Positions 1 through 50,738 of a stretch of DNA of 50,738 bases are shown here, one piece after another. Both the position numbers and the translations under genes were made by a program. The stretch lies in NCBI GenBank assembly GCA_964474965.1, contig CAYYUO010000001.1, forward strand, positions 1 through 50,738, written 5' to 3'. Source of the DNA: an uncultured Dehalococcoidales bacterium (GTDB lineage Bacteria > Chloroflexota > Dehalococcoidia > GIF9 > AB-539-J10). The notes under the pieces are model-generated. The model ran no database searches, had not been told where the DNA came from, and worked only from the letters and a program-made list of their open reading frames with translations. The number at the start of each line of letters is the position of its first letter. Position 1 is the stretch's first letter.

Positions 1-1
1 G

Positions 2-724
2 CTTAGCATTGCTGGCAACATCCAGCATGAGGAGGCGATGGATCAAATCGAGCCCTTGTTTAACAAATGGGCTGCCGAGAAGCTATCGACTGGCTATAGA
101 ACCGATGACAACCAAACAGAAGCCAGGTTGCGTATCGAGCCCAAAGGTATCGAGCAAGCGCATCTTTGCCTAGCTGTCCACGGCTTTTCCCAGTCCCACC
201 CGCAACGTTTTACCCTTGACTTGCTTAATATAGTACTTGGAGGCGGCATGAGCAGCCGCCTATTTACGGAGATACGAGAGCATAGGGGACTGGCCTACGA
301 CATCTACAGCTCTACTGACCACTTCCTTAACTCGGGGGCACTTACTATCTATGCCGGCGTTGACCCTAAGAAGGTGGAGATTGCTGTTGCAGCTATCCTC
401 AAAGAGTTATCCAAGATTAAACAGGAAATTACCACCAGTGAGCTTACCAGGGCCAAGGAATTATCAAAGGGTGGATTGTATTTACGGCTTGAGGATAGCC
501 GAAATGTAGCTTTATGGTACGGTAGCCAGGAAATATTAATGCGACAAATCCTGGATATAGACGATGTTATTTCTATTGTGGATGCCATGACCATAGATGA
601 ACTGAAAGAAGTGGCCAAGGAGATTCTAACCGATAGTGGGCTCAATCTAGCTGTAACAGGACCGATTAAGGAAGAAGAGTCTTATCGAGATAAACTTATT
701 AAAGTCTTTAAGACAATTGCTTAA
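2..724 (+). CDS. M16-family (pitrilysin-like) zinc peptidase, C-terminal half; 5'-truncated by window edge
   Basis: Frame of ORF 38..724 stays open back to nt 2 (LSIAGNIQHEEA-MDQ...). GGGMSSRLFTEIREHRGLAYDIYS and the following region resemble the Peptidase_M16_C core. Confidence 0.7.
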   Translation, partial: LSIAGNIQHEEAMDQIEPLFNKWAAEKLSTGYRTDDNQTEARLRIEPKGIEQAHLCLAVHGFSQSHPQRFTLDLLNIVLGGGMSSRLFTEIREHRGLAYDIYSSTDHFLNSGALTIYAGVDPKKVEIAVAAILKELSKIKQEITTSELTRAKELSKGGLYLRLEDSRNVALWYGSQEILMRQILDIDDVISIVDAMTIDELKEVAKEILTDSGLNLAVTGPIKEEESYRDKLIKVFKTIA

Positions 725-738
725 GCTCTAATATTATA

Positions 739-772
739 CAGAAAGAACCCCGACAAGTCGGGGTTCTTTCTG
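739..772. terminator. Bidirectional intrinsic terminator hairpin between convergent peptidase and groEL genes
   Basis: Perfect inverted repeat cAGAAAGAACCCCGAC-aa-GTCGGGGTTCTTTCTg (16 bp arms) in the 84-nt gap between the two stop codons. Confidence 0.7.
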
Positions 773-808
773 CTTCTGGTGAATTTAGTTGAATTCCAGC
801 CACAGAGG

Positions 809-2745
<1,937 letters not shown>

Positions 2746-2769
2746 ATTCCCTCCTTTCCTAGATTTACT

Positions 2770-2796
2770 TTAGCACTCTGCCCTTGAGATTGCTAA
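2770..2796 (-). promoter_or_regulatory. CIRCE operator (HrcA binding site) of groESL
   Basis: TTAGCACTC-N9-GATTGCTAA matches 17/18 positions of the CIRCE consensus TTAGCACTC-N9-GAGTGCTAA. It sits 24 nt upstream of the groES ATG and just downstream of the -10. Confidence 0.85.
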
Positions 2797-2803
2797 TTTT
2801 GTT

Positions 2804-2831
2804 ATTATATCAAGAAAAACCAAAAATGCAA
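2804..2831 (-). promoter_or_regulatory. Candidate sigma70-type groESL promoter
   Basis: Minus strand reads TTGCAT-16 nt-TATAAT immediately upstream of CIRCE (by-eye match). Confidence 0.6.
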
Positions 2832-2860
2832 GGGCTTTTACTAAAATTTGCCAAATTTTC

Positions 2861-2889
2861 TTGAAAATTTACACTAAAACGTGTATAAT
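2861..2889 (+). promoter_or_regulatory. Candidate sigma70-type promoter giving a leaderless XRE transcript
   Basis: TTGAAA-17 nt-TATAAT. The -10 ends 8 nt before the ATG at 2898, leaving no room for an SD. Confidence 0.6.
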
Positions 2890-2897
2890 TTTGAGAG

Positions 2898-3140
2898 ATG
2901 GACCGAGGAAAAAAGAGAAAACGACAATGGAGTAAAGAGGAGGTTCGGGCGCTGAGGCAACATCTGAACTTGACTCAGGCGAAGCTGGCTGAGGAATTAG
3001 GCACGCGGCAGCAAACGATCAGTGAATGGGAAAAGGGTATGTATCGGCCTCGCGGGGCATCGGCTACCTTGCTCAGCATAGTTGCTGAGCGTAGTGGCTT
3101 TACCTACAAAGCTGAAAGGAGGCATGATGAATCAAATTAA
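2898..3140 (+). CDS. XRE-family helix-turn-helix transcriptional regulator, 80 aa
   Basis: LNLTQAKLAEELGTRQQTISEWEKG is a typical HTH_XRE motif. Confidence 0.8.
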   Translation: MDRGKKRKRQWSKEEVRALRQHLNLTQAKLAEELGTRQQTISEWEKGMYRPRGASATLLSIVAERSGFTYKAERRHDESN

Positions 3141-3204
3141 GGTTGGCTGCTGCGGTTTTTCCAAGGGCAAGAGGAAATATTGTGAGCAATTCTCTAAGGT
3201 TTAA
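3124..3204 (+). pseudogene. 26-codon stub resembling the N-terminus of a DUF72-family protein
   Basis: MMNQIKVGCCGFSKGKRKYCEQFSKV* resembles the DUF72 N-terminal pattern (iGccGf....y...F..vE), from memory. Stops where VE-x-n-tFY would follow. Overlaps the XRE stop (ATGATGA). Confidence 0.4.
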
Positions 3205-3241
3205 ACAATTGATATAAAGTGACAGGTAATTTTTTTGTGCC

Positions 3242-4549
3242 ATGATTACACGTAATCGGATAAAATTCTCGGAAAAGCAAGCAGCTCTAATATGGCAACA
3301 AGTGGTGGGAAGGGAACTGACATCCTCGGAAGACGAGCTAGTCAGCGTAATCTATCCTGGAAGGGCTAATGATGATAACGGCCCCGATTTTCGGGACGCA
3401 GTTATTGTAAATAAATCTCATTTGACGAAAGGGGATGTAGAAGTTCACGTTAAATCCAGCGATTGGTATAGCCATAAGCATCATGTTGATGCTGAATATA
3501 ATAATGTCATCCTTCACGTTGTGATGTGGCATGATTGTCATTCAGCTACATTACTAAAAAGCGGCAAGCCAGTTCCCGTGCTATGTCTGGCGAAGGCACT
3601 GCGGCACCAAGCTTATTTGCTGCCCTACCAGCTCCCTTGTTTCCAGATACTGGACCACGTGAATAGGCAAACTTTGAGAAAGCTATTAAACGCTGCCGGT
3701 GAAGAAAGGTTTAAGCAGAAAGCGATGCATTTTCAAGCTGAGATAAAGCAAGAGGAGGCAGGGCAGGTGCTTTTCCGAGGCATGATGAGGGCCCTGGGTT
3801 ATGCTAAAAACACAAAGCCCTTTGAAGACCTTGCTGACAGAACGCCCCTCAATTCCATCGAATCCAGAGAAGGCTTGGCCCTAAAGCAAGCTTTGTTATT
3901 AGGCACAGCCGGGCTATTACCTTCTCAAAGATGGCAAGGGAAATTTACCAGGGGAAAAGAAGTCCAGGAATTGGAGCAAATATGGCAGTCGGTGGGTAAA
4001 AAAGTTAAAACAATGAAGGAAGGTGACTGGAACTTCTCACACATATACCCCAACAATTCTCCAGTGCGACGCATTATCGCCCAGAGCCACCTTCTTGAGC
4101 GTTACTGCGAGGGAAAACTGTTAGCAGGGATACTGCAGCTAGTGAAGGAAGCACCTCTGCCCGGTGGGCACCGCATGCTGGAGAACGGTTTGACCGTGGC
4201 TGGCGATGGCTACTGGCGGGACCATTTCGATTTTGACGTCAGAAGTAAAACAAAGATATCGGCTCTTTTGGGAAATAGCAAAGCAGGTGAAATTGCCGTA
4301 AACGTGATATTGCCCTTTGCTTTTTCCTGGGGAGAATTAGCTAATGAGGAGAAGCTAACAGAGCATGCTATAGAGCTTTACCGTAATTATCCCAAACTGG
4401 CTGAGAATTGCATAACGCAGCATATGAAAAAGCAGTTCGGCCTCAAGGAACCTTTCGATTTAACTGCCTGTTATCAGCAAGGGCTCATTCATATCTTCAG
4501 GAACTATTGCCGAGAGGGTAGCTGTAGCGAATGCCCCTTAGTCAATTAA
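3242..4549 (+). CDS. DUF2851-family protein, 435 aa
   Basis: PGRANDDNGPDFRDAVI...GDVEVHVKSSDWYSHKHHVDAEYNNVILHVV matches my recollection of the conserved DUF2851 N-terminal block. Length is typical for the family. Confidence 0.65.
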   Translation: MITRNRIKFSEKQAALIWQQVVGRELTSSEDELVSVIYPGRANDDNGPDFRDAVIVNKSHLTKGDVEVHVKSSDWYSHKHHVDAEYNNVILHVVMWHDCHSATLLKSGKPVPVLCLAKALRHQAYLLPYQLPCFQILDHVNRQTLRKLLNAAGEERFKQKAMHFQAEIKQEEAGQVLFRGMMRALGYAKNTKPFEDLADRTPLNSIESREGLALKQALLLGTAGLLPSQRWQGKFTRGKEVQELEQIWQSVGKKVKTMKEGDWNFSHIYPNNSPVRRIIAQSHLLERYCEGKLLAGILQLVKEAPLPGGHRMLENGLTVAGDGYWRDHFDFDVRSKTKISALLGNSKAGEIAVNVILPFAFSWGELANEEKLTEHAIELYRNYPKLAENCITQHMKKQFGLKEPFDLTACYQQGLIHIFRNYCREGSCSECPLVN

Positions 4550-4757
4550 GCATCCTCATGATAATTCCAGAATTCTGATAAATGTTATCGGTAAAAAGTG
4601 GGCACTTCTGGACTGAACAACCCGCTATATCGTGCAATGCCAATGTATTCGACTGGAATTTAGAGATACAGGGCAAAAATCAGTGAATCGAGTATTCATC
4701 AAGGTTTGTCAATGACTTATGCTCTCGCTCGTGGCGAAGCTGGAACATTCCAAATGA

Positions 4758-5063
4758 CTATCTATCGAGCCTTTGCGTTGATAATGCTCTCGCAGGTAAT
4801 GTGATATTTTCTCGGCGAGGGCTGAGAGCGCCTCTAACCATCAACCCGTCCACGGGACAGCTTTTCAGACTGGTAACGCTGAATATGCGCTCGGGCTTCA
4901 GTCCGGTCAGTGTTATTTTCCCAAGGGCTGGCATAAGGTGACGGCGGACTATTAGCTCGTATCCTTCGGCAGTCCTGGGGGTAAGGTTAGCCGAAGCGTA
5001 TCCTCTAAGCCACCTCTCCAAATCTTCTGCCGGGGTAACCTTACCAGGTTTAATGAAAGTCCA
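4758..5063 (-). pseudogene. Fragment of a tyrosine recombinase/phage integrase (N-terminal SAM-like domain only)
   Basis: ...KPGKVTPAEDLERWLRGYASANLTPRTAEGYELIVRRHLMPALGKITLTGLKPERI... resembles the integrase core-binding domain. No ATG, no catalytic domain. Double stop (5064-5069) upstream and degenerate remnants possibly down to ~4560. Confidence 0.55.
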
Positions 5064-5077
5064 TTATCAAGCTGGTT

Positions 5078-5407
5078 CAGCAGCAATCGTAGTCTGCCTT
5101 ACCGAGTACTTCAATAAACTCGATCTCTCGATGGCGTAGTCATACCGGCTTATTTCAAGCGTACTTTACTAAGTGAAGTTACTTACAGAATGGCTTTTAA
5201 ATTAAGTCTTTTCAGCAGTCAAAAATAAGCTCTGAATCAGATGGCAAGTATCAGGCAAGGTGATAAGCTAGAAACAAAGACAGAGCTGGCCTTGAGATTT
5301 TTCAGTGCAGCTCATGTCAATAAAGGAGGCAAAGAGAATGGCAACGAGGGGATATTTTATGATCACTGTGGAGGAGGAGTTCTACCGAAATTATTATCAG
5401 GATGTGC
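5078..5407 (+). repeat. Copy A of a 330-bp dispersed direct repeat (partner 17887..18216)
   Basis: 5078-5274 is identical base for base to 17887-18083 (197 bp, checked by hand). 5275-5407 is ~85% identical and covers the SD and first 23 codons of the RAM-domain gene. Confidence 0.95.
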
Positions 5408-5745
5408 TGAGAGACCTGAAAGCCGTGCCTGAGGTAGATTCCATCGAGCGAATCAGCGGTACATACAACCTCTTAGTGAAGGTTACAGCTCCTATGAGGG
5501 TAATCTTCGTCGCTAACAAAATACTACCCAACAAATGGGTCAAACAGTTCTACATCCTCAAGGTTGAGCCTTTCAAACCCCACGATTACGAAGGGCTCAC
5601 TGGTGATGAGCTTGCAAGGCTTGAAGAGTTAATTCCCCAGTCCTTGGGTGGTTATGGAGGGCTCACTGTTGAGGAGCGTTTAAGGATTAAAAGATTAATT
5701 CACGAGTCGCGGGGTAGTCACGGAGCTGCCGGTATACCGCCTTGA
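5338..5745 (+). CDS. Stand-alone Lrp/AsnC ligand-binding (RAM) domain protein with C-terminal extension, 135 aa
   Basis: MATRGYFMITVEEE...VLRDLKAVPEVDSIERISGTYNLLVKV fits the AsnC_trans_reg/RAM pattern and has no HTH. SD AGGAGG lies 8 nt upstream, so the start is moved from the track GTG at 5305. The tail has two GLTxxExxRxxxLI motifs. Confidence 0.7.
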   Translation: MATRGYFMITVEEEFYRNYYQDVLRDLKAVPEVDSIERISGTYNLLVKVTAPMRVIFVANKILPNKWVKQFYILKVEPFKPHDYEGLTGDELARLEELIPQSLGGYGGLTVEERLRIKRLIHESRGSHGAAGIPP

Positions 5746-5773
5746 ATATTGCAATAGGAAAGGAGGTGAAAAA

Positions 5774-6067
5774 ATGGCAACGAAGCGTTACTTGATGATC
5801 AACATGACCGAGGAAGCTTGCAAAAGTGGTTATCGGGATGTGTTGAGAGACCTGATAACTATACCCGAGGTGCAGTCCATTGAGCAGCTGGATGGTGTTT
5901 TCGACCTTATAGTGCAGGTCGAATGCCCTGCCACAGTGGGATATGCAGCAGCTGACGATCTTCTGGCCAAGGGGTGGGTGAAACGCTTGCAGGTTCTGCA
6001 GGTTGAGCCCACTGAGCCTAGTGAAATTATAAGGCCCACAGTGCTAGAGCTGACAAAAAGAGCTTAG
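5774..6067 (+). CDS. Stand-alone Lrp/AsnC ligand-binding (RAM) domain protein, 97 aa (paralogue of 5338..5745)
   Basis: MATKRYLMINMTEE...VLRDLITIPEVQSIEQLDGVFDLIVQV. SD AGGAGG upstream. Confidence 0.7.
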   Translation: MATKRYLMINMTEEACKSGYRDVLRDLITIPEVQSIEQLDGVFDLIVQVECPATVGYAAADDLLAKGWVKRLQVLQVEPTEPSEIIRPTVLELTKRA

Positions 6068-6121
6068 TCAAGCTATTGTGGCAGCTCCATAGCTATAGAA
6101 ATTTTTGTCAGGGAGCTTAAT

Positions 6122-7270
6122 ATGATAGTGAAGACTCCTTACAGAGAAGCAGTAGACGTCCTGGTGGACGAAGGTGGGGAAACCCTCCAGTTATGTTACC
6201 AGTGTGCCTCTTGTACCGGTAGTTGTCCTTGGGGTTTGGTGAGAGATTTCGCTATACATAAAGTAATTCATGAAGCGCAATTGGGTGTAGTTGATTTTGA
6301 GGATGAAGGCATCTGGCTCTGTGTTGCCTGCGGGGCTTGTGTTAACCAGTGTCCCCGGGGTGTGAAGTTAATAGATGTAGTAAAGGCCATACGTAGAACT
6401 GTGATGGAGCTGGGTGTAGGTAAGATGCCTAGTTCACTACGAGTCGCACTGACAAGCATTGCCGGAGTAGGCAATCCAATGGGCGAGGCAAAGGAAAAAC
6501 GAGCAGATTGGGCCAAAGACATGGACGTAAAGACGTTCACTAAGGGTACGGATTTGCTGTATTTTCCCTGCTGCCTGCCTTGCTACGATCCTCTCTTAAA
6601 GGGTATAGCTGGGGCAACCGCTGCTATCCTAAACAAAGCAGGTATAGACTTTGGTATCCTGGGCGCCAACGAAACCTGTTGCGGAGAGGCAATCCGTAAA
6701 GCGGGAAACGAAAGCCTGTTCCAGAGTCTAGCCCAAAAGAACATTACTACTTTCAGCGAAAACTCAGTTAAGAAAGTTCTCGTCAGTTCCCCTCACTGTT
6801 ATCATACTTTTAAACACGAATACCCCGATCTTGGAAGCGACTTTGAGGTAATCCATTCTACTCAGTATTTATTACAGCTTATCAAGGACCACAAGCTGGA
6901 GTTCACTAAAGAGCTAAATATAAAAGTCGTTTATCACGATTCATGCTACCTTGGGCGTCACAACGGCATATATGACGAGCCCCGAGAAGTCTTAAGGAGT
7001 ATCCCGGGGCTGGAGCTGATTGAGTTTCCAGACTACAGGGAGGATAGCATCTGTTGCGGCGGAGGGTCAGGCAGGCTCTGGGTTGATACAGAGAAGGGAC
7101 AAAGATTCTCCGACATCAGGCTGAAACAGGCTATAGATTTAGGAGTTGAAGTACTGGCTGTTGCCTGCCCCTATTGTATGTCTATGTTCAAGGATAGCCA
7201 GTTAACGGTGGATGGAGGCGAGACTGTTGCAGTTAAAGACATCGCAGAATTAGTCAAGGAGGCGATGTAA
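6122..7270 (+). CDS. HdrD-like / fused HdrC-HdrB Fe-S protein (2x[4Fe-4S] + two CCG domains), 382 aa
   Basis: CYQCASCTGSCP and CVACGACVNQCP ferredoxin motifs, then CCG-type Cys motifs (FPCCLPCY, ETCCGE, DSCY, SICCGGG, CPYC). Confidence 0.8.
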   Translation: MIVKTPYREAVDVLVDEGGETLQLCYQCASCTGSCPWGLVRDFAIHKVIHEAQLGVVDFEDEGIWLCVACGACVNQCPRGVKLIDVVKAIRRTVMELGVGKMPSSLRVALTSIAGVGNPMGEAKEKRADWAKDMDVKTFTKGTDLLYFPCCLPCYDPLLKGIAGATAAILNKAGIDFGILGANETCCGEAIRKAGNESLFQSLAQKNITTFSENSVKKVLVSSPHCYHTFKHEYPDLGSDFEVIHSTQYLLQLIKDHKLEFTKELNIKVVYHDSCYLGRHNGIYDEPREVLRSIPGLELIEFPDYREDSICCGGGSGRLWVDTEKGQRFSDIRLKQAIDLGVEVLAVACPYCMSMFKDSQLTVDGGETVAVKDIAELVKEAM

Positions 7271-7286
7271 CTATAAGGAGATAGAT

Positions 7287-9284
7287 ATGGGCAGAAATGG
7301 ACATAGGAGAATTGGAGTCTATATTTGCCATTGCGGGTTAAATATCGCCGGCACGGTGGATGTAGAAGAAGTAGCTGAATATGCCGCCAGTCTGGACTCA
7401 GTAGTGGTGTCCCGTCATTATAGATATATGTGTTCCGATCCAGGGCAAGCGCTGATCAAGGAAGATATCAAGAACCTAGGCCTTAACCGGATAGTTGTCG
7501 CTTCTTGTTCACCAAGAATGCATGAGCTAACCTTCCGCCAAGTTTGCCAGGATAGTGGGCTAAACCCCTACCTATATGAACAAGCGAACATTCGGGAACT
7601 CTGCTCCTGGGTTCATGACGATAAAAAGATAGCTACCGAGAAAGCAAAAGACATAGTAAGGGCTGCAGTGAGACGGGTTTGCTGGAACGAGCCGCTGGAG
7701 GTTAAGGAAGCGACGTTTAACTCCAATGTTTTGGTAGTGGGTGGTGGCATCGCTGGTATACAGGCATCTTTAGATATTGCTAATGGTGAGCATAAAGTCT
7801 ACTTAGTGGAGAGAGAGCCCTCCATCGGCGGGCACATGATTCAGCTTGATAGAACCTTCCCTACTCTGGATTGCTCTGAATGCATCCTTACCCCCAAGAT
7901 GGCTGATGTAGGGCGGCATCCTTTTATTGAGCTTCTAGCCTACAGTGAAGTAGAGGAAGTATCAGGCTCTATAGGCCATTTTAAGGTAATAGTCAGGAAG
8001 AAAGCGCGGCATATAGACGAGAGCAAGTGTATCGGCTGTGGTGTATGTGAGGAAAAATGCCCGTGGAAGGTGGATAGTGAGTTTGAGATGGGCTTAGCAA
8101 AGAGAAAGACAATTTACATCCCATTTGCTCAAGCTATACCCAATCTGCCGACAGTAGATGCAGACCACTGTGCTTATATTCAATCAGGGGGCAGGAAATG
8201 TGGAGCCTGTATAAAGTTCTGTGAAGCAGGAGCTATAACTCCGGAGACTCTTCTTAATCAGACTGACCAAATTGTTGAGTTCGAGGTGGGCTCAATCATC
8301 GTGACTACCGGCTATGATGTCTTTGACCCCAGCGTGATGCCCCGATATGGATATGGTAAGTATGACAATGTGATAACTGGGCTGGAATTTGAGAGGATAA
8401 CCTGTGCCGCGGGTCCAACCGGCGGTAGAATTGTGCTTAAGGATGGTCGAGAGCCAGAAAGTGTGGCTATCATACACTGCGTCGGTAGTCGTGACCAGAA
8501 CTATCACGAGTATTGCTCACGTGTTTGTTGTATGTATGGGCTCAAATATGCCCATCTGATAAAAGAATTTACCAATGCTGAAGTTTATGAGATGTACATT
8601 GATATGCGTTGTTTTGGAGAAGGCTACGAGGAATTCTACAAGCGTGTTTCTGAAGAGGGAGTTACTTTTATAAGGGGAAAAGTGGCTAAGGTCACTGACC
8701 GCGCCATAACTGAGGAGGAAAAGGGGAAGTTGATCGTGTTGTGTGCGGATACTGTGCTGGGGAGCCTGATACGGGTTCCTGTAGACATGGTTATACTGTG
8801 CACAGCCCTGGAGGCACATTCAGATGCAGGGCAAGTCGCCAAGATCTTTACTCTCAACCGAAGGGCAGACGGCTTCTTCTTAGAGCGGCATGTTAAGCTC
8901 GACCCGGTAGCTACGCCAACCGATGGAGTCTTTATTGCTGGCTGCTGTGAAGGTCCAAAGGATATTCCTGATACTGTTGCTCAAGCGTCGGCAGCAGCAG
9001 CCAAAGTACTGTCGCTGATAAGTAAAGGTAAAATTACGCTTGAATCTGCCGTAGCGCAGGTAGATGAAACACGCTGTCTGGGCTGTGGACGGTGCGAAGA
9101 AATATGCGATTTTCATGCTCCCAGGGTCATTCATACAGACGGGCGCTGGGTTTCCACTATAAATGAGACCTTGTGTAAGGGCTGTGGCGCCTGTGCTGTT
9201 GCTTGCCCAACAGGTGCTATGTCAATCCGGCATTTCACTCAGGAGCAGATACTCAGCATGGTCGAGGCTTTAACGGAGGTATAA
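7287..9284 (+). CDS. hdrA: Heterodisulfide reductase subunit A-like flavoprotein, 665 aa
   Basis: N-terminal IGVYICHCGLNIAG domain, VVGGGIAGIQASLD FAD fold, LDCSECILTPKM, VGSRD...YCSRVCCMY and C-terminal 2x CxxCxxCxxxCP. Confidence 0.88.
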   Translation: MGRNGHRRIGVYICHCGLNIAGTVDVEEVAEYAASLDSVVVSRHYRYMCSDPGQALIKEDIKNLGLNRIVVASCSPRMHELTFRQVCQDSGLNPYLYEQANIRELCSWVHDDKKIATEKAKDIVRAAVRRVCWNEPLEVKEATFNSNVLVVGGGIAGIQASLDIANGEHKVYLVEREPSIGGHMIQLDRTFPTLDCSECILTPKMADVGRHPFIELLAYSEVEEVSGSIGHFKVIVRKKARHIDESKCIGCGVCEEKCPWKVDSEFEMGLAKRKTIYIPFAQAIPNLPTVDADHCAYIQSGGRKCGACIKFCEAGAITPETLLNQTDQIVEFEVGSIIVTTGYDVFDPSVMPRYGYGKYDNVITGLEFERITCAAGPTGGRIVLKDGREPESVAIIHCVGSRDQNYHEYCSRVCCMYGLKYAHLIKEFTNAEVYEMYIDMRCFGEGYEEFYKRVSEEGVTFIRGKVAKVTDRAITEEEKGKLIVLCADTVLGSLIRVPVDMVILCTALEAHSDAGQVAKIFTLNRRADGFFLERHVKLDPVATPTDGVFIAGCCEGPKDIPDTVAQASAAAAKVLSLISKGKITLESAVAQVDETRCLGCGRCEEICDFHAPRVIHTDGRWVSTINETLCKGCGACAVACPTGAMSIRHFTQEQILSMVEALTEV

Positions 9285-9285
9285 G

Positions 9286-9750
9286 ATGAATAAGTTTGAA
9301 CCTCAAATTATAGCTTTTGCCTGCAATTGGTGCACTTATGCCGCAGCTGATCTCGCTGGAACAAGTCGCATCCACTATGCACCAAATGTGCGGGTAATAA
9401 GGGTTATGTGCAGCGGGATGGTAAACCCTATATATGCCCTCAAAGCCTTCGAGGGAGGTGCTGATGGGGTTTTGATTGCTGGTTGTCATTATGTAGACTG
9501 CCATTATCTCAACGGTCCAGTGAAATGCGATGCAATGTTTGAAAAATTGAAGAATGTGGTTCATACCCTTGGCCTAGAGGATGAGCGGTTGAGGCGTGAG
9601 ATGATATCTGCCTCCGAGGGGGTAATATTTGCCCGAGTAATTGAAGAGATGGTTGACCGGCTTAAAAAGCTAGGCCCCTCACCTCTCAAAAGGGCGAGAG
9701 AGGAGGCACCCTCACTTCTCAAAAGGGCGAGAGAGGAGGCAACAGTATGA
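9286..9750 (+). CDS. mvhD: MvhD/FlpD-type (methyl-viologen-reducing hydrogenase delta-like) 2Fe-2S protein, 154 aa
   Basis: IIAFACNWCTYAAADLAG...VMCSGMVNP...GADGVLIAGCH..DCHY matches the FlpD/MvhD family. Start is 2 nt after the hdrA stop. Confidence 0.85.
   Translation: MNKFEPQIIAFACNWCTYAAADLAGTSRIHYAPNVRVIRVMCSGMVNPIYALKAFEGGADGVLIAGCHYVDCHYLNGPVKCDAMFEKLKNVVHTLGLEDERLRREMISASEGVIFARVIEEMVDRLKKLGPSPLKRAREEAPSLLKRAREEATV
9676..9741 (+). repeat. 2 x 33-bp in-frame tandem repeat at the mvhD 3' end
   Basis: ccctcacCtctcaaaagggcgagagaggaggca / ccctcacTtctcaaaagggcgagagaggaggca, one mismatch. Encodes PSPLKRAREEA-PSLLKRAREEA. Confidence 0.95.
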
Positions 9751-9851
9751 ACTTGGATGACATCATCAAGGAATCTGTCAGTAAGCTGAAACAATTAGGC
9801 CCATCGCCTTTCGGAAACGTCAAAAATAAAGTCGCACAGGTGGCAATATGA
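9747..9851 (+). CDS. 34-codon micro-ORF echoing the MvhD C-terminal helix (MNLDDIIKESVSKLKQLGPSPFGNVKNKVAQVAI)
   Basis: ATGA overlap with the mvhD stop (9747-9750), and its TGA overlaps the next gene's ATG (9848-9851). SD AGGAGG lies 7 nt upstream. IIKESVSKLKQLGPSP parallels MvhD VIEEMVDRLKKLGPSP. Confidence 0.4.
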   Translation: MNLDDIIKESVSKLKQLGPSPFGNVKNKVAQVAI

Positions 9852-11023
9852 TGGCACTGGAGAGCGTTGTTAAGAAAACTAGTTTAGAGGATATTATCAG
9901 GGAGAGTAAGACCTTCTATTGCCTGGAGTGCGGCAAGTGTTCAAGTATATGTCCAATTTCCCGATATGACCCCTCTTACTCTCCGCGAGCGATGGTAGAA
10001 GATGCACTTCTGGGACTTGAAGGTGATCTGATCCACAATAAAGAGTTGTTTTCTTGTTTAACCTGCGGTGCCTGCCAACTCAAATGTCCCTCCGATGTCA
10101 ACTATCTTCTCTTCATCCGGAAGATGAGAGCTTTGGCCTCAAATAACGGCGAACATGGGGACTGCGCTCATTCCGGCACCATACAATCTCTAATTCGACT
10201 CATGGCAAATACTGGTGTAGAACAGAGGAGACTGGAATGGCTGTCTAATGGATACCGAACCTCTGACCAGAGCAAGGTTCTGTTTTGGGTTGGCTGTGCC
10301 CCTTACTTTGACCCTATCTTTGAAGACCTCGGGGTCAAAGTCACCGATGTTGCCAAAGGAAGCTTAAGAATACTCAATTCGTTGGGGGTAGAACCGATGC
10401 TGCTTCCCGACGAGAAATGCTGCGGGCATGATATGCTCTGGACCGGCGATGTAGAAACCTTTGAGAAACTGGCCCAGAGGAATGCAGCAATGATAAAGGA
10501 GGCGGGGGTGGAAAAGATAATCTTCTCCTGTCCCGAATGCTACCGCACATTTAAGGAAGATTATCCTAATTACGTAGAGATTGACTGCGAATTGCAGCAC
10601 ATCAGCGAGTTTCTGTCTGAGGCTATAGAAAAAGATGGCCTGAGGTTTAAAAAGATCAGGAAAAAGGTAACCTACCATGATCCCTGTAGATTGGGAAGGC
10701 ACCTGGGCGTTTATGAGCCGCCTAGGGAAGTAATCCAGGCCATCCCGGGCATAGAATTAGTTGAAATGGAACAGAGCAGGGAGGAATCTCTTTGCTGCGG
10801 CACCAGCGCCTTTACTAACTGTGACTCATATTCCAAGCGGATAAGAATTGAGAGATTGCTTGAGGCAAAAGCCACTGGTGCTGATACCCTTATAACCACC
10901 TGCCCTAAATGTCAAATTCACTTCAGGTGTGCCATGGTAAACAAGGGGGAGGAAAAGGGACCGGATATTGAGATTGAGGTTATGGACATGGTGAACCTGG
11001 TAGCAAATGCTTTGGAGGTTTAG
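9848..11023 (+). CDS. HdrD-like / fused HdrC-HdrB Fe-S protein, 391 aa (second copy)
   Basis: CLECGKCSSICP and CLTCGACQLKCP motifs, then CCG motifs (EKCCGHD, FSCPECY, HDPCRLGR, SLCCGTS, TCPKC). Confidence 0.8.
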   Translation: MMALESVVKKTSLEDIIRESKTFYCLECGKCSSICPISRYDPSYSPRAMVEDALLGLEGDLIHNKELFSCLTCGACQLKCPSDVNYLLFIRKMRALASNNGEHGDCAHSGTIQSLIRLMANTGVEQRRLEWLSNGYRTSDQSKVLFWVGCAPYFDPIFEDLGVKVTDVAKGSLRILNSLGVEPMLLPDEKCCGHDMLWTGDVETFEKLAQRNAAMIKEAGVEKIIFSCPECYRTFKEDYPNYVEIDCELQHISEFLSEAIEKDGLRFKKIRKKVTYHDPCRLGRHLGVYEPPREVIQAIPGIELVEMEQSREESLCCGTSAFTNCDSYSKRIRIERLLEAKATGADTLITTCPKCQIHFRCAMVNKGEEKGPDIEIEVMDMVNLVANALEV

Positions 11024-11027
11024 AACG

Positions 11028-13754
11028 ATGAGTGACTCTGTTTTGGTAATTGGTGGTGGCATAGCAGGTATTCAAGCTTCTATCGACCTGGCCAATATGG
11101 GCTTTCAAGTATATCTTGTGGAGAGGTCGCCCAGTATCGGCGGGAGGATGGCACAGCTGGATAAGACATTCCCTACCAATGATTGTGCCATGTGTATTCT
11201 AGCCCCTAAGATGATCGAGTGTTATAGACACCGGAACATCAGGGTATTGAGTTACTCCGAAGTTGCTGCGGTAGAGGGTGAGTTGGGTAATTTCGAAGTC
11301 GAGATACTAAAGAAACCCGGATATGTTGATGAGACCAAGTGCACCGGCTGTGGAGAATGTGCCCAAGTTTGCCCGGTCGAACTGAAAAACGAATTCGACC
11401 AGGGAATCGGCAACAGAAAAGCAATATACAAGCCTTTTGCCCAAGCTATTCCCAACATTTACGTCATTGACAAAAGGGGGACAGCGCCCTGTAAGGCAGC
11501 CTGTCCTGTGGGTCTGGATATCCAGGGATATATTGCTCTCATTTCTCAGGGTAAATTTAAAGAGGCCTTTCATCTCATCAGGCAAAAGGTTATCCTACCG
11601 GCTACCGTTGGCAGGGTATGCACTCACCCGTGTGAGACAGAATGTAATCGTGGGAAAGTGGATGAACCAATTGCTATCGCTGCTCTGAAAAGGTTCGTGG
11701 CTGACCATGAACTGGATACAAGGACAGAGGAGATAGCACCTGCCCCCCGGACACAAGATGCGAAGGTGGCTGTTGTCGGTTCCGGGCCGGCTGGCTTAAC
11801 TGCGGCTAACGACCTGGTTCTTATGGGCTATGGAGTGACTATTTTCGAGGCATTACCTGTTCCCGGTGGTATGCTGGCAGTGGGTATCCCTGACTATCGC
11901 CTGCCTAAGGAAATGCTTAAAAGGGAAATCGAGGATATCCAGAAGCTTGGAGTGGAGATAAGGCTTAACAGTCCCGTGGGTAAAAAAGGTCTAAAACTAG
12001 ATGACCTTTGGCAAGAGGGTTACAAGGCGATTTTCATCGCCGTAGGGGCCCACAAAAGTGCCAATCTTGATATTCCCGGCGAAGGCTTTGAAGGCGTCTA
12101 TCACGGTGTTTCCTTTCTAAGAGATGTCAACCTTGGGAAGAAGGTTACACCGGGCGAAAAGATAGCAGTAGTCGGCGGCGGTAATGTAGCCATCGATGCT
12201 GCCCGAACAGCTCTCAGGCTCGGCTCCAGAGAAGTAACCATCGTATATCGTAGGTCCAGACATGAGATGCCGGCAAATGAAGAGGAGATAGTGGAGGCTG
12301 AGCATGAGGGGATCAAAATTCAATACCTGGTTACCCCGGTAAGAATTTTGGGAGAGGATGGAAGAGTATCAGGTATGGAGTGTATTAAGATGGAACTCGG
12401 GGCGCCCGATGCCAGCGGTAGGAGACAGCCTATAGCTATAGAAGGCTCGCAGTTTACTATAGACGTGGACACGGTTATCCTGGCCATTGGGCAGAGCCCC
12501 GACCTTTCGCTGCTTCCTAAGGATAGTAGATTCCAGGTATCGCCCAGAGGGACATTGGCAGTTGATGATAATAGCCTGGCCACCAGTATGCCCGGGGTAT
12601 TCGCCGGTGGAGATGCTGTGCTTGGGCCAGCCACCGTAGTACAGGCCATAGCAGCAGGACATAGAGCAGCCACCGCCATTGACAGCTATCTGAGAGACGA
12701 GATGATTCCACCTGAACAAGAACCACTCCCGATTACAACCATTGAGGATGTGGACTTGAGGGGCAAAGAGCAGAAAAATCGCGTGGCAATGCCTACCGTG
12801 GCCCCTAAGAAGAGGTTAACCGATTTTAGAGAGGTGAACCTCGGTCTCAGCGCAAAAATGGCGATAGAGGAAGCAAAGAGGTGCCTGAACTGTGGTGGCT
12901 GTTCTGGATGCCGGGAATGTGAAAAGGTCTGCCAGGCTAAGGCTATAAACCACGAAATGAAGGAGGAATTCCTGAGACTGAATGTCGGTGCCATTATCCT
13001 GGCTACTGGTTTCGACTTCTACGACGTTTCAAAACTTGGAGAATATGGTTATGGAAGGATAGCCAATGTTATCACTGCTATTGAGTATGAAAGATTAACA
13101 TCAGCTTCCGGCCCTACATGTGGTGAACTCAAGCGCCCTTCAGATGGCAATATTCCGTCCAATATAGCCTTCATCCAGTGTGTTGGCTCCCGCGACTTCA
13201 ATAACATGCCATATTGCTCCAGCGTATGCTGTATGCATGCTATTAAGGAAGCCATACTAGCCTATGAACATCATCCCGGGACAAAATCTACTATCTTTTA
13301 TATGGATTTGAGAGCGGTGGGGAAACGGTTTCAGGAATATGTTACCAGAGCTAAGGAAGAATACAACGTAACATATATCAGAGGTCGCCCCGGGAGAATT
13401 GCTCTCAATACCACTAATGGCAACCCGATCATCTGGTATGAGAACACTACTACCGGGGAAACGAAGACTTTTGAGGCAGAGCTGGTGATTCTCTCCCAGG
13501 CTTTGATTCCGTCTAAAGGCATTGAAGAGTTAGCCAGCATATTGGGCATAAGTCTAGACAAGTACGGGTTCGCTGAAATTCCAGATAAGCTGTTCTCTCC
13601 TCTCGACACCACTAGACCGGGTATCTTTGCCTGTGGCTATGCTCATAGTCCAAGAGATATCCCTGACTCTGTCGTTCAAGGTTCGGCAGCGGCAGATAGA
13701 GCTGCTGAAGCTACAACAGCTAGAACGCCTAGCTTTGTAGCGGGAGGTGTTTGA
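11028..13754 (+). CDS. HdrA-like flavoprotein with an inserted GltD/NfnB-type NAD(P)H:FAD oxidoreductase module (HdrL-like), 908 aa
   Basis: HdrA N-part (VIGGGIAGIQASIDL, NDCAMCILAPKM, CTGCGECAQVCP). Then a full GltD-like unit (PCKAACPV...CTHPCETECNRG, VVGSGPAGLTAA, VVGGGNVAIDAAR, VFAGGDAV). Then the HdrA continuation (ATGFDFYD, CVGSRD, YCSSVCCMH). Start moved to ATG 11028, which follows SD GGAGG. Confidence 0.82.
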   Translation: MSDSVLVIGGGIAGIQASIDLANMGFQVYLVERSPSIGGRMAQLDKTFPTNDCAMCILAPKMIECYRHRNIRVLSYSEVAAVEGELGNFEVEILKKPGYVDETKCTGCGECAQVCPVELKNEFDQGIGNRKAIYKPFAQAIPNIYVIDKRGTAPCKAACPVGLDIQGYIALISQGKFKEAFHLIRQKVILPATVGRVCTHPCETECNRGKVDEPIAIAALKRFVADHELDTRTEEIAPAPRTQDAKVAVVGSGPAGLTAANDLVLMGYGVTIFEALPVPGGMLAVGIPDYRLPKEMLKREIEDIQKLGVEIRLNSPVGKKGLKLDDLWQEGYKAIFIAVGAHKSANLDIPGEGFEGVYHGVSFLRDVNLGKKVTPGEKIAVVGGGNVAIDAARTALRLGSREVTIVYRRSRHEMPANEEEIVEAEHEGIKIQYLVTPVRILGEDGRVSGMECIKMELGAPDASGRRQPIAIEGSQFTIDVDTVILAIGQSPDLSLLPKDSRFQVSPRGTLAVDDNSLATSMPGVFAGGDAVLGPATVVQAIAAGHRAATAIDSYLRDEMIPPEQEPLPITTIEDVDLRGKEQKNRVAMPTVAPKKRLTDFREVNLGLSAKMAIEEAKRCLNCGGCSGCRECEKVCQAKAINHEMKEEFLRLNVGAIILATGFDFYDVSKLGEYGYGRIANVITAIEYERLTSASGPTCGELKRPSDGNIPSNIAFIQCVGSRDFNNMPYCSSVCCMHAIKEAILAYEHHPGTKSTIFYMDLRAVGKRFQEYVTRAKEEYNVTYIRGRPGRIALNTTNGNPIIWYENTTTGETKTFEAELVILSQALIPSKGIEELASILGISLDKYGFAEIPDKLFSPLDTTRPGIFACGYAHSPRDIPDSVVQGSAAADRAAEATTARTPSFVAGGV

Positions 13755-13755
13755 C

Positions 13756-15435
13756 ATGTCTGATGTTCGCATTGGTGTCTTTGTATGTCACTGTGGCCGC
13801 AATATCGGCGCGTATATAGATGTCCCCCAAGTGACAGAGTACGCCAGAGGGCTGCCAAATGTGGTACATGCCGAGCACAACCTATTCACCTGTTCCGTGG
13901 AGGGAACCTCGGCAATAAAGAAGGCAACAGCGGAACACAATCTTAACCGGGTTGTAGTAGCCTCATGCACCCCCAGAACGCATGAGACACTCTTCAGGTC
14001 TATTTGCGAGGAGGCCGGGCTAAACAAATACCTGTTCGAGATGGCTAATATAAGAGATCAATGTTCTTGGATACATATGGAGTATCCCAAGGAAGCCACG
14101 GAAAAAGCTAAGGGACTTGTCGCGTCGGCGGTTGCCAAGGCTCGACTACTCGAGCCATTAGAAGAGATTGAGATAGAGGTGCTGCCATCCTGTCTGGTAA
14201 TTGGTGGCGGCATAGCCGGGATGACCGCGGCTTTAAACCTGGCAGATCAAGGTTTCCATGTCAACCTGGTGGAGAAGGAAACAGAGCTTGGCGGCAACCT
14301 GTCGACCCTACATAAGCTTTTCCCTACCAATCAGGATGCAAAGGAATTAATTACCCCTCTCATACGCCAAGTGAAGGAACATGACAAAATAAGTACCTAC
14401 CTCAGTGTAAAGGTCAAGGCAGTAACCGGGTTCATAGGTAATTACGATGTTACCCTAGACCATGAAGGTGAGGAGATCAAGCTTAAGGCGGGGACAATCA
14501 TAGTTGCCGTCGGGGCTGAGGAATTCAAGCCAACAGGACAATATGGTTACGGGGAAATGACGGGAGTACTCACTCAACTGGAGCTAGAAAAGCAGATGAA
14601 AGAGGGCAATGTTGATGGACAAAACATCGTGATGATCAACTGTGTGGGCAGTCGTACCGCCGAAAGATCATACTGCAGCCGATTTTGTTGCGTAGCTGCC
14701 ATAAAGAATGCCGCCCTCATCAAGGAAAACAACCCGGCGGCAAATGTGTGGATTCTACATCGTGATTTGATGGCTTATGGCGTAGACTTCGAAGACTACT
14801 ACCGCAAGGCTCAAGAAGCGGGCGTCAGATTCATCCGTTATGATCTGGCAAGGCCGCCTGAGGTTATCGGGAATGGGCATGTTGAAGGGGTAAGAGTATA
14901 CCATCAGCTAAGGCAAAGCGAGCTGGAGCTCCCTTGTGACAAGGTTGTGCTCACGACCCCCCTTGTTCCTCGCAGTGACAACGATGAGATAAGCAAGATA
15001 CTGAAGGTCCCCTTGAGCCAGGAAGGTTTCTTCATGGAGGCACATCTCAAGTTACGTCCCGTAGAGTTTGCTACCGATGGCATCTTCATATGTGGTTCGG
15101 CCCGCTGGCCGGTAGAAGTGAGCGAGGCCATCTTCCAAGGTTATGCTGCTGCAGCAAAGGCAGCAATACCTATGAGAATGGGCTACGTGAAACCCGAGGC
15201 TATAACTGCTTGCGTAGATAAGGGACGCTGTGCGGGGTGTGGTATCTGCGCTACTTTGTGCCCGTATAACGCGATTGAGCTGAAGTCAGATAATGGTAAA
15301 AAGAGTTCGAGTGTAATTACTGCATTATGTAAAGGTTGCGGAACCTGTGCCGCCGCCTGTCCCTCTGGGGCAATATCAATGGACCACTTCAAAACTGAAC
15401 AGATTGTGGCACAAATAGAAGCACTGTTCAAGTAG
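13756..15435 (+). CDS. hdrA: Heterodisulfide reductase subunit A-like flavoprotein, 559 aa (third paralogue)
   Basis: IGVFVCHCGRNIGA, VIGGGIAGMTAALNL, CVGSRT..SYCSRFCCVAA and C-terminal CAGCGICATLCP / CKGCGTCAAACP. ATG lies 1 nt after the upstream stop, with SD GGGAGG. Confidence 0.85.
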   Translation: MSDVRIGVFVCHCGRNIGAYIDVPQVTEYARGLPNVVHAEHNLFTCSVEGTSAIKKATAEHNLNRVVVASCTPRTHETLFRSICEEAGLNKYLFEMANIRDQCSWIHMEYPKEATEKAKGLVASAVAKARLLEPLEEIEIEVLPSCLVIGGGIAGMTAALNLADQGFHVNLVEKETELGGNLSTLHKLFPTNQDAKELITPLIRQVKEHDKISTYLSVKVKAVTGFIGNYDVTLDHEGEEIKLKAGTIIVAVGAEEFKPTGQYGYGEMTGVLTQLELEKQMKEGNVDGQNIVMINCVGSRTAERSYCSRFCCVAAIKNAALIKENNPAANVWILHRDLMAYGVDFEDYYRKAQEAGVRFIRYDLARPPEVIGNGHVEGVRVYHQLRQSELELPCDKVVLTTPLVPRSDNDEISKILKVPLSQEGFFMEAHLKLRPVEFATDGIFICGSARWPVEVSEAIFQGYAAAAKAAIPMRMGYVKPEAITACVDKGRCAGCGICATLCPYNAIELKSDNGKKSSSVITALCKGCGTCAAACPSGAISMDHFKTEQIVAQIEALFK

Positions 15436-15515
15436 GCTATTCAGGATATAGATTACATAGACCGAATCCAACCGAACCGATAGCTCCGACTATGAATTAT
15501 GTTCAGGATGCTCGA

Positions 15516-15544
15516 TTGAAGTTATAAGGAATGTAAGTTACAAT
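15516..15544 (+). promoter_or_regulatory. Candidate sigma70-type promoter of the two-component operon
   Basis: TTGAAG-17 nt-TACAAT, 26 nt upstream of the response-regulator ATG (by eye). Confidence 0.45.
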
Positions 15545-15570
15545 TAAAAGTGGAAATAGCTTGAGACGTC

Positions 15571-16236
15571 ATGGATAAGACCAAGGTTCTGCTCGCTGAG
15601 GATCATATAGTAGTGCGAGAAGGCACTCGTGAGCTTATACAGCGTCAACCGGACATGGAAGTCGTTGGTGAAGCCAGCGACGGTGAAGAAGCAGTGGCGC
15701 TGACCGCCAAGCTGCGCCCGAATGTAGTGATAATGGACATCGCCATGCCCAAGCTCAATGGCATAGAGGCTACCAAGCAGATAAAGCAGCACAACCCGGC
15801 TGTAGCAGTGCTGGTACTCACTGCCTATCCTAATGAGGAGTACGTCTTTGCCCTCTTGGAGGCAGGAGCAGCTGGCTACTTGCTCAAGAACGTGCGGGGA
15901 AGCCAATTTATTGATGCTATTCGGGCAGTAAACAGTGGGGAGTCGGTGCTCCATCCTACAATTGCCCGCAGGGTTATAGAACGACTAACATCCCCGGCTA
16001 ACAGTAGCACCGAGGCACAGGCAACCGAGCCCCTGAGTGAGCGCGAGTTGGATGTATTGAAGTTAGCCGCCAAAGGCATAAGCAATAAGGATATTGCCGA
16101 GCAATTATTCCTAAGCCCACGCACGGTCCAGGTCCATCTGGGACACATCTTTACCAAGCTGGGCGTAGCCTCGCGCACTGAGGCTGTATTATACGGCTTG
16201 AGAAGAGGCTGGTTGATGCTCGAAGACCTTCCCTGA
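15571..16236 (+). CDS. NarL/FixJ-family response regulator (REC + LuxR-type HTH), 221 aa
   Basis: VLLAEDH...VVIMDIAMPKLNG receiver motifs. C-terminal LSERELDVLKLAAKGISNKDIAEQLFLSPRTVQVHLGHIFTKLGV. Confidence 0.92.
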   Translation: MDKTKVLLAEDHIVVREGTRELIQRQPDMEVVGEASDGEEAVALTAKLRPNVVIMDIAMPKLNGIEATKQIKQHNPAVAVLVLTAYPNEEYVFALLEAGAAGYLLKNVRGSQFIDAIRAVNSGESVLHPTIARRVIERLTSPANSSTEAQATEPLSERELDVLKLAAKGISNKDIAEQLFLSPRTVQVHLGHIFTKLGVASRTEAVLYGLRRGWLMLEDLP

Positions 16237-16274
16237 TCTGTGCCCGGTTCAAATACTTGAGGGTTGTTACGCAG

Positions 16275-17720
16275 ATGGCTCGATATCTACCAGCCCGGGT
16301 GCTAAAGGTTGTGCGTAATCCCCATTTCTGGGCTGTGGCGGCAATGTTTGCCATTGTCACAGTCTTCCAATACTCGCAACAGACGCTAGGCACAGATTTA
16401 CCATTCCCAGGTCTAAGTCGACATAGTGTAGAACGAGTTTTCCTCCTCGCTCCTGTAACTTATGCCGGTTTTTTCCTTGGCACAAGGGCAGGTATAGCTA
16501 GTTTAGCGGTGGCGTGCGCCATTATGTTGCCCCGGGCCATTTTTATCTCTCCCCACCCCGGCGATGCTTTGCTTGAAAGCGCCGGTGTTGTTGCCATTGG
16601 TGCTGTTGTGAACTTGTTGTTCTATTTGTTTCGAAAGGAAAGGAATCGCTCCCAACAAGCCCTTTCAGCACTGGAAACAGCTAACCAGGAAGTTCGAGAG
16701 TCGCAGGAAAGCTATAAGGGCTTGTTCGAAGGTGCCTATGACGCCATCTGGGTTTATGATTTGGAAGGTAACATTCAATCGGCAAACAAGGCAGCTGCCA
16801 GACTAAACGGTTACCCTGTGGAAGAGTTACTGAGGATGAACATAAGGTCGTTCCTCAGTGATGAAAGCTTACACCTGGCAAGAGAGGTTCAAGATAAGTT
16901 AACTAGAAATGAACCGGCAGCCATGCCCTACGAACAAAGGATAATTAAGAAAGATGGCTCAGAGGCAATATGTCTGCTTGCCACCAGCTTGATTTCCAGT
17001 AATGGTGAGCCAAAGGGTTTTCAGAGTATCGCCAGAGATGTAACTGAAGAGAAGCGAATGCAAGAGAATTTACGCTATTATTTGCAGCAGATTACCAAAG
17101 CTCAGGAGGAGGAGCGGAGGCGTATGGCACGAGAGCTTCATGACGATACAGCCCAACAATTGGTGGTACTCGCACGCAGGTTGGATAACCTTCTTTGTAA
17201 TGCCGACCGTTTATCCCAGCAGGATATTACATTCCTGGAGGGGGTAAGACAGCAAACCGATGAGATATTGGATGGAGTGCATCGTTTTTGCCAGGACCTG
17301 CGACCCTCAGTACTGGATGACCTGGGTCTCCTGCCGGCGCTGCAATCGCTGACCTCCGACCTAACGGAGCACTTTGGAATACCTATTGCCATGGGTAGTG
17401 CCGGCTCTGTGCGGCGTTTGTCTCCCGAGATAGAATTGATACTATTCCGTATCGCTCAAGAAGGACTAAGGAACATGTGCCGGCATTCAAAGGCATCCAG
17501 ATGCTGGATCATGATAGAATTCAGCAATGATAAGGTCGTTTTAAATGTTAAAGACAATGGCCGGGGCTTTAAGTTGCCGGATAGGGTAGAAGACCTGGCC
17601 GCTGTTGGCAAGCTTGGGCTTGCTGGGATGCAAGAGCGGGCCCGACTTATCGGTGGCAAGCTAACAATAGAGTCAAAGCCAGGCAAAGGGACAACCGTGA
17701 GCGTGGAGATCCCAATTTAG
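16275..17720 (+). CDS. Membrane sensor histidine kinase (TM region + PAS + HisKA_3 + HATPase_c), 481 aa
   Basis: Hydrophobic N-terminal ~120 aa. PAS-like region (YKGLFEGAYDAIWVYDLEGN). H-box RMARELHDDTAQQL. ATPase motifs DNGRGF and GLAGMQERA..GG. Start taken at ATG 16275 rather than the track TTG at 16257. Confidence 0.88.
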   Translation: MARYLPARVLKVVRNPHFWAVAAMFAIVTVFQYSQQTLGTDLPFPGLSRHSVERVFLLAPVTYAGFFLGTRAGIASLAVACAIMLPRAIFISPHPGDALLESAGVVAIGAVVNLLFYLFRKERNRSQQALSALETANQEVRESQESYKGLFEGAYDAIWVYDLEGNIQSANKAAARLNGYPVEELLRMNIRSFLSDESLHLAREVQDKLTRNEPAAMPYEQRIIKKDGSEAICLLATSLISSNGEPKGFQSIARDVTEEKRMQENLRYYLQQITKAQEEERRRMARELHDDTAQQLVVLARRLDNLLCNADRLSQQDITFLEGVRQQTDEILDGVHRFCQDLRPSVLDDLGLLPALQSLTSDLTEHFGIPIAMGSAGSVRRLSPEIELILFRIAQEGLRNMCRHSKASRCWIMIEFSNDKVVLNVKDNGRGFKLPDRVEDLAAVGKLGLAGMQERARLIGGKLTIESKPGKGTTVSVEIPI

Positions 17721-17886
17721 GACAGCCTGGGACACTTTGAGTTTAACATTTACTAGTTGGATATATAAGCGCAAATATCAAGGAAAGGTCTGCCAGGGGA
17801 CACGAGGATTTGCTCACTTGTGGTCCCATTGTTTTAATAGGAATCCACTACCTGAATTCCAAGCGTCTTTAGCCAGACTAGGATAA

Positions 17887-18216
17887 CAGCAGCAATCGTA
17901 GTCTGCCTTACCGAGTACTTCAATAAACTCGATCTCTCGATGGCGTAGTCATACCGGCTTATTTCAAGCGTACTTTACTAAGTGAAGTTACTTACAGAAT
18001 GGCTTTTAAATTAAGTCTTTTCAGCAGTCAAAAATAAGCTCTGAATCAGATGGCAAGTATCAGGCAAGGTGATAAGCTAGAAATAAAGGCAGAGCCAGTC
18101 CTGAGATTTTTCAGCACAGCTCATGTCAATAAAGAGGACAAAGAGAATGGCAACGAGGGGATATTTTATGATCACTGTGACGGAGGGTTTCTACCGAAAT
18201 TATTACCAGAATGTGC
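17887..18216 (+). repeat. Copy B of the 330-bp dispersed direct repeat (partner 5078..5407)
   Basis: See copy A: 197 bp identical, then ~85% identity through a truncated RAM-gene 5' end. Confidence 0.95.
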
Positions 18217-18221
18217 ACTGA
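18147..18221 (+). pseudogene. 24-codon 5' stub of a RAM-domain gene (MATRGYFMITVTEGFYRNYYQNVH*); possible uORF overlapping the acs start
   Basis: First 11 codons are identical to 5338.. . The SD is degraded (AAAGGAGGC -> AAAGAGGAC). The stop at 18219-18221 overlaps the acs ATG (18211) by 11 nt. Confidence 0.6.
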
Positions 18222-20214
18222 ACTATCTTTACCATTTGAGTCCAGATATTTGCCTCTGAGGAAATTCCTTGATATTTACCAGGAGTCCCTGGAGGAGCCA
18301 GAGGAGTTCTGGGCAGAACAGGCACGTCAGCTGGACTGGTTTAAGACCTGGGACAAGGTTCTGGAATGGAATCCACCCTTTGCCAGATGGTTTGTAGGTG
18401 GGAGATTAAACGCATCGCATATATGTGTGGACCGCCATGTAAAGACGTGGCGCAGAAGTAAGGTGGCTATATACTGGGAAGGGGAGCCTGGAGATGTTAG
18501 AGTTTTAAGTTATTCCACATTATATCGCGAAGTCAACAGATGCGCCTCAGTCTTAAAGAACTGTGGCGTAGGTGATGGGGACAAGGTTGCTTTATATCTG
18601 CCCATGATTCCCGAGCTGCCCATTTTCATGCTGGCCTGTGCCAGGATTGGGGCCATTCACACAGTGATTTTCTCTGGTTTCAGTGCTCAAGCATTAGCTG
18701 ACAGGGTCAATGATATACAGGCCAAGTTACTGGTAACTGCCGATGGGGGATTTCGGAAGGGGAAGGTAATCCCGCTAAAGAGTATAACCGATGAGGCCTT
18801 AACCAAGTGCCCCTCGGTGGAGAGGGTTATTGTAGTTAAAAGGGCTGGTGTTTCGGTAACCATGAAGTCACCAAGGGATTGCTGGCTGCATGACGTGCTT
18901 GTTAAAGCGGCGCAATTTGTGGAACCAGAGCAGGTGGAATCGAATCACCCCCTCTATATACTGTATACCTCGGGGACTACGGGCAAGCCTAAAGGAATTG
19001 TTCACAGTACCGGTGGCTATCTAGTCCAGAACTATTCTGCTTATAAGTGGGTTTTCGATCTTCGAGAGGAATCGGTCTACTGGTGCACTGCTGATGTTGG
19101 TTGGGTCACCGGACATAGCTCAACTGTATATGCCCCGCTGGCACATGGGGCGGCCATAGTACTTTATGAGGGGGCACCGGACTATCCTACAATTGAGAGA
19201 TGGTGGGATATCATCGAGAAATACGGAGTTAGCGTGTTTTACACCTCACCTACAGCCATCAGGATGTTTATGGGATATGGAGAGGCAATGCTGAAGGAGC
19301 ATAACCTCAGCAGTCTGGAACTCCTGGGGAGTGTGGGAGAGCCCATCAATCCCGAAGCCTGGCTCTGGTTTTACCGCCATGTTGGCGGTGAGAGATGCCA
19401 CGTTGTTGATACATGGTGGCAGACCGAAACCGGTGGCATCATGATTTCACCCACCCCTGGCATAATCGAGTGTGTGCCTCTGAAGCCTGGCTCAGCAACA
19501 TTCCCGCTGCCGGGGATAGAGGTTGATGTCGTTGGTGAGGATGGCAAGCCGGTGTCGCCGGAGCAGAGAGGTTTCCTGGTAATAAAGAGACCCTGGCCGG
19601 GGATGCTCCTCGGCGTACACGGAAACCCGGAACGCTACAAGGAATCCTACTGGTCACGGTTCCCTGGCGTTTACTATACCGGCGACTATGCAGTAAAAGA
19701 CAAAGATGGATACTTCTGGGTCTTGGGAAGGGCTGACGAGGTGCTTAAAATCGCCGGACATAGAATAGGAACTGTTGAATTGGAGGACGCTGCCATCTCA
19801 CATCCTCAGGTGGCTGAAGCAGCGGTTGTGGGCAAAGAGGACCCGGTGAAAGGTGAGAGCATCATCATCTTTGCCAGGCTCAAAGAAGGTATTGACCCTT
19901 CTCCGGACCTGGAAAAAGATCTTGCTGGTCACATGAGAAAAGTGGTGGGTCCTATAGCAGTTCCTGATGAAGTTTATTTCGTCCCCAGGCTACCCAAGAC
20001 GAGGAGTGGCAAAGTTCTGCGGCGGGTTTTGAAAGCCGTGGCCAATAATACCAGCGTGGGAGACCTCACAACCCTGGAAGACAAAAGCTCCGTGGAGGAA
20101 ATAATCAAGGTCTATCAGGACCTCAAAGCCATAAGACAAAGCCATGACGGCTTCATCCCTGAACTAATAGCACGTAAGGAGGTAAAATGGAAATTACTCA
20201 ACAAGACTGGATAG
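18211..20214 (+). CDS. acs: AMP-forming acetyl-CoA synthetase, 667 aa
   Basis: EEFWAEQARQLDWFK, YTSGTTGKPKG, YWCTADVGWVTGHS, GDYAVKDKDGYFWVLGRADEVLKIAGHRIGTVELE, PKTRSGKVLRR. The exact start is uncertain because ATG 18211 has no SD. Confidence 0.92.
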   Translation: MCTELSLPFESRYLPLRKFLDIYQESLEEPEEFWAEQARQLDWFKTWDKVLEWNPPFARWFVGGRLNASHICVDRHVKTWRRSKVAIYWEGEPGDVRVLSYSTLYREVNRCASVLKNCGVGDGDKVALYLPMIPELPIFMLACARIGAIHTVIFSGFSAQALADRVNDIQAKLLVTADGGFRKGKVIPLKSITDEALTKCPSVERVIVVKRAGVSVTMKSPRDCWLHDVLVKAAQFVEPEQVESNHPLYILYTSGTTGKPKGIVHSTGGYLVQNYSAYKWVFDLREESVYWCTADVGWVTGHSSTVYAPLAHGAAIVLYEGAPDYPTIERWWDIIEKYGVSVFYTSPTAIRMFMGYGEAMLKEHNLSSLELLGSVGEPINPEAWLWFYRHVGGERCHVVDTWWQTETGGIMISPTPGIIECVPLKPGSATFPLPGIEVDVVGEDGKPVSPEQRGFLVIKRPWPGMLLGVHGNPERYKESYWSRFPGVYYTGDYAVKDKDGYFWVLGRADEVLKIAGHRIGTVELEDAAISHPQVAEAAVVGKEDPVKGESIIIFARLKEGIDPSPDLEKDLAGHMRKVVGPIAVPDEVYFVPRLPKTRSGKVLRRVLKAVANNTSVGDLTTLEDKSSVEEIIKVYQDLKAIRQSHDGFIPELIARKEVKWKLLNKTG

Positions 20215-20510
20215 TATATGAGGAGGTCAGGACAAACCTAATAGCTAAACTGACAGGACGAGTTCGTTTTGGCAGGGTGCTAGGCTTGCCCAAAGAAAAG
20301 TTAGAGTGGATTCGAAACCACTACTGCGAGCTGAGTAAAGAATTCAACATGGAAATTACTCAACAAGACTGGATAGCATATGAGGAGGTCAGGACAAACC
20401 CAATAGCTACACTGACAGGACGAGTTCGTTTTGGCAGGGTGCTAGGCTTGCCCAAAGAAAAGTTAGAGTGGATTCGAAACCACTACTGCGAGCTGAGTAA
20501 AGAATTCAAC
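20187..20510 (+). repeat. 2 x 162-bp near-perfect tandem duplication
   Basis: 20187-20348 versus 20349-20510 gives 159/162 identical (hand-aligned). The junction shares ATGG microhomology with the downstream ATGGGGCAATGA. Confidence 0.95.
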
Positions 20511-20522
20511 ATGGGGCAATGA
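20187..20522 (+). CDS. Small protein made of two tandem 54-aa units (unknown family, HTH-like), 111 aa
   Basis: Strong SD AAGGAGG 4 nt upstream, inside the acs 3' end (28-nt overlap). Unit MEITQQDWI[V/A]YEEVRTN[L/P]IA[K/T]LTGRVRFGRVLGLPKEKLEWIRNHYCELSKEFN occurs twice, followed by MGQ*. Confidence 0.6.
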   Translation: MEITQQDWIVYEEVRTNLIAKLTGRVRFGRVLGLPKEKLEWIRNHYCELSKEFNMEITQQDWIAYEEVRTNPIATLTGRVRFGRVLGLPKEKLEWIRNHYCELSKEFNMGQ

Positions 20523-20773
20523 GAACATTCATTGTCCTTCATTATGTTGTAGGTTCGATGATCAAATAGCTTCGCATTCAAGTATGCTGCAATGCACGAT
20601 TGTTATGTTATGCAATTCGTCATTTCGTGCAATTTAAGAAGTACAATACATAACCGGACTTGCCCAAGGGATAGGTCGATGAGGAAAAATGTAGCGCGTA
20701 TCCTTTGGCTATCTGAAGAATACTGGGTGTAAGCTTAAAAATCGTGATCCAGCCGACAACTCCGAACCTGCGT

Positions 20774-20956
20774 TCACGCGGGTGAGGGCAAAGTCCTTTT
20801 AGAAACCAGGCCGGACCTGGGAATATCGTTAAGGCCGTCCATGGATTTCTGCCCCTGGCGTATCGCCTCCTCGATTGCCGTTTTAAGAGTCACGACTTCG
20901 TCATGGAAGCGTTCTAATTCCATCTCCAACGTATTACTCCCCCGATTGGTCACCAC
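20774..20956 (-). CDS. Hypothetical small protein (60 aa), weak
   Basis: Only an ORF, with a coiled-coil-like sequence MELERFHDEVVTLKTAIEEAIRQGQKSM. GTG start and poor SD. Sits in an otherwise unannotated AT-rich gap. Confidence 0.25.
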   Translation of the reverse strand: MVTNRGSNTLEMELERFHDEVVTLKTAIEEAIRQGQKSMDGLNDIPRSGLVSKRTLPSPA

Positions 20957-21205
20957 CTTCGATATTAAAATCTTAATAAAAGTTCTTCAGTCTGTCTATG
21001 GCCCAAAAGTCCTACACTTTGGCATCAAGGCTTTATTGTTCAGCTTACAAGTCCCGAGAAAAGGGCATTTCACCCTATAATCCAAGTAAAACGAATTTAA
21101 TTGGAAAAAGTTGATGGCTAAATGGTCTTAGTACTAAAAACTTCAAAGCTGCGCTTTAATTATTTACCCCGGAAAAACCGCACTTTCAGGGAGCTACGTA
21201 AGAGT

Positions 21206-22204
21206 TTAACCAAGGCCAAGGCTGGGCACTACATCCAGGTCATAACCGCTTACCCTGCCAGCCTGGAAATGATAATAGCCACAGGCAGCCACCATAGCAG
21301 CATTATCAGTACACAAGTGAGGAGGGGGAATAAGAACCAAGATAGGCGAGTTGGCAAGGAAACGCTGGGTTAATGCCTTATTGGCTGCTACTCCACCGCT
21401 AAGCAAAATCTGTTCCACCTTCAATTGCTCTGCTGCCTCAATTGTTTTGGCAACTAAAACATCGACTATAGCCAGTTGGAAACTTGCTGCAGCATCAACC
21501 ACTGAAACTCCTCCCTTGTGAACAAGATGCCACAAGGCAGTTTTCAAGCCACTGAAGCTGAAATCATGGCTTTCCTTGAGCCATGCTCGAGGGAGAGGCA
21601 AGCAAGGTATTCCAGAGCGGGCTGCCTGTTCAATCGCTGGACCACCAGGATAGCCCAAGTCCAAAATTCTGGCTGCCTTGTCAAAGGCTTCGCCAGCAGC
21701 GTCATCAAGAGTTCGTCCCAATTTCTCAAATTGCCCATGTCCCTTCATCAATACTAAATCGCTATGCCCACCGGAGACAACGAGGCAGAGACAGGGGAAT
21801 TTCACTCTATCCTTTCCACCAAGTGTAGAAGAATCCAGCCAATTAGCATAGATATGTGCCTCAAGATGGTTAACCCCGGTAACAGGTAATTTTTTGGCCA
21901 AGGCAATTGCCTTGGCCACGTTAACGCCGACCAACAGCGACCCGGCCAGCCCCGGGCCGAAAGTCACGGCAATACCATTGATATCCTGCCAGGAGACTTC
22001 GGTCATTGCCTGGCTGACAACCGGGATAATAGTAAGGAGATGCTGCCTTGAGGCGACTTCGGGGACTACGCCGCCATAGCGGGCATGAATGTCTATTTGT
22101 GAAGCTACAACATCGGAGATAATTTTGCTGCCGTCTTCCACTATGGCAGCGGCAGTTTCATCACAAGAGGTTTCAATACCCAGGATTTTCGTTTTCGTCC
22201 TCAT
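21206..22204 (-). CDS. tsaD: tRNA N6-adenosine threonylcarbamoyltransferase TsaD, 332 aa
   Basis: [39 protein letters not shown] and GGVAAN motifs of the Kae1/TsaD family. Confidence 0.93.
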
Positions 22205-22366
22205 GAACTGCCGCCACTATCTTGGCATAATCCTGCACAATATCTTATCCTGGCGCCGCAATACTCCCCGAAGCTGAGGAGGAGCTTCCCTGCTTACAAT
22301 AATAAGTCGCCCTTTGCCTCTCTCATTGGCTACCAATATTTGGCAGAGTACACAGCCATAAAAATG

Positions 22367-23533
22367 TTATATATTCGCTTCTCCTGCCTTCTTAACAGCG
22401 TATTGTACTAGAGGTGGCGAAATGAGTCCAAAAACCACTGTTGTGGTAGTCACAAGTGTGATTATTGCGCCTCCGAGTTCATACTCTGATAAGGCTTGAG
22501 CTGCCAGGAAAGCAAGACCCATGGCAACACCTGCTTGAGGTAACATGGCGAGGCCAAGGTACTTCTTAATTTTTGGCTCAGATTTGGATAGGACGCCTCC
22601 TAAGCTACACCCTGTTATCTTGCCAATACTTCTGCCAACGCAATACATAATTACAAGCGGCCACACGAGATGAAAAAGTGAGAAGTCCATCGCCATACCA
22701 ATAGCGGCGAAAAACAAAACAAATATCGGCGTCATGATATTATCTATCAATTCGTTTGAGCGAGTGCCGATTTGGACATTGAGGTTAATTACGGCGGTTC
22801 CTAAAGCCATACACGTGAGAATTGCCGAAACTCCAATCATCTCCGCAAGACCCCAACACAGCATAGCAACCGCAATAGAAATAAGAAAAATGTGGTCGGA
22901 AGAGAGATGTATCTTCTTCGTGAAGTAAGAAATAGCGATTCCAATTACTCCCCCGAGTCCCAAGCCACCAAAAATCTCCCGTAATGGGTATGTAAAGGCA
23001 AATGAAATGCCTGCTTCTTCGCCCAACAACATCTTCGTCAACATAATCCCTACCGCATAAATAACTATTACAAGCGCGTCATCCAGTCCCACAAGAGCAA
23101 CAGTGATATCTGTAAGTGTTCCTTTTGTCCTTAAGTCTCTTAAAACTGCTATTGTCCCCGCCGGATCGGTTGCACCGGCGAGCGAACCCAAAATTATGGA
23201 AAGAGGGAGGTCCCTCGTCAATAAATATACAAAACCCCATGTTGCTATAAATGTTATAAAAACCTGCACAAACAGTATAATAATTAGCTGCTTACCCATT
23301 CTTTTTAGAAAAGCGAAGGAAAAGCTCAATCCCACTATGTAGGCAATAAGAGCAAGCGTGATTCCGGTGATAATGACATTGAATTGTTCGGGCGGTCTGA
23401 AATTTAAAACCTGTCCTATGATAATACCCGAGAGAATATAGGCTAAAATTTCTGTTAACCTTAGCTTGCGTAGTATCCTTCCGAGTATGAAGCCAAGTAT
23501 GAGAACTAAAGCAACAAGGAGATAGATATTCAT
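22367..23533 (-). CDS. Cation:proton antiporter (Na_H_Exchanger/CPA2-like membrane domain), 388 aa
   Basis: About 11-12 hydrophobic segments. N-terminus ...LTEILAYILSGIIIGQ is typical of CPA family transporters. Confidence 0.75.
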   Translation of the reverse strand: MNIYLLVALVLILGFILGRILRKLRLTEILAYILSGIIIGQVLNFRPPEQFNVIITGITLALIAYIVGLSFSFAFLKRMGKQLIIILFVQVFITFIATWGFVYLLTRDLPLSIILGSLAGATDPAGTIAVLRDLRTKGTLTDITVALVGLDDALVIVIYAVGIMLTKMLLGEEAGISFAFTYPLREIFGGLGLGGVIGIAISYFTKKIHLSSDHIFLISIAVAMLCWGLAEMIGVSAILTCMALGTAVINLNVQIGTRSNELIDNIMTPIFVLFFAAIGMAMDFSLFHLVWPLVIMYCVGRSIGKITGCSLGGVLSKSEPKIKKYLGLAMLPQAGVAMGLAFLAAQALSEYELGGAIITLVTTTTVVFGLISPPLVQYAVKKAGEANI

Positions 23534-23991
23534 ACAGTATTTGTGAACTTATATCTGAGATTTCTTACAAGGAGCTGTATCGTTATTTCTCCCAGGAGTC
23601 TTTGATTTTCATCAACAACTGCCAATCTGCGGATATTGAAGGAGGAAAACTTCTTCAAGACGTCAGCTACAGTTCCTTCCGGCGAGCATACAACAGGATT
23701 ATGTGTCATGATATCCTGGACTACACTTTCTTTATGCAATATCTCAGCCCTGGGAACTCCGAATATCCTTTCCTTTCTTTGCCCAGGCGGAATAATGGAA
23801 CGCATAATATCATGTTCCGTTACTACTCCCACCACTTTCATTTCCTCAGTATTGTTAACCACCCACGCGTGTGCCCTAAGGGAAAGCTTGCTAATAAACT
23901 CCACCCAACTCGCGTTCTCCTCCATAAATGGGGTGTCATGCACAGGTATCATTATCTCTTTTACTTTTATCTTGTAAAATTCTTCCATCAT
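23530..23991 (-). CDS. CBS-domain pair protein, 153 aa
   Basis: Two CBS-like repeats (VKEIMIPV...VVGVVTEHDIMRSI; VQDIMTHNPVVCSPEGTVADVL...RRLAVVDENQRLLGEITI). ATGA overlap with the antiporter start. Confidence 0.8.
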   Translation of the reverse strand: MMEEFYKIKVKEIMIPVHDTPFMEENASWVEFISKLSLRAHAWVVNNTEEMKVVGVVTEHDIMRSIIPPGQRKERIFGVPRAEILHKESVVQDIMTHNPVVCSPEGTVADVLKKFSSFNIRRLAVVDENQRLLGEITIQLLVRNLRYKFTNTV

Positions 23992-24047
23992 GGTCTGTTA
24001 GGGAAAAACTACCTGTCTCGATTCGACTAGAAACTTGCAGTAAAGCT

Positions 24048-24076
24048 TTGTCATGAGCTTATGTTAGTATTCTAAT
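24048..24076 (+). promoter_or_regulatory. Candidate sigma70-type promoter of mobA
   Basis: TTGTCA-17 nt-TCTAAT, ~87 nt upstream of ATG 24164 (by eye). Confidence 0.4.
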
Positions 24077-24163
24077 AGAGAAGGAAAGATTAGGCAAGCA
24101 ATAACGGCTTGCCTGGCGCTGTCCAGTATGTTAGCGTAGCTTTGCATTTCGGGCGTTTTGAGC

Positions 24164-24781
24164 ATGACTTCTATTATTCTCGCCGGTGGCAAAAGTCTAA
24201 GGCTTGGTCAGAGCAAGGCTCTTCAGGTTATTGAGGATAAGAGCCTTATCCAGTGGGTGGTTGACCGCCTTGCTATCCTCAGCACAGAAATCATCATAGC
24301 GACTGCTCATGGTGAAGCAATTCCCTGCTCCTCGGCTGCAAGGATAAAAACGGTAGCCGATATTTATCCTGGAAAGGGGCCGCTTGCGGGCATTTACTCA
24401 GGTTTAATAGCCTCATCTAGTCCGCGGGCTATCGTCGTCGGCTGTGATACACCGTTTCTGAGCGTCAGCTTGCTTGAATATATGACCCAAATCTGTTCTA
24501 CATTTGATGTCGTTATTCCTCGGATAAAAAATGAATTGGAGCCCCTTTGCGCAGTGTATTCCAAGAATTGTTCAGTCCCCATTCAAGAGTTGCTGGAGCA
24601 AGATGAACGGCAAATTAGAAAGCTTTTTAGTATGGTCAAGGTGAAATACATTGAAGAGGACGAGATAAACAGATTTGACCCGGAGCACTTAAGCTTTTTC
24701 AATATAAACAACCAAGACGACCTGGAGAGGGCACAAAAGCTGGCAACCGAGAGGAGATGGGGAAGCGAAGAAAAACGATAG
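24164..24781 (+). CDS. mobA: Molybdenum cofactor guanylyltransferase MobA, 205 aa
   Basis: MTSIILAGGKSLRLGQSKAL...GPLAGIYSGL...VVGCDTPF are MobA/NTP_transf_3 motifs. Convergent with the bis-MGD enzyme fdhA. Confidence 0.85.
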   Translation: MTSIILAGGKSLRLGQSKALQVIEDKSLIQWVVDRLAILSTEIIIATAHGEAIPCSSAARIKTVADIYPGKGPLAGIYSGLIASSSPRAIVVGCDTPFLSVSLLEYMTQICSTFDVVIPRIKNELEPLCAVYSKNCSVPIQELLEQDERQIRKLFSMVKVKYIEEDEINRFDPEHLSFFNINNQDDLERAQKLATERRWGSEEKR

Positions 24782-24876
24782 CAGTAGCTACCATCTCAAT
24801 CGCGACAAAAGCCAGATCTTAAGACGCTCATCCAGCTTGCCCGGCCATGATTCTACCTTGCGTATTTCCCCGCTTA

Positions 24877-27645
24877 TCAACGCGGCTTTTTCCTCCGCCG
24901 CACGGCGTTCACGGCAGAGACCTTATACTCCGGAATCTTGGCTAATGGGTCAAGAGCATCATTGGTGAGGATATTGGCTGCTGCTTCACGCCAGTGGAAG
25001 GGTATAAAGACGACTCCAGGAGGCGACTTTTCCGTAATATGAACTGGTGCCTCCACCCGACCCCTCTTCGAGGTAACTACTAACAAATCGTCTTCAACAA
25101 GTCCCAGCCTTGCGGCATCAATAGGACTCATTTCAACTACACCTTTAGGATAGAGTTCATTCAGCACATTAGAACGCCGACTCATTGTGCCAGTGTGCCA
25201 ATGCTCCAGCACCCGCCCCGTAGTGAGAACAAGCGGGTACTTTTTGGATATTGATTCCGCTGGCGGAATGTAATCTACAGCGTGGAACTTGCCTCGTCCC
25301 CGGGCAAAGCCATCTTGGTAAAGAAAAATGGTTCCGGGGTGTGAGACATCCGGGCAGGGCCATTGCAAACCACCATTGTCGAGGCGGTCGAAGTGAATAC
25401 CGCCATAAATAGGAGTAAGGGAGGCAATTTCTTCCATAATCTGGCCGGCACTCTGGTAGTCAAATGGTTTTCCCATTTTTTTAGCCAAAGCAGATATAAT
25501 TTCCCAGTCAGCCTTTGCTTCCCCGGGCGGCGTAAGAGCCTGCCTTATTCTCTGAACTCGCCGCTCAGTATTGGTAAAAGTACCATCCTTTTCCGCGAAT
25601 GCAGCTCCAGGCAAAACAACGTCAGCAAACCAGGCAGTCTCAGAAAGAAATATATCCTGCACTACCAAGAATTCAAGTTTCTCCAGTGCTTGCTTGAAAT
25701 GCTCCAGATTAGGCTCACTTAACATGGGATTCTCTCCCATAACATAGAGCCCTTTAATGTCTCCCTTGAGTGCAGCATCGGCTATCTCAGTAACTGTCAT
25801 CCCTGGCCGGTCGCTCAATTTGCAACCCCATGCAGTTTCGAATTTCACTCTCACAGCAGGGTCATCAACCCTTTGATAACCGGGGTAGACATTGGGAAGC
25901 GCTCCTATATCACAGGCACCCTGGACATTATTCTGACCCCGAAGGGGACTGAACCCAGTACCCTCCCTGCCGATATTGCCAGTCAGTAGTAACAGGTTTG
26001 CCACGCTTTTCACATTATCAGTGCCCGTAGTATGCTGGGTTATTCCCATTCCATAGAGGATGCAGGCGCTTTTCGCCTCTCCAAAAAGGCGGGCGGCCGC
26101 CTCTATATCAGCCCGGGAAACTCCGGTTATAGCCTCGACCGCTTCAGGGGTATACCTCTCCACAAGCTGGCGCAGCTCCTCAAAACCTTCGGTGCGCTCT
26201 CGGATAAACTCCTTATCCTCAAGGCCGTCTCTGATAATCACATGCATTAGCCCATTAAGAAGAGCAACATCTGTTCCTGGCTTGTGGGGGAGTCTGATAG
26301 CAGCATTGTCGCCGAGTTCGATAGAGCGAGGATCAGCTACGATAAGTTTAGCACCCCCAAACCTGACCCTTCTCTTAATCGTCGAGCCGATAATGGGATG
26401 ACATTCAGTGGTGTTAGAGCCGATGATGAAGAAAAGTCCGGTTTTCCCAAAATCAGAATAGGAATTGCTCATTGCCCCTTGACCGAAGGCGGCGATGCCC
26501 CCGACGACTGTAGAGGCATGGCATAGTCGGGCACAGTGGTCAACATTATTAGTGCCTAGCACAGCCCGGACGAATTTCTGCATAACATAGTTATCTTCGT
26601 TGGTGCACTTAGCTGAACTTAAGGCAGCGATACTATCTGCTCCGCAAGATTGCTTGAGTTCAATGAGCTTATTGGCTACTAGTTCCAGAGCTTCATCCCA
26701 GCTAGCCTCACGGAAGATTTCGCGTACCTGCCCATCGTGACTTGCTTTTCTTGCTACTCCAGGTAATCGGATAAGGGGTGTGGTTAACCTCTCAGGATGG
26801 CTGAGAAAGTCATATCCCCAGCGTCCCTTGACACACAGGCTGCCGCGGTTAGCTGGACCTTCGGGGTCACCGCGCACGGAAACAACCTTATTATCTCGAA
26901 TACCCAAGTAGATAGAACAACCAACTCCGCAATAGGGACAAATGGTCTTAACCTCTTCGGTAGGCGGCTTTTCCCATTTAGGCACCAATGCCCCAGTAGG
27001 ACATCGCACAACACATTCACCACATGATTTACAAATGGACTCGGCAATCGGTTTATCACCAAAGGTGGCTATCCTTGCCGAATTGCCTCGGAAGGCTATG
27101 TCAATGACATCATGGCAAACTACCTCATGACAGGCCCGCACACATTTGGCGCAAAGGATACACTTATTCAGGTCACGAATAAATGCCGGATGGCTTGTAT
27201 CCACAGGAAGTAATTGAACACTTTTTCGCAACCGGTCAATATGCTCCTGCTCTATGCCCAAGTATCGAGCAATTTTAAGTAGCTCACAGTCCTGACTTTT
27301 AGCACAAGCAAGGCAATCGCCGTGATGACTGGCGCTGATAAGCTCCATAGTGATTCGGCGTGATTGATTTACCCTTGGCGTATCGGTGTGCACCACCATG
27401 CCCTCAGTTGCCGGCGTAGTGCATGAGCTCACCAAGCCACGCATCTTCTCTATCTCAACCACACAGAGGCGACACCCTCCGTAAGGCTTGAGGTCAGGGT
27501 CATAACACAGCTTGGGGATATAGATGCCAGCTTCCAGTGCTGCTTCAAGCACAGTGGCGCCTTTTCTCGCTGTAACCTGGCGGCCATTGATGGTCAGCCT
27601 AACGACATCTATTTTTGTTTCCTTCACCTTACTCGGAGGGGTCAT
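24877..27645 (-). CDS. fdhA: Formate dehydrogenase catalytic subunit with NuoG-like N-terminal Fe-S domains (Cys type), 922 aa
   Basis: N-terminal 2Fe-2S (CYDPDLKPYGGCRLCVVEI), a His/Cys 4Fe-4S and 2x 4Fe-4S. Then a molybdopterin domain (CPYCGVGCS) and VDHCARLCHASTV, with Cys where Sec-type enzymes have U. C-terminal MopB barrel. Confidence 0.9.
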   Translation of the reverse strand: MTPPSKVKETKIDVVRLTINGRQVTARKGATVLEAALEAGIYIPKLCYDPDLKPYGGCRLCVVEIEKMRGLVSSCTTPATEGMVVHTDTPRVNQSRRITMELISASHHGDCLACAKSQDCELLKIARYLGIEQEHIDRLRKSVQLLPVDTSHPAFIRDLNKCILCAKCVRACHEVVCHDVIDIAFRGNSARIATFGDKPIAESICKSCGECVVRCPTGALVPKWEKPPTEEVKTICPYCGVGCSIYLGIRDNKVVSVRGDPEGPANRGSLCVKGRWGYDFLSHPERLTTPLIRLPGVARKASHDGQVREIFREASWDEALELVANKLIELKQSCGADSIAALSSAKCTNEDNYVMQKFVRAVLGTNNVDHCARLCHASTVVGGIAAFGQGAMSNSYSDFGKTGLFFIIGSNTTECHPIIGSTIKRRVRFGGAKLIVADPRSIELGDNAAIRLPHKPGTDVALLNGLMHVIIRDGLEDKEFIRERTEGFEELRQLVERYTPEAVEAITGVSRADIEAAARLFGEAKSACILYGMGITQHTTGTDNVKSVANLLLLTGNIGREGTGFSPLRGQNNVQGACDIGALPNVYPGYQRVDDPAVRVKFETAWGCKLSDRPGMTVTEIADAALKGDIKGLYVMGENPMLSEPNLEHFKQALEKLEFLVVQDIFLSETAWFADVVLPGAAFAEKDGTFTNTERRVQRIRQALTPPGEAKADWEIISALAKKMGKPFDYQSAGQIMEEIASLTPIYGGIHFDRLDNGGLQWPCPDVSHPGTIFLYQDGFARGRGKFHAVDYIPPAESISKKYPLVLTTGRVLEHWHTGTMSRRSNVLNELYPKGVVEMSPIDAARLGLVEDDLLVVTSKRGRVEAPVHITEKSPPGVVFIPFHWREAAANILTNDALDPLAKIPEYKVSAVNAVRRRKKPR

Positions 27646-27647
27646 AC

Positions 27648-29579
27648 TTATTGCTGATCTCCATGACTTTCACTTGCGGAGCCTACTGGTACGGGTTCTG
27701 CCGAAATTGCAGGCATCTCGCCAGAAGTCTTCACTACCGCGGAAAAGCGGGGTGGGCAGACATTCAAACAGGTACCACATTTGGTGCACTTGTCTTGATC
27801 AATAACATGTACAACTCTCTTGCCACCTTTAATAGCTCCGGCAGGACAAGAACGAAGGCAAATCATACAACCCTGGCATTTCTCAGGAGCAATATAGTAC
27901 GATGTAAGAGCTTTACAAGCCAATGCCGGACACCGCTTTTCTTCTATATGAGCTTTATACTCATCACGGAAGTAGCGGATACTGGTAAGCACCGGGTTAG
28001 GAGCTGTTTGCCCCAAACCGCACAAGGAACCATCTTTGACCGATTCAGCCAATTCCTGAAGCAATTCAATATCCCCCGGTCTACCTCTTCCATTGGTTAT
28101 ATCCTCAAGTATATCTAGCATTTGTTTTGTGCCCCAGCGACATGGTATGCACTTACCGCAAGATTCAGCTTGGGTAAAGTTGAGGAAGAATTTTGTAATA
28201 TCGACCATGCAAGTATCGTCATCAATGACTACCATCCCACCCGAACCCATAATTGACCCTGCCTGGGCAAGAGACTCGTAATCAACAGGCAAGTCAATCA
28301 AACTCTCGGGTATGAAACCACCTGATGGGCCACCGGTTTGCACTGCCTTCAAGTGTTTGCCTTCAGGAATACCCCCACCTATGTCATATACGATTTCACG
28401 CAAGCTAATCCCCATTGGGACCTCTATAAGCCCAGTGCGAACAATTTTGCCTGCCAAAGAAAAGTTCTTGGTGCCCTTGCTCTTTTCCGTACCATAGCTG
28501 GCGTACCATTCGGCACCTTTCGGGAAAATAGCTGAGACATTGCTCCAAGTCTCCACATTATTGATAGTTGTCGGGTTCCCCCATAGGCCAGACTGGGCGG
28601 GGAAAGGAGGACGGGAGCGAGGCATCCCTCTCTTGCCTTCAATAGAAGCCATCAGCGCTGTCTCCTCTCCACATACAAAAGCACCGGCTCCCTCTTTTAC
28701 CTTGATATGGAATCTAAAGCCAGAGCCCATAATATCGTCACCTATTAACCCATATTCCTCCATTTGCTTGATAGCAATCCGTAACCTCTGGATCGCTAGC
28801 GGATACTCAGCTCGGATATAAATGTACCCTTCAGTCGCACCGATAGCATAAGCCCCTATAAGTATTCCTTCAATTACAGCATGCGGATCGCCTTCAAGAA
28901 GCGCCCGATCCATGAATGCCCCAGGATCCCCCTCGTCAGCATTACATATCACATATTTGATATTACCGGGAGCATCGCGGCAAAACTGCCATTTAACTCC
29001 AGTTAGAAAGCCCGCACCACCACGGCCTCTCAATCCCGATTTCTTTATCTCATCAATCACTTCCTGGGGTTTCATTCTCAACGCCTTAGCCAGACCTTCA
29101 TAGCCACCATTAGCAATATAATGGTCTATACTTTCAGGATCGATATTTCCACAATTGCGCAAGGAAATACGGACTTGAGGCTTGAGTACAGGCAAGTCAA
29201 AGAGATTGGGAATACCATCCAATGTCCCTTCGCCGCGAATGCCCAAAGCTAACTCAGAACGAGGGTTGCCGCTAATTAAATAATCCTTGACGATCTCAGG
29301 TATAATTTCAGGGGTTAGATTGCCATAAAAGACGCCAGGCATGCCTGGTTTTATTACTTCGATCAAGGGCTCTGCATAACAGAGACCAATACACCCGACT
29401 TGAAGGATATCAGCTTGAATATTCTGCTGGGCTAGCTCTTGATTAAGAACATCGAGTATATCTTCAGCACCAGCTGCTCGCCCACAAGTTCCCATGCCGA
29501 TTAAAATACGGGGGGTTTCGCTTTGCTGCATTGCTTTCCATTGTAGTGCAGCTTGACCTTTGATTTCTTCGAAATTCAC
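27648..29579 (-). CDS. NuoF/HydB-like NAD(P)H-FMN Fe-S flavoprotein (Trx-like 2Fe-2S N-domain, C-terminal 2x[4Fe-4S]), 643 aa
   Basis: GLRGRGGAGFLTGVKW, NADEGDPGAF, ESCGKCIPCR and C-terminal CQGCMICLRSCP / CTKCGTCLNVCP. GTGA overlap with the upstream nuoE-like gene. Confidence 0.88.
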   Translation of the reverse strand: MNFEEIKGQAALQWKAMQQSETPRILIGMGTCGRAAGAEDILDVLNQELAQQNIQADILQVGCIGLCYAEPLIEVIKPGMPGVFYGNLTPEIIPEIVKDYLISGNPRSELALGIRGEGTLDGIPNLFDLPVLKPQVRISLRNCGNIDPESIDHYIANGGYEGLAKALRMKPQEVIDEIKKSGLRGRGGAGFLTGVKWQFCRDAPGNIKYVICNADEGDPGAFMDRALLEGDPHAVIEGILIGAYAIGATEGYIYIRAEYPLAIQRLRIAIKQMEEYGLIGDDIMGSGFRFHIKVKEGAGAFVCGEETALMASIEGKRGMPRSRPPFPAQSGLWGNPTTINNVETWSNVSAIFPKGAEWYASYGTEKSKGTKNFSLAGKIVRTGLIEVPMGISLREIVYDIGGGIPEGKHLKAVQTGGPSGGFIPESLIDLPVDYESLAQAGSIMGSGGMVVIDDDTCMVDITKFFLNFTQAESCGKCIPCRWGTKQMLDILEDITNGRGRPGDIELLQELAESVKDGSLCGLGQTAPNPVLTSIRYFRDEYKAHIEEKRCPALACKALTSYYIAPEKCQGCMICLRSCPAGAIKGGKRVVHVIDQDKCTKCGTCLNVCPPRFSAVVKTSGEMPAISAEPVPVGSASESHGDQQ

Positions 29580-30088
29580 TGTCCCCCCTTGTTTAATATC
29601 TCCCCTACCTTTGTCGCTGTCATCCTCCCATGCACCTTATTGTTAATAACCACAACTGGTGCCAGTGCACAAGAACCAAAACAGGCTATCGTCTCTAACG
29701 AATATTCCAGATCCGGCGTAGTCTCACCGGCACTGATGCCTAATTGTTTTTCCATTTCACCAAGGATCTGTGCACTACCACGCACATGACAGGCAGTCCC
29801 CCGGCACACTCTGATGATATTTCTCCCTGTTGGTATAAGTTTGAATTGAGCATAAAATGTAACTACGCCAAAGACGGTGCTTTCCGGCAACTTAAGAAAC
29901 TTAGCTATCTTTTTCATAGCCAGCTCTGGCAGGTAGCCAAACACCTGTTGGACTTGCTGTAAGATAGGGATAAGCTGATCCTCACTGCCTTCATAGGAGG
30001 ATAAAATTTCGTTCAGGCTTTCCTCAACAGTCGTCTCCCGCTCCGCTAAAAGCACTTGGGTGCCCTGCCCTACTGAAGAATTCGCCAT
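29576..30088 (-). CDS. NuoE/HydC-like 2Fe-2S thioredoxin-like ferredoxin, 170 aa
   Basis: LIPILQQVQQVFGYLP...VCRGTACHVRG...CFGSCALAP are NuoE-family motifs. Start taken at ATG 30088. Confidence 0.88.
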   Translation of the reverse strand: MANSSVGQGTQVLLAERETTVEESLNEILSSYEGSEDQLIPILQQVQQVFGYLPELAMKKIAKFLKLPESTVFGVVTFYAQFKLIPTGRNIIRVCRGTACHVRGSAQILGEMEKQLGISAGETTPDLEYSLETIACFGSCALAPVVVINNKVHGRMTATKVGEILNKGGQ

Positions 30089-30188
30089 TTCACACCTCAC
30101 TATTTACCATTTTGGTTGAGATAGCCTTGAGATAGACATCTTCAAAGTATCCAACCAACTAATTTCGCGGGAATAGCTCGAATGTTGG

Positions 30189-30218
30189 ACTATATCACAA
30201 ATATAGGCGTTAACTCAA
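30189..30218 (-). promoter_or_regulatory. Candidate internal promoter for the nuoE-nuoF-fdhA module
   Basis: Minus strand TTGAGT-18 nt-(TGa)TATAGT (extended -10) within the only sizeable gap (221 nt) of the C1 super-cluster. Confidence 0.4.
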
Positions 30219-30309
30219 ATATAGCCTATCGTGATTGTTCAGCAATTCCTTCCGTCGTCTTTCAGCCCTTTGCTTTGTGTTATTTCGAGGTAGTGCTTCG
30301 ATTACTAGT

Positions 30310-30966
30310 TTAAGTAGAGGGAATGTCTCTAACTAGCTTCCAGATGATAGTTTCGGTAAGCACAGTTACATCCTCAGTGGAGAGGTAATCAGAAATATTA
30401 GCATCGAACAATATGTTCCCATTGGGAGCAAGCTCCTCATCACCTCTCCATAACACTAAAGTTATGGGCACATAGTCGAAAGCATTAACTGTCACAGATA
30501 CATCCCCGTAGTCTGTCTCACGGCCTCCTAACTTTGTTGCTGCCTTTATTAGCATCTCGGGATTTTTACCAAAGTGTTTTACGAAAGGGGCTATCGCCCT
30601 TTGGGAAAATGCCGGGAAATAACTAATGCCTCCCGGTAGCTGTTTATATGTCACCAATACACTGGTGGCAGGGGTGCCCTTTGCCAAAGTGAAATAGTGA
30701 AGTATCAGGATTTTGTCCTTCTGTGAAACTTCCACGTTGCTATCCTCCAACGATATTTCAGCATCAGGGAGGGTAATGTGATACGGTTGATTTAGATAAT
30801 TAATGACTACCTCGTTGGACCCTACATACCGCGCACCACTTTTACGGCATTGCTCTTGTATATCGCTGATTTTGGTCAACTGCTCACGAGCAAGTTGATA
30901 GGAAAACTCAAAACCCTGCTCCCGAGAACCAAGAGAACCACGTAATGAATAATGTTGGTTTTTCAT
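30310..30966 (-). CDS. DUF3786-domain protein, 218 aa
   Basis: My recollection of DUF3786 proteins that accompany corrinoid/ACS clusters. 1-nt TAATG overlap with metF. Confidence 0.55.
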   Translation of the reverse strand: MKNQHYSLRGSLGSREQGFEFSYQLAREQLTKISDIQEQCRKSGARYVGSNEVVINYLNQPYHITLPDAEISLEDSNVEVSQKDKILILHYFTLAKGTPATSVLVTYKQLPGGISYFPAFSQRAIAPFVKHFGKNPEMLIKAATKLGGRETDYGDVSVTVNAFDYVPITLVLWRGDEELAPNGNILFDANISDYLSTEDVTVLTETIIWKLVRDIPST

Positions 30967-31895
30967 TATGGGGTAACCTTAGGGCGGGGCAAAAGACCTG
31001 CCGCCTCTACTATCTCAGGTACAGTCTCTTCCCATTCAATAGCCATGATATGAATACCCGCTACACCCTCAATTTCACGCACCTGATTGATAATATCAAT
31101 GCAAAGCTTGATGCCCTCTCCAGGCACCTGCTCCTTAGGCACCCCTTGAAGCCGGGCAACAATGCTGTCGGGCACATCCATTCCAGGAACTCTGGTCTTC
31201 ATATATTTTGCGGCACCCACCGACTTTATGGGAGCAACACCGGCAAGTATCTTCACCTTTTCATGTAATCCTCTATCCCTCACCATCTTCATCCATTCAG
31301 CGAATTTATCCACATTGTAGATGATCTGAGTCTGTATGAAATCTGCCCCTGCCGCTACCTTTTTAGCCAGACGTGCCGCCCTAAACTCAAGAGGATCAGC
31401 AAAAGGATTGGCAGCGGCTCCAATGAAGAGACGAGGCTCAACCGCCATCTCTTCGCCACACTGAAACTTTCTCTCGTCCCTCATGTCTTTCACTACTTTA
31501 ACAAATTGAATAGAATCGAGATCATAGACACCTTTGGCCATAGGATGATTACCGAATTTCTGGTGGTCGCCCGTGAGACACAACATGTTATTTATGCCCA
31601 GTGCTGCGACACCCAAAACATCCATCTGAAGGGCAATACGATTGCGGTCGCGGCAGGTCATCTGGACAATAGGGTCTAAACCTTCTTCTTTGCCGATAAG
31701 GCAAGCTGCCCAAGATGCCATACGCACTACTGCAGTCTGACCATCGGTGACATTAAAAGCGTCTACATGACCTTTGAGTATCTTTGCTTTTTTTCTAATT
31801 ACCTCAGAGTCAGCGCTTTGTGGTGGTCCTAATTCACCTGTGACAGCAAACTGTCCAGCCTCTAGCACCCTTTCCAAATTACTTTTCGTCTTCAT
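30966..31895 (-). CDS. metF: Methylenetetrahydrofolate reductase, acetogen-type MetF, 309 aa
   Basis: FAVTGELGPP, FNVTDGQTAVVRM, VQMTCRDRNRIALQ and CLTGDH motifs of the MTHFR family. Confidence 0.9.
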   Translation of the reverse strand: MKTKSNLERVLEAGQFAVTGELGPPQSADSEVIRKKAKILKGHVDAFNVTDGQTAVVRMASWAACLIGKEEGLDPIVQMTCRDRNRIALQMDVLGVAALGINNMLCLTGDHQKFGNHPMAKGVYDLDSIQFVKVVKDMRDERKFQCGEEMAVEPRLFIGAAANPFADPLEFRAARLAKKVAAGADFIQTQIIYNVDKFAEWMKMVRDRGLHEKVKILAGVAPIKSVGAAKYMKTRVPGMDVPDSIVARLQGVPKEQVPGEGIKLCIDIINQVREIEGVAGIHIMAIEWEETVPEIVEAAGLLPRPKVTP

Positions 31896-31920
31896 AAGTC
31901 CCTCCTAATCTTGCCATTTG

Positions 31921-32652
31921 CTATACTCCTAACGCTTCTATCACCTTCTTCGTCCCCTTCAATTCCTGTAGCAGGTCAATGGCTTCAACCTCTAAACTGC
32001 GTGGTCTTACTGCTTTACTCCAATCATGCGGTTCTTGTATTTTCAAGAGCTCATCAAGTTCACCAAGTTTTCCTAATCTCTTATATATCATGACCCAAGC
32101 GCAGTCACGTGTAGGATCTACTTCACACTTGCCATCTGTAGCTGTCCCGCCACACGGGCCATTCAACAATCCTTTGGGGCATTGTACCAGCGGACAAATA
32201 CCCGCGGTCCTCCCAAGTTCGCATTCACCGCAGGCCTGACATTCTTCTTTGAACTTGCTAGGTCCTCCACTGGAAAACCCAAGGGCGTTGTTTGCTGGAT
32301 AAATAGGCTTTACGATACCCATTTCCTCTTCCAAATATCCTCGCACCGCTTGCGCGCCATCACCGCAACTCTGCATTAATATGGCATCACACTTCTCTAT
32401 CTCCTCCCTGTGCTCCTTCAAAAACATAGAGGACATAGGAAGGTAGCAGGTAAATACGGCAAATGGCAATCCAATTTTACCTGCAATCTCCTTCCCCTCC
32501 TTCGTCAATTTCTCTGCCATCTCATCCACGTCTTTTATGCCACCTGTGTGAAAGATTGTGGCACATCCTCCACACCCCATCAGAAATATCCTTTTCTTAC
32601 CTTCAAGATATCCTAGAATCTCCTCAAAAGGTTTTTGGACTTGTGCATTCAT
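31921..32652 (-). CDS. metV: MetV-like protein (MTHFR C-terminal zinc-ribbon domain), 243 aa
   Basis: CQACGECELGRTAGICPLVQCPKGLLNGPCGG...GKCEV is the hallmark of the MTHFR_C family. SD GAGGAGG lies 6 nt before ATG 32652. Confidence 0.8.
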   Translation of the reverse strand: MNAQVQKPFEEILGYLEGKKRIFLMGCGGCATIFHTGGIKDVDEMAEKLTKEGKEIAGKIGLPFAVFTCYLPMSSMFLKEHREEIEKCDAILMQSCGDGAQAVRGYLEEEMGIVKPIYPANNALGFSSGGPSKFKEECQACGECELGRTAGICPLVQCPKGLLNGPCGGTATDGKCEVDPTRDCAWVMIYKRLGKLGELDELLKIQEPHDWSKAVRPRSLEVEAIDLLQELKGTKKVIEALGV

Positions 32653-32734
32653 TTCTTTCCTCCTCAATAATTTATATATCCGACATGTGAGCCGGGGTAG
32701 CTCTTAAGGGCTGCCTCTCTCACCCACAATGACA

Positions 32735-33385
32735 TTAAGAAAGCCTCTTCACCGGAGGCCCTGATGTAAGGCTCACACTCCAATTCTTCGGTGTCACAAG
32801 CCTTTCCAATTTATCAAGTTGTCCTAGTTTGGCAAGGCGATCGACAATCTGTTGCCAGACGCAGGGTATATCTGGATCAACTTCACATTTACCACCTTGT
32901 GAGCCGCCACAGGGACCATTAAGCAGATGCTTAGAACATCGGGCAATGGGACAGAGTCCACCAGTAAAATCCAGCACACAATCACCACACTCAAGGCAGC
33001 GCTCCGCTTCTTTCCACTCGGCATGAGCACCACCTGAGGACAGAGTGTTGCAGCCAGGATGTACTACCTTATTCACTAATTCCGCTACAGTCTGCACTCC
33101 AGCCCCATCGGTCAGAATCAGGATAGAATCGGCAGCAGCAATTTCCTTTTTATAAGCTCTGAGTTTCAACTTGGTTAACGTGCTATCACATAGCATATCA
33201 ACAACTACTGAACCCGAGACAGCTTTACCCCGTTCCTGCAAAGCGTTTTTCATTTCTGCCACTTGCTTTTCCCCGCCACTCCCCCAACCCTCAGCACAAC
33301 CTTTACAACCAATTAGAAAGATACTCTTATCCCCTTCAAGATAGCTCAGGATTTCTTCAAGTGGTTTTTGCTCCGAAATCAGCAT
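32735..33385 (-). CDS. Second MetV-like paralogue, 216 aa
   Basis: CLECGDCVLDFTGGLCPIARCSKHLLNGPCGGSQGGKCEV, with the same N-terminal ILSYLEG..IFLIGCKGC module as the neighbour. Confidence 0.78.
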   Translation of the reverse strand: MLISEQKPLEEILSYLEGDKSIFLIGCKGCAEGWGSGGEKQVAEMKNALQERGKAVSGSVVVDMLCDSTLTKLKLRAYKKEIAAADSILILTDGAGVQTVAELVNKVVHPGCNTLSSGGAHAEWKEAERCLECGDCVLDFTGGLCPIARCSKHLLNGPCGGSQGGKCEVDPDIPCVWQQIVDRLAKLGQLDKLERLVTPKNWSVSLTSGPPVKRLS

Positions 33386-33858
33386 TTCGTCTCTCCTTTA
33401 GGATTTGTATTATTAAGTTCTGCCAAAATGGCATCTATTATCTGAGGCATTTTTTCTTGAAGCTCCGGAGATAATTCCAACCCCCAGTCAACTTCCTTAG
33501 GCTCAACTCCAATAATGACAGCCTCATCTATCCCGATAAAATCAGGCTGCCAAAGCTGCATTAACATTAAGCTATCCACTAAGCCCAAATCGTGAAGGGA
33601 TAGAAATGGCTTTCGCTCTAGATTTATATCTTCAAGATGAAAGCGGTAGATTTGTCCTGGCACTCCCTCACCCTTAACAGCATCCACTATGATCAATTTA
33701 TCAGCGTCCTCAAGAAACTGCAGTACATCGGGGCATGTCCCCCCATCCATTATTTTTACATCGGGGAGAGGGATCCCCTCCAAAGCATGTGCCACATGAC
33801 AACCAATCCCTTCGTCTCTTAACAAGACATTCCCTATGCCCAGAACAAATTTCCCCAT
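33379..33858 (-). CDS. [NiFe]-hydrogenase maturation endopeptidase (HybD/HycI/HoxW family), 159 aa
   Basis: MGKFVLGIGNVLLRDEGIG...IVDAV...LSLHD motifs. Start set at internal ATG 33858. Confidence 0.85.
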   Translation of the reverse strand: MGKFVLGIGNVLLRDEGIGCHVAHALEGIPLPDVKIMDGGTCPDVLQFLEDADKLIIVDAVKGEGVPGQIYRFHLEDINLERKPFLSLHDLGLVDSLMLMQLWQPDFIGIDEAVIIGVEPKEVDWGLELSPELQEKMPQIIDAILAELNNTNPKGETKC

Positions 33859-33883
33859 TCCTGAACTTTCCTCCAAATTTTTA

Positions 33884-35443
33884 CTAACAAACCCTGAATT
33901 TCCCCAGGTCATGCCCTTTAAGACTGAGCAAATGCACAGAACAGGCGAGACAAGGGTCGAAGGCCCTCACAATGCGCACTATCTCAAAGGGATTAACCTC
34001 ATCCTTTATCTTGGTGCCAGTGATAGCCTGCTCCAAGGGTCCAGGTTGGTCTTTATCATCCCTGGGAGAAATATTCCAGGTAGAAGGGGTAATGACCTGG
34101 TAATTAGCAATCTTGCCTTCTTTTATTTCTATCCAGTGTCCGAGGGCACCCCTCGCCGCACCGACAAGTCCCATCCCAGTAGCTCCTTCTGGGAGTTCGT
34201 AGCTTGTGTAAGCTGGCTCACCGGGCTTGAGCTCTAGAACCCAGTCGGCCATAGCATCGGCTATGAGTTTGGTCTCCAAGGCTCGAGCAAGATTTCGCCC
34301 CATGACAGAAAACATCTTGTCGGGGCCTATATTTGCCTGGGATAAGGCAGAATCAACCAGGTTCTTGACTCCGGTATTGCCAGCGACATAGTTGACCATG
34401 ATTCGAGCCAGTGGCCCGACTTCAAAAACCGTCCCGCCATAACGGGGTGATTTTAGCCAGGAATAAGCTCCCTTCTTTTCTTCATCAAGAACAACGTCTC
34501 CCTTAGAGGGATGTTTGCCGCTGATAGAATCGGCATACCAAGAATGCCTCACCTCTTCAGTGATCTTAGTTGGATCACATTCATTAAACTTAAGACTGGT
34601 AGAGGTAGTCCCCGGCTTAAAAAATCTTTTCCGCTTGGTGAGGTCCGCTTCCTTTCCATCCAGTTCATAGGAGCCATAAGCAAGCAGGTTCCCACAGCCA
34701 CTACCAATCTCAAAATAATCTGAGTAAACGCCGGCCACTGCCAGTACATCTGGGAGGTAAATATTATCAATAAACTCCTGGATCTCCTTCAACCTCCACA
34801 GGAAGGAGGTCATATTGTCAACCGTGGGTACAGAGGCAACTCCACCGGGCATTACGCCCATGTTGTGAGGCATCTTACCACCGAACAGGGCAAGCATCTC
34901 CTGGCTTTTACGACGCATGTCAAAGGCGGCAACATAATGGGCCACCGCCTGCTCATTGACCTCCTCGGGCAGACGATAATCACCTTCATAACGAGGTACA
35001 AAGGGTCCCAATTCTCCACGCGCAATAAAGCTCTTTATTGAATTTAAGGCGGGATTATTCCCTTCATACTTTGCTAATTTAGCCACATCTACATAGTCAA
35101 GAGCTACCAGGTGATAAAAATGAAGAATGTGGTCAGCGATATGGGCTGCCCCGAGGACGATATTGCGAATAATTCTGCCGTTGTCGGGTATTTTGTCGGC
35201 GATGCCAAAGGCACTATCCAGATTTAAAGCAGCGGCAATAGAATGGCTTGTCGGGCAAACTCCACAAATACGTTGAGCTATCCGCTGGGCATCACGGGGA
35301 TCCCTACCCCTCATGATCAGCTCTAAGCCGCGGAACAGTGTCCCTGAACTTCTAGCCTCTTTCACCTTACCACCCTCAACTACTGCCTCCACCTTGAGAT
35401 GTCCCTCAAGACGGGTAACTGGATCAATTATGATCTTGCCCAT
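33884..35443 (-). CDS. [NiFe]-hydrogenase large subunit (group 1/2-like), 519 aa
   Basis: IIIDPVTRLEGHLKVE, L1 motif QRICGVCPTSH and C-terminal DPCLACSVH followed by a 15-aa cleavable extension. Start at ATG 35443, SD GAGGAGG. Confidence 0.92.
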   Translation of the reverse strand: MGKIIIDPVTRLEGHLKVEAVVEGGKVKEARSSGTLFRGLELIMRGRDPRDAQRIAQRICGVCPTSHSIAAALNLDSAFGIADKIPDNGRIIRNIVLGAAHIADHILHFYHLVALDYVDVAKLAKYEGNNPALNSIKSFIARGELGPFVPRYEGDYRLPEEVNEQAVAHYVAAFDMRRKSQEMLALFGGKMPHNMGVMPGGVASVPTVDNMTSFLWRLKEIQEFIDNIYLPDVLAVAGVYSDYFEIGSGCGNLLAYGSYELDGKEADLTKRKRFFKPGTTSTSLKFNECDPTKITEEVRHSWYADSISGKHPSKGDVVLDEEKKGAYSWLKSPRYGGTVFEVGPLARIMVNYVAGNTGVKNLVDSALSQANIGPDKMFSVMGRNLARALETKLIADAMADWVLELKPGEPAYTSYELPEGATGMGLVGAARGALGHWIEIKEGKIANYQVITPSTWNISPRDDKDQPGPLEQAITGTKIKDEVNPFEIVRIVRAFDPCLACSVHLLSLKGHDLGKFRVC

Positions 35444-35447
35444 TAAT

Positions 35448-36311
35448 TCAAACCTCCTCTGGCAAAGCAGCTTCGCTAGTTTTTTCATAGAGCGGGGCTA
35501 TGTCGAAGAACCCGGGCTCGGTGCAGCCAATACAAGTTGCACCACAGCCTACACACCAACTAACTTTATTGTTCCATAACCTTAGAGGACAATCGGCATG
35601 GGTTATAGGTCCCCTACACCCCAATTCATAGTTGCACCCGGGATCGCCGAACTTCTTAGCAAACTTATTCTCATCATAGTAGGCTCGCCGTGGGCAGTTT
35701 TCGTGGATTGTTTGCCCATAGAAGGCCTTAGGACGCCCAAGCTCGTCCAAATCCTCCGGCTTCGGCAGACCGGAAAGCAGAATGCTTGCCACCGTACCCA
35801 CAAACCAGTCAGGGTGTGGTGGACAACCGGGGATGTTTACCACTGGAGTATTGATGCCTTTGGCCTGGAGAATCCCACTGACGCTGCGACACTGAGTAGG
35901 GTTAGGTTGGGCAGCGGGAATTCCCCCAAAGGCAGCACAGCTACCCAAAGCGATGACCGCCAGGGCATCCTTGGCCAATGTTTCAACCCACGATTTCATG
36001 GTCATTGGCTTCCCATCCTTTTCACCAACCACCCCATGGATACCACCCTTAGCAGTGGGTATAGCCCCTTCTACAATCAGGATGTAACCTTTCTTTTTCT
36101 TCCGTGATGTATCCACCATAACCTCAATGGCAGACGCTCCCGCCCCCGCCATTACAGTAGGATGGAACCTTAGATTTATATGACTGCCCGGGAGCACTTC
36201 GTCAACTAAGAGGTTTTTAATAGAGGGATTTATAACATTGAGAAGAGAGACTGAGCACCCGGTACATCCAGCGGCTTGTAACCATATCGCCGGGTATTCT
36301 TTTGTATCCAT
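35448..36311 (-). CDS. [NiFe]-hydrogenase small subunit, no Tat signal peptide, 287 aa
   Basis: First proximal-cluster Cys at residue 16 (WLQAAGCTGCS). GSCAAFGG, GCPPHP, IHENCPRR, GCRGP...DCP...SWCVGCGATCIGCTEP. Confidence 0.9.
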   Translation of the reverse strand: MDTKEYPAIWLQAAGCTGCSVSLLNVINPSIKNLLVDEVLPGSHINLRFHPTVMAGAGASAIEVMVDTSRKKKKGYILIVEGAIPTAKGGIHGVVGEKDGKPMTMKSWVETLAKDALAVIALGSCAAFGGIPAAQPNPTQCRSVSGILQAKGINTPVVNIPGCPPHPDWFVGTVASILLSGLPKPEDLDELGRPKAFYGQTIHENCPRRAYYDENKFAKKFGDPGCNYELGCRGPITHADCPLRLWNNKVSWCVGCGATCIGCTEPGFFDIAPLYEKTSEAALPEEV

Positions 36312-36374
36312 GAGTCCTTACCTGCCTTTCGACTTACTTTCTCAAATCCTCCACCGTGGAGGATATTTTCTCAA

Positions 36375-37142
36375 TCATAAAGGTAAACGTTCAACTATCT
36401 CTTTGACCTTTAATTGAAGGGGAGATTCCCGGGGAAGTTCGGTTACGGGCCTCCCTTTCATTTCCAAACCTGCTATATTGGGGTCTTCTGGAATCAGAGC
36501 AATAATCTGAAGGCCAGATTCGTCAATTGCCTTCTTTATCTCCGGAGATAATTCACCCTTGACACGGTTGACTATAAGTCCAAGTTCACCTATCTTTGTT
36601 CTCAATTCTCCAATGAGTTCCTTAATTCGCGCTGCTGCAGTAATACCTCTCATCGTGGGGTCAGACATAATAAGCAAAACATCCACATCTCTGGTTGTTT
36701 GGCGGCTAATGTGTTCCATGCCTGCTTCGCAGTCCATGACAATATAATTATATTTATAATCTTTCACCAGCTTATCCAAGGAGACGCGCAGGAATTCATT
36801 GGGCGCACAATAGCATCCTGGCCCTTCCGGACGCCCCATGGCTAAAAGGTCAAAGCCTTCGGACTCTACCAAGGATTCCAGTATCTTGCCAAACAGATAT
36901 TCCTGCTTGGCAATGGTGGGGCTTAAACGACCCTTGGAGATATCCTCAGTCATCTTTTCCCGTATTCTACCCACAGTCTTACTATCATCCAGAGGCAGAC
37001 CCAGCGCCTGGTTAAGATTGGTGCTAGGGTCAGCATCTACAGCCAGTACCAACCCCTTTTGAGAAAGGAGCTTGATGAGTAAGGCAGCAACACTAGTCTT
37101 ACCTGTACCCCCTTTTCCTGCGACAGCAACCGTTTTGGTCAT
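36375..37142 (-). CDS. cooC: CooC/AcsF-type nickel-insertion ATPase, 255 aa
   Basis: VAVAGKGGTGKTSVAA P-loop, CYCAPNEF (CxC metal motif) and DCEAGMEH. ATGA overlap with the nuoF-like stop. Confidence 0.88.
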   Translation of the reverse strand: MTKTVAVAGKGGTGKTSVAALLIKLLSQKGLVLAVDADPSTNLNQALGLPLDDSKTVGRIREKMTEDISKGRLSPTIAKQEYLFGKILESLVESEGFDLLAMGRPEGPGCYCAPNEFLRVSLDKLVKDYKYNYIVMDCEAGMEHISRQTTRDVDVLLIMSDPTMRGITAAARIKELIGELRTKIGELGLIVNRVKGELSPEIKKAIDESGLQIIALIPEDPNIAGLEMKGRPVTELPRESPLQLKVKEIVERLPL

Positions 37143-39043
37143 TTCCTTGCTCTCTTTTCAGACAAATTTGAGGAAGGCAACGAGCTAACAGGCGATACCT
37201 TCACCACTGCATTATACTCGGGAGGGCAGACTTCCAAGCATGTACCACACTTAGAGCACTTTTCCTGGTCTATGATTTTAACTTCCCCTTTACCTCCCTT
37301 AATTGCTTCTGTGGGACAGGTCAACACACAATGCTCACAGGCTCTATCACACTTATCTGGAAGGATATAATAAGCAGTGAGTTCGGGACATACTCTGGCA
37401 GGGCAACGCTTTTCCAGGATGTGAGCTTCGTATTCATCACGGAAATAACGCAGGGTTGTGAGGACAGGGTTGGGAGCTGTTTTTCCTAAGCCACAAAGCG
37501 ACCCTATCTTAACATCCTCAGCTAATGAGAGGAGAAGGTCAATATCCTCTATTTTGCCTCGGCCAGCCGTGATGTCCTCCAAAATGTTTAGCATTTGCAA
37601 AGTCCCTAAGCGACACATAGTGCATTTGCCGCAGGATTCCTTGGTAGAGAAATCAAGAAAAAACCTCGCAGCATCAACCACGCAGTTATCCTCATCCATG
37701 ACAATCATACCCCCCGAGCCCATCATCGAGCCAGCCTCTCGAAGAGAATCATAGTCGATAGGGATGTCGAGCAAAGTCTCGGGAAGACAACCCCCCGAGG
37801 GTCCTCCTATCTGTACTGCCTTAAATTGCTTGTCTTTAGCAATTCCTCCACCTATATCATAAATAAGCTCACGCAGTGTTGTTCCCATAGGTACTTCGGC
37901 CAATCCCGAATTGGCTACTTTGCCTGCCAGGGTAAACACCGCCGTGCCTTTGCTTCCCTCAGTGCCATTGGAGGCGAACCAATCCGCACCTCGTTTAACT
38001 ATCAAAGGAACATAGGCAAAAGTTTTCACATTGTTTAATAAAGTGGGCCTACCCCACAAGCCAGACTCTGCGGGATAAGGTGGCCTGGGGCTAGGTGTGC
38101 TCATCCTCCCTTCAACAGCCGCTATCAGTGCTGTTTCTTCACCAGAGACGAAAGCACCAGCTCCTGCTGCTATTTCGATATGGAAACCAAAACCACTCCC
38201 TAAGATATTATCTCCCAGGAAACCTAGTTCCCCGGCTTGCTTTAAAGCAATCTGCACGCGCTCAATAGCTAAAGGGTATTCAGCACGGACATAGATATAC
38301 CCTTGCTCGGCACCTACGACGTAACCGGCAATAATCATGCCTTCGATAACCTGATGGGGGTCGCTTTCCAGAACAACCCGGTCCATAAAAGCACCGGGGT
38401 CTCCTTCATCGGCGTTGCATACTACATATTTTGGCGTGCTTTTAGCCTTACGGCATAGCTCCCACTTTCGATGTGTAGGAAATCCAGCCCCTCCCCGCCC
38501 CCGCAGCCCCGACTTTTGCAGTTCCCCAACTATTTCCTCAGGCGGCATCTTTAACGCCTTCTCCAGACCGCTATAACCGCCATTAGCGATGTAATGATTT
38601 ATATTCTCAGGATTTATGTAACCACAGTGTCTCAATATGAGGCGAAGCTCATGTTCGAACCTGGGAAGTTCTGGAATGTAAACGCCTTCTTCACCGTCTC
38701 CTTCAAGGGTACCTAAGGCAAGCTCGAGGCAAGGGTCATCGCCCACAATATAGCCTTCCACAAGGCGGGATACAGTCTCCGGAGTTACATTGTGATACAC
38801 GACGCGAAGAGAATCAGGCTTACATATAGTAACCAGGGGATCGGCATAGCATAGTTCTATGCAGCCAACCTGGATAATCGGGACTTCCAAGCCTCTCCGT
38901 GTTAGCTCCTTATTAAAGGCGTCAACTACATCCAGGGCACCGGCTGCCCGACCACAAGTAGCTGTGCCGACAATAATGTAGCTGCCCTTCTGCAGAGCCG
39001 CCCATTCCGACTGCGCTTTATTATTAATTTCCTCAAAAGTCAT
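37139..39043 (-). CDS. NuoF/HydB-like NAD(P)H-FMN Fe-S flavoprotein, second paralogue, 634 aa
   Basis: GLRGRGGAGFPTHRKW, NADEGDPGAF, ESCGKCTMCR and C-terminal CEHCVLTCP / CSKCGTCLEVCP. Start uncertain (ATG 39043 or GTG 39052), with no clear SD. Confidence 0.85.
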   Translation of the reverse strand: MTFEEINNKAQSEWAALQKGSYIIVGTATCGRAAGALDVVDAFNKELTRRGLEVPIIQVGCIELCYADPLVTICKPDSLRVVYHNVTPETVSRLVEGYIVGDDPCLELALGTLEGDGEEGVYIPELPRFEHELRLILRHCGYINPENINHYIANGGYSGLEKALKMPPEEIVGELQKSGLRGRGGAGFPTHRKWELCRKAKSTPKYVVCNADEGDPGAFMDRVVLESDPHQVIEGMIIAGYVVGAEQGYIYVRAEYPLAIERVQIALKQAGELGFLGDNILGSGFGFHIEIAAGAGAFVSGEETALIAAVEGRMSTPSPRPPYPAESGLWGRPTLLNNVKTFAYVPLIVKRGADWFASNGTEGSKGTAVFTLAGKVANSGLAEVPMGTTLRELIYDIGGGIAKDKQFKAVQIGGPSGGCLPETLLDIPIDYDSLREAGSMMGSGGMIVMDEDNCVVDAARFFLDFSTKESCGKCTMCRLGTLQMLNILEDITAGRGKIEDIDLLLSLAEDVKIGSLCGLGKTAPNPVLTTLRYFRDEYEAHILEKRCPARVCPELTAYYILPDKCDRACEHCVLTCPTEAIKGGKGEVKIIDQEKCSKCGTCLEVCPPEYNAVVKVSPVSSLPSSNLSEKRARK

Positions 39044-39092
39044 GGTAAACACAAGATAGAAACAGAGATAGATAAGGGATAGGGACTCTGCC

Positions 39093-39584
39093 TCAACTCT
39101 TCTCTTTCTGAGTGTCTTGCTTATACGAGGCCAACACCTCTTCCACCTTAAAAGGCGTCATCTTAGGATGAATTTTATCCTTTATCACTATTACGGGAGC
39201 CAGCATGCAGCACCCGATACAAGCGACCCTTTCCAAGCTAAAGTTACCATCTTCGTCAGTCCTGCCTACTTTAATATCTAACTCACGCTCCAGGGCCTCC
39301 AAAATAAGTCTACCCCCCGCTAAGTGACAGGCAGTCCCCATACAAACCGTGGTGTGGTACTTACCTAACGGAACAAAACGGAACTGGTTATAAAAGGTAG
39401 CAACCCCCCAAACCTCAACCTCTGGCATCTCCAAGAAGTCAGCAATTTCTTGCATAGTTTTCTTGGGGAGATATCCCAGCTTTGTCTGAACTTCTTGCAA
39501 TAGCGGGATTAAATTTTTTTTCTCCTTTTTATGCGAGCTTAGAATCTTAGCTACCGCTTGGCTAGCTTGTTTTTCTGCAATCAT
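39093..39584 (-). CDS. NuoE/HydC-like 2Fe-2S protein, second paralogue, 163 aa
   Basis: LIPLLQEVQTKLGYLP...VCMGTACHLAG...CIGCCMLAP. ATGA overlap with the acsC stop. Confidence 0.88.
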   Translation of the reverse strand: MIAEKQASQAVAKILSSHKKEKKNLIPLLQEVQTKLGYLPKKTMQEIADFLEMPEVEVWGVATFYNQFRFVPLGKYHTTVCMGTACHLAGGRLILEALERELDIKVGRTDEDGNFSLERVACIGCCMLAPVIVIKDKIHPKMTPFKVEEVLASYKQDTQKEKS

Positions 39585-40945
39585 TCTTTAAGTTGCTTAG
39601 CAAATCCAGGCAGGAAGGCCGCTATTCCAGTCGTTTCCCGGGGACCGATTATTATCTCCCATTCGAGGTTCAAAGCATCTTCGAGCTCGCCTTTGATTCT
39701 GGCCACTTTCCCCGGGATAATTATCTTTCTATGTTCCACCTTATCCTCGATGCCACATTTCTTGATAAATGTTCCTACGGAATCGCCGCTAAACTTACCT
39801 GCTGCCCAGGCAGTGAGGACACCAAGCCCTTCCGCGTCCTTAACACAAACGTAGGCGGGAACCTTGGTAGCCTCGACAGCCGATGAGACAAGGAAGTAGG
39901 TCAAAGCCCAATTTGAAGTGACGAGTACTGGGGAGGATTCGTCAGGTTCTCCCACTTCATAATACTTCTCCTCTACTGCCATAGGAAAACGAGGATCGGT
40001 ATAAATGTTAAGCCGTTGAACTAGAAGAGGAAGCAGGGAGTGTTGGTCGAAATCAGAAAGGACAATAATGCCGGCCCATTTATTTATAAACGCCGAGCCC
40101 GCTATGATTTCCTTCAGTCCATCTTTGACCATGAAGCAAGGAAAGGCAATAGTGGGATAGCCAAGAGGCCTGAAACCCTGCTTTAGCGCTGCCCTTCTGA
40201 TAAAGGTTTGGTCTCTTATCGCCTCCACTAAATTTTTAGAACCAGGGTCTAAAACCACTTCCTCAATCCCAGCATCTTTTAACTTGGTAGTTAGAGGAAC
40301 AAGTTCCTCAATACTCCCTCCACGAAGGCCAACAGGAGTAAGATTCTCTTTAATCTTTGGAATGGCCTCGTCAATGTTTTCCTTCGTTATGGGGTAAAGA
40401 AGTGGACGTCTATCCGCACATATATCCCGTGCCGCAAATAAGACATCCATATCTTCTGAGATTAAGACCATACCCAGGTTTGTTGAATCATAAACTTTCT
40501 TCACCAAAGCCAAAAACTTGTCCTTGCTCCCCGATTCAAAATAGATTGCCAAAAGGTCTGCCTTTAGATTTACGCCGACCCAGGGGAATTGCATTTCCCT
40601 TATCTTCTTTATTTTTCCCTCAATTTTGGCATTGTCTTCCTTGTCTGAGATAAGGAGGACAATGCCTGGCGAATGGACAAAGGTCTTTTCATGACGGTAT
40701 ATCACTTCTTCATTCCCGATTTTGACAGCGTTCTCCCCAGAGCCTATGGTAACAAGTTTTATCGGTGGTGCCAGAAGATCCAGCAGCTTGGCTTTTGTCT
40801 CTTCGGAGAGGTAAGGACATTTGTCTACAGTAGCTCCACCCGACGCTAGCTTCATGGCAAAAGCAAAACAAGTAGGGAAGCCACAGTCCTTACACGGTCT
40901 CCTTCCGGGAAGCAACTTTACAATCTCAGAACCTGCAACTGGCAT
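39581..40945 (-). CDS. acsC: Corrinoid iron-sulfur protein large subunit (AcsC / CdhE-like), 454 aa
   Basis: N-terminal 4Fe-4S motif CKDCGFPTCFAFAMKLA...CPY, then a TIM-barrel and a Rossmann-like C-domain. SD GAGGAGG lies 6 nt before ATG 40945. Confidence 0.88.
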   Translation of the reverse strand: MPVAGSEIVKLLPGRRPCKDCGFPTCFAFAMKLASGGATVDKCPYLSEETKAKLLDLLAPPIKLVTIGSGENAVKIGNEEVIYRHEKTFVHSPGIVLLISDKEDNAKIEGKIKKIREMQFPWVGVNLKADLLAIYFESGSKDKFLALVKKVYDSTNLGMVLISEDMDVLFAARDICADRRPLLYPITKENIDEAIPKIKENLTPVGLRGGSIEELVPLTTKLKDAGIEEVVLDPGSKNLVEAIRDQTFIRRAALKQGFRPLGYPTIAFPCFMVKDGLKEIIAGSAFINKWAGIIVLSDFDQHSLLPLLVQRLNIYTDPRFPMAVEEKYYEVGEPDESSPVLVTSNWALTYFLVSSAVEATKVPAYVCVKDAEGLGVLTAWAAGKFSGDSVGTFIKKCGIEDKVEHRKIIIPGKVARIKGELEDALNLEWEIIIGPRETTGIAAFLPGFAKQLKE

Positions 40946-41006
40946 AGCAAACCTCCTCAATTAAAACTGGGACAGCATTATGAATTTCACCTTTTACCTC
41001 TGACAT

Positions 41007-42254
41007 TTACGTTGGAAGCTCTACTTCCCCTTTTATCCAGGGATGCCCCACTTTTTCTAAGAACTCTAGAAGCTCATCCACGTTTTTAACGTCTTCCTCT
41101 GTGGCTATTTTATCGTAGAGTCCTTTCGCTTCCAGGACATCTTTAAACCTTTCCTTTATCTCCTTGGGCATCCACACTATTCTGGCCAGGCCACCGTCCG
41201 CCTGGATGAATTTGGGAGACCTTAGTTGCTCCAGTCCAGTTCCCAATCTTCCTTCTATTTGTTTTCCTCCAGAAGTTTCACCAGCCATGTGGGAAAATGT
41301 CTCTCCTACTACAGTTTCACTCTTGAAGTCTCTGTTCACTACTCCAAAGGCATCCACCTCAGGAATGTAATATACAATTGCTTCGAAACAGCCACAAGAT
41401 GTATGGGGGTGCTCAAATGCACTATAGAGATAAACTCTATCGTAGTTTCCCAGAGACTTTTCAGCTTCAATTGCATTCGCTCCTGAATATTCACCTTTTA
41501 TAGCATCTATAAGCTCTCCCTTCGGTATGGCAAATATGGGTCCCTCAGGGTCAATCTTGGCAGCAGCTCTGCCGTCAAACCAGTTTATCGCTCCACAGTT
41601 GGCAATTCTATTTGGAGTTATGATAGAGATATGGGTTGGGGCGAAGCTCTGGCATAGAACACAGCCGTAGAAAGTATCCACATCCTCATCATTCAAGGTC
41701 CTTGCCCGCTCATCCCTGGCGGCATAAACTTCCAAAGCGTGGGGAAGAAGCTCCTCTATCTTTTTTTCATCGGTGATAATAGTGACTTGGATGCTCTCGA
41801 TGATTGGCATCTCTGATGTATAAAGCAAGATATAAATTTCTCCCAATTCCCGCAGGGAATTAAAGCCCTTTTTATAGCAGTCTTTATTCATCCTAATCCA
41901 TACATCCTGCCTCTGATTCATATGATACCAGCCCTCAGTCATATTGGTGAACATGTGAATTCTTCTCTCAATGATTGCTTCGGCATCCTTGTCCAATTCA
42001 CTCCCGGCAACGTCTACCAGAATGGCAATAGGATAGCTACCACCGCCTTTCTCTGCATCATAAGGTTTCAAATCACCGATGTCTGGGCCAATAATTTCTA
42101 CTTTCTCATTCTCTATTTCATCAGGGCTCTTAACTGTTGCTAATTCAAACTTATGTGCTGCTTTTGGCCCACCGAACTCGATGTAGAGGTCTTGTTTTCT
42201 TATCACCTCTCCTTCATACTGTGGTCCCATATCTACATGAAATTCGCCTTCCAT
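41007..42254 (-). CDS. cdhC: Acetyl-CoA synthase catalytic subunit, short archaeal-type (CdhC-like), 415 aa
   Basis: A-cluster region CVLCQSFAPTH...HTSCGCFEA (Cys-Gly-Cys). Lacks the long N-terminal domain of bacterial AcsB. Confidence 0.88.
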   Translation of the reverse strand: MEGEFHVDMGPQYEGEVIRKQDLYIEFGGPKAAHKFELATVKSPDEIENEKVEIIGPDIGDLKPYDAEKGGGSYPIAILVDVAGSELDKDAEAIIERRIHMFTNMTEGWYHMNQRQDVWIRMNKDCYKKGFNSLRELGEIYILLYTSEMPIIESIQVTIITDEKKIEELLPHALEVYAARDERARTLNDEDVDTFYGCVLCQSFAPTHISIITPNRIANCGAINWFDGRAAAKIDPEGPIFAIPKGELIDAIKGEYSGANAIEAEKSLGNYDRVYLYSAFEHPHTSCGCFEAIVYYIPEVDAFGVVNRDFKSETVVGETFSHMAGETSGGKQIEGRLGTGLEQLRSPKFIQADGGLARIVWMPKEIKERFKDVLEAKGLYDKIATEEDVKNVDELLEFLEKVGHPWIKGEVELPT

Positions 42255-42260
42255 CTTCCT

Positions 42261-42812
42261 TTAGTCTCCTTTCTTTAAATTGGCTATCAAGCTTTCTAAG
42301 AACTCCTGCCACTTCGCATCCTTCTTGAAATTAGGGAGCGAGTAATTGGCATGGGGGAAGTAATACTTGCACAGCGTCATAGTCTTTAAATGAGGTGCAA
42401 AGTGTTTGAGTGTAGAAAGGCTTTGGTTACCAAGATCCGACCTTATGCCGAAGAAGATCACCAGGTCATGGTTTCCCTCCTTCTTAACTCCCTGCCAGTC
42501 AGGGTCCTTAAGAGCATTAGCTATCTCGACGGTATCGTAAACGCAATCTGGCTGTACTCCCAACTCCACGATTTTCCCTCTAGTCTGGGCTGTCGCACAT
42601 ATTGGAATACCAGCCGCTTTGGCTATGTCCAAAGCATACTCCATAAGTAATTTTCCATCAGGCAGAGACTTTAACAATAGAGGACCAACTACAAGAAGTG
42701 GCCTTTTAGCCTTCTTAATCAGACTGGCATACTCCACGGGGTCTTCGATCAGCCTGGCCGATTTGATTCCCGTTAAGACGTTTACTCGGTGGCGTGGTAT
42801 TACTGCACTCAT
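42261..42812 (-). CDS. cdhB: CODH/ACS epsilon subunit (CdhB), 183 aa
   Basis: Size, position between cdhA and cdhC, and an N-terminal ...ARLIEDPVEYASLIKKAKRPLLVVGP... Rossmann-like pattern typical of CdhB. Confidence 0.75.
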   Translation of the reverse strand: MSAVIPRHRVNVLTGIKSARLIEDPVEYASLIKKAKRPLLVVGPLLLKSLPDGKLLMEYALDIAKAAGIPICATAQTRGKIVELGVQPDCVYDTVEIANALKDPDWQGVKKEGNHDLVIFFGIRSDLGNQSLSTLKHFAPHLKTMTLCKYYFPHANYSLPNFKKDAKWQEFLESLIANLKKGD

Positions 42813-42844
42813 TTTTCTCTCCTTTTAACCATTTTCCACTACGA

Positions 42845-45151
42845 CTAGTGTATCACTGCATCCACAGGAACCTTGGTGCGATAGGTGCCAATAAGGGTAG
42901 GCAATCCAATGGGCTCTCTAGGCTGCCAGCCAATTTCCTGTAAGTGTGCTCGCACTTCCTTTTTATAGACTAGCGGTATGTCGGCATCTCTGCGGACAAA
43001 GAGGTGTAAGTCTTCGGGAAGACCGGGTCCAATATACTTCCTATACAGGGAAATATAGTGGTTCAGCTTTATCGCTCTTCCCTGAGGAGTATCGTTTCTT
43101 CTTATGCAAAGCTTAGCAATCATGGGCATAGCTTTCTCTTTAGTCTCACATACATAAGCCAGGTGCTCAGGTGCTGGCTCCACAGTATCCACAATCTCCC
43201 TTTTCCTGGCATCCATAACCTTCCAGTCGTCCTCTTCCTTCCTGGAGAGGAATAGTCTTCTATACTTGGAGGAGTGAGGTCCCAAAACAACAGGAACACC
43301 CAGCCTGTTAAACCCTGTGCCAATGGAAGCCGCCTTCTGGGACATTGCCCCCCAGGCCACACCGCAGGCGCCCACCCTATTAAGGACATAATCAGCCATG
43401 ACCTCGTAGTTGCCTCTCAAGGGAAGAGCAGCAAAGATATTGGCTATTTTTATCGCCGCTCCAGAGATGTGAGCATTGGAGACACAGGAGCCAATGTTCA
43501 CTACCCCTCCAGCATCAAAATTCGGGGGGTATTTTTCGTACACTGTCAAGCCATCCTCGTCCTTTTTCATTCCGGCAACCATAGCAGCACAACCTGTGAG
43601 AACCACGATATACTTTCTCCTGGCGAATTCATCCACCATGTCGGCAATATCCTCTATATTGGGGTAATTAGAACAGCCTACTAAGGCAATAACTCCCGGG
43701 ATTGTGCCCAAGGTTATAGGCGCACCAACGTTCCTTATCTCGGTATCCATAACCGGACCGCGTCCAGCCCTGCATTTCCAGGTCTCCATGCTTGCTGCTG
43801 TCTGCATTATCTTAAAGATGGGAACATTATTGGGGCACTCCTCTTCACATTTACCGCAACCAATACACTGCAGAAATTGCTGCCTTATTAAGTCAAAGTT
43901 CCCTTTGGCGACCTCAGTTATCCCACCGCCAATATTAAAGAGGTTGGGACACACCTGCTCACACATTTTACAGTTGGTGCACTTCTTAGCAAGCTCTATG
44001 GCTTCTTCCTCCGTTACCCATTCCTTCTTTCTCTGGGGAGCTATTGCCATAGCAACTTTAACTGCTACCTCGGCCGCTTTGGGGGAATCCAGGATGGCGA
44101 ACTGCTCCTTGTTATCCACCATTCGCCTTACTATCTCATCTGGATCCAGGTCAGTGGCATCCTCAAGTCCATACATAGCCTTGTCCAGGCAGGCGATCAT
44201 TGCTGAACCCACCTTGGCTGCTTCCTGAGGCGTATCTGTTCTGATGCACTGCTCGTCAGTCATTATCACATCGGCAATGCCTGTCCTCATGAAGAAAAGC
44301 GCACGGGAAAGAGGACCAACTATTTTGGCTTTGTCCGAATACCTGGTTGTTTCCAGTGCAGTGCAGCACAGGCCGCAGACCTCCACCTGGTCTTCAAGGT
44401 TGTGTTCCCTGAGGTAGTCAATTACCACCGTCGAGGTAGCTGGGTTATGCCCCGATACCAGGATCACAGGCTTACTCTTATCTATTGCCCCCCAGCCCAT
44501 ATCAACAAGAGGTGTCTCAGCAACAGAGGTGGGATAATTGAATCCAACTATTTGTGCGATATCAGCTATTTCCATGCCTACATGGTCCAGCATGCTGGCA
44601 TGCAAGGCCTTGGATTCATAGTCCAGAGCGTTTCCTTCTTGCCCCGTATGGCAAGAATCAAGAAGATGAGCAATCTCCTTGAAGACATACTCTAGAGCTA
44701 TTTGAAGGTCTCCGAGAGTCTCAGGCTTCAGGCCTACAACTGTCCTTATATTTGGTGCTTCTACTTCGATAGATGTTCCTAAGTCTATCTTTTTATCCGG
44801 ACCGTGCCTTTCAATCAAGAACTCCAGAATGTGCCCACCATGAGCAGCATGAGCGGAGCATCCCATCAAGCAGGCGAGAAGTACAAACCTTGCTTGTTGG
44901 GTAGCTATATCAATACCACAGGCGCCTCTTCTTCCTTCAGTTAGGTCACACTTACCGTAGGTACAGAAGCAACACAAATCACAGAATGGTGCGTAAAAAG
45001 GCGCATATGTTTTCAATAACCTCATGTCCCATTGTCTAAGGTCAGGCATCTCCGGCATCGGAGTGGGACCTACTGGCTCCCAGGGAATCTCCGCTTTTAT
45101 CTTTTCATGAATTTCTTCTAATTTCCGTGTTATTTCTTTTACTTCTGCCAT
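42845..45151 (-). CDS. cdhA: Carbon monoxide dehydrogenase catalytic subunit, archaeal alpha-type (CdhA) with inserted 2x[4Fe-4S] domain, 768 aa
   Basis: N-terminal Cys-rich region (CDLCCFCTYGKCDL..GACG), HAAHGGH, SGHNP, the insertion CTNCKMCEQVCPN...CIGCGKCEEECPN, and GCSN/GSCVSN C-cluster motifs. Start moved to ATG 45151, 2 nt after the acsD stop, with SD GAGG. Confidence 0.9.
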   Translation of the reverse strand: MAEVKEITRKLEEIHEKIKAEIPWEPVGPTPMPEMPDLRQWDMRLLKTYAPFYAPFCDLCCFCTYGKCDLTEGRRGACGIDIATQQARFVLLACLMGCSAHAAHGGHILEFLIERHGPDKKIDLGTSIEVEAPNIRTVVGLKPETLGDLQIALEYVFKEIAHLLDSCHTGQEGNALDYESKALHASMLDHVGMEIADIAQIVGFNYPTSVAETPLVDMGWGAIDKSKPVILVSGHNPATSTVVIDYLREHNLEDQVEVCGLCCTALETTRYSDKAKIVGPLSRALFFMRTGIADVIMTDEQCIRTDTPQEAAKVGSAMIACLDKAMYGLEDATDLDPDEIVRRMVDNKEQFAILDSPKAAEVAVKVAMAIAPQRKKEWVTEEEAIELAKKCTNCKMCEQVCPNLFNIGGGITEVAKGNFDLIRQQFLQCIGCGKCEEECPNNVPIFKIMQTAASMETWKCRAGRGPVMDTEIRNVGAPITLGTIPGVIALVGCSNYPNIEDIADMVDEFARRKYIVVLTGCAAMVAGMKKDEDGLTVYEKYPPNFDAGGVVNIGSCVSNAHISGAAIKIANIFAALPLRGNYEVMADYVLNRVGACGVAWGAMSQKAASIGTGFNRLGVPVVLGPHSSKYRRLFLSRKEEDDWKVMDARKREIVDTVEPAPEHLAYVCETKEKAMPMIAKLCIRRNDTPQGRAIKLNHYISLYRKYIGPGLPEDLHLFVRRDADIPLVYKKEVRAHLQEIGWQPREPIGLPTLIGTYRTKVPVDAVIH

Positions 45152-45153
45152 AT

Positions 45154-46059
45154 TTACCTCTTCTCTATCGTTTCTTTTATTAATTTCAAGGTCTCGGGAT
45201 GCCTTAAGACAATAATATTCGCTCCAGCCAAGAGAAGTGATAGCGCTGTTATTCCTTCCCAAAGCAATCCCTGTTCCTTGTTTTCCTTAGCCTGTTTTGT
45301 CTTCCAGCACTCCCCACCAAGATTGGCAATAATCGGCATCATTGTCATATTATCCTTGGTGATTATCCCAATCTGCTTCACCCTTTCCATCAGAGAAAAG
45401 CTGTATTCCATACCATAGCCTAATGCTGCGGATTCAGGATCGATGACTATCTTGTCAACGGGGAAAAATTTGCTGAGCTTTACATTTAACTCCTTCAGCA
45501 AATTGATGTCTAACGGAGTCTGGGCAATAGCCGTGTGTCCATGGTCCAGAATCGCTTTGCCCACTGCTTCGTAATTTTCCTTAATAACGGGGCCTATAAG
45601 GAGGTTCATTCCATCACATACTTCAGCGACCTTGGAAAGAACCTCAATATCCTTCTTTTCATCTCCCGAGCCATAGACAATCAAAGGCACATTTATTGCC
45701 TCGGCTACTGCTTTAGCTAATTCCGCTGCTTTGTCAGCAGGAGCATCCTTGACCGCCGGGTCGGTACTCATAAGAAAAAACGACACGGCATCTACAGCAA
45801 AGTCCTGGCATTTCTTAGCCCATTTTACAGGGTCGGAAATTACATCCTGAAAAGGCTCGACCAGATGCTTTGGCCAATCTTGAGGCTCCATATCAAGCAC
45901 TTCCAGGGCAAACTTCGCCGGATTGGGGTTTGAGCCCTGGTCAAAAAAATGCAAGGGGAGGATATTCTCCCCCCCGATCTTCAAGCTCTTCTCTCCTTTC
46001 CCGATAGTTACCTCTCTAACTACCCCAGTATATGCTTCAACTGGTGCTTTATATTCCAT
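45154..46059 (-). CDS. acsD: Corrinoid iron-sulfur protein small subunit (AcsD / CdhD-like), 301 aa
   Basis: MEYKAPVEAYTGVVREVTIGKG...KIGGENILPLHFFD is a typical AcsD N-terminus. TIM-barrel-size protein; SD GGAGGG. Confidence 0.85.
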   Translation of the reverse strand: MEYKAPVEAYTGVVREVTIGKGEKSLKIGGENILPLHFFDQGSNPNPAKFALEVLDMEPQDWPKHLVEPFQDVISDPVKWAKKCQDFAVDAVSFFLMSTDPAVKDAPADKAAELAKAVAEAINVPLIVYGSGDEKKDIEVLSKVAEVCDGMNLLIGPVIKENYEAVGKAILDHGHTAIAQTPLDINLLKELNVKLSKFFPVDKIVIDPESAALGYGMEYSFSLMERVKQIGIITKDNMTMMPIIANLGGECWKTKQAKENKEQGLLWEGITALSLLLAGANIIVLRHPETLKLIKETIEKR

Positions 46060-46071
46060 TCCTTACCCTCC

Positions 46072-46959
46072 TTAACTTTCAAGCCAGGCATCGGAGTACA
46101 AAGTCTCTCCCATAAGGACCTTGACCGTCTTAACATACTCAATTTCTTTTTGCGATAGGGAAGAAAGGTCTATATCTTCCCCATCCATGGTCTTGTAAAT
46201 AAGTTCGACAATTCCCGGCATCTCTCCCCTGGTCAAGCTCATAAGCTCCTTATCCAAAGGGTCAGCAATGGCAGAATAAAGCTTATTCCTTTCAAGCATG
46301 ACCATATACGTGCGATTAAGAGGCGGCCTGAGTTCATCTGGCACGCCATTGGATGTATTGGAAAGCCCTACCGTGGATTTAACCCCAGGCAAAACATCTT
46401 CAAGTATGTTGATAAATTCTAGATTTATCACAGTGAACCTCTGCCCTTCTCCAGCGGTGCTGATGGGAAGGAGTATGGGGTCAACCCAGATGTTCTCGTT
46501 AGGAATCCCCAATTCATTAGCATGGGCAACCGTGTCCATAATACTCTCTATCTTGGACTCGACATCCGGAGGCATTCCTTTGTCCGTCATCACCGAAATT
46601 ACCACATCACAGTTATATTTTTGAGCTAAAGGAAGCATTTGCTCTTTTGAGAGGCTCTTTCCTGAGGCAGAGTTAAGCAGGGGCTTCCGCTTGCAAGCTT
46701 TCAGGCCTGCCTCCATAGCCACAGGATTCAGGGTATCTATGGACAAAGGTAAATCGGTAGCTTCCTGAACTGCGTTGACCAACCATTGCATAGTCTCTTC
46801 GGTGTCTTTTTTCATGGGCCCAACATTTAAGTCAATATAACCGGTCCCAGCTTCAGTTTGGGCCTTAGCTAAATCCTGGATTACTTTGGCATTTCTATCC
46901 CTTATCGCTGTGGAAATTGCCTGAGCTATGACATGTATATTTTCGCCAATAATGACCAT
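46072..46959 (-). CDS. acsE: Methyl-tetrahydrofolate:corrinoid Fe-S protein methyltransferase (pterin-binding), 295 aa
   Basis: MVIIGENIHVIAQ...YIDLNVGP...LSIDT...GLSNTSNG are pterin-binding (MeTr) motifs. Start at ATG 46959 (SD GGAGG, 8-nt spacer), because the track start at 47028 falls inside the promoter. Confidence 0.88.
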   Translation of the reverse strand: MVIIGENIHVIAQAISTAIRDRNAKVIQDLAKAQTEAGTGYIDLNVGPMKKDTEETMQWLVNAVQEATDLPLSIDTLNPVAMEAGLKACKRKPLLNSASGKSLSKEQMLPLAQKYNCDVVISVMTDKGMPPDVESKIESIMDTVAHANELGIPNENIWVDPILLPISTAGEGQRFTVINLEFINILEDVLPGVKSTVGLSNTSNGVPDELRPPLNRTYMVMLERNKLYSAIADPLDKELMSLTRGEMPGIVELIYKTMDGEDIDLSSLSQKEIEYVKTVKVLMGETLYSDAWLES

Positions 46960-47007
46960 ATCGAGTACCTCCGATTTATCGGTTGGGTATCCGGGATAAA
47001 CCATTGC

Positions 47008-47036
47008 AATATAGCAAGGAAAAAGCAATTTGTCAA
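47008..47036 (-). promoter_or_regulatory. Candidate strong sigma70-type promoter of the acsE...operon
   Basis: Minus strand TTGACA-17 nt-TATATT, ~48 nt upstream of the acsE ATG. Confidence 0.6.
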
Positions 47037-47107
47037 AACCCTTATTTTGCTGTCAGGAAGCTAGAATGTCACCCTTTTATCTTGAAGCAAGAATTTCACC
47101 ACATGTT

Positions 47108-47129
47108 CAGGGTTAATCCAGGGTTAATC
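47108..47129. repeat. Perfect 2 x 11-bp tandem direct repeat CAGGGTTAATC upstream of the acsE promoter
   Basis: Read directly; located 72-93 bp upstream of the -35 (minus-strand sense). Confidence 0.9.
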
Positions 47130-47199
47130 TATGAAAAGCACAGGCTCAGTCTTCTGTTTAGAAATATAGGGTAATTCGCAGTATCTTCAAGTCAGCACA

Positions 47200-47228
47200 T
47201 TGCGAGGACTATATGTGTGTGATATAAT
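47200..47228 (+). promoter_or_regulatory. Candidate extended -10 promoter of the RCC1-repeat gene
   Basis: TTGCGA-17 nt (ending TGa)-TATAAT. Would give a ~160-nt 5' leader. Confidence 0.5.
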
Positions 47229-47396
47229 AATCTGTAAGCTAGAGATTTTGAAAAACTAAACTATTAAGACCGTTTAATTATCACCCTGACCTTAACTGAA
47301 ACGAAAAGGAAGGGTCTCTGATTCTTCGGTCGCCCTGGCGATCCCAGAATGCCAGGGAGATTATTAAACAGTCTCGACGGATAATAGGAGGTGGCA

Positions 47397-48422
47397 ATGA
47401 AAAATAGAAAAATCCTTTTACTAGCTTTGCTCTCTATCGCTCTGGTCTTCAGTCTGGTTCTTCCTACTTTTGTCATGGCTAAAGGACAGGTAACGCCCGT
47501 GGTCGCCGCAGGCAGCGGTCACACACTAGGGCTTAAGTCCGACGGCACCGTGGTCGCCATGGGATCGAATGGCTGGAGGCAGTGTGATGTCGGCGGCTGG
47601 ACGGACATCACCCGGATCGCCGCAGGCGCGTATCACACAGTGGGACTTAAGGCCGACGGCACCGTGGTCGCCATAGGATGGGACGTCGATGGGCAGTGCG
47701 ATGTCAGTGGCTGGACAGACATCGCCCAGGTCACTGCAGGTTATGACCACACAGTGGGACTTAAGGCCGACGACACCGTAGTCGCCGTGGGGAACAACTA
47801 CTATGGGCAGTGCGATGTCGGCGACTGGACGGATATCATCCAGGTCGCCGCTGGCGGTGGGAACAAGCTCGCTGGCAGGACAGGGCAGACGGTGGGGCTT
47901 AAGTCCGATGGCACTGTAGTCGCCATGGGATATAACGACGACGGACAGTGCAATGTCGGCGACTGGACAGACATCTCCCAGATCGCCGCAGGCGGCTTTC
48001 ACACAGTGGGGCTTAAAGACGATGGTACCGTGGTTGCTACGGGACAGAATAACTACGGGCAGTGCAATGTCAGCGGCTGGGCGAACATTATCCAAGTCGC
48101 TGCAGGTGGTAGTCACACAGTTGGGCTTAAGTCCGACGGCACCGTGGTCGCCGTAGGATACAACTACCTCGGGCAGTGCAACGTCGGCAACTGGACGAAC
48201 ATTGTCCAGGTCGCCGCAGGCGGCCTTCACACGGTGGGGCTTAAACCCGACGGCACCGTGGTCGCCACAGCCTATGAGACTGAACTTGCCAAATGGAATC
48301 TGAAGCCTGCCAAACCAATTAACTGGCCACTCCTTGGCGGGATTATAGCAGCGGTGGTAGTAGTGGGACTGGTGATTTTCTTCGTGCATAGAAGGAGAAC
48401 TACTCAGACCAAAAGAAGCTGA
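47397..48422 (+). CDS. Secreted/membrane-anchored RCC1-like 7-bladed beta-propeller repeat protein, 341 aa
   Basis: Signal peptide-like N-terminus (KILLLALLSIALVFSLVLPTFVMA). Seven ~50-aa repeats HTVGLK.DGTVVA.G.N..GQC[DN]V..W..I.Q[VI]AAG. C-terminal TM helix plus RRRTTQTKRS. SD AGGAGG before ATG 47397. Confidence 0.85.
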   Translation: MKNRKILLLALLSIALVFSLVLPTFVMAKGQVTPVVAAGSGHTLGLKSDGTVVAMGSNGWRQCDVGGWTDITRIAAGAYHTVGLKADGTVVAIGWDVDGQCDVSGWTDIAQVTAGYDHTVGLKADDTVVAVGNNYYGQCDVGDWTDIIQVAAGGGNKLAGRTGQTVGLKSDGTVVAMGYNDDGQCNVGDWTDISQIAAGGFHTVGLKDDGTVVATGQNNYGQCNVSGWANIIQVAAGGSHTVGLKSDGTVVAVGYNYLGQCNVGNWTNIVQVAAGGLHTVGLKPDGTVVATAYETELAKWNLKPAKPINWPLLGGIIAAVVVVGLVIFFVHRRRTTQTKRS

Positions 48423-48477
48423 ATTGAGCTTCCGCCCATAAGGATTGCACGTTGGCAGGAAGGATATGGGAAAATTG

Positions 48478-48495
48478 TGCCTGACCAAGCAGGCA
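48478..48495 (-). terminator. Weak candidate terminator hairpin downstream of the minus-strand gene ending at 48500
   Basis: TGCCTG-6 nt-CAGGCA; on the minus strand it is followed by CAATTTTCCC. Confidence 0.3.
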
Positions 48496-48499
48496 AATA

Positions 48500-50737
48500 C
48501 TAAGCGCCTTTATTGTCTTCCTGGCTGCAAAACCTGATGACCTCAGCGAAATTATTGATTTTCGTTAGGTTGGTGCTTTCCACAAAGCCGTCATAGGTGA
48601 GGTTGATCCAGGGCTTGCGATACAAGGCACTGAACTTATCTGACATCGCAGCCACAATTCCACCGGGCATACAGCCATGGGGCATTACCGATATCACACC
48701 AGCAAACTTAGGATTCTCCATCCATTCGACTCCACTACCTATACTGAGAACTGCCTCACTTCCGCATTTTGGGGAAAGCCACTGGCTTGTCCATCTCAGC
48801 ACCTCTTCCGTTGAGGGCTCCCTCACGTCAACCAGATCCTGGAAATGTTTGACTACCTTGTGGTCGTCATGCTCCCAGACACGCTTTATCACGTAGCTAA
48901 TCAATGCCTTCAGGAATTTGCGGTCCCTGACAGCATCCTCAACATGCCGGTAGAAGATATATTTCACCCATTCCCCTATGGAAGAAACGACGACCTCCAG
49001 CCCAGCCTTTTCACACTCCCTGACCAGGTCCTGGTTGCTAAATCTGTTGGAGCGCAGAAAGATTTCGCCATTAATGCCCACCAGAGGCCTGCGGGGCAGT
49101 TCAGGGTCAATGAGAGACCTGAAATCAGAATTTACCTGGCTCAGGATATCATCAAAACTTTCCTTCTTACGGACGCGACCGACAATTCTGCCCAGATATT
49201 CGTCAAACAGCTCGTCTGTCGAGCCTGGTCTCTTTTCATAAGGGCGAGTACGCCAGAGCGACCTCTGGAGATAGTCAATGGCAACGGAGCCCTTCCAGGC
49301 GAGGCGGGCAAAACGAGGGCTGATCTCAGTATCCCGATAAGCATTATTCGACACAGTGGTCCGTATGGGAATGTCAATGCCCACATCTCTAAATATCTTG
49401 ATTTGTTCCAGGGCATATTTCCCAAAGCGGCAGGGACCGTACGCCCCGGCCATAATTGCCTCGACGTTTTTCAAGTCGGTGCCATCTTCATAACAGAACC
49501 TCAGAAAGTCACCCAGGGTTACCCGATAAGGCAAACATTCCACGCCCGACGTTACCTTATCGGCATAGAATAGATTGCGTTCATTAGCCTCAGGAAGCAC
49601 AACTGCTCTGAAGCCGCTGCCCTCTAGAAGCGCACCTACAAGCTCAATGTGCGGCGCCATCCTGGGAATAATAAAGGTCTTCGTGGTATCAATGACGGGC
49701 GGAAATGCTCTCCGATAGATATCTTCTTTATGTGGCGCTTCCTGCTTCCCGGCAGAATGGGCAAATCCCTCAATGGTGTCGACGAAGGCTTCGAGGCGGG
49801 TAACGATACCAGCCTCAGCGGCATGCTCGTCTATTTCCAACTGTCCCAGAGGCTTGCCCCCCATGATATCTTCTACAATGTGGATTATGAAGGAGTTCGG
49901 GCCACACCCGAAGTTTGACAGCCACAGCCCATAAAGCTGGGGGTCTGAGGCAGTTATATCAGCGCCGGCTATATATTTGTTCTCATAGAACCAGTAAGGA
50001 CGGTCGGAGTAATCCTTGGCATTCACCGACTTTAGAGGCAGGAAGTCCAGCGGTATAGGCACCACCCCAAGCTGAGCGAGCTTCTCCGCTATGCCCAGAT
50101 TTGCCCCGGCATCCTGCGACATATAAGACCTGGCGAAGAGGACTACACCCAACTGGCCGCTTTGGCGCAGTTGCTTTAATAGCTCCCTGCCCAGAGCTGC
50201 CTGGTCAGCCTCGAACCTCTGCTGAGATTCAATGCCAGCCAGGGCCGCCTTCTTGCCTTTCTTTCTACTGAACCCCATCTTCACGGCGACATCCGCGAGG
50301 TTCTTTATCACATCGGCATCGCCTTGACTGAAGTCAAGTATGGGTATCAGTATCCGCTCTCCCAGGTTGACCGTCTGGCGAATTATGAACGGGGAGGCCT
50401 GGACTAAGGGACAGGAGTATTTCTGGTTCTCATCCCCATCTTTTCTACCCAGGCGAATGGCACAGGGGTAGAGGATGTAATCCGTATCCTTGAGCATCGC
50501 CGCGTGTCCATGGAGGAGCTTCATAGGAAAACAACTGTCGGTGTAGCCTAACTCGATGGCCTGGTCCATGATTGCGTTGTTGGTCTGGCTGGTAAGGACA
50601 ACCCTGGCATCGAGGGCGTTGAGGAACCCGATAAGTAGCGGAGCATAGTCGTACACCAGAAGTCCTCTGGGAATGCCCACCACAGGCCCTGTGCCGGCAT
50701 CCTTCTTATACTCCCTAAAGAGCAACTGTTCCCGCTT
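48500..50737 (-). CDS. CoA-substrate-specific enzyme activase-related / 2-hydroxyacyl-CoA dehydratase-like protein (DUF2229-type region); 5'-partial, continues beyond window
   Basis: Frame is open to the window edge (KREQ-LLFREYKKDAG...), and the track M at 50725 is a TTG. Motifs GIPRGLLVYDYAP, CFPMKL, GCGPNSF and GPCRFGKY resemble the C-terminal domains of large BcrAD/BadFG-fused activase-like proteins (from memory). Confidence 0.55.
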   Translation of the reverse strand, partial: KREQLLFREYKKDAGTGPVVGIPRGLLVYDYAPLLIGFLNALDARVVLTSQTNNAIMDQAIELGYTDSCFPMKLLHGHAAMLKDTDYILYPCAIRLGRKDGDENQKYSCPLVQASPFIIRQTVNLGERILIPILDFSQGDADVIKNLADVAVKMGFSRKKGKKAALAGIESQQRFEADQAALGRELLKQLRQSGQLGVVLFARSYMSQDAGANLGIAEKLAQLGVVPIPLDFLPLKSVNAKDYSDRPYWFYENKYIAGADITASDPQLYGLWLSNFGCGPNSFIIHIVEDIMGGKPLGQLEIDEHAAEAGIVTRLEAFVDTIEGFAHSAGKQEAPHKEDIYRRAFPPVIDTTKTFIIPRMAPHIELVGALLEGSGFRAVVLPEANERNLFYADKVTSGVECLPYRVTLGDFLRFCYEDGTDLKNVEAIMAGAYGPCRFGKYALEQIKIFRDVGIDIPIRTTVSNNAYRDTEISPRFARLAWKGSVAIDYLQRSLWRTRPYEKRPGSTDELFDEYLGRIVGRVRKKESFDDILSQVNSDFRSLIDPELPRRPLVGINGEIFLRSNRFSNQDLVRECEKAGLEVVVSSIGEWVKYIFYRHVEDAVRDRKFLKALISYVIKRVWEHDDHKVVKHFQDLVDVREPSTEEVLRWTSQWLSPKCGSEAVLSIGSGVEWMENPKFAGVISVMPHGCMPGGIVAAMSDKFSALYRKPWINLTYDGFVESTNLTKINNFAEVIRFCSQEDNKGA

Positions 50738-50738
50738 A

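Follow-up and report, generated by a model that had tools for sequence, protein, structure and literature searches.

RAM1 and RAM2, two small proteins with the ligand-binding RAM fold of Lrp/AsnC regulators, are encoded by the first two genes of an Hdr-like operon in the DNA stretch analysed here (50,738 nucleotides from an uncultured Dehalococcoidales bacterium, hereafter the window). They are members of an apparently small, distinct, Dehalococcoidia-restricted and undescribed family, whose genes recur directly upstream of hdr genes and in several lineages are fused to hdrC. As a tentative model, we propose that these RAM proteins are non-catalytic accessory subunits that dock on the HdrC-type ferredoxin module and couple a signal to the complex.

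Fold and family of RAM1 and RAM2

The RAM1 gene (5338-5745, plus strand, 135 aa) starts with ATG, 8 nt downstream of the Shine-Dalgarno sequence AAGGAGG, and is followed by that of RAM2 (5774-6067, plus strand, 97 aa), whose product is 42% identical to RAM1. RAM1 matches the RAM profile PF01037 with 27.8 bits (E 2.4e-6; gathering cut-off 25 bits) over profile positions 2-43 of 73 only, while RAM2 scores 22.2 bits, under the cut-off, and 108 bits with an HMM of the RAM family itself. The PF01037 cut-off is also passed by two relatives, L013_a (27.6 bits) and L009_FUS (27.5 bits). In the AF2 model of RAM1, residues 4-76 form a beta-alpha-beta-beta-alpha-beta core (E4-11, H13-28, E33-38, E44-50, H52-62, E68-76; core pLDDT ~90). 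The top entries in a PDB profile search are the stand-alone RAM proteins 2zbc (5.8e-6), 2cvi and 2e1a (E 6e-6 to 2e-5). Consistent with this, the top Foldseek matches are AsnC (2cg4), PH1519, DM1, STS042 and TTHA0845, with probability 1.00 and E-values of 2e-3 to 1.5e-2; no Foldseek match reaches E<=1e-3, and other ferredoxin-like folds follow close behind the RAM domains. Also retained is G-x-[YF]-D, the hairpin motif characteristic of RAM domains. RAM1 and RAM2 are thus RAM-fold proteins by Pfam, PDB profile search, and AlphaFold with Foldseek, in agreement with their original assignment from sequence.

Both proteins begin directly at beta-strand 1 of the RAM fold, leaving no room for an N-terminal winged HTH, and Pfam and NCBIfam scans detect no HTH family in either. 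The original description of RAM-only proteins lacking a DNA-binding domain therefore stands in its second part but not entirely in its first, as RAM1 carries a C-terminal tail of ~55 aa that is missing from RAM2. This tail comprises two helices, with two 'GLTxxE...L..LI' helix motifs, and has no Pfam match; a hidden HTH in it, or in the fam3 protein described below, has no Pfam support, and BLASTP detects no similarity between the two. Furthermore, the family has no conserved cysteine or other catalytic residue.

An exhaustive HMMER search of 1.84 billion representative proteins returned 98 relatives, nearly all of 60-150 aa, with almost no full-length Lrp proteins among them; those with a named source are all from Dehalococcoidia or Chloroflexota. 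RAM1 and RAM2 are not ordinary Lrp fragments. For related loci (numbered L001 onwards), a contig profile search succeeded with a 10-sequence central alignment, a narrow RAM1/RAM2 alignment having yielded no confirmed locus. In a neighbour-joining tree, the RAM2 clade is confined to the close relatives L001, L003 and L004. HdrC-fused RAM domains form a clade of their own, and the tree gives no support for RAM2 as their orthologue. RAM copies vary in number, and some are decayed. The tandem RAM-RAM fusions P0096 and P0108 fit the known dimerisation of RAM domains and their reported hetero-oligomers (PMC2995911). The distant members P0129, P0147 and P0176 lie on short contigs with nothing informative adjoining. 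We found no literature linking RAM proteins with Hdr.

An Hdr-like operon of two modules

The ORF map and the Pfam and NCBIfam scans confirm the predicted, tightly packed plus-strand operon (5338-15435), with intergenic spacings of -17 to +54 nt. After the RAM genes comes a first HdrCB-like fusion (6122-7270), with an HdrC-type 2x[4Fe-4S] domain and two CCG domains (Pfam CCG 110.8 bits, Fer4_8). Its NCBIfam matches to TfrB, HdrC and HdrB are partial and all under the equivalog cut-offs. It is followed by a full-length HdrA-like flavoprotein of 665 aa (7287-9284; NCBIfam HdrA2, 822.6 bits at residues 8-664 against a cut-off of 1100) and an MvhD/FlpD [2Fe-2S] subunit (9286-9750; PF02662, 161.4 bits). 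The second module opens with another HdrCB-like fusion (9848-11023; Pfam CCG 114 bits, Fer4_8/17) and continues with two HdrA variants. The first of these is an HdrL-like protein of 915 aa (11007-13754), in which a thioredoxin-reductase-type HdrA core is interrupted by a GltD/NfnB-type NAD(P)H module (Pfam Fer4_20 and Pyr_redox_2). PRK12771 matches it with 549.8 bits at residues 156-660, flanked by HdrA2 matches that include residues 626-901. This protein lacks the N-terminal domain of HdrA and its C-terminal ferredoxin domain; in L007, L011 and L013 the HdrL protein is full-length, at 1110-1116 aa. The second variant, the third HdrA of the operon (13747-15435), has the N-terminal domain and the C-terminal ferredoxin domain and is without the inserted ferredoxin domain; it is matched by positions 1-231 of the HdrA2 model at residues 8-238 and by positions 318-651 of NF041778 (HdrA) at residues 238-561. 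Since all domains are present but scores fall under the equivalog cut-offs, with HdrC and HdrB at 79 and 37 against 160 and 345, the operon is Hdr-like and not of the methanogen type, which is CoB-CoM specific.

A 34-codon ORF (9747-9851, plus strand) at the MvhD/second CCG gene junction had been counted among the operon genes, a status that comparison with relatives does not bear out: it is not an independent gene family but the scar of a ~100-bp tandem duplication of the junction between the MvhD 3' and CCG2 5' ends. The MvhD tail contains a 33-nt tandem repeat with copies starting at 9684 and 9717. In relatives the second CCG protein begins 'MNLDDIIKETKTFYCLECGKC', overlapping the MvhD stop, and the ORF itself reads 'MNLDDIIKES' followed by the MvhD-tail-like 'KLKQLGPSPF'. 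The ORF recurs in independent assemblies of this lineage and is absent from L001, L004 and L016; operon gene order and ORF together recur in 23 contigs from independent metagenome assemblies.

A search for intrinsic terminators turned up none between RAM2 and the first hdr gene; scans with promoter and terminator consensus sequences returned no more sites than in shuffled sequence. Genes for MetF, two MetV proteins and a [NiFe]-hydrogenase occupy 30966-36311, 15.5-21 kb downstream, and are detached from the operon, as had been noted at the outset.

Linkage to hdr genes, HdrC fusions and other enzyme operons

The expected recurrence of RAM genes upstream of hdr clusters is evident in 10 of the 11 species-level loci from Dehalococcoidia, where one to four copies lie directly 5' of hdr genes on the same strand; the same placement is seen in L001, L004 and L005. 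In six of these species-level loci, and in L005, HdrC carries the last RAM copy as an N-terminal fusion with essentially no linker (L005-L009, L011 and L013). Full-length RAM-HdrC fusions make up ~70 of the best 120 protein clusters. Identity to their closest unfused HdrC relatives is 63-69%; decayed RAM stubs persist in two clusters. These fusions favour a physical association of RAM with the complex. An AF2 model of a RAM-HdrC fusion carries no docking information, with a pLDDT below 55 for the HdrC part and a pTM of 0.36.

The family is not Hdr-specific. A sister subfamily (subfamily B) heads NuoE-NuoF-Fdh/GltD operons in 62 of 68 informative loci, and Nfn-like operons are headed by this sister subfamily as well. 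The proposal that RAM proteins act as regulators or subunits of the complex thus gains from the conserved hdr linkage and the HdrC fusions and loses from this wider distribution, in which no one docking partner is obviously conserved. The same genomes also contain Hdr modules that lack RAM (L010, L011 and L104), showing that RAM is not an obligatory subunit. These modules count against the accessory-subunit model, as do the RAM genes that remain beside a truncated CCG gene in L003 and the lack of a conserved catalytic residue. In its favour are the tight spacing, the strong Shine-Dalgarno sequences and the negative terminator search between RAM2 and the first hdr gene.

Stand-alone RAM proteins had also been introduced as modulators of Lrp-type regulators. 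The one documented mode of action, the DM1-FL11 hetero-octamer (PMC2995911), would have RAM1 and RAM2 hetero-oligomerise with a full-length Lrp/AsnC protein encoded elsewhere and modulate its DNA binding, with hdr adjacency reflecting co-regulation only. This is very improbable here: a full-length Lrp/AsnC gene was found neither in the window nor among the annotated genes of related loci, the family search retrieved hardly any such protein, and the HdrC fusions would be left unexplained.

Variable copy number, with some copies decayed, and the position of RAM as the opening gene of operons that encode several distinct Fe-S flavoenzymes would suit a ligand-independent structural or assembly factor, that is, a chaperone or oligomerisation scaffold for HdrC/NuoE-like Fe-S subunits that senses nothing. 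The ferredoxin-like fold is shared by chaperones such as NapD (2pq4 in the Foldseek list), and the canonical ligand pocket may have been lost, given that the Pfam match ends at model position 43. We nonetheless consider such a role improbable, as sequence and structure searches both rank ligand-binding RAM proteins first and not chaperones, the G-x-[YF]-D hairpin is retained, and a stable fusion to HdrC would be unusual for a transient chaperone.

A conserved leader and an adjacent two-component system

The region upstream of RAM1 (5078-5337, plus strand) is a conserved non-coding promoter/leader, 75-82% identical to the RAM-upstream regions of L001-L004. Its core (~5189-5270), which contains 'ATCAGATGGCA' and 'TAAGCT', is also kept in L006 and L008-L016. 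A structured RNA or riboswitch was rejected, as the RNAalifold energies were -6.6 and -0.17 kcal/mol and covariation was absent; the single-sequence structure z-score is +0.37, and Rfam returned no match even at E<=1. A sigma-54 reading of the leader motif 'TGGCAC-N-GGCA' is likewise disfavoured, because by inspection the -12 GC is not kept in L008 and L013, and because the adjacent regulator is NarL-type and not an AAA+ activator.

A second copy of the leader (17887-18221, plus strand, 335 bp) carries the first 24 RAM1 codons ('MATRGYFMITVTEGFYRNYYQNVH*'). It repeats 5078-5377 in direct orientation, with 96% identity and a spacing of 12809 bp (nhmmer, 149.9 bits), and stands before a gene for an AMP-forming acetyl-CoA synthetase (18211-20214, plus strand; Pfam ACAS_N, AMP-binding and AMP-binding_C). 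To judge from this arrangement, the duplicated leader probably drives the synthetase gene. The synthetase may start instead at a TTG at 18250; gene calls in L108-L110 give 654 aa. Next to it lies fam3 (20187-20522, plus strand), encoding a 111-aa protein of two 54-aa repeats with 69% identity to fam3 of L004 and no significant Pfam match; its tandem 162-nt units are 98% identical. In relatives, fam3 is placed among RAM genes.

Between the operon and the second leader lie plus-strand genes for a response regulator (15571-16236), with REC and GerE HTH domains by Pfam, and a sensor histidine kinase (16257-17720), with N-terminal hydrophobic helices, PAS, HisKA_3 and HATPase domains. Both are of the NarL/LuxR type, as are their L040 orthologues. 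Orthologues of the regulator (265-355 bits) adjoin RAM in 9 of 10 informative loci of the hdr type and in 47 of the 53 from subfamily B, and those of the kinase are paired with the regulator in related loci; the two genes belong to the same conserved cassette as the operon.

This association, maintained whatever enzyme follows, makes a signalling role the main and a serious rival to the accessory-subunit model, although we regard it as rather unlikely overall. RAM proteins would then be accessories of the NarL-type system, either co-sensing a bound ligand or relaying feedback to the kinase or regulator, and RAM, as the first product of the regulated operon, would tune the expression of its own operon. 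Transcription regulators classically use RAM domains as their sensor modules (PMC2995911), the conserved leader invariably precedes the RAM gene, and a fusion of RAM to a receiver domain (P0129) points to signalling rather than to a subunit. However, this REC fusion is represented by one cluster, whose context is unrelated (L024), whereas fusions to HdrC recur. RAM genes share orientation and tight spacing with the enzyme genes, while the two-component genes are usually divergent, and L007, L069 and L086 have RAM and enzyme genes with no two-component system within 10 kb. Linkage of RAM to the enzyme (~97-100%) is also tighter than to the two-component system (~85-90%), which supports the subunit model.

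Proposed role and comparison with known systems

Under the accessory-subunit model, RAM1 and RAM2 are the first products of operons for iron-sulfur flavoenzymes of the flavin-based electron-bifurcation type. The whole unit would be transcribed from the conserved, activator-type leader promoter, presumably under the control of the adjacent NarL-type regulator and PAS kinase. RAM domains would pair through their beta-sheets, RAM1 with RAM2 in this genome and free RAM with HdrC-fused RAM in sister lineages. The pair may then bind the HdrCB proteins at their HdrC-type ferredoxin module and couple a putative small-molecule signal, or its oligomeric state, to the assembly or activity of the complex. 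A stronger version, which we view as doubtful, is that RAM serves as an integral allosteric sensor of metabolites, a separate protein in this genome and HdrC-fused in sister lineages, with which a small molecule gates electron flow through the bifurcating complex. Candidate signals would be a thiol/disulfide substrate or an amino-acid-type indicator of carbon/redox status, and free RAM paralogues might relay the state of the enzyme to the adjacent two-component system. If true, this would be the first ligand-gated flavin-based electron-bifurcating enzyme.

The implications extend beyond this operon. Little is known of what bacterial Hdr-like and other electron-bifurcating complexes act on or how they are controlled, and their allosteric regulation has hardly been considered. 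The RAM family offers a concrete handle on the signals or substrates of Hdr-like enzymes in abundant uncultured marine-sediment Dehalococcoidia, while the leader that it shares with the acetyl-CoA synthetase gene, together with the Wood-Ljungdahl cluster close by, assigns the Hdr-like operon to acetate/C1 energy metabolism. Furthermore, a subunit or sensor role would give stand-alone RAM proteins a physiological role; that of the archaeal proteins is unclear (PMC2995911).

Stand-alone RAM proteins of archaea and Thermus (DM1, 2e1a; STS042, 2zbc; PHS023, 2cvi; TTHA0845, 2djw) share with RAM1 and RAM2 the beta-alpha-beta-beta-alpha-beta fold, the absence of a DNA-binding domain and the G-x-[YF]-D motif; at ~75-100 aa, they are the best PDB profile matches and among the top Foldseek matches. 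The DM1/STS042 type is defined in part by binding of amino acids or other metabolites at dimer-dimer interfaces, with ligand-dependent dimer-to-octamer equilibria. The sequence match to RAM1 and RAM2 is weak, with the Pfam alignment covering about half of the model, and the present family differs in forming a separate, Dehalococcoidia-restricted clade that heads redox-enzyme operons, often as tandem paralogues, with frequent helical or basic C-terminal tails and recurrent fusion to HdrC. Full-length Lrp/AsnC (FFRP) regulators share the RAM effector domain; RAM1 and RAM2 lack their HTH, and the exhaustive HMMER search essentially did not retrieve the RAM family alongside them.

For the proposed mechanism, the closest functional analogy would be with ACT-type regulatory subunits, such as IlvN/IlvH of acetohydroxyacid synthase and the regulatory domains of aspartokinase. 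Such subunits are small ligand-binding modules of ferredoxin-like fold whose genes accompany, or are fused to, that of the enzyme they control, and IlvN (5ypp) and aspartokinase (3c1n, 3ab4) appear in the Foldseek list. They differ in being ACT rather than RAM domains and in having amino-acid biosynthetic enzymes as targets; we know of no ACT-like regulatory subunit for Hdr or any other electron-bifurcating complex.

The enzyme genes themselves have clear bacterial counterparts. HdrA, HdrB/C (CCG) and MvhD are shared with the HdrCBA-MvhD-MetFV complex of Moorella thermoacetica, and the GltD/NfnB-type insertion in HdrA with HdrL of Desulfobacterium autotrophicum and Syntrophobacter fumaroxidans. 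Bacterial Hdr-like complexes, HdrL and an hdrC-hdrB fusion in marine Chloroflexi have been reported previously (PMC5736913, PMC2702500, PMC5947623), and the published account of marine Chloroflexi hdr clusters does not mention RAM genes. In contrast to these complexes, metFV lies outside the operon here, although a Wood-Ljungdahl cluster with MetFV is nearby in the window, and the operon combines two modules with split, complementary HdrA variants and attached RAM and two-component genes.

Organisation of the RAM-hdr operon

The original prediction placed two small RAM-fold proteins, RAM1 (5338-5745) and RAM2 (5774-6067), at the head of a plus-strand array of Hdr-like genes, and this layout was confirmed by the ORF list, translations, and Pfam and NCBIfam scans. 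Downstream of RAM2, on the same strand, lie a first HdrC+HdrB fusion or CCG gene (6122-7270), HdrA (7287-9284), MvhD (9286-9750), a 34-codon micro-ORF (9747-9851), a second HdrC+HdrB fusion (9848-11023), an HdrA core with a GltD/NfnB-type insertion (HdrL-like, 915 aa; 11007-13754) and a third HdrA (562 aa; 13747-15435). Intergenic gaps range from -17 to +54 nt, strong Shine-Dalgarno sequences precede both RAM genes, and consensus scans found no terminator between RAM2 and the first hdr gene, scoring no better than on shuffled sequence. Twenty-three contigs from independent metagenome assemblies share the identical gene order, micro-ORF included; the array is therefore not an assembly artefact.

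Every Hdr component in the window scores below the NCBIfam equivalog cut-offs. By NCBIfam, the HdrL-like protein lacks the HdrA N-terminal domain and the C-terminal ferredoxin domain, and the adjacent 562-aa HdrA has its N-terminal and C-terminal ferredoxin domains and lacks the inserted one. Because these two genes (11007-15435) encode complementary subsets of HdrA domains, and full-length HdrL is a single protein of 1110-1116 aa in the sister loci L007, L011 and L013, it is plausible that the two halves form a split, heterodimeric HdrA module.

In relatives, the MvhD stop is overlapped by the second CCG gene, which begins 'MNLDDIIKETKTFYC...'. The same start in the window runs into an MvhD-tail-like 'KLKQLGPSPF', and the gene proper begins again 100 nt further on. 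The 34-codon ORF is the scar of a junction duplication. The MvhD C-terminal tail (9684-9750) also carries a 33-nt tandem duplication ('SPLKRAREEA / PSLLKRAREEA') adjoining this junction duplication.

The metFV and [NiFe]-hydrogenase genes predicted to lie at a distance were located on the minus strand from ~24.9 kb onward. They belong to a large Wood-Ljungdahl cluster (24877-47028, minus strand) containing NuoE/NuoF-FdhA, DUF3786, MetF, two MetV genes, HycI, [NiFe]-hydrogenase large and small subunits, CooC, a second NuoE/NuoF pair and an archaeal-type CdhABCDE/AcsE (CODH/ACS). The hydrogenase adjoins MetV, and the sole MvhD gene is that of the hdr operon. Four copies of a ~300-nt unit (47517-48296; 65-76% identical, spaced by 114 and 252 nt) fall inside overlapping unannotated ORFs (47391-48422, plus; 47526-48488, minus), suggesting a repeat-containing protein.

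The RAM family and its association with HdrC

RAM1 scores 27.8 bits against PF01037, above the cut-off of 25, and RAM2 22.2 bits, just under it; neither match extends past the first half of the model. The two proteins are 42% identical. Run against the full set of PDB sequences, a wider-family profile ranked three stand-alone RAM proteins highest (STS042, PHS023 and DM1; E 6e-6 to 2e-5), with full-length Lrp/AsnC proteins next. In the AlphaFold model a beta-alpha-beta-beta-alpha-beta core is predicted with confidence; its best Foldseek matches, at modest E-values, are RAM domains of AsnC/Lrp proteins and RAM proteins of the stand-alone type, with other ferredoxin-like folds (ACT, NapD, Atx1) further down the list. 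These three independent approaches concur on the RAM assignment, RAM2 alone falling below the Pfam cut-off. Of the further claim that these proteins consist only of a RAM fold without a DNA-binding domain, the second half holds, no HTH domain being found in RAM1 or RAM2; the first needs amending for RAM1, which has an additional C-terminal tail of ~55 aa with two 'GLTxxE...L..LI' helices, predicted at low confidence and matching no family. The RAM proteins contain no conserved cysteine.

By word-based searching, RAM1 and RAM2 gave only 43 and 54 clusters, respectively, none below 58% identity. When 1.84 billion representative proteins were searched exhaustively with HMMER, no more than 98 relatives emerged, almost all 60-150 aa long, with canonical full-length Lrp regulators essentially missing. 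Five are larger proteins with additional domains: two RAM-RAM tandems, a RAM-receiver (REC) fusion, a RAM-HdrC fusion and one with a C-terminal region of unknown kind. All family loci and proteins from named organisms belong to Dehalococcoidia or Chloroflexota. On these searches the family is small and distinct. The classic model, in which RAM proteins modulate full-length Lrp, is highly improbable here, as the domain scans detected no Lrp gene in the window.

A synteny scan in which a single genome represented each GTDB species yielded 11 genuine loci, all in Dehalococcoidia, which were annotated with HMMs from the window proteins and partly checked with Pfam. In 10 of them the hdr genes are immediately preceded, on their own strand, by one to four RAM genes in tandem; the remaining locus (L012) has just 1.4 kb of downstream sequence and is uninformative. 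The window's exact six-gene hdr operon follows a single RAM1-type gene in L016, and the same operon follows four or five small genes in L001 and L004. In L006, L007, L008, L009, L011, L013 and L005 the final RAM copy continues in frame into HdrC as a single 258-284-aa protein with a practically linker-free junction ('...LKVEPaEPNPFLDEVCS...'), followed by HdrB and a full-length HdrL of 1110-1116 aa. When the fusion protein was used as query, ~70 of the best 120 clusters were full-length RAM-HdrC fusions, from Chloroflexota or Dehalococcoidia and named 'HdrC' or '4Fe-4S dicluster protein' by their sources; the closest HdrC proteins without a RAM fusion were 63-69% identical, and two clusters retain decayed RAM stubs. 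Conserved linkage to hdr genes, the lack of which would have counted against the original prediction, is therefore present, and the fusion, which argues for physical association of RAM with the HdrC module, tips the question towards a functional link. Hdr modules without RAM genes occur in L010, L011 and L104. In L003 (CP070793, a complete 1.6-Mb Chloroflexota genome; 10001-12638), three RAM genes and fam3 (see below) are intact; the next CCG gene is cut down to 337 aa, and the site lacks the remainder of the hdr operon.

A conserved leader and its duplication

The 260 bp upstream of RAM1 (5078-5337) are 75-82% identical to regions 5' of RAM genes in L001-L004, with a core comprising an invariant 'ATCAGATGGC' and 'TAAGCT'/'TATAGTAAGCT' that is kept even where the RAM proteins are only ~40-50% identical. 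We found neither evidence of RNA structure nor an Rfam match in this leader, which may represent an activator-dependent promoter and operator. A 96% identical direct repeat (5078-5412 and 17887-18221) comprises the leader and the first 24 RAM1 codons. The second copy lies immediately 5' of acetyl-CoA synthetase (acs), its RAM1 remnant overlapping the acs start, so that a copy of the direct repeat flanks the RAM-hdr-regulator-kinase block on either side; hdr and acs may accordingly have a promoter type in common. Overlapping the acs 3' end is fam3 (20187-20522; 111 aa), built of two 162-nt tandem units (98% identical) and matching no Pfam family, whose homologue sits between RAM genes in L001-L004. 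L016 carries four leader copies (5164-5242 and 9410-9550, minus; 9795-9949 and 19619-19771, plus), one preceding a NuoL/Mrp-antiporter-like gene (7508-9067, minus), which suggests that the element could serve a multi-operon regulon.

Two-component systems and the proposed role of RAM proteins

The link between RAM genes and enzymes is wider than Hdr. In a more distant sister subfamily (subfamily B, consensus 'MGLRAYLL...VDFVDPV'), traced in metagenome contigs, NuoE- or NuoF-like genes lie directly downstream of RAM in 62 of 68 informative loci, and leaders carry an analogous 'CACGGATGT...TGGTTAACTT' block. The operon encodes NuoE, NuoF and a 1235-aa protein of 2Fe-2S, GltD, NuoG and molybdopterin-oxidoreductase parts (Pfam); in four further loci a GltD-like gene lies no more than 1.5 kb away, in an Nfn-like pair. 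A LuxR-type response regulator and PAS kinase are divergent and just upstream in 43 of 53 informative subfamily-B loci, and elsewhere in the locus in four more. The same pairing accompanies 9 of 10 informative hdr-type loci, and the window orthologues lie directly downstream of the operon (15571-17720). Some four hydrophobic helices precede the PAS domain of the window kinase (16257-16700), which is therefore probably membrane-anchored. What is conserved as a unit is thus a two-component system, followed by RAM gene(s) and then an electron-bifurcation-type flavoenzyme operon.

This near-constant adjacency, together with the RAM-REC fusion, could mean that RAM proteins are signalling accessories of the NarL-type system. 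We consider this somewhat unlikely given the gene orientation, the dominance of HdrC fusions and the lack of a two-component system within 10 kb in L007, L069 and L086; linkage of RAM to the enzymes is also slightly tighter. As the reading with the most support, we tentatively propose instead that RAM1 and RAM2 are accessory subunits without a catalytic role, which would pair via their RAM sheets and, once docked on the HdrC-type module, would influence assembly or activity upon ligand binding. Pairing is suggested by the tandem RAM-RAM fusions and by the known dimers and hetero-octamers of RAM domains (PMC2995911). Our confidence stays below even, since each step that goes further than synteny and fusion is one that we infer. 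That the RAM proteins are a ligand-independent scaffold or chaperone seems distinctly unlikely.

Stand-alone RAM proteins were already known, with a physiological role called unclear in reviews (PMC2995911), and Hdr-like clusters with hdrCB fusions have been described in marine Chloroflexi without mention of RAM genes; our literature searches found no paper linking the two. What appears new is the specialisation of a RAM-fold family to supply the leading gene, and in many cases a fused domain, in operons for electron-bifurcation-type enzymes. ACT-type regulatory subunits such as IlvN provide the nearest functional analogy to the RAM proteins. The genomic case is strong and offers a testable handle on the regulation of poorly understood Hdr-like complexes.

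Follow-up and report, generated by a model that had tools for sequence, protein, structure and literature searches.

How two copies of one repeat can be identical over part of their length and clearly diverged over the part that adjoins it is the question raised by this locus, which belongs to an uncultured lineage of the Dehalococcoidia (Chloroflexota). By sequence comparison within the window, which here denotes the whole 50.7-kb stretch of DNA that was analysed, positions 5078-5274 were found to equal positions 17887-18083 over 197 nt without a mismatch, confirming the perfect block described in the initial annotation of this DNA; identity was gone at the first base to the left of 5078 and 17887, and mismatches on the right begin at 5275/18084. 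The adjoining 133 nt (5275-5407 versus 18084-18216) carry 17 mismatches and no gaps, an identity of 87% where ~85% had been estimated before, and homology reaches its right limit at about 5407/18216. The probability that all 17 differences fall by chance in the last 133 of the 330 sites is (133/330)^17 = 2e-7. The repeat search recovered two copies only in the 50.7-kb window, and these are direct repeats spaced 12.8 kb apart. Hereafter, they are referred to as copies A and B, the identical 197 nt as tier 1 or the block, and the diverged 133 nt as tier 2. Copy A and the genes around it comprise the following features.

4758-5069, minus strand: decayed tyrosine-integrase fragment adjoining copy A; Pfam Phage_int_SAM_3 (4758-5021), E = 1.7e-7
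5078-5274, plus strand: copy A tier 1, the 197-nt block upstream of RAM1, equal to 17887-18083 and read here as the homogenised tract
5275-5407, plus strand: copy A tier 2, a 63-nt leader with a Shine-Dalgarno sequence (SD, AAAGGAGG) and RAM1 codons 1-23
5338-5745, plus strand: RAM1, 135 aa; Pfam PF01037, E = 2.4e-6
5774-6067: RAM2, a paralogue of RAM1, lying 3′ of it
6122-15435: hdr/flx-like genes for HdrD-like CCG/Fe-S proteins, HdrA-like flavoproteins and an MvhD/FlpD protein
15571-16236: NarL/LuxR-type response regulator (RR)
16257-17720: PAS histidine kinase (HK)

RAM1, the first gene of the operon, encodes a stand-alone Lrp/AsnC ligand-binding (RAM) domain protein that consists of the domain alone, and the exact protein was found on at least 23 metagenome contigs with the same synteny. 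The initial annotation had placed the SD and the first 23 RAM codons in the diverged part of the repeat, which was borne out by the ATG at 5338 and by the Pfam assignment (AsnC_trans_reg). Copy A represents the 5′ region native to RAM1, with tier 1 probably being the promoter together with the upstream regulatory region. The integrase fragment to its left, of ~87-100 aa, was found by frame translation to have stops on either side, and it retains the N-terminal SAM-like domain alone, the catalytic domain being absent. A double stop beside copy A had been taken as the end of this fragment; the stops are indeed there (TGA TAA, minus strand, 5064-5069), but they lie on the 5′ side of the fragment, which is cut off at that point and not ended by them. 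The region of the integrase remnant (4600-5050) is 97-98% identical to L100 and L088, two of the related contigs, compared with ~92% for the flanking DUF2851 gene and RAM1 and ~89% for their third codon positions, and this high identity could stem from recent inter-lineage recombination or from an unrecognised functional element.

The surroundings of copy B, which lies downstream of the RR and HK genes, are as follows.

17721-17886, plus strand: spacer from HK to copy B, with a hairpin at 17796-17827 followed by a T-rich tract to 17835
17887-18083, plus strand: copy B tier 1, the same 197-nt block, upstream of acs
18084-18216, plus strand: copy B tier 2, a diverged leader with a weakened SD (AAAGAGGA) and RAM1-derived codons
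18147-18221, plus strand: RAM1 remnant, an upstream ORF (uORF) of 24 codons (MATRGYFMITVTEGFYRNYYQNVH) with a TGA stop, read from the sequence
18211-20214, plus strand: acs (acetyl-CoA synthetase); Pfam ACAS_N, AMP-binding and AMP-binding_C

With the HK stop at 17720, copy B begins 166 nt past the kinase gene, as had been noted. The earlier suggestion that two paralogous RAM genes follow the two copies does not hold, since copy B instead precedes the 24-codon RAM1 remnant, which is fused to acs. The acs ATG at 18211 sits inside the repeat and has no SD of its own, and the uORF, ending in its TGA stop, shares 11 nt with the start of acs. The N-terminus read from this ATG, MCTELSLPFESR, matches MAELSLPFQSR of the L078 Acs, so that ATG 18211 is likely the true start of acs instead of the TTG at 18250 used by the gene callers (654 aa), and the acs start annotation is corrected on this basis. 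The 667-aa Acs gave no record in an exact protein look-up because the callers begin the gene at TTG 18250.

In every B copy the RAM1 remnant is an open uORF. Measured from the last base of the uORF stop to the A of the acs ATG, the distance is -10, -7 or +4 nt in eight of the nine B copies, the uORF/acs junction differs among lineages, and the uORF peptide is unconserved among them past residue ~13. An SD-bearing upstream ORF whose stop overlaps or abuts the acs start is thereby kept in the relatives, the arrangement that marks a coupled uORF-gene pair. The overlap of the uORF stop with the acs ATG suggests, at the level of sequence, that acs translation is coupled to the RAM1 remnant; the remnant would then have persisted as a short uORF whose stop, placed over the acs ATG, couples translation of the downstream gene. 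The L078-type acs has its own SD (GGAGGAGG), and coupling is therefore not obligatory.

In the spacer in front of copy B, the hairpin appears in the predicted fold, and the terminator scan gives no call there. The first ~128 nt after the HK gene are 80% conserved in the outgroup L105, which lacks both copy B and acs, and the hairpin and T-rich tract are kept in that outgroup as well (L105:11520-11560). The hairpin and T-tract likely act as the RR-HK terminator, and their conservation after the kinase gene suggests that acs needs a promoter of its own.

Three other repeats in the window are recorded here as separate observations. At 20184-20507, a 162-nt perfect-register tandem duplication (98% identical) lies inside a 111-aa ORF (20187-20522) that overlaps the end of acs, and this duplication is also present in metagenome contigs. 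Two 33-nt units that are 97% identical stand in tandem at 9676-9741, in the 3′-terminal part of the FlpD/MvhD-like gene; gene calls in related contigs place a separate 34-aa ORF at this site, and the length of the gene that follows, 390 or 391 aa, varies with the strain. At 47517-48296, a 300-nt unit is present four times in direct orientation, with 65-76% identity among the units and spacings of 114, 252 and 114, in what is probably a repetitive coding region.

The age of the duplication was assessed from relatives. In the sister species L072, whose RAM1 is 89% identical, the DUF2851 gene, the integrase remnant, the block and RAM1 are all kept at 88% nucleotide identity, and in the distant genomes L077 (= CP070793), L101, L103 and L104 homology runs from the left edge of the block into RAM1. 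Every relative examined had the block in front of RAM1-type genes, at 83-96% identity. A metagenome scan that used a conserved 34-mer from the block as query yielded 23 loci, of which 12 have the block before RAM1-RAM2-HdrD and nine have the order RR-HK, block, RAM1 remnant and acs, with Acs 87-99% identical; the other two contigs stop within or just past the block, and all 21 loci that extend beyond it have the RAM1 start or the RAM1 remnant next, collinear with the window. The recurrence of the B arrangement in nine loci indicates that copy B is old and conserved within the subclade. In the outgroup L103/L105, copy A is present together with the whole operon, and the kinase gene is followed by mscL, the block and acs being absent there. 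When the 559-aa HdrA-like protein was used as query in a scan of GTDB genomes, the best matches were Dehalococcoidales MAGs at 67-75% identity, and none of the nine closest loci listed contained RAM1, Acs or the block, which made these genomes uninformative for the duplication. A search of the literature on Dehalococcoidia hdr and acs genes and on stand-alone RAM proteins found nothing particular to this locus.

The left flank of copy B in relatives bears on the extent of the original event. In L078 and L091, 152 nt to the left of copy B are 81% identical to window positions 4929-5080, and this homology to the integrase remnant indicates that the original duplication reached into that remnant. 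Homology also continues further left in L078, L081 and L086, and hence the abrupt edges at 5078/17887 represent later lineage-specific deletions.

Several relatives carry rearranged versions of the region. L104 has two block copies 1.2 kb apart, each before a RAM paralogue. The RAM1/RAM2 pair is tandemly duplicated, giving four to six small RAM-domain genes, in L077 (10001-11570), L101, L103 and L104, and the extra pair in L104 is the one accompanied by the second upstream block. In L087 and L099, sequence runs from a B-type left flank through the block into full-length RAM1-RAM2-HdrD; the order there is HK, a B-type spacer with a 1.37-kb insertion, the block and the full set of RAM1, RAM2 and HdrD, an arrangement that resembles an A x B recombinant or the junction of a tandem duplication. 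These two contigs show recombination inside the block in relatives as well. In L086 (4014-5410) the block and RAM1 are followed by a 35-aa fragment from the 3′ end of acs, which separates this RAM1 from a second one.

Independent assemblies of the locus, from many samples, were available as population contigs from JGI sediment metagenomes, retrieved by exact-protein look-ups and 99.35-99.7% identical to the window. Copy A was present on 16 of these contigs and copy B on 5, and one 37.8-kb contig (L026) spans both, which excludes the concern of the initial annotation that the second copy could be a mis-assembly. Within this population, four of the 197 block sites (5122, 5157, 5169 and 5221) separate A from B, and the 17 downstream differences are those of the window, so that the two-tier contrast is 4/197 versus 17/133 (2% versus 13%; Fisher p = 1.2e-4). 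Only in this genome or assembly are the two copies perfectly identical over the block. The sequence common to both window copies follows the A copies of the population at 5122 and its B copies at 5157, 5169 and 5221, the window base is the outgroup or parsimony-ancestor state at three of the four population-variable sites, and the derived A at 5157 is common to both window copies and L026 copy B. The window block therefore either stands near the ancestral state or results from a further small B-to-A conversion; as three of the four variable sites are ancestral in the window, no conversion after the split is strictly required.

The alternative that survives best is that the 100% identity is an assembly consensus drawn through a near-identical repeat whose real copies differ at a few sites. 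Assemblers' bubble-popping merges closely spaced differences in near-identical repeats, and the variable sites, being 12-54 nt apart, fall in the range merged in this way; four block sites do distinguish the 16 A from the 5 B copies found elsewhere, and the window holds a mixed sequence of the two. A consensus of this kind, however, would account only for the step from 98% to 100%, whereas the tiers of 2% and 13% recur in every independent assembly. Moreover, the window is 0.35-0.65% off the contigs overall, so four differences in 394 nt amount to ordinary strain divergence, and its bases at three of the four sites are those of the outgroup. We therefore regard a consensus artefact as unlikely.

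Gene conversion between the copies was addressed with neighbour-joining trees with bootstrap, built separately for tier 1 and tier 2. In the tier-1 tree, both window copies, both L026 copies and the B copy of L093, a close relative, form one clade with 94% bootstrap. In the tier-2 tree, the same-species clade receives 5% support, the B copies of the window, L026 and L093 group together (96%), and the A copies of the window and L026 (100%) are nested among foreign A copies. The distances follow the same pattern. Over tier 1, the two window copies differ at 0/197 sites and the two L026 copies at 4/197, versus 8-21/197 to most foreign copies and a maximum of 52/197; over tier 2, the A copy of the window is 5-9/84 from several foreign A copies and 11/84 from its own B copy.

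Individual sites tell which changes were exchanged. The derived bases 5128T, 5130G, 5143T, 5146C and 5156C are found in both window copies, both L026 copies and the B copy of L093, and each of them is carried by at most one of ~20 other copies. As these five derived sites are common to both paralogs, five parallel mutations would be needed if there had been no transfer between the copies. In tier 2, position 5371 is A in all nine B copies and G in 14 of 16 A copies; recent, copy-specific changes are seen at 5292 (A only) and at 5280 and 5372 (B only), the change at 5306 in the A copy of the window species occurs also in the L090 and L095 B copies, and the B change at 5378 occurs also in the L080 B copy. 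Tier-2 changes were not exchanged during the period when tier-1 changes were. The derived site 5321 in tier 2 is common to both paralogs, and the tier boundary is therefore not absolute. Thus, for the single species that supplied certain same-genome A/B pairs (the window and L026), we observed within-genome similarity exceeding orthologous similarity, incongruent trees, derived sites confined to the lineage and an overlong identical run, the hallmarks by which gene conversion is recognised.

Collectively, the two-tier repeat is probably an old partial duplication of the RAM1 5′ region whose upstream 197 nt have been re-homogenised by gene conversion. Of the explanation in the initial annotation that the block was recently copied or converted, the part on conversion is upheld, backed by the discordant trees of the two tiers and by the five derived sites unique to the species. 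In the proposed course of events, a segment from the integrase remnant into the RAM1 start would have been duplicated in the clade ancestor and placed directly before acs, downstream of the RR and HK genes, and copies A and B would then have diverged. Recombination between the direct repeats would repeatedly have homogenised the upstream 197 nt by non-reciprocal gene conversion, that is, concerted evolution, and the downstream 133 nt would have escaped, probably through clustered mismatches, through locus-specific selection on the SD, the uORF and the acs start, or through both. Such a history yields the divergence of 0% (this genome) or 2% (sister population) beside one of 13%.

Purifying selection on a structured RNA offers another route to identity: strong constraint could have preserved the identity of a block that acts as a non-coding RNA or as a leader of riboswitch type, and both a non-coding RNA and very strong constraint had been proposed in the initial annotation. 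Its clade-wide conservation upstream of RAM1-type genes and its invariant stretches, such as GCTCTGAATCAGATGGC, point in this direction. Between species, however, the identity of 83-96% compares with 77-90% at the third codon positions of neighbouring genes, a divergence of about the synonymous rate that excludes extreme constraint, and the sister population tolerates four substitutions in the block. Rfam gave no match for the whole window at the gathering threshold or for 4950-5450 at E ≤ 10, and the minimum free energy of the single-sequence fold of the block was no better than that of shuffles (z = -0.19). With RNAalifold on 21 copies, whose low sequence variation limits the power of the test, the covariation term was -0.55 kcal/mol and 2 of 59 pairs were compensatory; a hairpin of the form TATCA-N7-TGATA is disrupted in L103 and L104 with no compensatory change. 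Selection, in addition, cannot account for derived changes common to both paralogs, and we consider this explanation improbable.

Two candidate coding readings of the block, a 12-aa ORF (MAFKLSLFSSQK) and a 63/69-aa ORF starting MASIRQ, were rejected because indels of 1-2 nt break the block ORFs in L078, L080, L091 and L077.

A single old duplication without conversion, after which the 197 nt mutated far more slowly as a mutational cold spot or under constraint, would agree with the block being slightly more conserved than tier 2 in most pairwise comparisons between species. Yet species differ by 4-17% in the block, five of these changes stand in both paralogs of the window species only and would require parallel mutation at five sites, and the tier-1 tree clusters the copies by genome and not by locus, so that there is very little to be said for a cold spot.

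Least credible of all is the suggestion, also made in the initial annotation, that the block is a small mobile or site-specific element (a MITE or an integrase-linked cassette) that recently landed at both sites: the integrase fragment beside copy A, the integrase-like remnants that L078 and L091 carry to the left of copy B and the abrupt left limit of homology speak for it, but the repeat search found no inverted pairs in the window and two copies only, no target-site duplication is common to the flanks of A and B, the plasmid and phage collections gave no match, the integrase is a fragment without its catalytic domain, the RAM1 start or remnant follows the block collinearly at all 21 metagenome loci that extend past it, species at 12-20% divergence have an orthologous block at locus A, and the abrupt left edges are lineage-specific deletions, given the homology further left in L078, L081 and L086.

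With duplication followed by gene conversion as the preferred reading, what the homogenised tract may do was considered next. Candidate control elements were picked out in the block by eye.

5231-5269, plus strand: candidate core promoter, consisting of a palindrome, a -35 element, a 17-nt spacer, TGn and a -10 element
5231-5241: 11-bp palindrome (TCTGAATCAGA), abutting the candidate -35 element
5241-5246: candidate -35 element, ATGGCA
5261-5263: candidate TGn
5264-5269: candidate -10 element, TAAGCT
18040-18078: copy B counterparts of the candidate promoter elements

The predicted transcription start site, at about 5276, coincides with the tier boundary. In the aligned copies, the TG and hexamer positions T1, A2 and T6 are invariant, whereas the n (A, C or T) and hexamer position 4 vary; this check included relatives found independently of the motif (L072, L077, L101, L103 and L104), in which TG and TAA-CT are unchanged. 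A strict sigma-70 consensus scan and a terminator scan of both copies found nothing, and these scans, Rfam and the repeat search agree with the initial annotation in turning up no convincing sigma70 promoter, riboswitch signature or terminal inverted repeats. From its sequence features, the block is a plausible carrier of an extended -10 promoter. As the preferred reading, and one that fits the anatomy of the locus, we infer that it may serve as a shared promoter/operator, and if it does, acs and the hdr operon would be co-regulated.

A broader proposal is made tentatively, as a possibility that is more likely wrong than right: the ~260-nt unit of the block and the RAM1 N-terminal codons may form a clade-specific regulatory module, an operator/promoter with a translated leader, that ties expression of the Hdr/Flx-type complex to acetate activation by Acs in marine-sediment Dehalococcoidia, conversion being favoured for keeping the two control regions in step. 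The operator would then be recognised by the neighbouring PAS-kinase/NarL-type regulator or else by partners with a RAM domain.

Gene conversion here is a new instance of a known process, and as the cause is an ordinary evolutionary one, duplication plus conversion, no new mobile element or RNA class is indicated. The locus provides a clean natural case in which concerted evolution is limited to non-coding upstream DNA and is documented across metagenomic populations. For uncultured sediment Dehalococcoidia it also yields a testable idea, namely that acs and the hdr/flx-like operon may be under one control region and that translation of acs may pass through a relic uORF.

Compared with known systems, the two repeats resemble the att direct repeats around an integrated island in lying 12.8 kb apart with integrase-like sequence beside one of them. 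An att-bounded integrated element was nevertheless rejected: the integrase is dead and lies outside the interval, the hdr operon is present in the outgroup L103/L105 without copy B, and A and B are collinear with a gene start and not with a tRNA or att core.

Overlap of a stop with a start codon couples translation in many bacterial operons, and leader uORFs are likewise known. The acs leader resembles overlapping-uORF coupling in that a short SD-bearing ORF ends near the acs ATG in eight of nine lineages and the window-type acs has no SD; unlike dedicated leader peptides, the acs uORF is the relic of a RAM-domain gene. The arrangement also recalls promoter/leader capture by partial gene duplication, as acs stands behind a collinear copy of the RAM1 upstream region, SD and first codons, with its start codon inside the copied sequence; co-regulation is here a putative trait, read from the anatomy of the locus.

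Concerted evolution by gene conversion is seen in dispersed bacterial paralogs, for example tufA/tufB in Salmonella and the rRNA operons. Bacterial gene conversion and concerted evolution were reportedly reviewed by Santoyo and Romero in 2005. The present tract differs from those examples in being non-coding upstream DNA, in being short (197 nt) and in having one side at the end of homology. As with tufA/tufB and the rRNA operons, direct repeats on the same chromosome are closer to each other than to their orthologues over a contiguous tract, new substitutions reach both copies, and the flanking homology keeps the older, locus-specific history.

Follow-up and report, generated by a model that had tools for sequence, protein, structure and literature searches.

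The acs paralogue in the analysed DNA, a 50,738-nt stretch (the window) from an uncultured Dehalococcoidales bacterium (Chloroflexota), has lost the Shine–Dalgarno (SD) sequence and ATG with which acs begins in relatives of the same genus, and the ATG that would now serve as its start appears to have been captured from an out-of-frame position in the remnant of a RAM-domain gene. The account that we favour, with modest confidence, comprises a duplication in front of this gene (acs*), a deletion, the captured ATG and mainly SD-independent initiation at it. We infer the transcription start, the true N-terminus and the translation of the RAM-gene stub from the sequence. The window locus is a clear natural case of a known type of event, and its mechanism is not new.

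The repeat pair and the remnant of RAM1

Two copies of a 330-nt repeat, A and B, are present in the window (Table 1), and these two were the only ones found in the 1.04-Mb MAG, which is 67% complete. In a pairwise alignment they are 94.85% identical, with 17 mismatches and no gaps. The mismatches are unevenly distributed, with none in the 197 nt from 17887 to 18083 and 17 of 17 in the last 133 nt; by our own arithmetic, P ~ 2e-7 for such clustering if the spread were even. The 197-nt leader tract is read as a recent gene-conversion tract. It is also the most conserved noncoding segment between lineages (7–8.5% mismatch), and presumably holds a putative promoter or operator. Scans of both leader copies for sigma-70 promoters and intrinsic terminators found none, so that a promoter in the leader is only assumed. 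No family was returned by an Rfam scan of positions 4500–19000 at E ≤ 1, the folds of the leader, the SD region and the stub/acs overlap did not beat those of shuffled sequences (z −0.57 to +0.53), and a small hairpin (18088–18127 / 5279–5318) had no convincing compensatory change. A third-frame ORF across the leader (18050–18259, 69 aa; a 56-aa gene call in contig L049) was rejected as a gene, since L038 and several A-type leaders carry indels that break its frame.

Table 1. Positions of the repeat copies, the RAM genes and the acs* features in the window.
Feature	Position	Strand	Description
Repeat copy A	5078..5407	+	260-nt leader, RAM1 codons 1–23 and one further base; at the head of an hdr-like operon, running into intact RAM1
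RAM1	5338..5745	+	intact, 135 aa, stand-alone RAM-domain gene, parent of the stub
RAM2	5774–6067		paralogue of RAM1
Repeat copy B	17887..18216	+	copy-A leader and RAM1 stub; flanked by a histidine kinase gene (end 17720) and acs
Identical leader part	17887..18083	+	197 nt, equal to copy A 5078–5274
Stub SD-like GAGGA	18134..18138	+	8 nt 5′ of ATG 18147
Stub ORF	18147..18221	+	24 codons, MATRGYFMITVTEGFYRNYYQNVH and stop (TGA 18219–18221); remnant of a second RAM1 copy (RAM1-B)
acs*	18211..20214	+	667 aa, AMP-forming acetyl-CoA synthetase paralogue, captured start codon, no SD of its own
Start/stop overlap	18211..18221	+	11 nt, ATGTGCACTGA: acs ATG 18211–18213, stub TGA 18219–18221
Deletion joint	18216..18218	+	RAM-derived end C 18216; native acs homology from C 18218
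TTG	18250..18252	+	only alternative canonical in-frame start of acs*
Novel C-terminal tail of acs*	20128..20214	+	28 aa, in place of the Lys-rich native end (..KEKEKKK, stop)

RAM1 matched the Pfam RAM domain AsnC_trans_reg with 27.8 bits (cut-off 25), i.e., it has the ligand-binding domain of Lrp/AsnC proteins and lacks their DNA-binding domain, whereas RAM2 scored 22.2 bits, below the same cut-off. The preliminary description of this DNA had placed the RAM start (ATG 18147) and a stop at 18219–18221 in copy B, and every one of its sequence statements on this repeat was borne out; peptides specific to the stub are ATRGYFMITVTEGFYR. The weakening of the stub SD that it had claimed was seen as well (AAAGGAGGC in copy A, AAAGAGGAC in copy B), and so was the position of the counterpart of the acs ATG in copy A (CAG G-ATG-TG), which lies within the intact RAM1 and out of frame. 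The SD-like element is GGAGG in copy A, L038/39 and L047/48, GGGGA in L040 and GAGGA in the window; with GGAGG still present in L038/39 and L047/48, the weakening appears to be recent and specific to the window lineage.

The joint and its alleles in related contigs

In 13 relatives of the same genus, acs starts with GGAGGAGG-N7-ATG GCT GAA. The homology of their acs region to the window begins only at 18218, which means that the native acs SD and ATG are gone in the window, and everything 5′ of CTGAA (18218) is RAM-derived. The ATG TGC of acs evidently comes from RAM codons 22–24, read out of frame. C 18218 is the second base of native acs codon 2, and A 18217 represents either filler or a G-to-A substitution in that codon. 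The exact 28-nt joint was found in four independently assembled metagenome contigs (91–99% identity) and, as a C-to-T variant, in two more contigs that were retrieved via the protein and not via the joint; it is therefore not an assembly artefact. A search of species genomes gave no exact match beyond the window's own genome. A simple deletion at a CTGA microhomology was rejected, since it would yield ATGTGCTGAAC, whereas ATGTGCACTGAAC is observed.

The 5′ joints of this acs paralogue fall into three alternative types in related metagenome contigs. In type I (L046, L053), the full RAM1–RAM2–hdrD′ segment is followed by the native SD and ATG; the order in L046 is leader-B, full RAM1-B, RAM2-B, hdrD′, a native-like SD and the ATG GCT GAA of an acs with the novel tail. 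The preliminary description had proposed comparing the acs upstream regions of relatives for a complete RAM gene, and L046 provides it, with full RAM1, RAM2 and an hdrD fragment directly 5′ of the orthologous acs. The type II contigs (L049–52) share the window's RR-HK left flank and leader and have a 14-codon stub before the native SD and ATG, the junction running from RAM1 codon 14 to native position −58 via a GAGTT microhomology; the stub ATG is lost there (AGG), and acs has its own SD. Type III is the joint of the window, found in four lineages. The 11-nt overlap is kept in the window, L037, L040 and L047/48 (three of the four type III lineages), while L038/39 has a gap of +16 nt instead. 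The B-type diagnostic bases (TACC.GAATGTGC versus A-type TATCAGGATGTGC) are common to the window stub and the RAM1-B of L046.

The three joint types point to deletions inside a larger duplicated operon head. Duplication followed by deletion is documented by copies A and B, by the native upstream region of the 13 relatives and by types I and II as intermediates or alternatives; among the contigs, none was found with the postulated ancestor, i.e., the full duplicate together with 58 nt or more of the native sequence 5′ of acs. The earlier proposal that Acs acquired its 5′ region, and perhaps its start codon, from the duplication is thus upheld in part. The RAM-gene origin of both stands, with the SD–ATG GCT GAA kept in the 13 relatives and in types I and II, but the stub is not a product of the duplication itself and is best read as the result of a later deletion of ~0.9 kb within a larger duplicated segment. 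In the acs gene tree, the acs* clade is monophyletic (support 100/99) and type III is not, type II L049 being sister to type III L038, and sliding windows revealed recombination in acs*, including with native acs copies. The order of the deletions is therefore unreadable from the tree, and a single clean order for the three was ruled out. On the minus strand of L049, to the left of the leader, a 74-aa frame resembling an integrase arm domain had no significant match in Pfam.

In the history that we favour, acs* would have come to lie 3′ of a duplicated RAM–hdr operon head, in which a flank with an integrase fragment was followed by the leader, RAM1-B, RAM2-B and a 5′ portion of hdrD. As a redundant copy, this head would then have decayed through deletions, giving rise to the three alleles in related populations. 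The type III deletion would reach from RAM1-B codon 23 to where acs codons 1 and 2 meet and would have taken acs's own GGAGG and ATG, brought the out-of-frame RAM1 ATG (..CAG A-ATG-TGC) into the acs frame and changed the N-terminus of Acs from MAELS.. to MCTELS...

Integrity, start and translation of acs*

The Acs encoded from ATG 18211 is full-length, with Pfam matches to ACAS_N (3.8e-23), AMP-binding (1.3e-86) and AMP-binding_C (1.4e-26), and is 83–89% identical to Acs of the same genus. Its novel tail (tail-specific peptides AIRQSHDGFIPELIAR) is common to all three joint types and hence marks the paralogue; a small duplicated ORF after acs* is a second recognition mark. ATG 18211 is the first ATG, GTG or TTG past the in-frame stop at 18178–18180, and the ACAS_N domain begins at residue 21, so the normal-length N-terminus claimed for this start, 11 nt within the stub, holds. 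It also holds that the start has no SD of its own, none being present in the 20 nt upstream (cgaaattattaccaga); a GGAGG inside the stub (18182–18186) was discarded as the acs SD because its distance from the ATG is 24 nt and L047/48 lack it. The ATG is conserved in L047/48, which were found without the joint as bait, and the sole change in the overlap there (TGC to TGT) is silent for acs and turns H into Y in the frame of the stub.

Two readings would deprive this start of its role. One, which we regard as highly improbable, takes acs* for an unexpressed, decaying duplicate whose frame and low dN/dS are upheld by gene conversion from native acs, with the stub as neutral debris. The genome does contain another acs, with the native C-terminus (contig C70) and a native-type upstream context (contig C60), and acs* is a mosaic in which, for example, alignment positions 300–450 of the window gene are 96% identical to a native gene of another species. 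The NG86 dN/dS of acs* (0.099, window versus L038) equals that of native pairs (0.095–0.146), in favour of a gene that works from this start, but its low value could in part be imported from functional native paralogues by gene conversion. However, all type III contigs covering acs* have it intact, with no stops or indels over ~1900 nt between the window and L038 or L047 at 10–12% divergence, and every acs* of types I–III recovered is open over all covered codons (up to ~655); the paralogue-specific tail cannot be refreshed from native copies, and the type III allele persists in four lineages diverged by up to 11%. According to the other reading, which is very unlikely, Acs starts further 3′, at TTG 18250 (residue 14) or at a non-canonical codon, leaving MCTELSLPFESRY untranslated. 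A gene caller did choose the equivalent TTG for the L038-like protein P0045, and the codon is derived (TTT to TTG) in the window, L037, L040 and L038/39. It is TTT in type III L047/48, which have no other canonical start before the ACAS_N domain, and also in types I and II and most native genes, and so is not a conserved start; moreover, no SD precedes it, residues 3–13 (ELSLPFESRY) are conserved as protein genus-wide, and the one substitution in codon 2 is silent when read as acs.

The hypothesis of the preliminary description that Acs depends on termination-reinitiation is of greater weight, although we consider it rather unlikely. Ribosomes would load at the SD and ATG of the stub, translate 24 codons, stop at UGA 18219–18221 and restart at AUG 18211, and little Acs would be made otherwise. 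The geometry fits, the two ORFs lying in the range of coupled pairs (overlap or within ~10 nt) with an 11-nt stop/start overlap and no SD before 18211, and coupling works without a downstream SD, efficiently at about −8 to +10 nt, the last 15 nt of the upstream ORF being enough (PMC10666635, PMC12548453). The stub further inherited its initiation region from a real gene, RAM1; L038/39 retain this region unchanged, and L047/48 retain its GGAGG. All four type III lineages still have a stub start codon that could be used, ATG or GTG, together with an SD-like element rich in purines, whereas type II, with an SD of acs's own, has lost the stub start. Dependence on coupling would predict this pattern, but the sample is small and chance is possible. 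Against such dependence, the premature TAA at stub codon 16 in L038/39 leaves a gap of 16 nt, a distance at which reinitiation reporters lost 40–80% (PMC10666635), yet acs is intact there. No part of the locus evolves faster than the stub with its SD region: the window and L047 differ at 17% of positions in the stub and at 23% immediately 5′ of it, versus 5% in the first 100 nt of acs, and 7 of the 24 stub residues differ. Between type III lineages the stub diverges at the rate of the fastest noncoding DNA, and each lineage bears a different lesion (SD GAGGA, SD GGGGA, GTG in place of ATG, or a TAA that replaces TAC at codon 16). The stub appears not to be constrained. Most genes of the genome are SD-less as well, an SD core being present at 34–40% of ORF starts versus a background of 13–15%, as estimated from crude ORF-based start calls, and the 11-nt overlap exceeds the common −1, −4 and −8 classes. 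Finally, the context of the acs ATG is unusually open: the fold of −30..+33 around 18211 has −5.2 kcal/mol, weaker than that of 89% of gene starts and 98% of internal ATGs, and the AU content upstream (−20..−1) is 65%.

In the favoured account, acs* would thus be transcribed with the duplicated leader ahead of it, and its translation would start at ATG 18211 mainly by ordinary SD-independent initiation, the majority mode of this genome, which the AU-rich and very weakly folded context would favour. Ribosomes that end the stub at UGA could also reinitiate at the AUG 8 nt upstream, as a bonus and not a requirement, and in this way stub–acs coupling may still contribute. More doubtful even than simple dependence is the notion that the stub is a working uORF, so that acs*, having lost every initiation signal of its own, would be translated only by ribosomes handed over across the 11-nt overlap, the 197-nt leader, which gene conversion would keep identical to that of the hdr operon, would tie acetate activation to RAM–Hdr regulatory input, and the lesions in the sister lineages would represent tuning of the Acs level, not decay.

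Related systems and significance

The rnk-citT module of Cit+ E. coli from the long-term evolution experiment, reportedly described by Blount et al. in 2012 as promoter capture by duplication, resembles the window in that a duplicated 5′ region with a truncated gene stub was placed before another gene and supplied its upstream signals. The event in the window differs in being old, natural and spread over several diverged populations, and its leader promoter is assumed; the deletion also took the target's own SD and start codon, so that translation signals were replaced besides transcription signals. In regulatory leader peptides and uORFs such as ermCL, tnaC and mgtL, the peptide or codon content is conserved for signal sensing. 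The stub shares with them a short ORF with its own SD in a 5′ leader that overlaps the downstream initiation region, but its residues vary (7 of 24), one lineage has a premature stop, no attenuator or terminator is predicted, searches gave no terminator-like site and no Rfam match, and fold z-scores were −0.11 to +0.53. SD-independent initiation on unstructured, A/U-rich start regions is known from SD-poor bacteria, and acs* is similar in lacking an SD, in its weak fold and AU-rich upstream region and in lying in a mostly SD-less genome. It differs in that acs* had a strong, conserved SD until the deletion and would thus have switched its initiation mode. Translational coupling in bacteria and archaea (Huber et al. 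2019, PMC6728339; PMC10666635; review PMC12548453) is matched by co-directional ORFs with a stop 8 nt past the downstream AUG, and by a downstream gene without an SD behind an upstream ORF with an SD and start. In contrast to such pairs, the upstream ORF is here the remnant of a gene, 24 codons long, and does not encode a partner subunit. It overlaps by 11 nt instead of the common 1, 4 or 8, this overlap is lost in one of the four lineages, and the comparison of lineages argues against dependence.

The locus documents, via natural intermediates, the loss of a ribosome-binding site and start codon in one deletion, after which acs* stays under normal purifying selection while using an ATG that lies out of frame in the remnant of a neighbouring gene. 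At this locus, automated start calls are not stable, as the choice of the TTG at residue 14 by one caller illustrates. The three co-existing alleles, with the same gene and leader, differ in the condition of the stub and in whether acs carries an SD of its own, and form a ready-made series for measuring SD-independent initiation versus stop–start coupling in an SD-poor, uncultured phylum. The concerted evolution of the acs and hdr-operon leaders, seen for copies A and B in the window, hints that acetate activation may be regulated together with the Hdr-like redox complex.

Origin of the acs* start codon

The window is the entire contig C1 of a 1.04-Mb metagenome-assembled genome (MAG; 67% complete), in which the 330-nt repeat has two copies and no more. 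A BLAST search of positions 17701-18320 against the window returned copy A as the sole other copy of the repeat, matching copy B over 330 nt with 94.85% identity and 0 gaps. By BLAST and inspection of open reading frames and upstream sequence, the statements of the preliminary description on the repeat, the stub (the remnant of a second copy of the RAM-domain gene RAM1) and the start of the acs paralogue acs* were all found correct: ATG 18211 is the earliest canonical start downstream of an in-frame TGA (18178-18180), and no purine-rich element was found upstream of it. Homologues of RAM1 come from Chloroflexota MAGs.

Features of the locus, joint types and divergence of segments (mismatch: window vs contig L047)
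Feature	Location	Description
Copy A	5078-5407	leader and RAM1 codons 1-23
RAM1	5338-5745	Pfam AsnC_trans_reg, 27.8 bits; heads RAM2 and long hdr-like operon
Copy B	17887-18216	between NarL-type regulator/PAS histidine kinase pair (kinase gene end 17720) and acs
Stub, RAM frame in copy B	ATG 18147 to TGA 18219-18221	24 codons
acs*	from ATG 18211	667-aa AMP-forming acetyl-CoA synthetase
First 200 nt of leader	17887-18086	7% mismatch
60 nt before stub, including its SD	18087-18146	23% mismatch
Stub before acs ATG	18147-18210	17% mismatch
First 100 nt of acs after overlap	18222-18321	5% mismatch
Rest of acs to novel tail	18322-20130	12% mismatch
Stub variant	window, L037	SD GAGGA, start ATG, 24 codons
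Stub variant	L040	SD GGGGA, start ATG, 24 codons
Stub variant	L047, L048	SD GGAGG, start GTG, 24 codons
Stub variant	L038, L039	SD GGAGG, start ATG, TAA at codon 16, end 16 nt before acs ATG
Joint type I	L046, L053	
Joint type II	L049-L052	
Joint type III	window	window's allele
54-codon ORF, tandem duplication	window 20184-20507; L046 4614-4919; L047 5476-5811; L049 5470-5805; L042 1215-1414	

When positions 17887-18300 were searched against 40 related species genomes, DNA homology began at query positions 331-338 (window 18217-18224) in 11 same-genus genomes, and the 330-nt leader was absent from all 11. At 13 same-genus acs loci, the native sequence before that point reads ..GGAGGAGGTCAAGCT ATG G|CTGAATTATCTTTACC.. 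(MAELSLPFESRY), with a strong, conserved Shine-Dalgarno element (SD) 7-9 nt upstream of the ATG; since the 13 loci share this 5′ sequence, the native gene has a strong conserved SD. The start of acs* reads ..TATTACCAGA ATG TGC A|CT GAA CTA.. (MCTELSLPFESRY), both the native SD and the ATG having been replaced. Its ATGTGC is RAM1 sequence, codons 22-24 (CAG RAT GTG C..), read out of frame, which bears out the earlier proposal that acs acquired its start codon from the duplicated RAM sequence.

The genes upstream of acs in the relatives encode Rieske, rubrerythrin and MBL-type proteins, the kinase not being among them, and acs* ends in 28 novel residues from 20128 instead of the native ..KEKEKKK*. 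In the window's own genome, contig C70 has an acs 3′ end of native type, and the native neighbourhood upstream of acs lies on contig C60; together these differences identify the window's gene as a relocated paralogue. In the C-terminal exchange (20128-20214), the native end ..YQELKEEKEKKK* is replaced by ..YQDLKAIRQSHDGFIPELIARKEV.., which overlaps the next ORF; as the novel tail occurs with each of the three joint types, the 3′ joint is of single origin. Several species of the genus carry native acs as a tandem array of two or three genes (G001:C59, G010:C122, G022), and at least one acs besides acs* is present in the window's own genome (C70).

The leader is flanked on its left by a disrupted tyrosine-integrase gene of minus-strand orientation (window 4758-5077; Pfam Phage_int_SAM_3 in the window); a Pfam search of the putative arm-domain frame gave no match. 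An extra segment of ~135 nt separates integrase flank and leader in L049 (2934-3181, B copy) and L041 (710-849, A copy). Its absence from the window's copy A is why the repeat seems to start at 5078, and its presence in both contigs means that the original duplication extended further left than the 330 nt imply. A 69-codon third-frame ORF (18050-18259) spans leader, stub and acs start, and its counterpart in L049 was called as a 56-aa gene by JGI; it is probably not a gene, its frame being broken by indels in other lineages.

Alternative joints and exchange between copies

The exact 28-nt joint was found in four independently assembled metagenome contigs with the gene order of the window (kinase, leader, stub, acs*), namely L037 (99.1% identity to the window), L040 (~96%), and L038 and L039 (~91.4%). 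A search with the novel C-terminal tail gave four protein clusters, among them P0044, which starts MCTELSLPF and is encoded on L047 and L048 (~89% identical to the window). These two were recovered without the joint as bait, so that their agreement is unbiased: they have the window's joint bar one C-to-T change (TGC to TGT, silent for Acs but H to Y in the stub peptide), with ATG, frame and overlapping TGA all retained. By these comparisons the joint is real and old.

Other contigs carry acs* behind different joints. In type I, represented by L046, the leader is followed by a complete RAM1 gene (called at 143 aa), RAM2, a 59-codon hdrD-like fragment and ~43 nt of native acs upstream sequence, then TTAGGAGGTTAGGCT ATG GCT GAA; a full RAM gene thus precedes the orthologous acs*, with RAM2 and the hdrD-like fragment in between. 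The L046 RAM1 and the window's stub have common B-type diagnostic bases (TACC.GAATGTGC vs A-type TATCAGGATGTGC), and the leader match between L046 and the window reaches 35 nt further left than that of copy A. L053 is a further decayed type I variant. In L046 an A-type and a B-type leader/RAM1 lie inverted ~0.9 kb apart (1-499 minus strand; 1392-2415), unlike the window's copies, which are in direct orientation 12.8 kb apart. Type II has regulator, kinase and leader as in the window; the first 14 codons of RAM1 remain, and a GAGTT microhomology links them to the native region upstream of acs from ~-58 onward, with GGAGGAG and ATG GCT GAA intact, while the stub's ATG is now AGG and its SD GAAGG.

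In a tree with the native genes of this genus, the acs* genes are all united in a single clade (100/99 support). Type II retains native upstream bases absent from type I, and type III retains RAM1 codons 15-23 absent from type II, so that no joint type is derivable from another. On the simplest reading, all three types would go back to one ancestor that had the complete duplicated operon head and, upstream of acs, at least 58 nt of native sequence, and three different deletions then gave rise to types I, II and III; such an ancestor was not found among the contigs recovered. The window's deletion corresponds to L046 positions 1756-2645 (~890 nt), and A 18217 at the joint is either a filler base or a G-to-A change of codon 2. 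Just 3′ of acs*, a tandem 162-nt duplication of a 54-codon ORF without a Pfam match is common to all three types and is therefore old. In L042 one such unit lies between two RAM1 copies without acs, another rearrangement of the same pieces.

Exchange between copies is seen at both leader and gene. The first 197 nt are identical in copies A and B (5078-5274, 17887-18083), all 17 mismatches falling in the last 133 nt. Over 17887-18086 there is 1 difference in 200 positions between copies A and B, against 20-25/200 (10-12%) between copy A and A-type leaders of other lineages and 5-32/200 between copy B and orthologous B leaders. Copy A groups with the B copies of the window, L037 and L040 (100/99 support). 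The near-identity, the distance to other A-type leaders and the tree grouping together indicate recent gene conversion in the window's lineage, and the two leaders evolve in concert. The 5′ part of the leader is the best-conserved noncoding segment between lineages (7-8.5% mismatch), which would fit a shared promoter or operator, a function being assumed; scans of the leader for sigma-70-like promoters, terminators, Rfam families and significant folds were all negative. In the acs tree, type II L049 is sister to type III L038; their identity in sliding windows is 96-99% across alignment positions 150-1200, with differences in the 5′ 150 nt and the joint, and the three type III genes share 96% mutual identity in the first 150 nt only. 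Some stretches of acs* have their nearest counterparts in native genes of other species, e.g., positions 300-450 of the window's gene (96% identical to native acs of G007). The acs* genes are thus recombinational mosaics, the tree conflict and sliding windows indicating that the joints behave as alleles moved by homologous recombination and that acs* exchanges sequence with native copies.

Probable expression of acs* and initiation at ATG 18211

The acs* frame is open over all covered codons in every type III contig reaching it (657 aa in L038, L039, L047 and L048), and no indels separate the window from L038 or L047 over the ~1900 nt compared, at 10-12% nucleotide divergence. Window and L038 gave dS 0.418, dN 0.041 and a ratio of 0.099 (Nei-Gojobori; 0.095-0.146 for native acs pairs); because both have the joint, their divergence postdates the loss of the native SD and ATG. 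Gene conversion from native copies may account for part of this divergence. Native copies cannot refresh the paralogue-specific tail, and this too is kept open. From the open frame, the ratio and the tail, it is concluded that acs* is in all probability expressed.

ATG 18211 is the only canonical start yielding the conserved Acs N-terminus. The sole other candidate, TTG 18250, is TTT in L047/L048, types I and II and most native genes, and so cannot be the shared start. It was used by a gene caller for the L038-like protein P0045 (Acs residue 14). Among gene starts placed with confidence in the window's genome, ~35-40% are preceded by an SD core at -18..-5 (background ~14%), and SD-weighting callers may misplace starts in this SD-poor lineage, as with P0045.

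The preliminary description had suggested that translation of acs* depends on termination-reinitiation from the stub. This mechanism needs no downstream SD, works best at about -8 to +10 nt, is 40-80% lower at +14 nt, and requires no more of the upstream ORF than its last 15 nt (PMC10666635, PMC12548453). The stop/start geometry of the stub TGA and acs* ATG fits it. Some start codon and a purine-rich element are retained on the stub in 4/4 type III lineages, and type II, whose acs has an SD of its own, no longer has the stub ATG; the sample behind both observations is too small to exclude chance. The dependence, however, is not supported: the stub is not seen to be maintained, with 17% mismatch, 7/24 residues differing between window and L047, and a lesion that differs from lineage to lineage, the stub of L038 and L039 ending 16 nt before the acs ATG. 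One stop in ~16 substitutions is, by our own estimate, about the neutral expectation. Obligatory coupling is thus considered unlikely.

SD-independent initiation is favored by both the SD-poor genome and the open context of the ATG. Of 779 long ORFs, 34% have an SD core at -18..-5, and of 136 ORFs whose starts are unambiguous, 40% do (background 13-15%). The fold of -30..+33 around 18211 is -5.2 kcal/mol (mean -9.2 for gene starts, -13.0 for internal ATGs), so that 89% of gene starts and 98% of internal ATGs are more structured, and the AU content at -20..-1 is 65%. ATG 18211 would then act as an ordinary SD-less start, with stub coupling as a possible supplement.

Relation to known systems

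The rnk-citT module of Cit+ E. coli reportedly arose by capture of an upstream region through duplication, and the locus resembles this capture combined with a stop/start-overlapping upstream ORF. It belongs with termination-reinitiation pairs by geometry only. The stub differs from regulatory leader peptides in that neither peptide nor structure is conserved, and is thus not one in the usual sense. The locus is rated as a further case of already known kinds of event combined; what makes it valuable is the natural allelic series of acs* joints, together with a clean demonstration of a gene's start codon being replaced by a neighbour's out-of-frame ATG.

Follow-up and report, generated by a model that had tools for sequence, protein, structure and literature searches.

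A Tat-less [NiFe] hydrogenase encoded beside metVF in a Dehalococcoidales Wood-Ljungdahl super-operon: two putative modules and a candidate H2-driven methylene-THF reduction

Among the Wood-Ljungdahl pathway (WLP) genes on a 50,738-nt stretch of DNA from an uncultured Dehalococcoidales bacterium (the window) lie those of a [NiFe] hydrogenase, HydSL, which raises the question of where this enzyme delivers its electrons. The original prediction had placed it with the upstream flavoprotein pair NuoE1-NuoF1 and CooC in a single H2-coupling module ending at metV, an interpretation that the comparison with about 160 related loci in total bears out only in part.

Gene layout and type of the hydrogenase

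Using open reading frames and Pfam searches, we confirmed that all six genes of the original prediction, from the nuoE-like gene to hycI, lie on the minus strand (Table 1). The motifs it had named (GLRGRGGAGF, ESCGKCTMCR, RICGVCPTSH, DPCLACSVH, GCPPHP and HENCPRR) are each present in the translations, and the ATGA overlaps of acsC with nuoE1 (39584-39581) and of nuoF1 with cooC (37142-37139) are real. The hydL start was corrected to the ATG at 35443, just 3' of a GAGGAGG Shine-Dalgarno sequence, giving 519 residues in place of 534, the length of nearly all homologues; the hycI start was set at 33858. The order of the upstream MeTr, cdh and acsC genes is conserved in loci L003-L005 and L086-L162, and the best promoter match sits upstream of the likely MeTr start. 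Downstream, the second MetV paralogue, which shares 42% identity with MetV1, is restricted to a subset of loci in a tblastn survey.

Table 1. Features of the window discussed in the text.
Feature	Positions	Strand	Match or remark
Sigma-70-like promoter, best match	47008..47036	-	TTGACA-17-TATATT, extended TG, 11/12; consensus match only
MeTr, cdhD, cdhA, cdhB, cdhC, acsC	39581..47028	-	Archaeal-type CODH/ACS and corrinoid protein; ORFs; NF003195 for acsC
nuoE1, BfuC-type [2Fe-2S] protein	39093..39584	-	PF01257, 170 bits
nuoF1, BfuB-type FMN/NAD(H) flavoprotein	37139..39052	-	Complex1_51K, SLBB and NADH_4Fe-4S
cooC, CODH/ACS Ni-insertion ATPase	36375..37142	-	PF01656; last gene of cdh/acs module
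Perfect hairpin ATCCTCCAcggTGGAGGAT	36346..36364	-	In 63-nt cooC-hydS gap
hydS, Tat-less [NiFe] small subunit, 287 aa	35448..36311	-	PF01058 and PF14720
hydL, [NiFe] large subunit, 519 aa	33884..35443	-	PF00374, 513 bits; NF033181, 700 bits (cutoff 600)
hycI/hupD-type maturation endopeptidase	33379..33858	-	PF01750, TIGR00072
metV1, MetV Fe-S subunit, 216 aa	32735..33385	-	PF12225
metV2, second MetV paralogue, 248 aa (longest ORF)	31921..32667	-	PF12225
metF, methylene-THF reductase catalytic subunit, 309 aa	30966..31895	-	PF02219
DUF3786 protein, common WLP operon accessory	30310..30966	-	PF12654
nuoE2-nuoF2-fdhA, complete Fdh-Bfu-type set	24877..30100	-	TIGR01591, 855 bits

HydS has no Tat signal, as had been proposed: the ORF is not extendable in the 5' direction, residue 3 aligns with residue 5 of the NiFeSe small subunit of Dm. 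baculatum in its mature form (1cc1_S), and none of about 75 HydS orthologues has a Tat leader. The missing leader points to a cytoplasmic enzyme, for which neither a membrane anchor nor a cytochrome b partner is encoded. HydS retains every Fe-S ligand, with complete proximal and distal sets and four Cys at the medial site, consistent with three [4Fe-4S] clusters. The uptake-type assignment also holds. The best PDB matches of HydL are group 1a/1b periplasmic NiFeSe/NiFe enzymes (445 bits), whereas group-3 enzymes in the PDB score 90-108 bits, and the hydrogenase thus appears to be a group-1 (1a/1b-like) enzyme.

The hydrogenase is probably catalytic and not sensory, because HydL carries RICGVC, DPCLACSVH and a C-terminal extension of 15 residues and has a dedicated endopeptidase; R[IV]CGVC is kept in 80/81 HydL sequences, DPCxxCxxH in 81/81 and the extension in 80, and hycI was found in 66 of 79 HydL loci. 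An H2-sensing regulatory hydrogenase (group-2b-like) controlling expression of the WLP operon would agree with the lack of a Tat signal and with a cNMP-domain histidine kinase and response regulator that recur in 14-15 of 80 HydL loci. We regard this role as extremely improbable, considering the C-terminal extension with its dedicated endopeptidase, the Val at the gas-channel position (CGVC), the best matches to catalytic enzymes and the more than 80% of loci that have no such kinase.

The group 1a/1b enzymes of D. vulgaris and Dm. baculatum and the Dehalococcoidia Hup-type enzymes, which give HydSL its best matches in PDB and NCBIfam, share with it the fold, the motifs, the three-cluster small subunit, a large subunit processed at its C-terminus and a protease of the HupD/HycI type; the large subunit of the nearest Tat-bearing relative is likewise 519 aa long. 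HydSL differs from them in having no Tat leader, C-terminal anchor or HybA-like/cytochrome partner, and metVF as partners instead. As negative controls we used the nearest relatives that do carry a Tat leader (about 51% identity): these are accompanied by a HybA-like Fe-S protein or by cytochrome b, and metVF was not found near them.

Gene neighbourhoods of HydSL and NuoEF

We surveyed 80 species-representative HydL loci (HydL identity 65-92%) from Dehalococcoidia, Desulfobacterota and Actinomycetota. In 73 of 73 loci a metV gene follows hydL at a distance of no more than 1 kb, and in 64 of 65 metF is no more than 3 kb away, so that metV, taken in the original prediction as the downstream boundary, is instead the conserved partner of the hydrogenase. 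Unbiased ORF clustering gave the same picture, with HydL in 80 loci, HydS in 78, MetV in 75, MetF in 66 and HycI in 65, and every remaining cluster in 25 or fewer. This gene content, with its catalytic-type motifs, shows strict synteny across phyla. The hydS-hydL-hycI-metV-metF cluster stands isolated both in P0241, the most divergent Tat-less representative (57% HydS identity), and in the complete Dehalococcoidales genome CP070842.1.

In contrast, nuoF is upstream of HydSL in only 15 of 54 loci, all in the closest clade, and in none of the 33 where HydL identity is below 74%. The gene order acsC-nuoE-nuoF-cooC-hydS-hydL, expected to be kept in relatives, is therefore a feature of that clade, and a single module of NuoEF, CooC and HydSL does not emerge. 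Viewed from the flavoprotein, acsC is directly upstream of nuoF1 in 31 of 33 NuoF1-orthologue loci, with nuoE1 constantly between them across the compared loci, and cooC follows in 25 of 31. hydS follows downstream in just 10 of 19 and HydSL is missing in the other 9; where it is missing, the DUF3786 gene, present in 25 of 80 HydL loci, is directly 3' of cooC. These neighbourhoods suggest that nuoE1-nuoF1 belong with the CODH/ACS module and not with the hydrogenase. The hairpin ATCCTCCAcggTGGAGGAT sits where the cdh/acs and hydrogenase modules meet; the same arms are seen again in over 15 related loci, where the arm changes fit a conserved base pairing, and an Rfam search gave no match.

The predicted HydB architecture of NuoF1 was found in full, with a Trx-like domain at the N-terminus, a 2x[4Fe-4S] domain at the C-terminus and scores of 742 bits against HydB of A. 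mobile and of 751 bits against NfnB; it shares 59% identity with NuoF2. NuoF1 is a true BfuB without an adjacent BfuA. The lack of a connector holds for the neighbourhood, where no NuoG/HoxU-like or BfuA gene is adjacent, but a NuoG-like N-terminal domain does occur about 6 kb downstream in FdhA (27645-24877), where the HoxU model matches residues 13-223 and the NuoG model matches too.

Spelled out as an enzyme, the original prediction would make NuoE1-NuoF1 and HydSL a BfuA-less 'Type 4' bifurcating [NiFe] hydrogenase, which uses H2 to supply the carbonyl branch with NADH and reduced ferredoxin. NuoF1 shows all features of a BfuB and lies equally close to A. mobile HydB and NfnB, Bfu enzymes that lack BfuA are a recognised class (PMC9304861), and nuoEF-cooC-hydSL is contiguous in 15 of 21 loci of the window's clade. 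We nevertheless consider this enzyme improbable, since beyond the counts above cooC always separates NuoEF from HydSL, and NuoF1 relatives with 62-72% identity come with a connector of their own, either an FdhA-type BfuA or a 218-aa HoxU-like protein, and not with a hydrogenase. The structurally characterised NiFe-Bfu enzyme, Acetomicrobium mobile NiFe-HydABCSL, resembles the locus in having a highly similar BfuB/BfuC pair near a cytoplasmic [NiFe] hydrogenase; however, its HydSL belongs to group 3 (PMC9304861) as against group 1 here, its HydL (7t2r_D) scores only 102 bits against ours, its HydA/BfuA is essential whereas none is present here, and here the BfuBC-hydrogenase pairing is not conserved.

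Candidate electron input to MetVF

Because hydL tracks metV/metF while nuoF1 tracks acsC, we favour, with slightly more confidence than doubt, a reading in which two separately inherited modules meet inside one Wood-Ljungdahl super-operon and HydSL is the electron input of MetVF. The first, cdhD-A-B-C-acsC-nuoE-nuoF-cooC, would be an archaeal-type CODH/ACS that has a BfuBC pair of its own, lacking BfuA, and the second, hydS-hydL-hycI-metV-metF, a putative cytoplasmic H2:methylene-THF oxidoreductase. H2 would be split at the Ni-Fe site of HydL, its electrons would pass through the three HydS Fe-S clusters to those of MetV (whose C-terminal motif has eight Cys) and on to the MetF flavin, and methylene-THF would be reduced to methyl-THF. 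We infer the contact of HydS with MetV and the direction of electron flow.

The linkage of HydSL with MetVF is supported by the 7-nt overlap of the hycI stop and metV start (ATGCTGA) and the 4 nt from the hydS stop to the hydL start, which suggest translational coupling, and likewise by HydS-MetV co-inheritance, the Tat-bearing negative controls and a substitution in the sister locus L103. There, the backbone cdh-acsC-nuoEF-cooC is followed by a 675-aa fusion (MetV-domain, RnfC_N, Complex1_51K and 2x[4Fe-4S]) and then metV-metF, the fusion, apparently a MetV-RnfC2-type NADH module, replacing hydS-hydL-hycI-metV. RnfC2 is reportedly a subunit of the Acetobacterium woodii MetF-MetV-RnfC2 enzyme. 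Identity matrices correlate at r = 0.92 for HydS-MetV, 0.94 for HydL-HydS and 0.63 for HydL-MetF, values confounded by shared phylogeny; MetF occurs as two swapped types among module loci (33 and 26 loci). The synteny argues for a functional linkage, short of proof of a physical complex.

HydSL and MetVF could also be separate but co-regulated enzymes, with HydSL reducing a soluble carrier (ferredoxin or flavodoxin) that feeds MetVF, as proposed for the stand-alone MetVF enzymes of clostridial acetogens. According to PMC8760232, C. ljungdahlii MetVF alone is a complete enzyme with reduced ferredoxin as hypothesised donor; moreover, a search for HydS-MetV or HydL-MetV fusion proteins found none, and synteny fits co-regulation equally well. 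This arrangement seems rather unlikely, as ORF clustering of the HydL loci gave no recurring ferredoxin gene in the module, electrons would run uphill from H2 to ferredoxin at low H2, and the L103 fusion, the hycI/metV overlap and the co-inheritance speak against it.

From the standard potentials quoted in the literature (-414 mV for H+/H2, -200 mV for methylene-/methyl-THF), reduction of methylene-THF by H2 releases about 41 kJ/mol. Even at the very low H2 of sediments the reaction would be favourable, and the reverse, which would release H2 from methyl-THF, could proceed only under extremely low H2. Losing this energy without obvious conservation would be surprising for energy-limited organisms, which counts against the two-module reading. 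In the window's clade the BfuBC pair is 0.8 kb upstream of HydSL in the same transcript-like unit and may take part in the H2-driven step. A clade-only supercomplex of BfuBC, HydSL and MetVF would act as an energy-saving methylene-THF reductase that bifurcates in the manner of Mvh-Hdr, using the exergonic reaction to drive the endergonic reduction of ferredoxin by H2 (or with NADH). In the closest clade the three modules share a strand and are separated by short gaps, the 41 kJ/mol would not be simply wasted, and bifurcation is suspected for the Moorella-type MetFV-HdrABC-MvhD enzyme as well. Still, we hold the supercomplex to be very improbable, given that BfuBC is missing from most HydSL-MetVF modules and tracks CODH/ACS, and that no Bfu core is known to receive electrons from a group-1 hydrogenase or from MetV.

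In the preferred two-module reading, HydSL would take the role of RnfC2 in A. woodii or of HdrABC-MvhD in Moorella and Sporomusa. The A. woodii 'type III' enzyme likewise has a MetF and MetV core with a dedicated input subunit gene beside metVF, and a direct orthologue of its arrangement occupies the HydSL slot of L103, but the input here would be a [NiFe] hydrogenase of two subunits that has a dedicated maturation protease, and the donor would be H2, not NADH. HDCR wires a hydrogenase straight to a Wood-Ljungdahl reductase without a soluble carrier, a functional analogy only: it joins an [FeFe] hydrogenase to formate dehydrogenase, unrelated in sequence to this module. The 'type IV' MetFV-HdrABC-MvhD enzymes of Moorella thermoacetica and Sporomusa ovata also combine MetVF with a multi-subunit redox input, and H2-dependent methylene-THF reduction has been measured in S. 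ovata (PMC9430772). There, Tat-exported hydrogenases linked to cytochrome b oxidise H2 in the periplasm, and the electrons reach the reductase through quinone and Hdr, whereas here the predicted cytoplasmic hydrogenase is encoded with metVF and the module has no Hdr or MvhD; a second, HdrA-containing metVF set adjoins it in 9 related loci.

A signal-less [NiFe] hydrogenase adjoining metF is mentioned in one sentence each (PMC6295475, PMC10608574) for the Firmicutes syntrophic acetate oxidisers 'Ca. Syntrophonatronum acetioxidans' and 'Ca. Contubernalis alkaliaceticus', which we liken to the module by reported gene adjacency and not by clade membership. These are single-genome reports without comparative or biochemical analysis, reading the enzyme as 'group 5', NADH-oxidising or H2-producing in acetate oxidation. 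As two independent genome papers, they support the HydSL-MetVF reading. In the literature we found neither a biochemical characterisation of HydSL-MetVF nor its recognition as a conserved cross-phylum module. If the two-module reading is correct, HydSL would represent a novel type of electron input to MetVF, and its most likely function, judged from the compared loci, would be an H2-driven step of the Wood-Ljungdahl pathway that has hardly been described so far.

Gene layout of the CODH/ACS-MetVF operon

The window contains a co-directional run of genes of approximately 22 kb, whose order and coordinates are listed in the table below. The closest homologues of the window proteins carry Dehalococcoidia names. 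The gene set of the original prediction was confirmed, with all of its motifs found in the translations and both of its ATGA overlaps (acsC/nuoE and nuoF/cooC) present, except that two gene starts were corrected, hydL to an internal ATG and hycI to 33858. From its corrected start hydL encodes 519 residues, the length of nearly all homologues. The genes hycI and metV overlap by 7 nt, and the run ends with a complete Fdh-Bfu-type formate dehydrogenase set, comprising a second flavoprotein pair (NuoE2/NuoF2) and FdhA.

Features of the window discussed in the text
Feature	Coordinates	Strand	Remarks
Hdr-type cluster	6122-15435	plus	
nuoE2-nuoF2-fdhA	30100-24877	minus	FdhA N-terminus NuoG/HoxU-like
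Promoter-like site	30218-30189		weak
DUF3786 gene	30966-30310	minus	
metF	31895-30966	minus	PF02219
metV2 (second metV)	32667-31921	minus	
metV1	33385-32735	minus	PF12225
hycI-type protease gene	33858-33379	minus	
hydL	35443-33884	minus	ATG 35443 preceded by GAGGAGG
hydS	36311-35448	minus	PF14720 C-terminal domain
Hairpin	36346-36364		cooC-hydS gap
cooC	37142-36375	minus	
nuoF1 (nuoF-like)	39052-37139	minus	
nuoE1 (nuoE-like)	39584-39093	minus	PF01257
Methyltransferase, then cdhD, cdhA, cdhB, cdhC, acsC		minus	archaeal-type CODH/ACS with corrinoid protein
RCC1-like repeat protein gene	47391-48422	plus	343 residues
Antisense ORF	47526-48488		probable artefact

The gap between cooC and hydS holds a perfect 8-bp hairpin (ATCCTCCAcggTGGAGGAT) in which an anti-SD-like arm pairs with an SD-like arm; over 15 related loci have the same arms, each with changes, and the hairpin adjoins a conserved GAAAGGCAGGT(A/G)AGGAC stretch before the hydS start. 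A search of Rfam returned no match to a known RNA element in the operon, hairpin included. The promoter-like site falls within the gap of 210 nt that precedes the second NuoEF pair. Elsewhere in the window, the Hdr-type cluster encodes two HdrC/B-like fusion proteins, an HdrA-like protein, an MvhD (FlpD domain) with no Mvh hydrogenase nearby, a 915-residue protein with HdrA-like and GltD/NfnB-like domains and a 562-residue flavoprotein with 2x[4Fe-4S], and is followed by a LuxR-type response regulator and a PAS histidine kinase. In the RCC1-like protein, units of about 45-50 residues (…GTVVA.G.N..GQC.V..W…) are repeated in tandem between a signal-like segment at the N-terminus and a hydrophobic anchor at the C-terminus, and the long antisense ORF is probably an artefact of these repeats.

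Type and cellular location of the hydrogenase

The large subunit HydL carries the RICGVC and DPCLACSVH Ni-Fe ligand motifs. Against structures in the PDB it scored 445 bits with the NiFeSe enzyme of D. vulgaris (5jsu_B), 437 with the [NiFe] enzyme of D. vulgaris (1h2a_L), about 310-335 with E. coli Hyd-1 and Hyd-2 and 220 with Huc (7utd/7uus), and only 88-108 bits with F420-reducing, Mvh-, HydABCSL- and NAD-reducing-type enzymes; the match to A. mobile HydL (7t2r_D, 102 bits) covered the N-terminus only. It also matched NCBIfam model NF033181 at 700 bits, above the cutoff. On this ranking of PDB and NCBIfam scores we classify HydL as a group-1-type catalytic subunit, in line with the uptake-type character predicted originally. 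By the same ranking we rejected an NAD-coupled 3b/3d or HydABCSL-type hydrogenase, a scenario that would have spoken against the original prediction as a whole. The locus does not encode a HoxEFUYH (group 3d) enzyme, as no HoxU connector is adjacent, the HoxE model reached 132 bits (below its 224-bit cutoff) and the NAD-reducing hydrogenase 5xf9_D gave only 90 bits, nor a NiFe-HydABCSL or NiFe-Bfu enzyme, as a group-3 HydSL is missing and the co-occurrence of BfuBC and hydrogenase genes is not conserved.

The small subunit HydS aligns from residue 3 onward with residue 5 of the mature Dm. baculatum small subunit (1cc1_S), and this alignment places all proximal and distal ligands together with a medial site of four Cys, which with the PF14720 domain gives a subunit of three Fe-S clusters. 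The first Cys comes 15 residues after the start of the ORF, and a stop codon bars any extension upstream, so that the Tat leader is missing at an essentially normal cleavage point. No Tat leader was found in approximately 75 HydS orthologues either, which together with the upstream stop rules out an alternative, Tat-bearing start and upholds the lack of a Tat signal noted originally. A scan for HydL using one genome per species gave 80 loci with 65-92% identity, mostly from Dehalococcoidia but including six Desulfobacterota MAGs and one Actinomycetota MAG. No cytochrome b, HybA-like, cytochrome c3-type partner or membrane anchor was recurrent among these loci.

When 1.8 billion cluster representatives were searched exhaustively with HydS, the closest full-length match (P0241, 57% identity) proved leaderless and lies in an isolated hydS-hydL-hycI-metV-metF cluster, while nearly all of the next full-length relatives (at most 51% identity) have RRxF-type leaders. 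Two of the relatives served as controls for gene context: for P0242, hydL-hycI-hydS precede the gene of a HybA-like Fe-S protein, much as in the Hup arrangement of Dehalococcoidia, and P0244 belongs to a hydS-hydL-cytochrome b cluster. Both lack metVF, implying that the MetVF linkage is specific to the leaderless clade; the contexts of P0293 and P0310 were uninformative, their contigs being too short. The leaderless enzymes thus seem to have branched off from periplasmic group-1 hydrogenases as a cytoplasmic lineage.

Sensor-type (group 2b) hydrogenases lack the C-terminal extension and the endopeptidase, have a gas channel narrowed by Ile in place of Val in the CGxC motif, and are encoded next to a HoxJ/HoxA-type two-component system. 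A histidine kinase does occur near the hydrogenase, but in only 15 of the 80 loci, and CGVC and a 15-residue C-terminal extension are each kept in 80 of 81 HydL sequences, with hycI accompanying hydL in 66/79 loci. Since the CGVC motif, the extension and the dedicated protease exclude a sensor-type enzyme, it is very hard to credit HydSL with a role as an H2 sensor. The kinase in question is a cNMP-binding protein and, like the receiver-domain protein found in 14 loci, is encoded downstream of metV (e.g. L034, 13642-14784), in some loci between metV and a second metF.

Gene neighbourhoods of HydSL and of the NuoE1F1 pair

Neighbours of hydL were typed by tblastn with the window proteins and counted only where the contig extends far enough. 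The gene hydS lies upstream in 74/75 loci, metV within 1 kb downstream in 73/73 and metF within 3 kb downstream in 64/65. Upstream association with the other operon genes is much less frequent, with nuoF in 15/54 loci, cooC in 16/62 and acsC in 13/47, and the nuoF cases are confined to the clade with at least 74% HydL identity (15/21), with none in the 33 loci below. Annotation-free clustering of ORFs within 8 kb gave a similar picture: HydL (80 loci), HydS (78), MetV (75), MetF (66) and HycI (65) were followed by DUF3786 (25), CooC (25), NuoE (19) and NuoF (18), and the other recurrent families were the maturation proteins HypD/E/F, the cNMP-domain histidine kinase with its response regulator and an FAH-family protein. 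The clustering revealed no recurrent extra redox partner near HydSL except for an HdrA-like protein of about 1025 residues, encoded upstream of the module in nine loci (L071, L077, L080, L084, L028-L030, L044 and L050), which belongs to a second, Moorella-type metVF set just upstream. In the four Desulfobacterota loci among these (L071, L077, L080 and L084) the second metV-metF set is directly upstream, giving two MTHFR systems with different input modules. In CP070842.1 (L001/L036, 4381-8832) selB, selA and a selD-like gene immediately precede an isolated hydS-hydL-hycI-metV-metF cluster, in which the Ni ligand of HydL is a Cys and not a Sec.

The NuoF1 protein, encoded with NuoE1 after acsC, aligned over its full length, at 742-751 bits and with the Cys motifs retained, with three proteins (9n5u_B, 9bov_B and 7t2r_B), namely NfnB, a further BfuB and HydB of A. 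mobile. Conservation extends to the Trx-like 2Fe-2S domain at the N-terminus, the FMN/NAD site, the N3-type cluster, the RCPAxxC motif and the 2x[4Fe-4S] ferredoxin domain at the C-terminus. By these alignments NuoF1 is classed as a genuine BfuB, with NuoE1 as the accompanying BfuC 2Fe-2S protein; the earlier description of the individual proteins, NuoF architecture included, holds. NuoF1 is 59% identical to its paralogue NuoF2. A Cys shared by NuoF2 and the three solved BfuB proteins (AFVCGEETAL) is replaced by Ser in NuoF1 (AFVSGEETAL), and its first C-terminal ferredoxin motif contains a one-residue insertion (CxxxCxxCxxxCP).

A metagenome scan for NuoF1 gave 80 loci, and among orthologues with at least 65% identity acsC is directly upstream in 31/33 and a CooC or CooC-like gene follows in 25/31. 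By comparison, hydS follows in only 10/19, and in several loci cooC is succeeded directly by DUF3786, with neither hydrogenase nor MTHFR genes. The parts of the original prediction hold, but the two reciprocal surveys speak against its grouping of NuoEF, CooC and HydSL into one H2-coupling module: among the HydL loci, nuoF upstream of the hydrogenase genes is a feature of one clade. Given the weak association seen from either side, we regard a hydrogenase assembled from BfuBC and HydSL, as that grouping would imply, as improbable.

No BfuA (NuoG/HydA-like) subunit, which in Bfu enzymes of Types 1-3 links the third-substrate module, is encoded between acsC and metV, which agrees with the missing connector noted originally, and on gene content the pair would be a 'Type 4'-like Bfu. 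Related loci do encode connectors. In L118 (4740-7307) an FdhA with a BfuA-like N-terminus follows a NuoF1 orthologue of 72% identity, and in L131 (9872-10528) a 218-residue HoxU/NuoG-like connector follows a NuoF of 62% identity, with no WLP genes nearby, implying that NuoE1F1 of the window has lost its connector. Taken together with the reciprocal survey and locus L103 (see below), these cases suggest that NuoE1F1 belongs to the CODH/ACS module as a BfuA-less derivative of a connector-bearing family, and its conserved acsC-nuoE-nuoF-cooC context, in which ATGA overlaps bound the pair at either end, speaks for a role alongside CODH/ACS. One possibility is a Type-4-like Bfu module through which NAD(H) and ferredoxin are connected with the carbonyl branch or with the corrinoid protein. 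BfuA-less Bfu enzymes have been described, mostly with unknown partner, and the Codh-Bfu of the same study is a Firmicutes enzyme that does have BfuA (Schut et al., PMC9304861); a nuoEF set beside CODH/ACS was reported in candidate phylum NPL-UPA2 (Suzuki et al., PMC6305446). A BfuA-less BfuBC tied to an archaeal-type CODH/ACS would be a separate, undescribed candidate 'Type 4' Bfu enzyme, and represents the second point of interest of this locus after the HydSL-MetVF module.

A candidate hydrogenase-coupled MetVF reductase

MetF and MetV, the components of a MetVF-type MTHFR, are encoded together in the window. Pairwise-identity matrices from 59 complete loci correlated at r = 0.94 for HydL-HydS, 0.92 for HydS-MetV, 0.68 for HydS-MetF and 0.63 for HydL-MetF, all values being inflated by shared phylogeny. 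MetV forms one family, whereas MetF comprises two types, seen in 33 and 26 loci, neither of which tracks the hydrogenase. This, the HydS/MetV correlation and the 7-nt overlap of hycI and metV are supportive of a putative HydSL-MetV unit. The MetV proteins share eight invariant Cys in the C-terminal domain. In MetV1 of the window Asp (LTDGAG) replaces an N-terminal Cys common to the other four aligned MetV sequences (xSCGxG or MTCGIG); the second MetV of the window keeps this Cys.

Locus L103 keeps cdh-acsC-nuoEF-cooC, but hydS-hydL-hycI-metV is replaced by a single 675-residue fusion (10834-12861) of a MetV domain, in which the eight Cys are also present, with RnfC_N, a 51K FMN domain and 2x[4Fe-4S], followed by metV-metF-DUF3786; apart from this exchange the operon is collinear with that of the window. 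This module matches the RnfC2-type NADH-dependent MTHFR of A. woodii. The substitution of RnfC2 in L103 for HydSL, which occupies this metV-adjacent position in all 73 loci that could be scored, suggests that HydSL sits in the slot of the MTHFR electron-input subunit, which known types fill with RnfC2 or HdrABC-MvhD encoded next to metVF. No fusion of HydS or HydL with MetV occurs in the 80 loci, and in the 120 best homologues of MetV1 the MetV domain stands alone, but as all are at least 90% identical they are uninformative on distant fusions. The PDB has no solved MetV-containing complex and nothing close to MetF.

On the gene content, missing export signal, catalytic motifs and strict synteny we infer physical contact between HydSL and MetVF, with electrons flowing towards MetF and no soluble carrier in between. 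The Ni-Fe site of HydL would oxidise H2, electrons would run from the three HydS clusters to the MetV clusters, and from there they would pass to the MetF flavin, where methylene-THF would be reduced. We lean towards such a direct HydSL-MetVF enzyme; a functional link through a soluble carrier is rather unlikely. From standard potentials of -414 mV for H+/H2 and -200 mV for methylene-/methyl-THF (PMC9586279, PMC6895022) we calculated a ΔG0' of about -41 kJ/mol for the reduction of methylene-THF by H2. The reaction would stay favourable at very low H2; only at extremely low H2 could it run in reverse, a direction that has been suggested for syntrophic acetate oxidisers.

In the clade of the window BfuBC, HydSL and MetVF all stand in one operon with CODH/ACS, and they might assemble into an H2-dependent, flavin-based bifurcating methylene-THF reductase in which the strongly exergonic flow from H2 to methylene-THF drives ferredoxin reduction by a second H2. 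We judge this supercomplex to be distinctly improbable; if true, it would be an Mvh-Hdr-like energy-saving device for subsurface Dehalococcoidia, with a group-1 hydrogenase, MetVF and a Bfu core lacking BfuA as its components.

The studies on MTHFR consulted (including PMC8760232 and PMC9430772) describe MetVF alone, MetVF-RnfC2 and MetVF-HdrABC-MvhD, none of them with a hydrogenase. Membranes of S. ovata have been shown by measurement to reduce methylene-THF with H2 (PMC9430772), but there the route differs from the proposed HydSL-MetVF unit in using Tat-exported, cytochrome b-linked hydrogenases and an Hdr-type enzyme. Two genome papers mention, in one sentence each, a signal-less [NiFe] hydrogenase adjoining metF: that of 'Ca. 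Syntrophonatronum acetioxidans' was called 'group 5' and possibly H2-producing (PMC6295475), and that of 'Ca. Contubernalis alkaliaceticus' was proposed to oxidise NADH (PMC10608574). Our literature search, which mostly did not extend to subscription journals, so that a prior description is possible, found no biochemical work, comparative analysis or cross-phylum recognition of the module. We propose, as a new candidate enzyme, an MTHFR of the MetVF type into which electrons enter through a hydrogenase; seen from the hydrogenase side, this is a cytoplasmic MetVF-coupled group-1 lineage.

The electron donor of MetVF, and whether the step conserves energy, is a long-standing question of acetogen bioenergetics (discussed in PMC8760232, PMC9430772, PMC6895022). 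Here, where the MetVF genes stay linked to those of a dedicated hydrogenase in three phyla or more, the donor may be read from the operon. The partner or electron acceptor of the group-1 hydrogenases of non-dehalogenating Dehalococcoidia was called unclear by Hug et al. (PMC3971608), and the HydSL-MetVF link gives them a candidate partner. The leaderless enzymes are now likely annotated as periplasmic uptake hydrogenases, and H2 oxidation may consequently be misplaced when the metabolism of abundant sediment Chloroflexota and Desulfobacterota is reconstructed.

Follow-up and report, generated by a model that had tools for sequence, protein, structure and literature searches.

Some bacteria encode a hybrid six-subunit CODH/ACS whose genes lie in the order acsED-cdhABC-acsC. 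This arrangement is known from NPL-UPA2 Unc8, Ca. Desulforudis audaxviator and Chloroflexi RBG_13_51_36 (Suzuki 2018, PMC6305446), and hybrid enzymes have also been reported from Hakuba Actinobacteria (Merino 2020, PMC7325909) and type II Acetothermia (Colman 2022, PMC9586279). A 2026 preprint describes bacterial CdhC proteins from Chloroflexota, Thermodesulfobacteriota and Myxococcota that have neither extension, and proposes that disordered termini organise the ~2-MDa ACDS supercomplex, with oligomerisation shown for the CdhD region (PMC13370988). According to PMC6305446 and PMC7325909, no hybrid enzyme has been purified or characterised biochemically.

The window, meaning the whole 50,738-nucleotide stretch of DNA analysed here, comes from an uncultured Dehalococcoidia (Chloroflexota) MAG and very probably carries this already known hybrid enzyme. 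Its ORFs and HMM matches place acsE, acsD, cdhA, cdhB, cdhC and acsC in one minus-strand operon at 46959-39581, with subunit HMM scores for the six genes far above chance level. Subunit set and order are identical to those of the published hybrids, and they are met in a genome with the bacterial context of GroEL, CIRCE and TsaD. An earlier note on this DNA had said that such clusters were discussed in the literature; this is true and can be taken further, as the exact arrangement has been published (PMC6305446, PMC7325909, PMC9586279, PMC13370988). The operon and its upstream flank comprise the following features.

47391-48422, plus strand: RCC1-repeat protein gene, an ORF divergent from acsE
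46960-47390, minus strand: upstream intergenic region, 431 nt non-coding from acsE to the divergent RCC1-repeat gene, presumed promoter region
46072-46959, minus strand: acsE, methyl-tetrahydrofolate:corrinoid/Fe-S protein methyltransferase (MeTr), 295 aa, Pterin_bind domain
45154-46059, minus strand: acsD, bacterial-type CFeSP small subunit, 301 aa, NF003376 347 bits
42845-45151, minus strand: cdhA, archaeal-type Ni-CODH alpha subunit, 768 aa from ATG, TIGR00314 1094 bits (cut-off 781)
42261-42812, minus strand: cdhB, epsilon subunit of archaeal-type CODH, TIGR00315 131 bits (cut-off 101)
41007-42254, minus strand: cdhC, two-domain acetyl-CoA synthase, 415 aa, TIGR00316 569 bits
41625-41627, minus strand: cdhC codon 210, TCT (Ser), aligned with the third Cys ligand of the A-cluster [4Fe-4S] cubane
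39581-40960, minus strand: acsC, bacterial-type CFeSP large subunit, PRK04165 553 bits

The CODH component resembles the archaeal enzyme. CdhA scores 888 bits to the archaeal ACDS alpha subunit 8riu_A and 719 bits to 3cf4_A, as against only 68-80 bits to bacterial CODH (AcsA). The earlier note had assigned it an inserted two-[4Fe-4S] ferredoxin domain; the insert is present at C391-C401 and C429-C439, and both motifs, CTNCKMCEQVCPN and CIGCGKCEEECPN, are found in the sequence. None of the 26 Cys/His columns conserved in archaea has been lost, metal ligands included, and the N-terminus is ~13 residues shorter than that of archaeal CdhA. CdhB follows CdhA as described and scores 87 bits to 1ytl_A. 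In sister families cdhB is missing altogether.

The ACS was correctly recognised as a short form lacking the N-terminal domain of AcsB. Its TIGR00316 match covers profile positions 1-399 of 460, and it scores 445 bits to archaeal 9c0s_E versus 399 bits to AcsB. CODH_ACS_al_bet reaches 507 bits, under its cut-off of 800, and only the C-terminal 400 positions of that model are matched. CdhC is thus without the bacterial A1 domain, and it is also without the C-terminal disordered extension of archaeal ACDS CdhC, a tail that reaches a median of 61 residues beyond its C-terminus. It resembles in this respect the bacterial CdhC clade of PMC13370988, which has neither the A1 (prismane) domain nor the C-terminal disordered extension, and it is itself nested in the CdhC clade. 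The preprint reports that bacterial clade from the taxa recovered here: Chloroflexota, Thermodesulfobacteriota and Myxococcota. The AcsA-type CODH and three-domain AcsB of canonical bacterial CODH/ACS are not what the operon encodes.

One ligand position sets this CdhC apart. The protein has C198, C201, C220 and C287-G-C289, and the third cubane position is Ser210, so that the four cubane Cys plus Cys-Gly-Cys of the Ni-Ni-[4Fe-4S] A-cluster are not complete. From identical spacing and residue numbering, we take this column to be that of M. thermoacetica Cys518. All 65 archaeal CdhC have Cys there, as do every other hybrid CdhC and 73 of the 75 ACS cluster representatives. The window has Ser, encoded by TCT or TCC, and so do 8 fetched relatives and all 119 close cluster representatives; the window genus differs here from Unc8, which has Cys. 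Because Ser replaces the third cubane Cys, the A-cluster of the window CdhC may differ from the textbook form. The accessible text of PMC13370988 makes no mention of this Cys-to-Ser change or of flavoprotein neighbours.

The remaining subunits are of the bacterial kind. AcsC scores 372 bits to the CFeSP large subunits of Moorella (4djd_C) and C. autoethanogenum (9fzy_F); the earlier note had rightly placed it in the operon but gave it 454 aa, whereas the ORF has 459 aa from a TTG start. [quoted passage not shown] AcsE, called pterin-binding from the outset, carries the corresponding domain, scores 153 bits to Moorella MeTr 1f6y and has a ~35-aa C-terminal extension relative to canonical 260-aa AcsE; a Shine-Dalgarno GGAGG stands 8 nt ahead of its ATG at 46959. 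Its scores fall under both NCBIfam cut-offs (222 versus 259 bits for PRK07535, and 186 versus 370), so its pterin specificity is a prediction. Given a bacterial-type CFeSP and the presence of AcsE, the pterin is probably folate, not H4MPT or H4SPT. In the one Methanobacterium genome searched, no AcsE was found at E<=1e-10.

Compared with archaeal ACDS (Methanosarcina, Methanothermococcus, Methanobacterium), the window enzyme shares CdhA architecture and ligands, the CdhB epsilon subunit and a two-domain ACS, but it differs in its bacterial-type CFeSP, its AcsE, its bacterial host, the lack of disordered termini on CdhC and AcsD, and the shorter CdhA N-terminus. Compared with canonical AcsABCDE (Moorella thermoacetica, Carboxydothermus hydrogenoformans, Clostridium autoethanogenum), it shares AcsC, AcsD, AcsE and the folate methyl branch, whereas its CODH is CdhA/CdhB and its ACS is without the A1 domain by which AcsB is tethered to AcsA. 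Because the disordered termini are missing and the CdhA N-terminus is shortened, the window enzyme probably functions as CODH-ACS and CFeSP/MeTr modules that can separate. By analogy with characterised homologues, CdhAB would interconvert CO2 and CO at the C-cluster, and CO would pass to the Ni-Ni-[4Fe-4S] A-cluster of CdhC. The methyl group carried by CH3-H4folate would be passed by AcsE to Co(I) of AcsCD, and AcsCD would in turn methylate the A-cluster; CoA would then yield acetyl-CoA, in a reaction expected to be reversible.

Downstream of acsC, and further along the contig, lie genes that bear on pathway and context.

39093-39584 and 37139-39052, minus strand: nuoE-like and nuoF-like pair, HydC/HydB (BfuC/BfuB) type
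36375-37142, minus strand: CooC/AcsF-like MinD-family ATPase (CbiA/MinD family), presumed Ni-insertion accessory
33379-36311, minus strand: inserted [NiFe] hydrogenase (small subunit 35448-36311, large subunit 33884-35488, maturation protease 33379-33912)
24877-33385, minus strand: downstream Wood-Ljungdahl methyl branch and formate dehydrogenase genes
32735-33385 and 31921-32667, minus strand: two metV-like DUF5981 genes
30966-31895, minus strand: metF
30310-30966, minus strand: DUF3786 gene
27648-30100, minus strand: second nuoE/nuoF pair
24877-27645, minus strand: NuoG-fused FdhA gene
21206-22204: TsaD gene
18211-20214: AMP-forming acetyl-CoA synthetase gene, on the same contig
2770-2796: CIRCE element, 1 mismatch, chance expectation 0
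809-2437: GroEL gene

The metF/metV genes and bacterial housekeeping genes that had been noted nearby were thus all located. The first nuoE/nuoF pair scores 742-751 bits to NfnB 9n5u_B and NiFe-HydB 7t2r_B, and it comes after acsC in every one of the 16 order-level loci, as well as in two MAGs of Desulfobacterota type, L032 and L034. The CooC-like ATPase is 40-49% identical to the ATPase gene within archaeal cdh clusters; it lies downstream of nuoF in all 16 loci, directly adjacent in some and not in others. All six proteins of Unc8 (L033) group in one clade with those of the window, with 64% identity in CdhA and 60% in CdhC. However, its cooC genes are upstream and its nuoEF only "close", unlike the window lineage, in which nuoE/nuoF (BfuBC-type) and cooC lie downstream of acsC. 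The [NiFe] hydrogenase inserted in some members of the window genus is a further difference from the published hybrids. Its small subunit has no Tat signal and the enzyme is cytoplasmic. The insertion is patchy, being present in the window and in two relatives (L009, L029), whereas the congeners L010 and L011, like L028, lack it at that place.

The arrangement is widespread among relatives. The order acsE-acsD-cdhA-(cdhB)-cdhC-acsC-nuoE-nuoF-cooC was found in 16 of 16 fetched order-level loci, and the hybrid order also in 7 named Dehalococcoidia MAGs and in "Deltaproteobacteria", Thermodesulfobacteriota and NPL-UPA2 MAGs; the closest relatives are named Dehalococcoidia. CdhA was matched in 41 of 41 relatives, about a quarter of the matches being partial or at Fd-domain level only. 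Across the class it occurs in 29 of 251 genomes (~12% of sampled Dehalococcoidia) and 23 of 160 genera. In one relative (G028) CdhA is truncated or pseudogene-like.

A first question is the direction in which the enzyme runs. The operon might serve acetyl-CoA cleavage or C1 supply only, instead of CO2 fixation or acetogenesis, as the AMP-forming acetyl-CoA synthetase on the same contig, the small genome and an A-cluster Ser variant that could bias the enzyme would allow. This is rather unlikely, given that the window encodes a CODH, AcsE, MetF/MetV and an Fdh of the NAD-linked type, and that the operon has a hydrogenase inserted in it as well. The pathway of Dehalococcoides mccartyi, by comparison, is incomplete, unlike this set. 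Fhs and FolD were not found in the window's own MAG, which is 67% complete, but both are present in three near-complete congeners. Because the window genes, the congeners' Fhs and FolD and the hydrogenase are present, the pathway appears complete and could run in either direction.

The origin of the subunits was examined with separate trees. A 100/100 split separates AcsC and AcsD, together with their bacterial counterparts, from archaeal CdhE and CdhD, and the AcsE clade of the hybrid clusters (SH-aLRT 100, starred) adjoins canonical bacterial AcsE. In the careful CdhA tree the hybrid clade (100/100) joins Methanobacteriaceae against other archaea (98/94); in the CdhB tree it (SH-aLRT 100, starred) is sister to Methanobacteriaceae with support of 80. 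The published hybrids likewise show an affinity of their CdhABC to class I methanogens. The careful CdhC tree places the hybrid clade (100/99) within the archaeal CdhC side, three-domain AcsB being split off at 100/100. The trees and PDB scores agree with the earlier claim of archaeal-type CdhABC combined with bacterial-type AcsC/AcsD/AcsE in a bacterium; the outcome named as fatal to it, every subunit in ordinary bacterial clades, was not seen.

A different reading is that CdhABC did not come from Archaea and is an ancient bacterial enzyme lineage, with the root on the hybrid branch. The CdhA tree, which has three well-supported groups, is unrooted, and for the direction of transfer we rely on the CdhC tree and the literature. 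Colman 2022 (PMC9586279) leaves a "shared origin" open, and the 2026 preprint calls the root of the ACS tree ambiguous (PMC13370988). However, when the tree is rooted with AcsB-type ACS, the hybrid CdhC clade comes out within the archaeal CdhC groups (98/91, 90/78), and not one bootstrap tree (0%) sets the archaeal CdhC apart on their own side of a branch. The specific pairing of CdhA and CdhB with Methanobacteriaceae and the dispersal of the hosts over phyla otherwise using AcsAB also argue against an ancient bacterial lineage, which we regard as improbable.

Recent horizontal acquisition of the archaeal-type genes, specific to this genome or genus, is less probable still. Hybrid clusters of different phyla are related, CdhA of the "Deltaproteobacteria" MAG L032 being 70% identical to that of the window, so bacterium-to-bacterium transfers did happen. 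Within the order, however, CdhA is found in five sampled families at 49-95% identity, and in further families of the class; the gene trees largely track family groups. The composition of cdhABC is fully ameliorated: as the composition check proposed earlier now shows, its tetranucleotide correlation to the genome (0.861 versus a genome mean of 0.846 for 4-kb segments) and its GC content (46.7% versus 48.1 +/- 2.1%) are typical of the genome.

There is no sign of contig chimerism, and mis-assembly of an archaeal cdhABC fragment onto bacterial DNA, the other outcome that had been named as refuting, is effectively refuted: its sole points are the archaeal affinity of three genes and a source MAG in 102 contigs, whereas the acsD/cdhA and cdhC/acsC junctions recur in all 16 independently assembled relatives and the 7 named Dehalococcoidia MAGs, the closest CdhA and CdhC relatives (at least 80% identity) come from many JGI, ENA, NCBI and Logan assemblies, GC and tetranucleotides match the genome, and the CdhA, CdhB and CdhC of bacteria form their own clade separate from every archaeon.

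Taken together, the hybrid operon is real and was correctly read, yet it is ordinary for its Dehalococcoidia lineage. The window module has a single origin with the hybrid clusters found in MAGs of Desulfobacterota type and in NPL-UPA2, and Methanobacteriales-like archaea are nearest to it. It is not a new acquisition and has been inherited throughout the order.

The window, one complete contig of 50.7 kb, comes from a metagenome-assembled genome (MAG) that spans 1.04 Mb in 102 contigs and is 67% complete with 0.3% contamination; the nearest protein relatives of the window carry the name Dehalococcoidia bacterium. The CODH/ACS genes begin a single minus-strand array that runs from 46959 to 24877, with acsE first and a NuoG-fused formate dehydrogenase last:

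First six genes of the array, minus strand: acsE, acsD, cdhA, cdhB, cdhC and acsC, in that order (HMM and sequence)
36375-39584, minus strand: nuoE-like and nuoF-like genes, then a cooC-like ATPase, directly after acsC
33379-36311, minus strand: [NiFe] hydrogenase small and large subunits and a protease, between cooC and metV
Distal part, to 24877, minus strand: two metV-like genes, metF, a DUF3786 gene, a second nuoE/nuoF pair and the NuoG-fused formate dehydrogenase

The operon starts at acsE, with a GGAGG motif 8 nt ahead of its ATG at 46959; a divergent RCC1-repeat gene lies on the other side of a 431-nt non-coding gap. An open reading frame at 47526-48488 (minus strand, 320 aa), considered as an operon gene, has no family match and overlaps the RCC1-repeat gene (47391-48422, plus strand); it is probably not a gene. 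Both ferredoxin motifs that an earlier note on this DNA had read in CdhA are found in its sequence, and the bacterial housekeeping context that it described can be located: GroEL, TsaD and a CIRCE element at 2770-2796.

That note had proposed an archaeal-type CdhA-CdhB-CdhC set combined with bacterial-type AcsC, AcsD and AcsE, and the subunit comparisons bear this out. CdhA reaches 1094 bits with the archaeal cdhA model, and 888 bits to the archaeal ACDS alpha structure versus 68-80 bits to bacterial AcsA. CdhB belongs, by HMM and PDB comparison, to a family that has been described as restricted to archaea. Structural matches of CdhC are closer, with 445 bits to archaeal CdhC versus 399 bits to the two C-terminal AcsB domains. 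AcsC, AcsD and AcsE match the corrinoid protein (CFeSP) and methyltransferase (MeTr) structures of Moorella, Carboxydothermus and C. autoethanogenum. Lengths also differ: CdhC has 415 aa versus 460-520 in archaea and about 730 in AcsB, and AcsD has 301 aa versus medians of 322 in bacteria and 407 in archaea.

Phylogenies were built from 80 named loci around ACS genes of GTDB genomes, retrieved with an 11-sequence ACS alignment, to which 16 loci from the order that the window belongs to, 30 Bacillota AcsC loci and the AcsE loci of seven genomes were added. In the careful IQ-TREE runs (support as ultrafast bootstrap/SH-aLRT), bacterial hybrid CdhA forms a single clade (100/100), and a 98/94 split places it with Methanobacteriaceae, apart from all remaining archaea. 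Hybrid CdhC is likewise a single clade (100/99) nested among archaeal CdhC, and a 100/100 split sets three-domain AcsB apart from hybrid and archaeal CdhC together, which agrees with the short 415-aa form of ACS recognized earlier. Hybrid-cluster AcsC and AcsD group with bacterial CFeSP subunits and are separated by 100/100 branches from archaeal CdhE and CdhD. Quick trees, which hold more rows and carry SH-aLRT alone, give the same picture: the CdhB hybrid clade (100, starred) is sister to Methanobacteriaceae (80), and the AcsE hybrid clade (100, starred) lies beside canonical AcsE. Hybrid-cluster AcsE, in a clade of its own, is longer than the canonical protein (∼293 versus ∼261 aa) because of a C-terminal extension, and falls below both NCBIfam AcsE cut-offs. 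Separately, one ACS cluster representative of 700 aa (P0123) has an N-terminal domain, yet it is a basal branch of the CdhC clade and does not join AcsB; it fits the “prismane-CdhC” clade described in a 2026 preprint (PMC13370988).

Indirect evidence from synteny and composition argues strongly against a chimeric contig. The order acsE-acsD-cdhA-(cdhB)-cdhC-acsC-nuoE-nuoF-cooC recurs in 16 of 16 loci, each from another genome of the order, and seven named Dehalococcoidia MAGs share the hybrid core arrangement. The best 120 CdhA and best 120 CdhC cluster representatives share 79-95% identity and come from several sources. Tetranucleotide continuity, one of the checks suggested beforehand, holds: the cdhABC segment correlates with the genome at 0.861 versus a mean of 0.846 for 4-kb stretches, and its GC content of 46.7% is typical (48.1 ± 2.1% for the genome).

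Hybrid systems of this kind have been described before, in line with the earlier pointer to literature on archaeal-like cdh genes in bacteria. A “Bacteria/Archaea hybrid six-subunit” CODH/ACS was named in NPL-UPA2 Unc8, Ca. Desulforudis and Chloroflexi RBG_13_51_36 (PMC6305446), and the gene order matches the published “acsED-cdhABC-acsC” operon (Merino 2020, PMC7325909). Bacterial CdhABC, including that of Chloroflexi, was found to be monophyletic with class I methanogens (Colman 2022, PMC9586279), and the July 2026 preprint reports bacterial CdhC without either extension from Chloroflexota, Thermodesulfobacteriota and Myxococcota (PMC13370988). The present trees reproduce these groupings, with the Unc8 locus inside the window's clade. 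A CdhA match is found in 41 of 41 relatives, about a quarter of these being partial or at the level of the ferredoxin domain only, and in 29 of 251 genomes (23 of 160 genera) when the class is sampled evenly. The earlier finding is real and correctly interpreted, and the window holds a further instance of a published hybrid kind that is common in the class. A CdhA query found no second, bacterial-type CODH in the 67% complete MAG. Two Bacillota genomes (G149 and G080, of the phylum of a Clostridia MAG; loci L129 and L130) each have cdhB, cdhC and acsC together in a hybrid-type segment, plus another copy of AcsC, an arrangement similar to the pair of gene sets described in Ca. Desulforudis audaxviator.

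Parts of the cluster vary between lineages. The [NiFe] hydrogenase is present in the window, in genome G004 (locus L009) and in another Dehalococcoidales MAG (L029), and is absent from the same site in two congeners (L010, L011) and in locus L028; it is a lineage-variable insertion, carried by only part of the genus. The large subunit most closely resembles periplasmic group-1 [NiFe(Se)] enzymes, and no Tat signal was found on the small subunit. Beside this site, two MetV-like (DUF5981) genes stand in tandem in the window (31921-33385); in the two congeners without hydrogenase, one of these genes encodes a 675-aa fusion protein. The epsilon subunit gene cdhB is absent genome-wide from seven related genomes of sister families that are 92-98% complete (G038, G037, G040, G032, G034 and G025, loci L018-L023; G028, locus L024). 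Five of the seven retain a full-length CdhA with 48-52% identity to that of the window (f2 family about 50%). In G025 the 695-aa CdhA has also lost the ferredoxin insert, and G028 has a truncated CdhA of 445 aa.

The nuoE and nuoF genes downstream of acsC encode a pair of the electron-bifurcating HydC/HydB (BfuBC) type, with 742-751 bits to NfnB (9n5u_B) and NiFe-HydB (7t2r_B). This pair, followed by cooC, lies downstream of acsC in all 16 order-level loci; two loci from Desulfobacterota-type MAGs (L032, L034) have it after acsC too, but with cooC upstream of acsE. No NuoG/BfuA-like gene adjoins the pair in the loci compared. Suzuki 2018 remarks solely that nuoEF is “close” to the cluster (PMC6305446). 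NuoE/NuoF may dock on CdhB or on the ferredoxin domain of CdhA. If so, docking would couple NAD(P)H to CO2/CO or acetyl-CoA chemistry through flavin-based electron bifurcation or confurcation. In a Bathyarchaeota MAG (L037), an Fdh-like gene and nuoE/nuoF lie between cdhA and cdhC, the usual place of cdhB.

CdhC offers a second departure. Residue 210 is Ser (codon TCT, 41625-41627). Archaeal CdhC have Cys in this column without exception (65 of 65), as do all the other hybrid CdhC that were compared and 73 of 75 representatives covering the ACS family as a whole; the remaining two look frameshifted. The spacing in CdhC, C198-x2-C201-x8-S210-x9-C220 ... C287-G-C289, equals that of the Moorella thermoacetica A-cluster ligands, which we take to be Cys506/509/518/528; therefore, Ser210 replaces the third cubane Cys. 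The window shares Ser210 (TCT or TCC) with eight fetched relatives and with 119 of the 119 close cluster representatives listed, and the substitution is under purifying selection. The literature searched yielded no published account of Ser at the third cubane ligand. In this genus-level clade the A-cluster cubane may be held by three Cys and the conserved Ser210. Alternatively, a Cys one position before Ser210, seen in 28 of the 119 close representatives, may serve as the ligand instead in about a quarter of relatives; no universal compensating Cys occurs among the 119. Either a Ser ligand or a shifted Cys would retune the A-cluster. Ser210 also co-occurs with N/D in place of E in the TPER motif that follows. 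Taken jointly, a Ser-held cubane and NuoE/NuoF coupling would make the Dehalococcoidia hybrid mechanistically different from both parents, a combination that we consider rather unlikely.

By homology, the encoded parts would divide the work as follows. CdhAB would interconvert CO2 and CO, with the CdhA ferredoxin domain as the entry point for low-potential electrons; AcsE and AcsCD would transfer the methyl group from CH3-H4folate; and CdhC would join CO, the methyl group and CoA. MetF, MetV and Fdh are encoded in the window. Fhs and FolD were not found in its own 67% complete MAG and are mutually adjacent in three near-complete congeners; the folate branch is complete at the genus level. In archaea, disordered termini of CdhA, CdhC and CdhD are proposed to organize the supercomplex, and CoFeSP oligomerization is shown to be driven by a CdhD region, according to the preprint (PMC13370988). 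CdhC and AcsD of the window lack such termini and its CdhA N terminus is ∼13 residues shorter than in archaea, so the enzyme is expected to consist of separable modules and not to form a 2-MDa complex.

The bolder readings, an A-cluster with a Ser ligand and a CODH/ACS coupled to Bfu-type proteins, are hypotheses drawn from sequence. The window adds one more hybrid instance, and its value lies in the details. According to published accounts, the biochemistry of the hybrid enzyme is still ahead (PMC6305446, PMC7325909); the Ser-substituted ligand, the flavoprotein pair after acsC and the epsilon-less sister lineages are handles for the first such studies. The hybrid CODH/ACS bears on debates over how the Wood-Ljungdahl pathway arose and was transferred, and on carbon cycling by abundant subsurface Dehalococcoidia.
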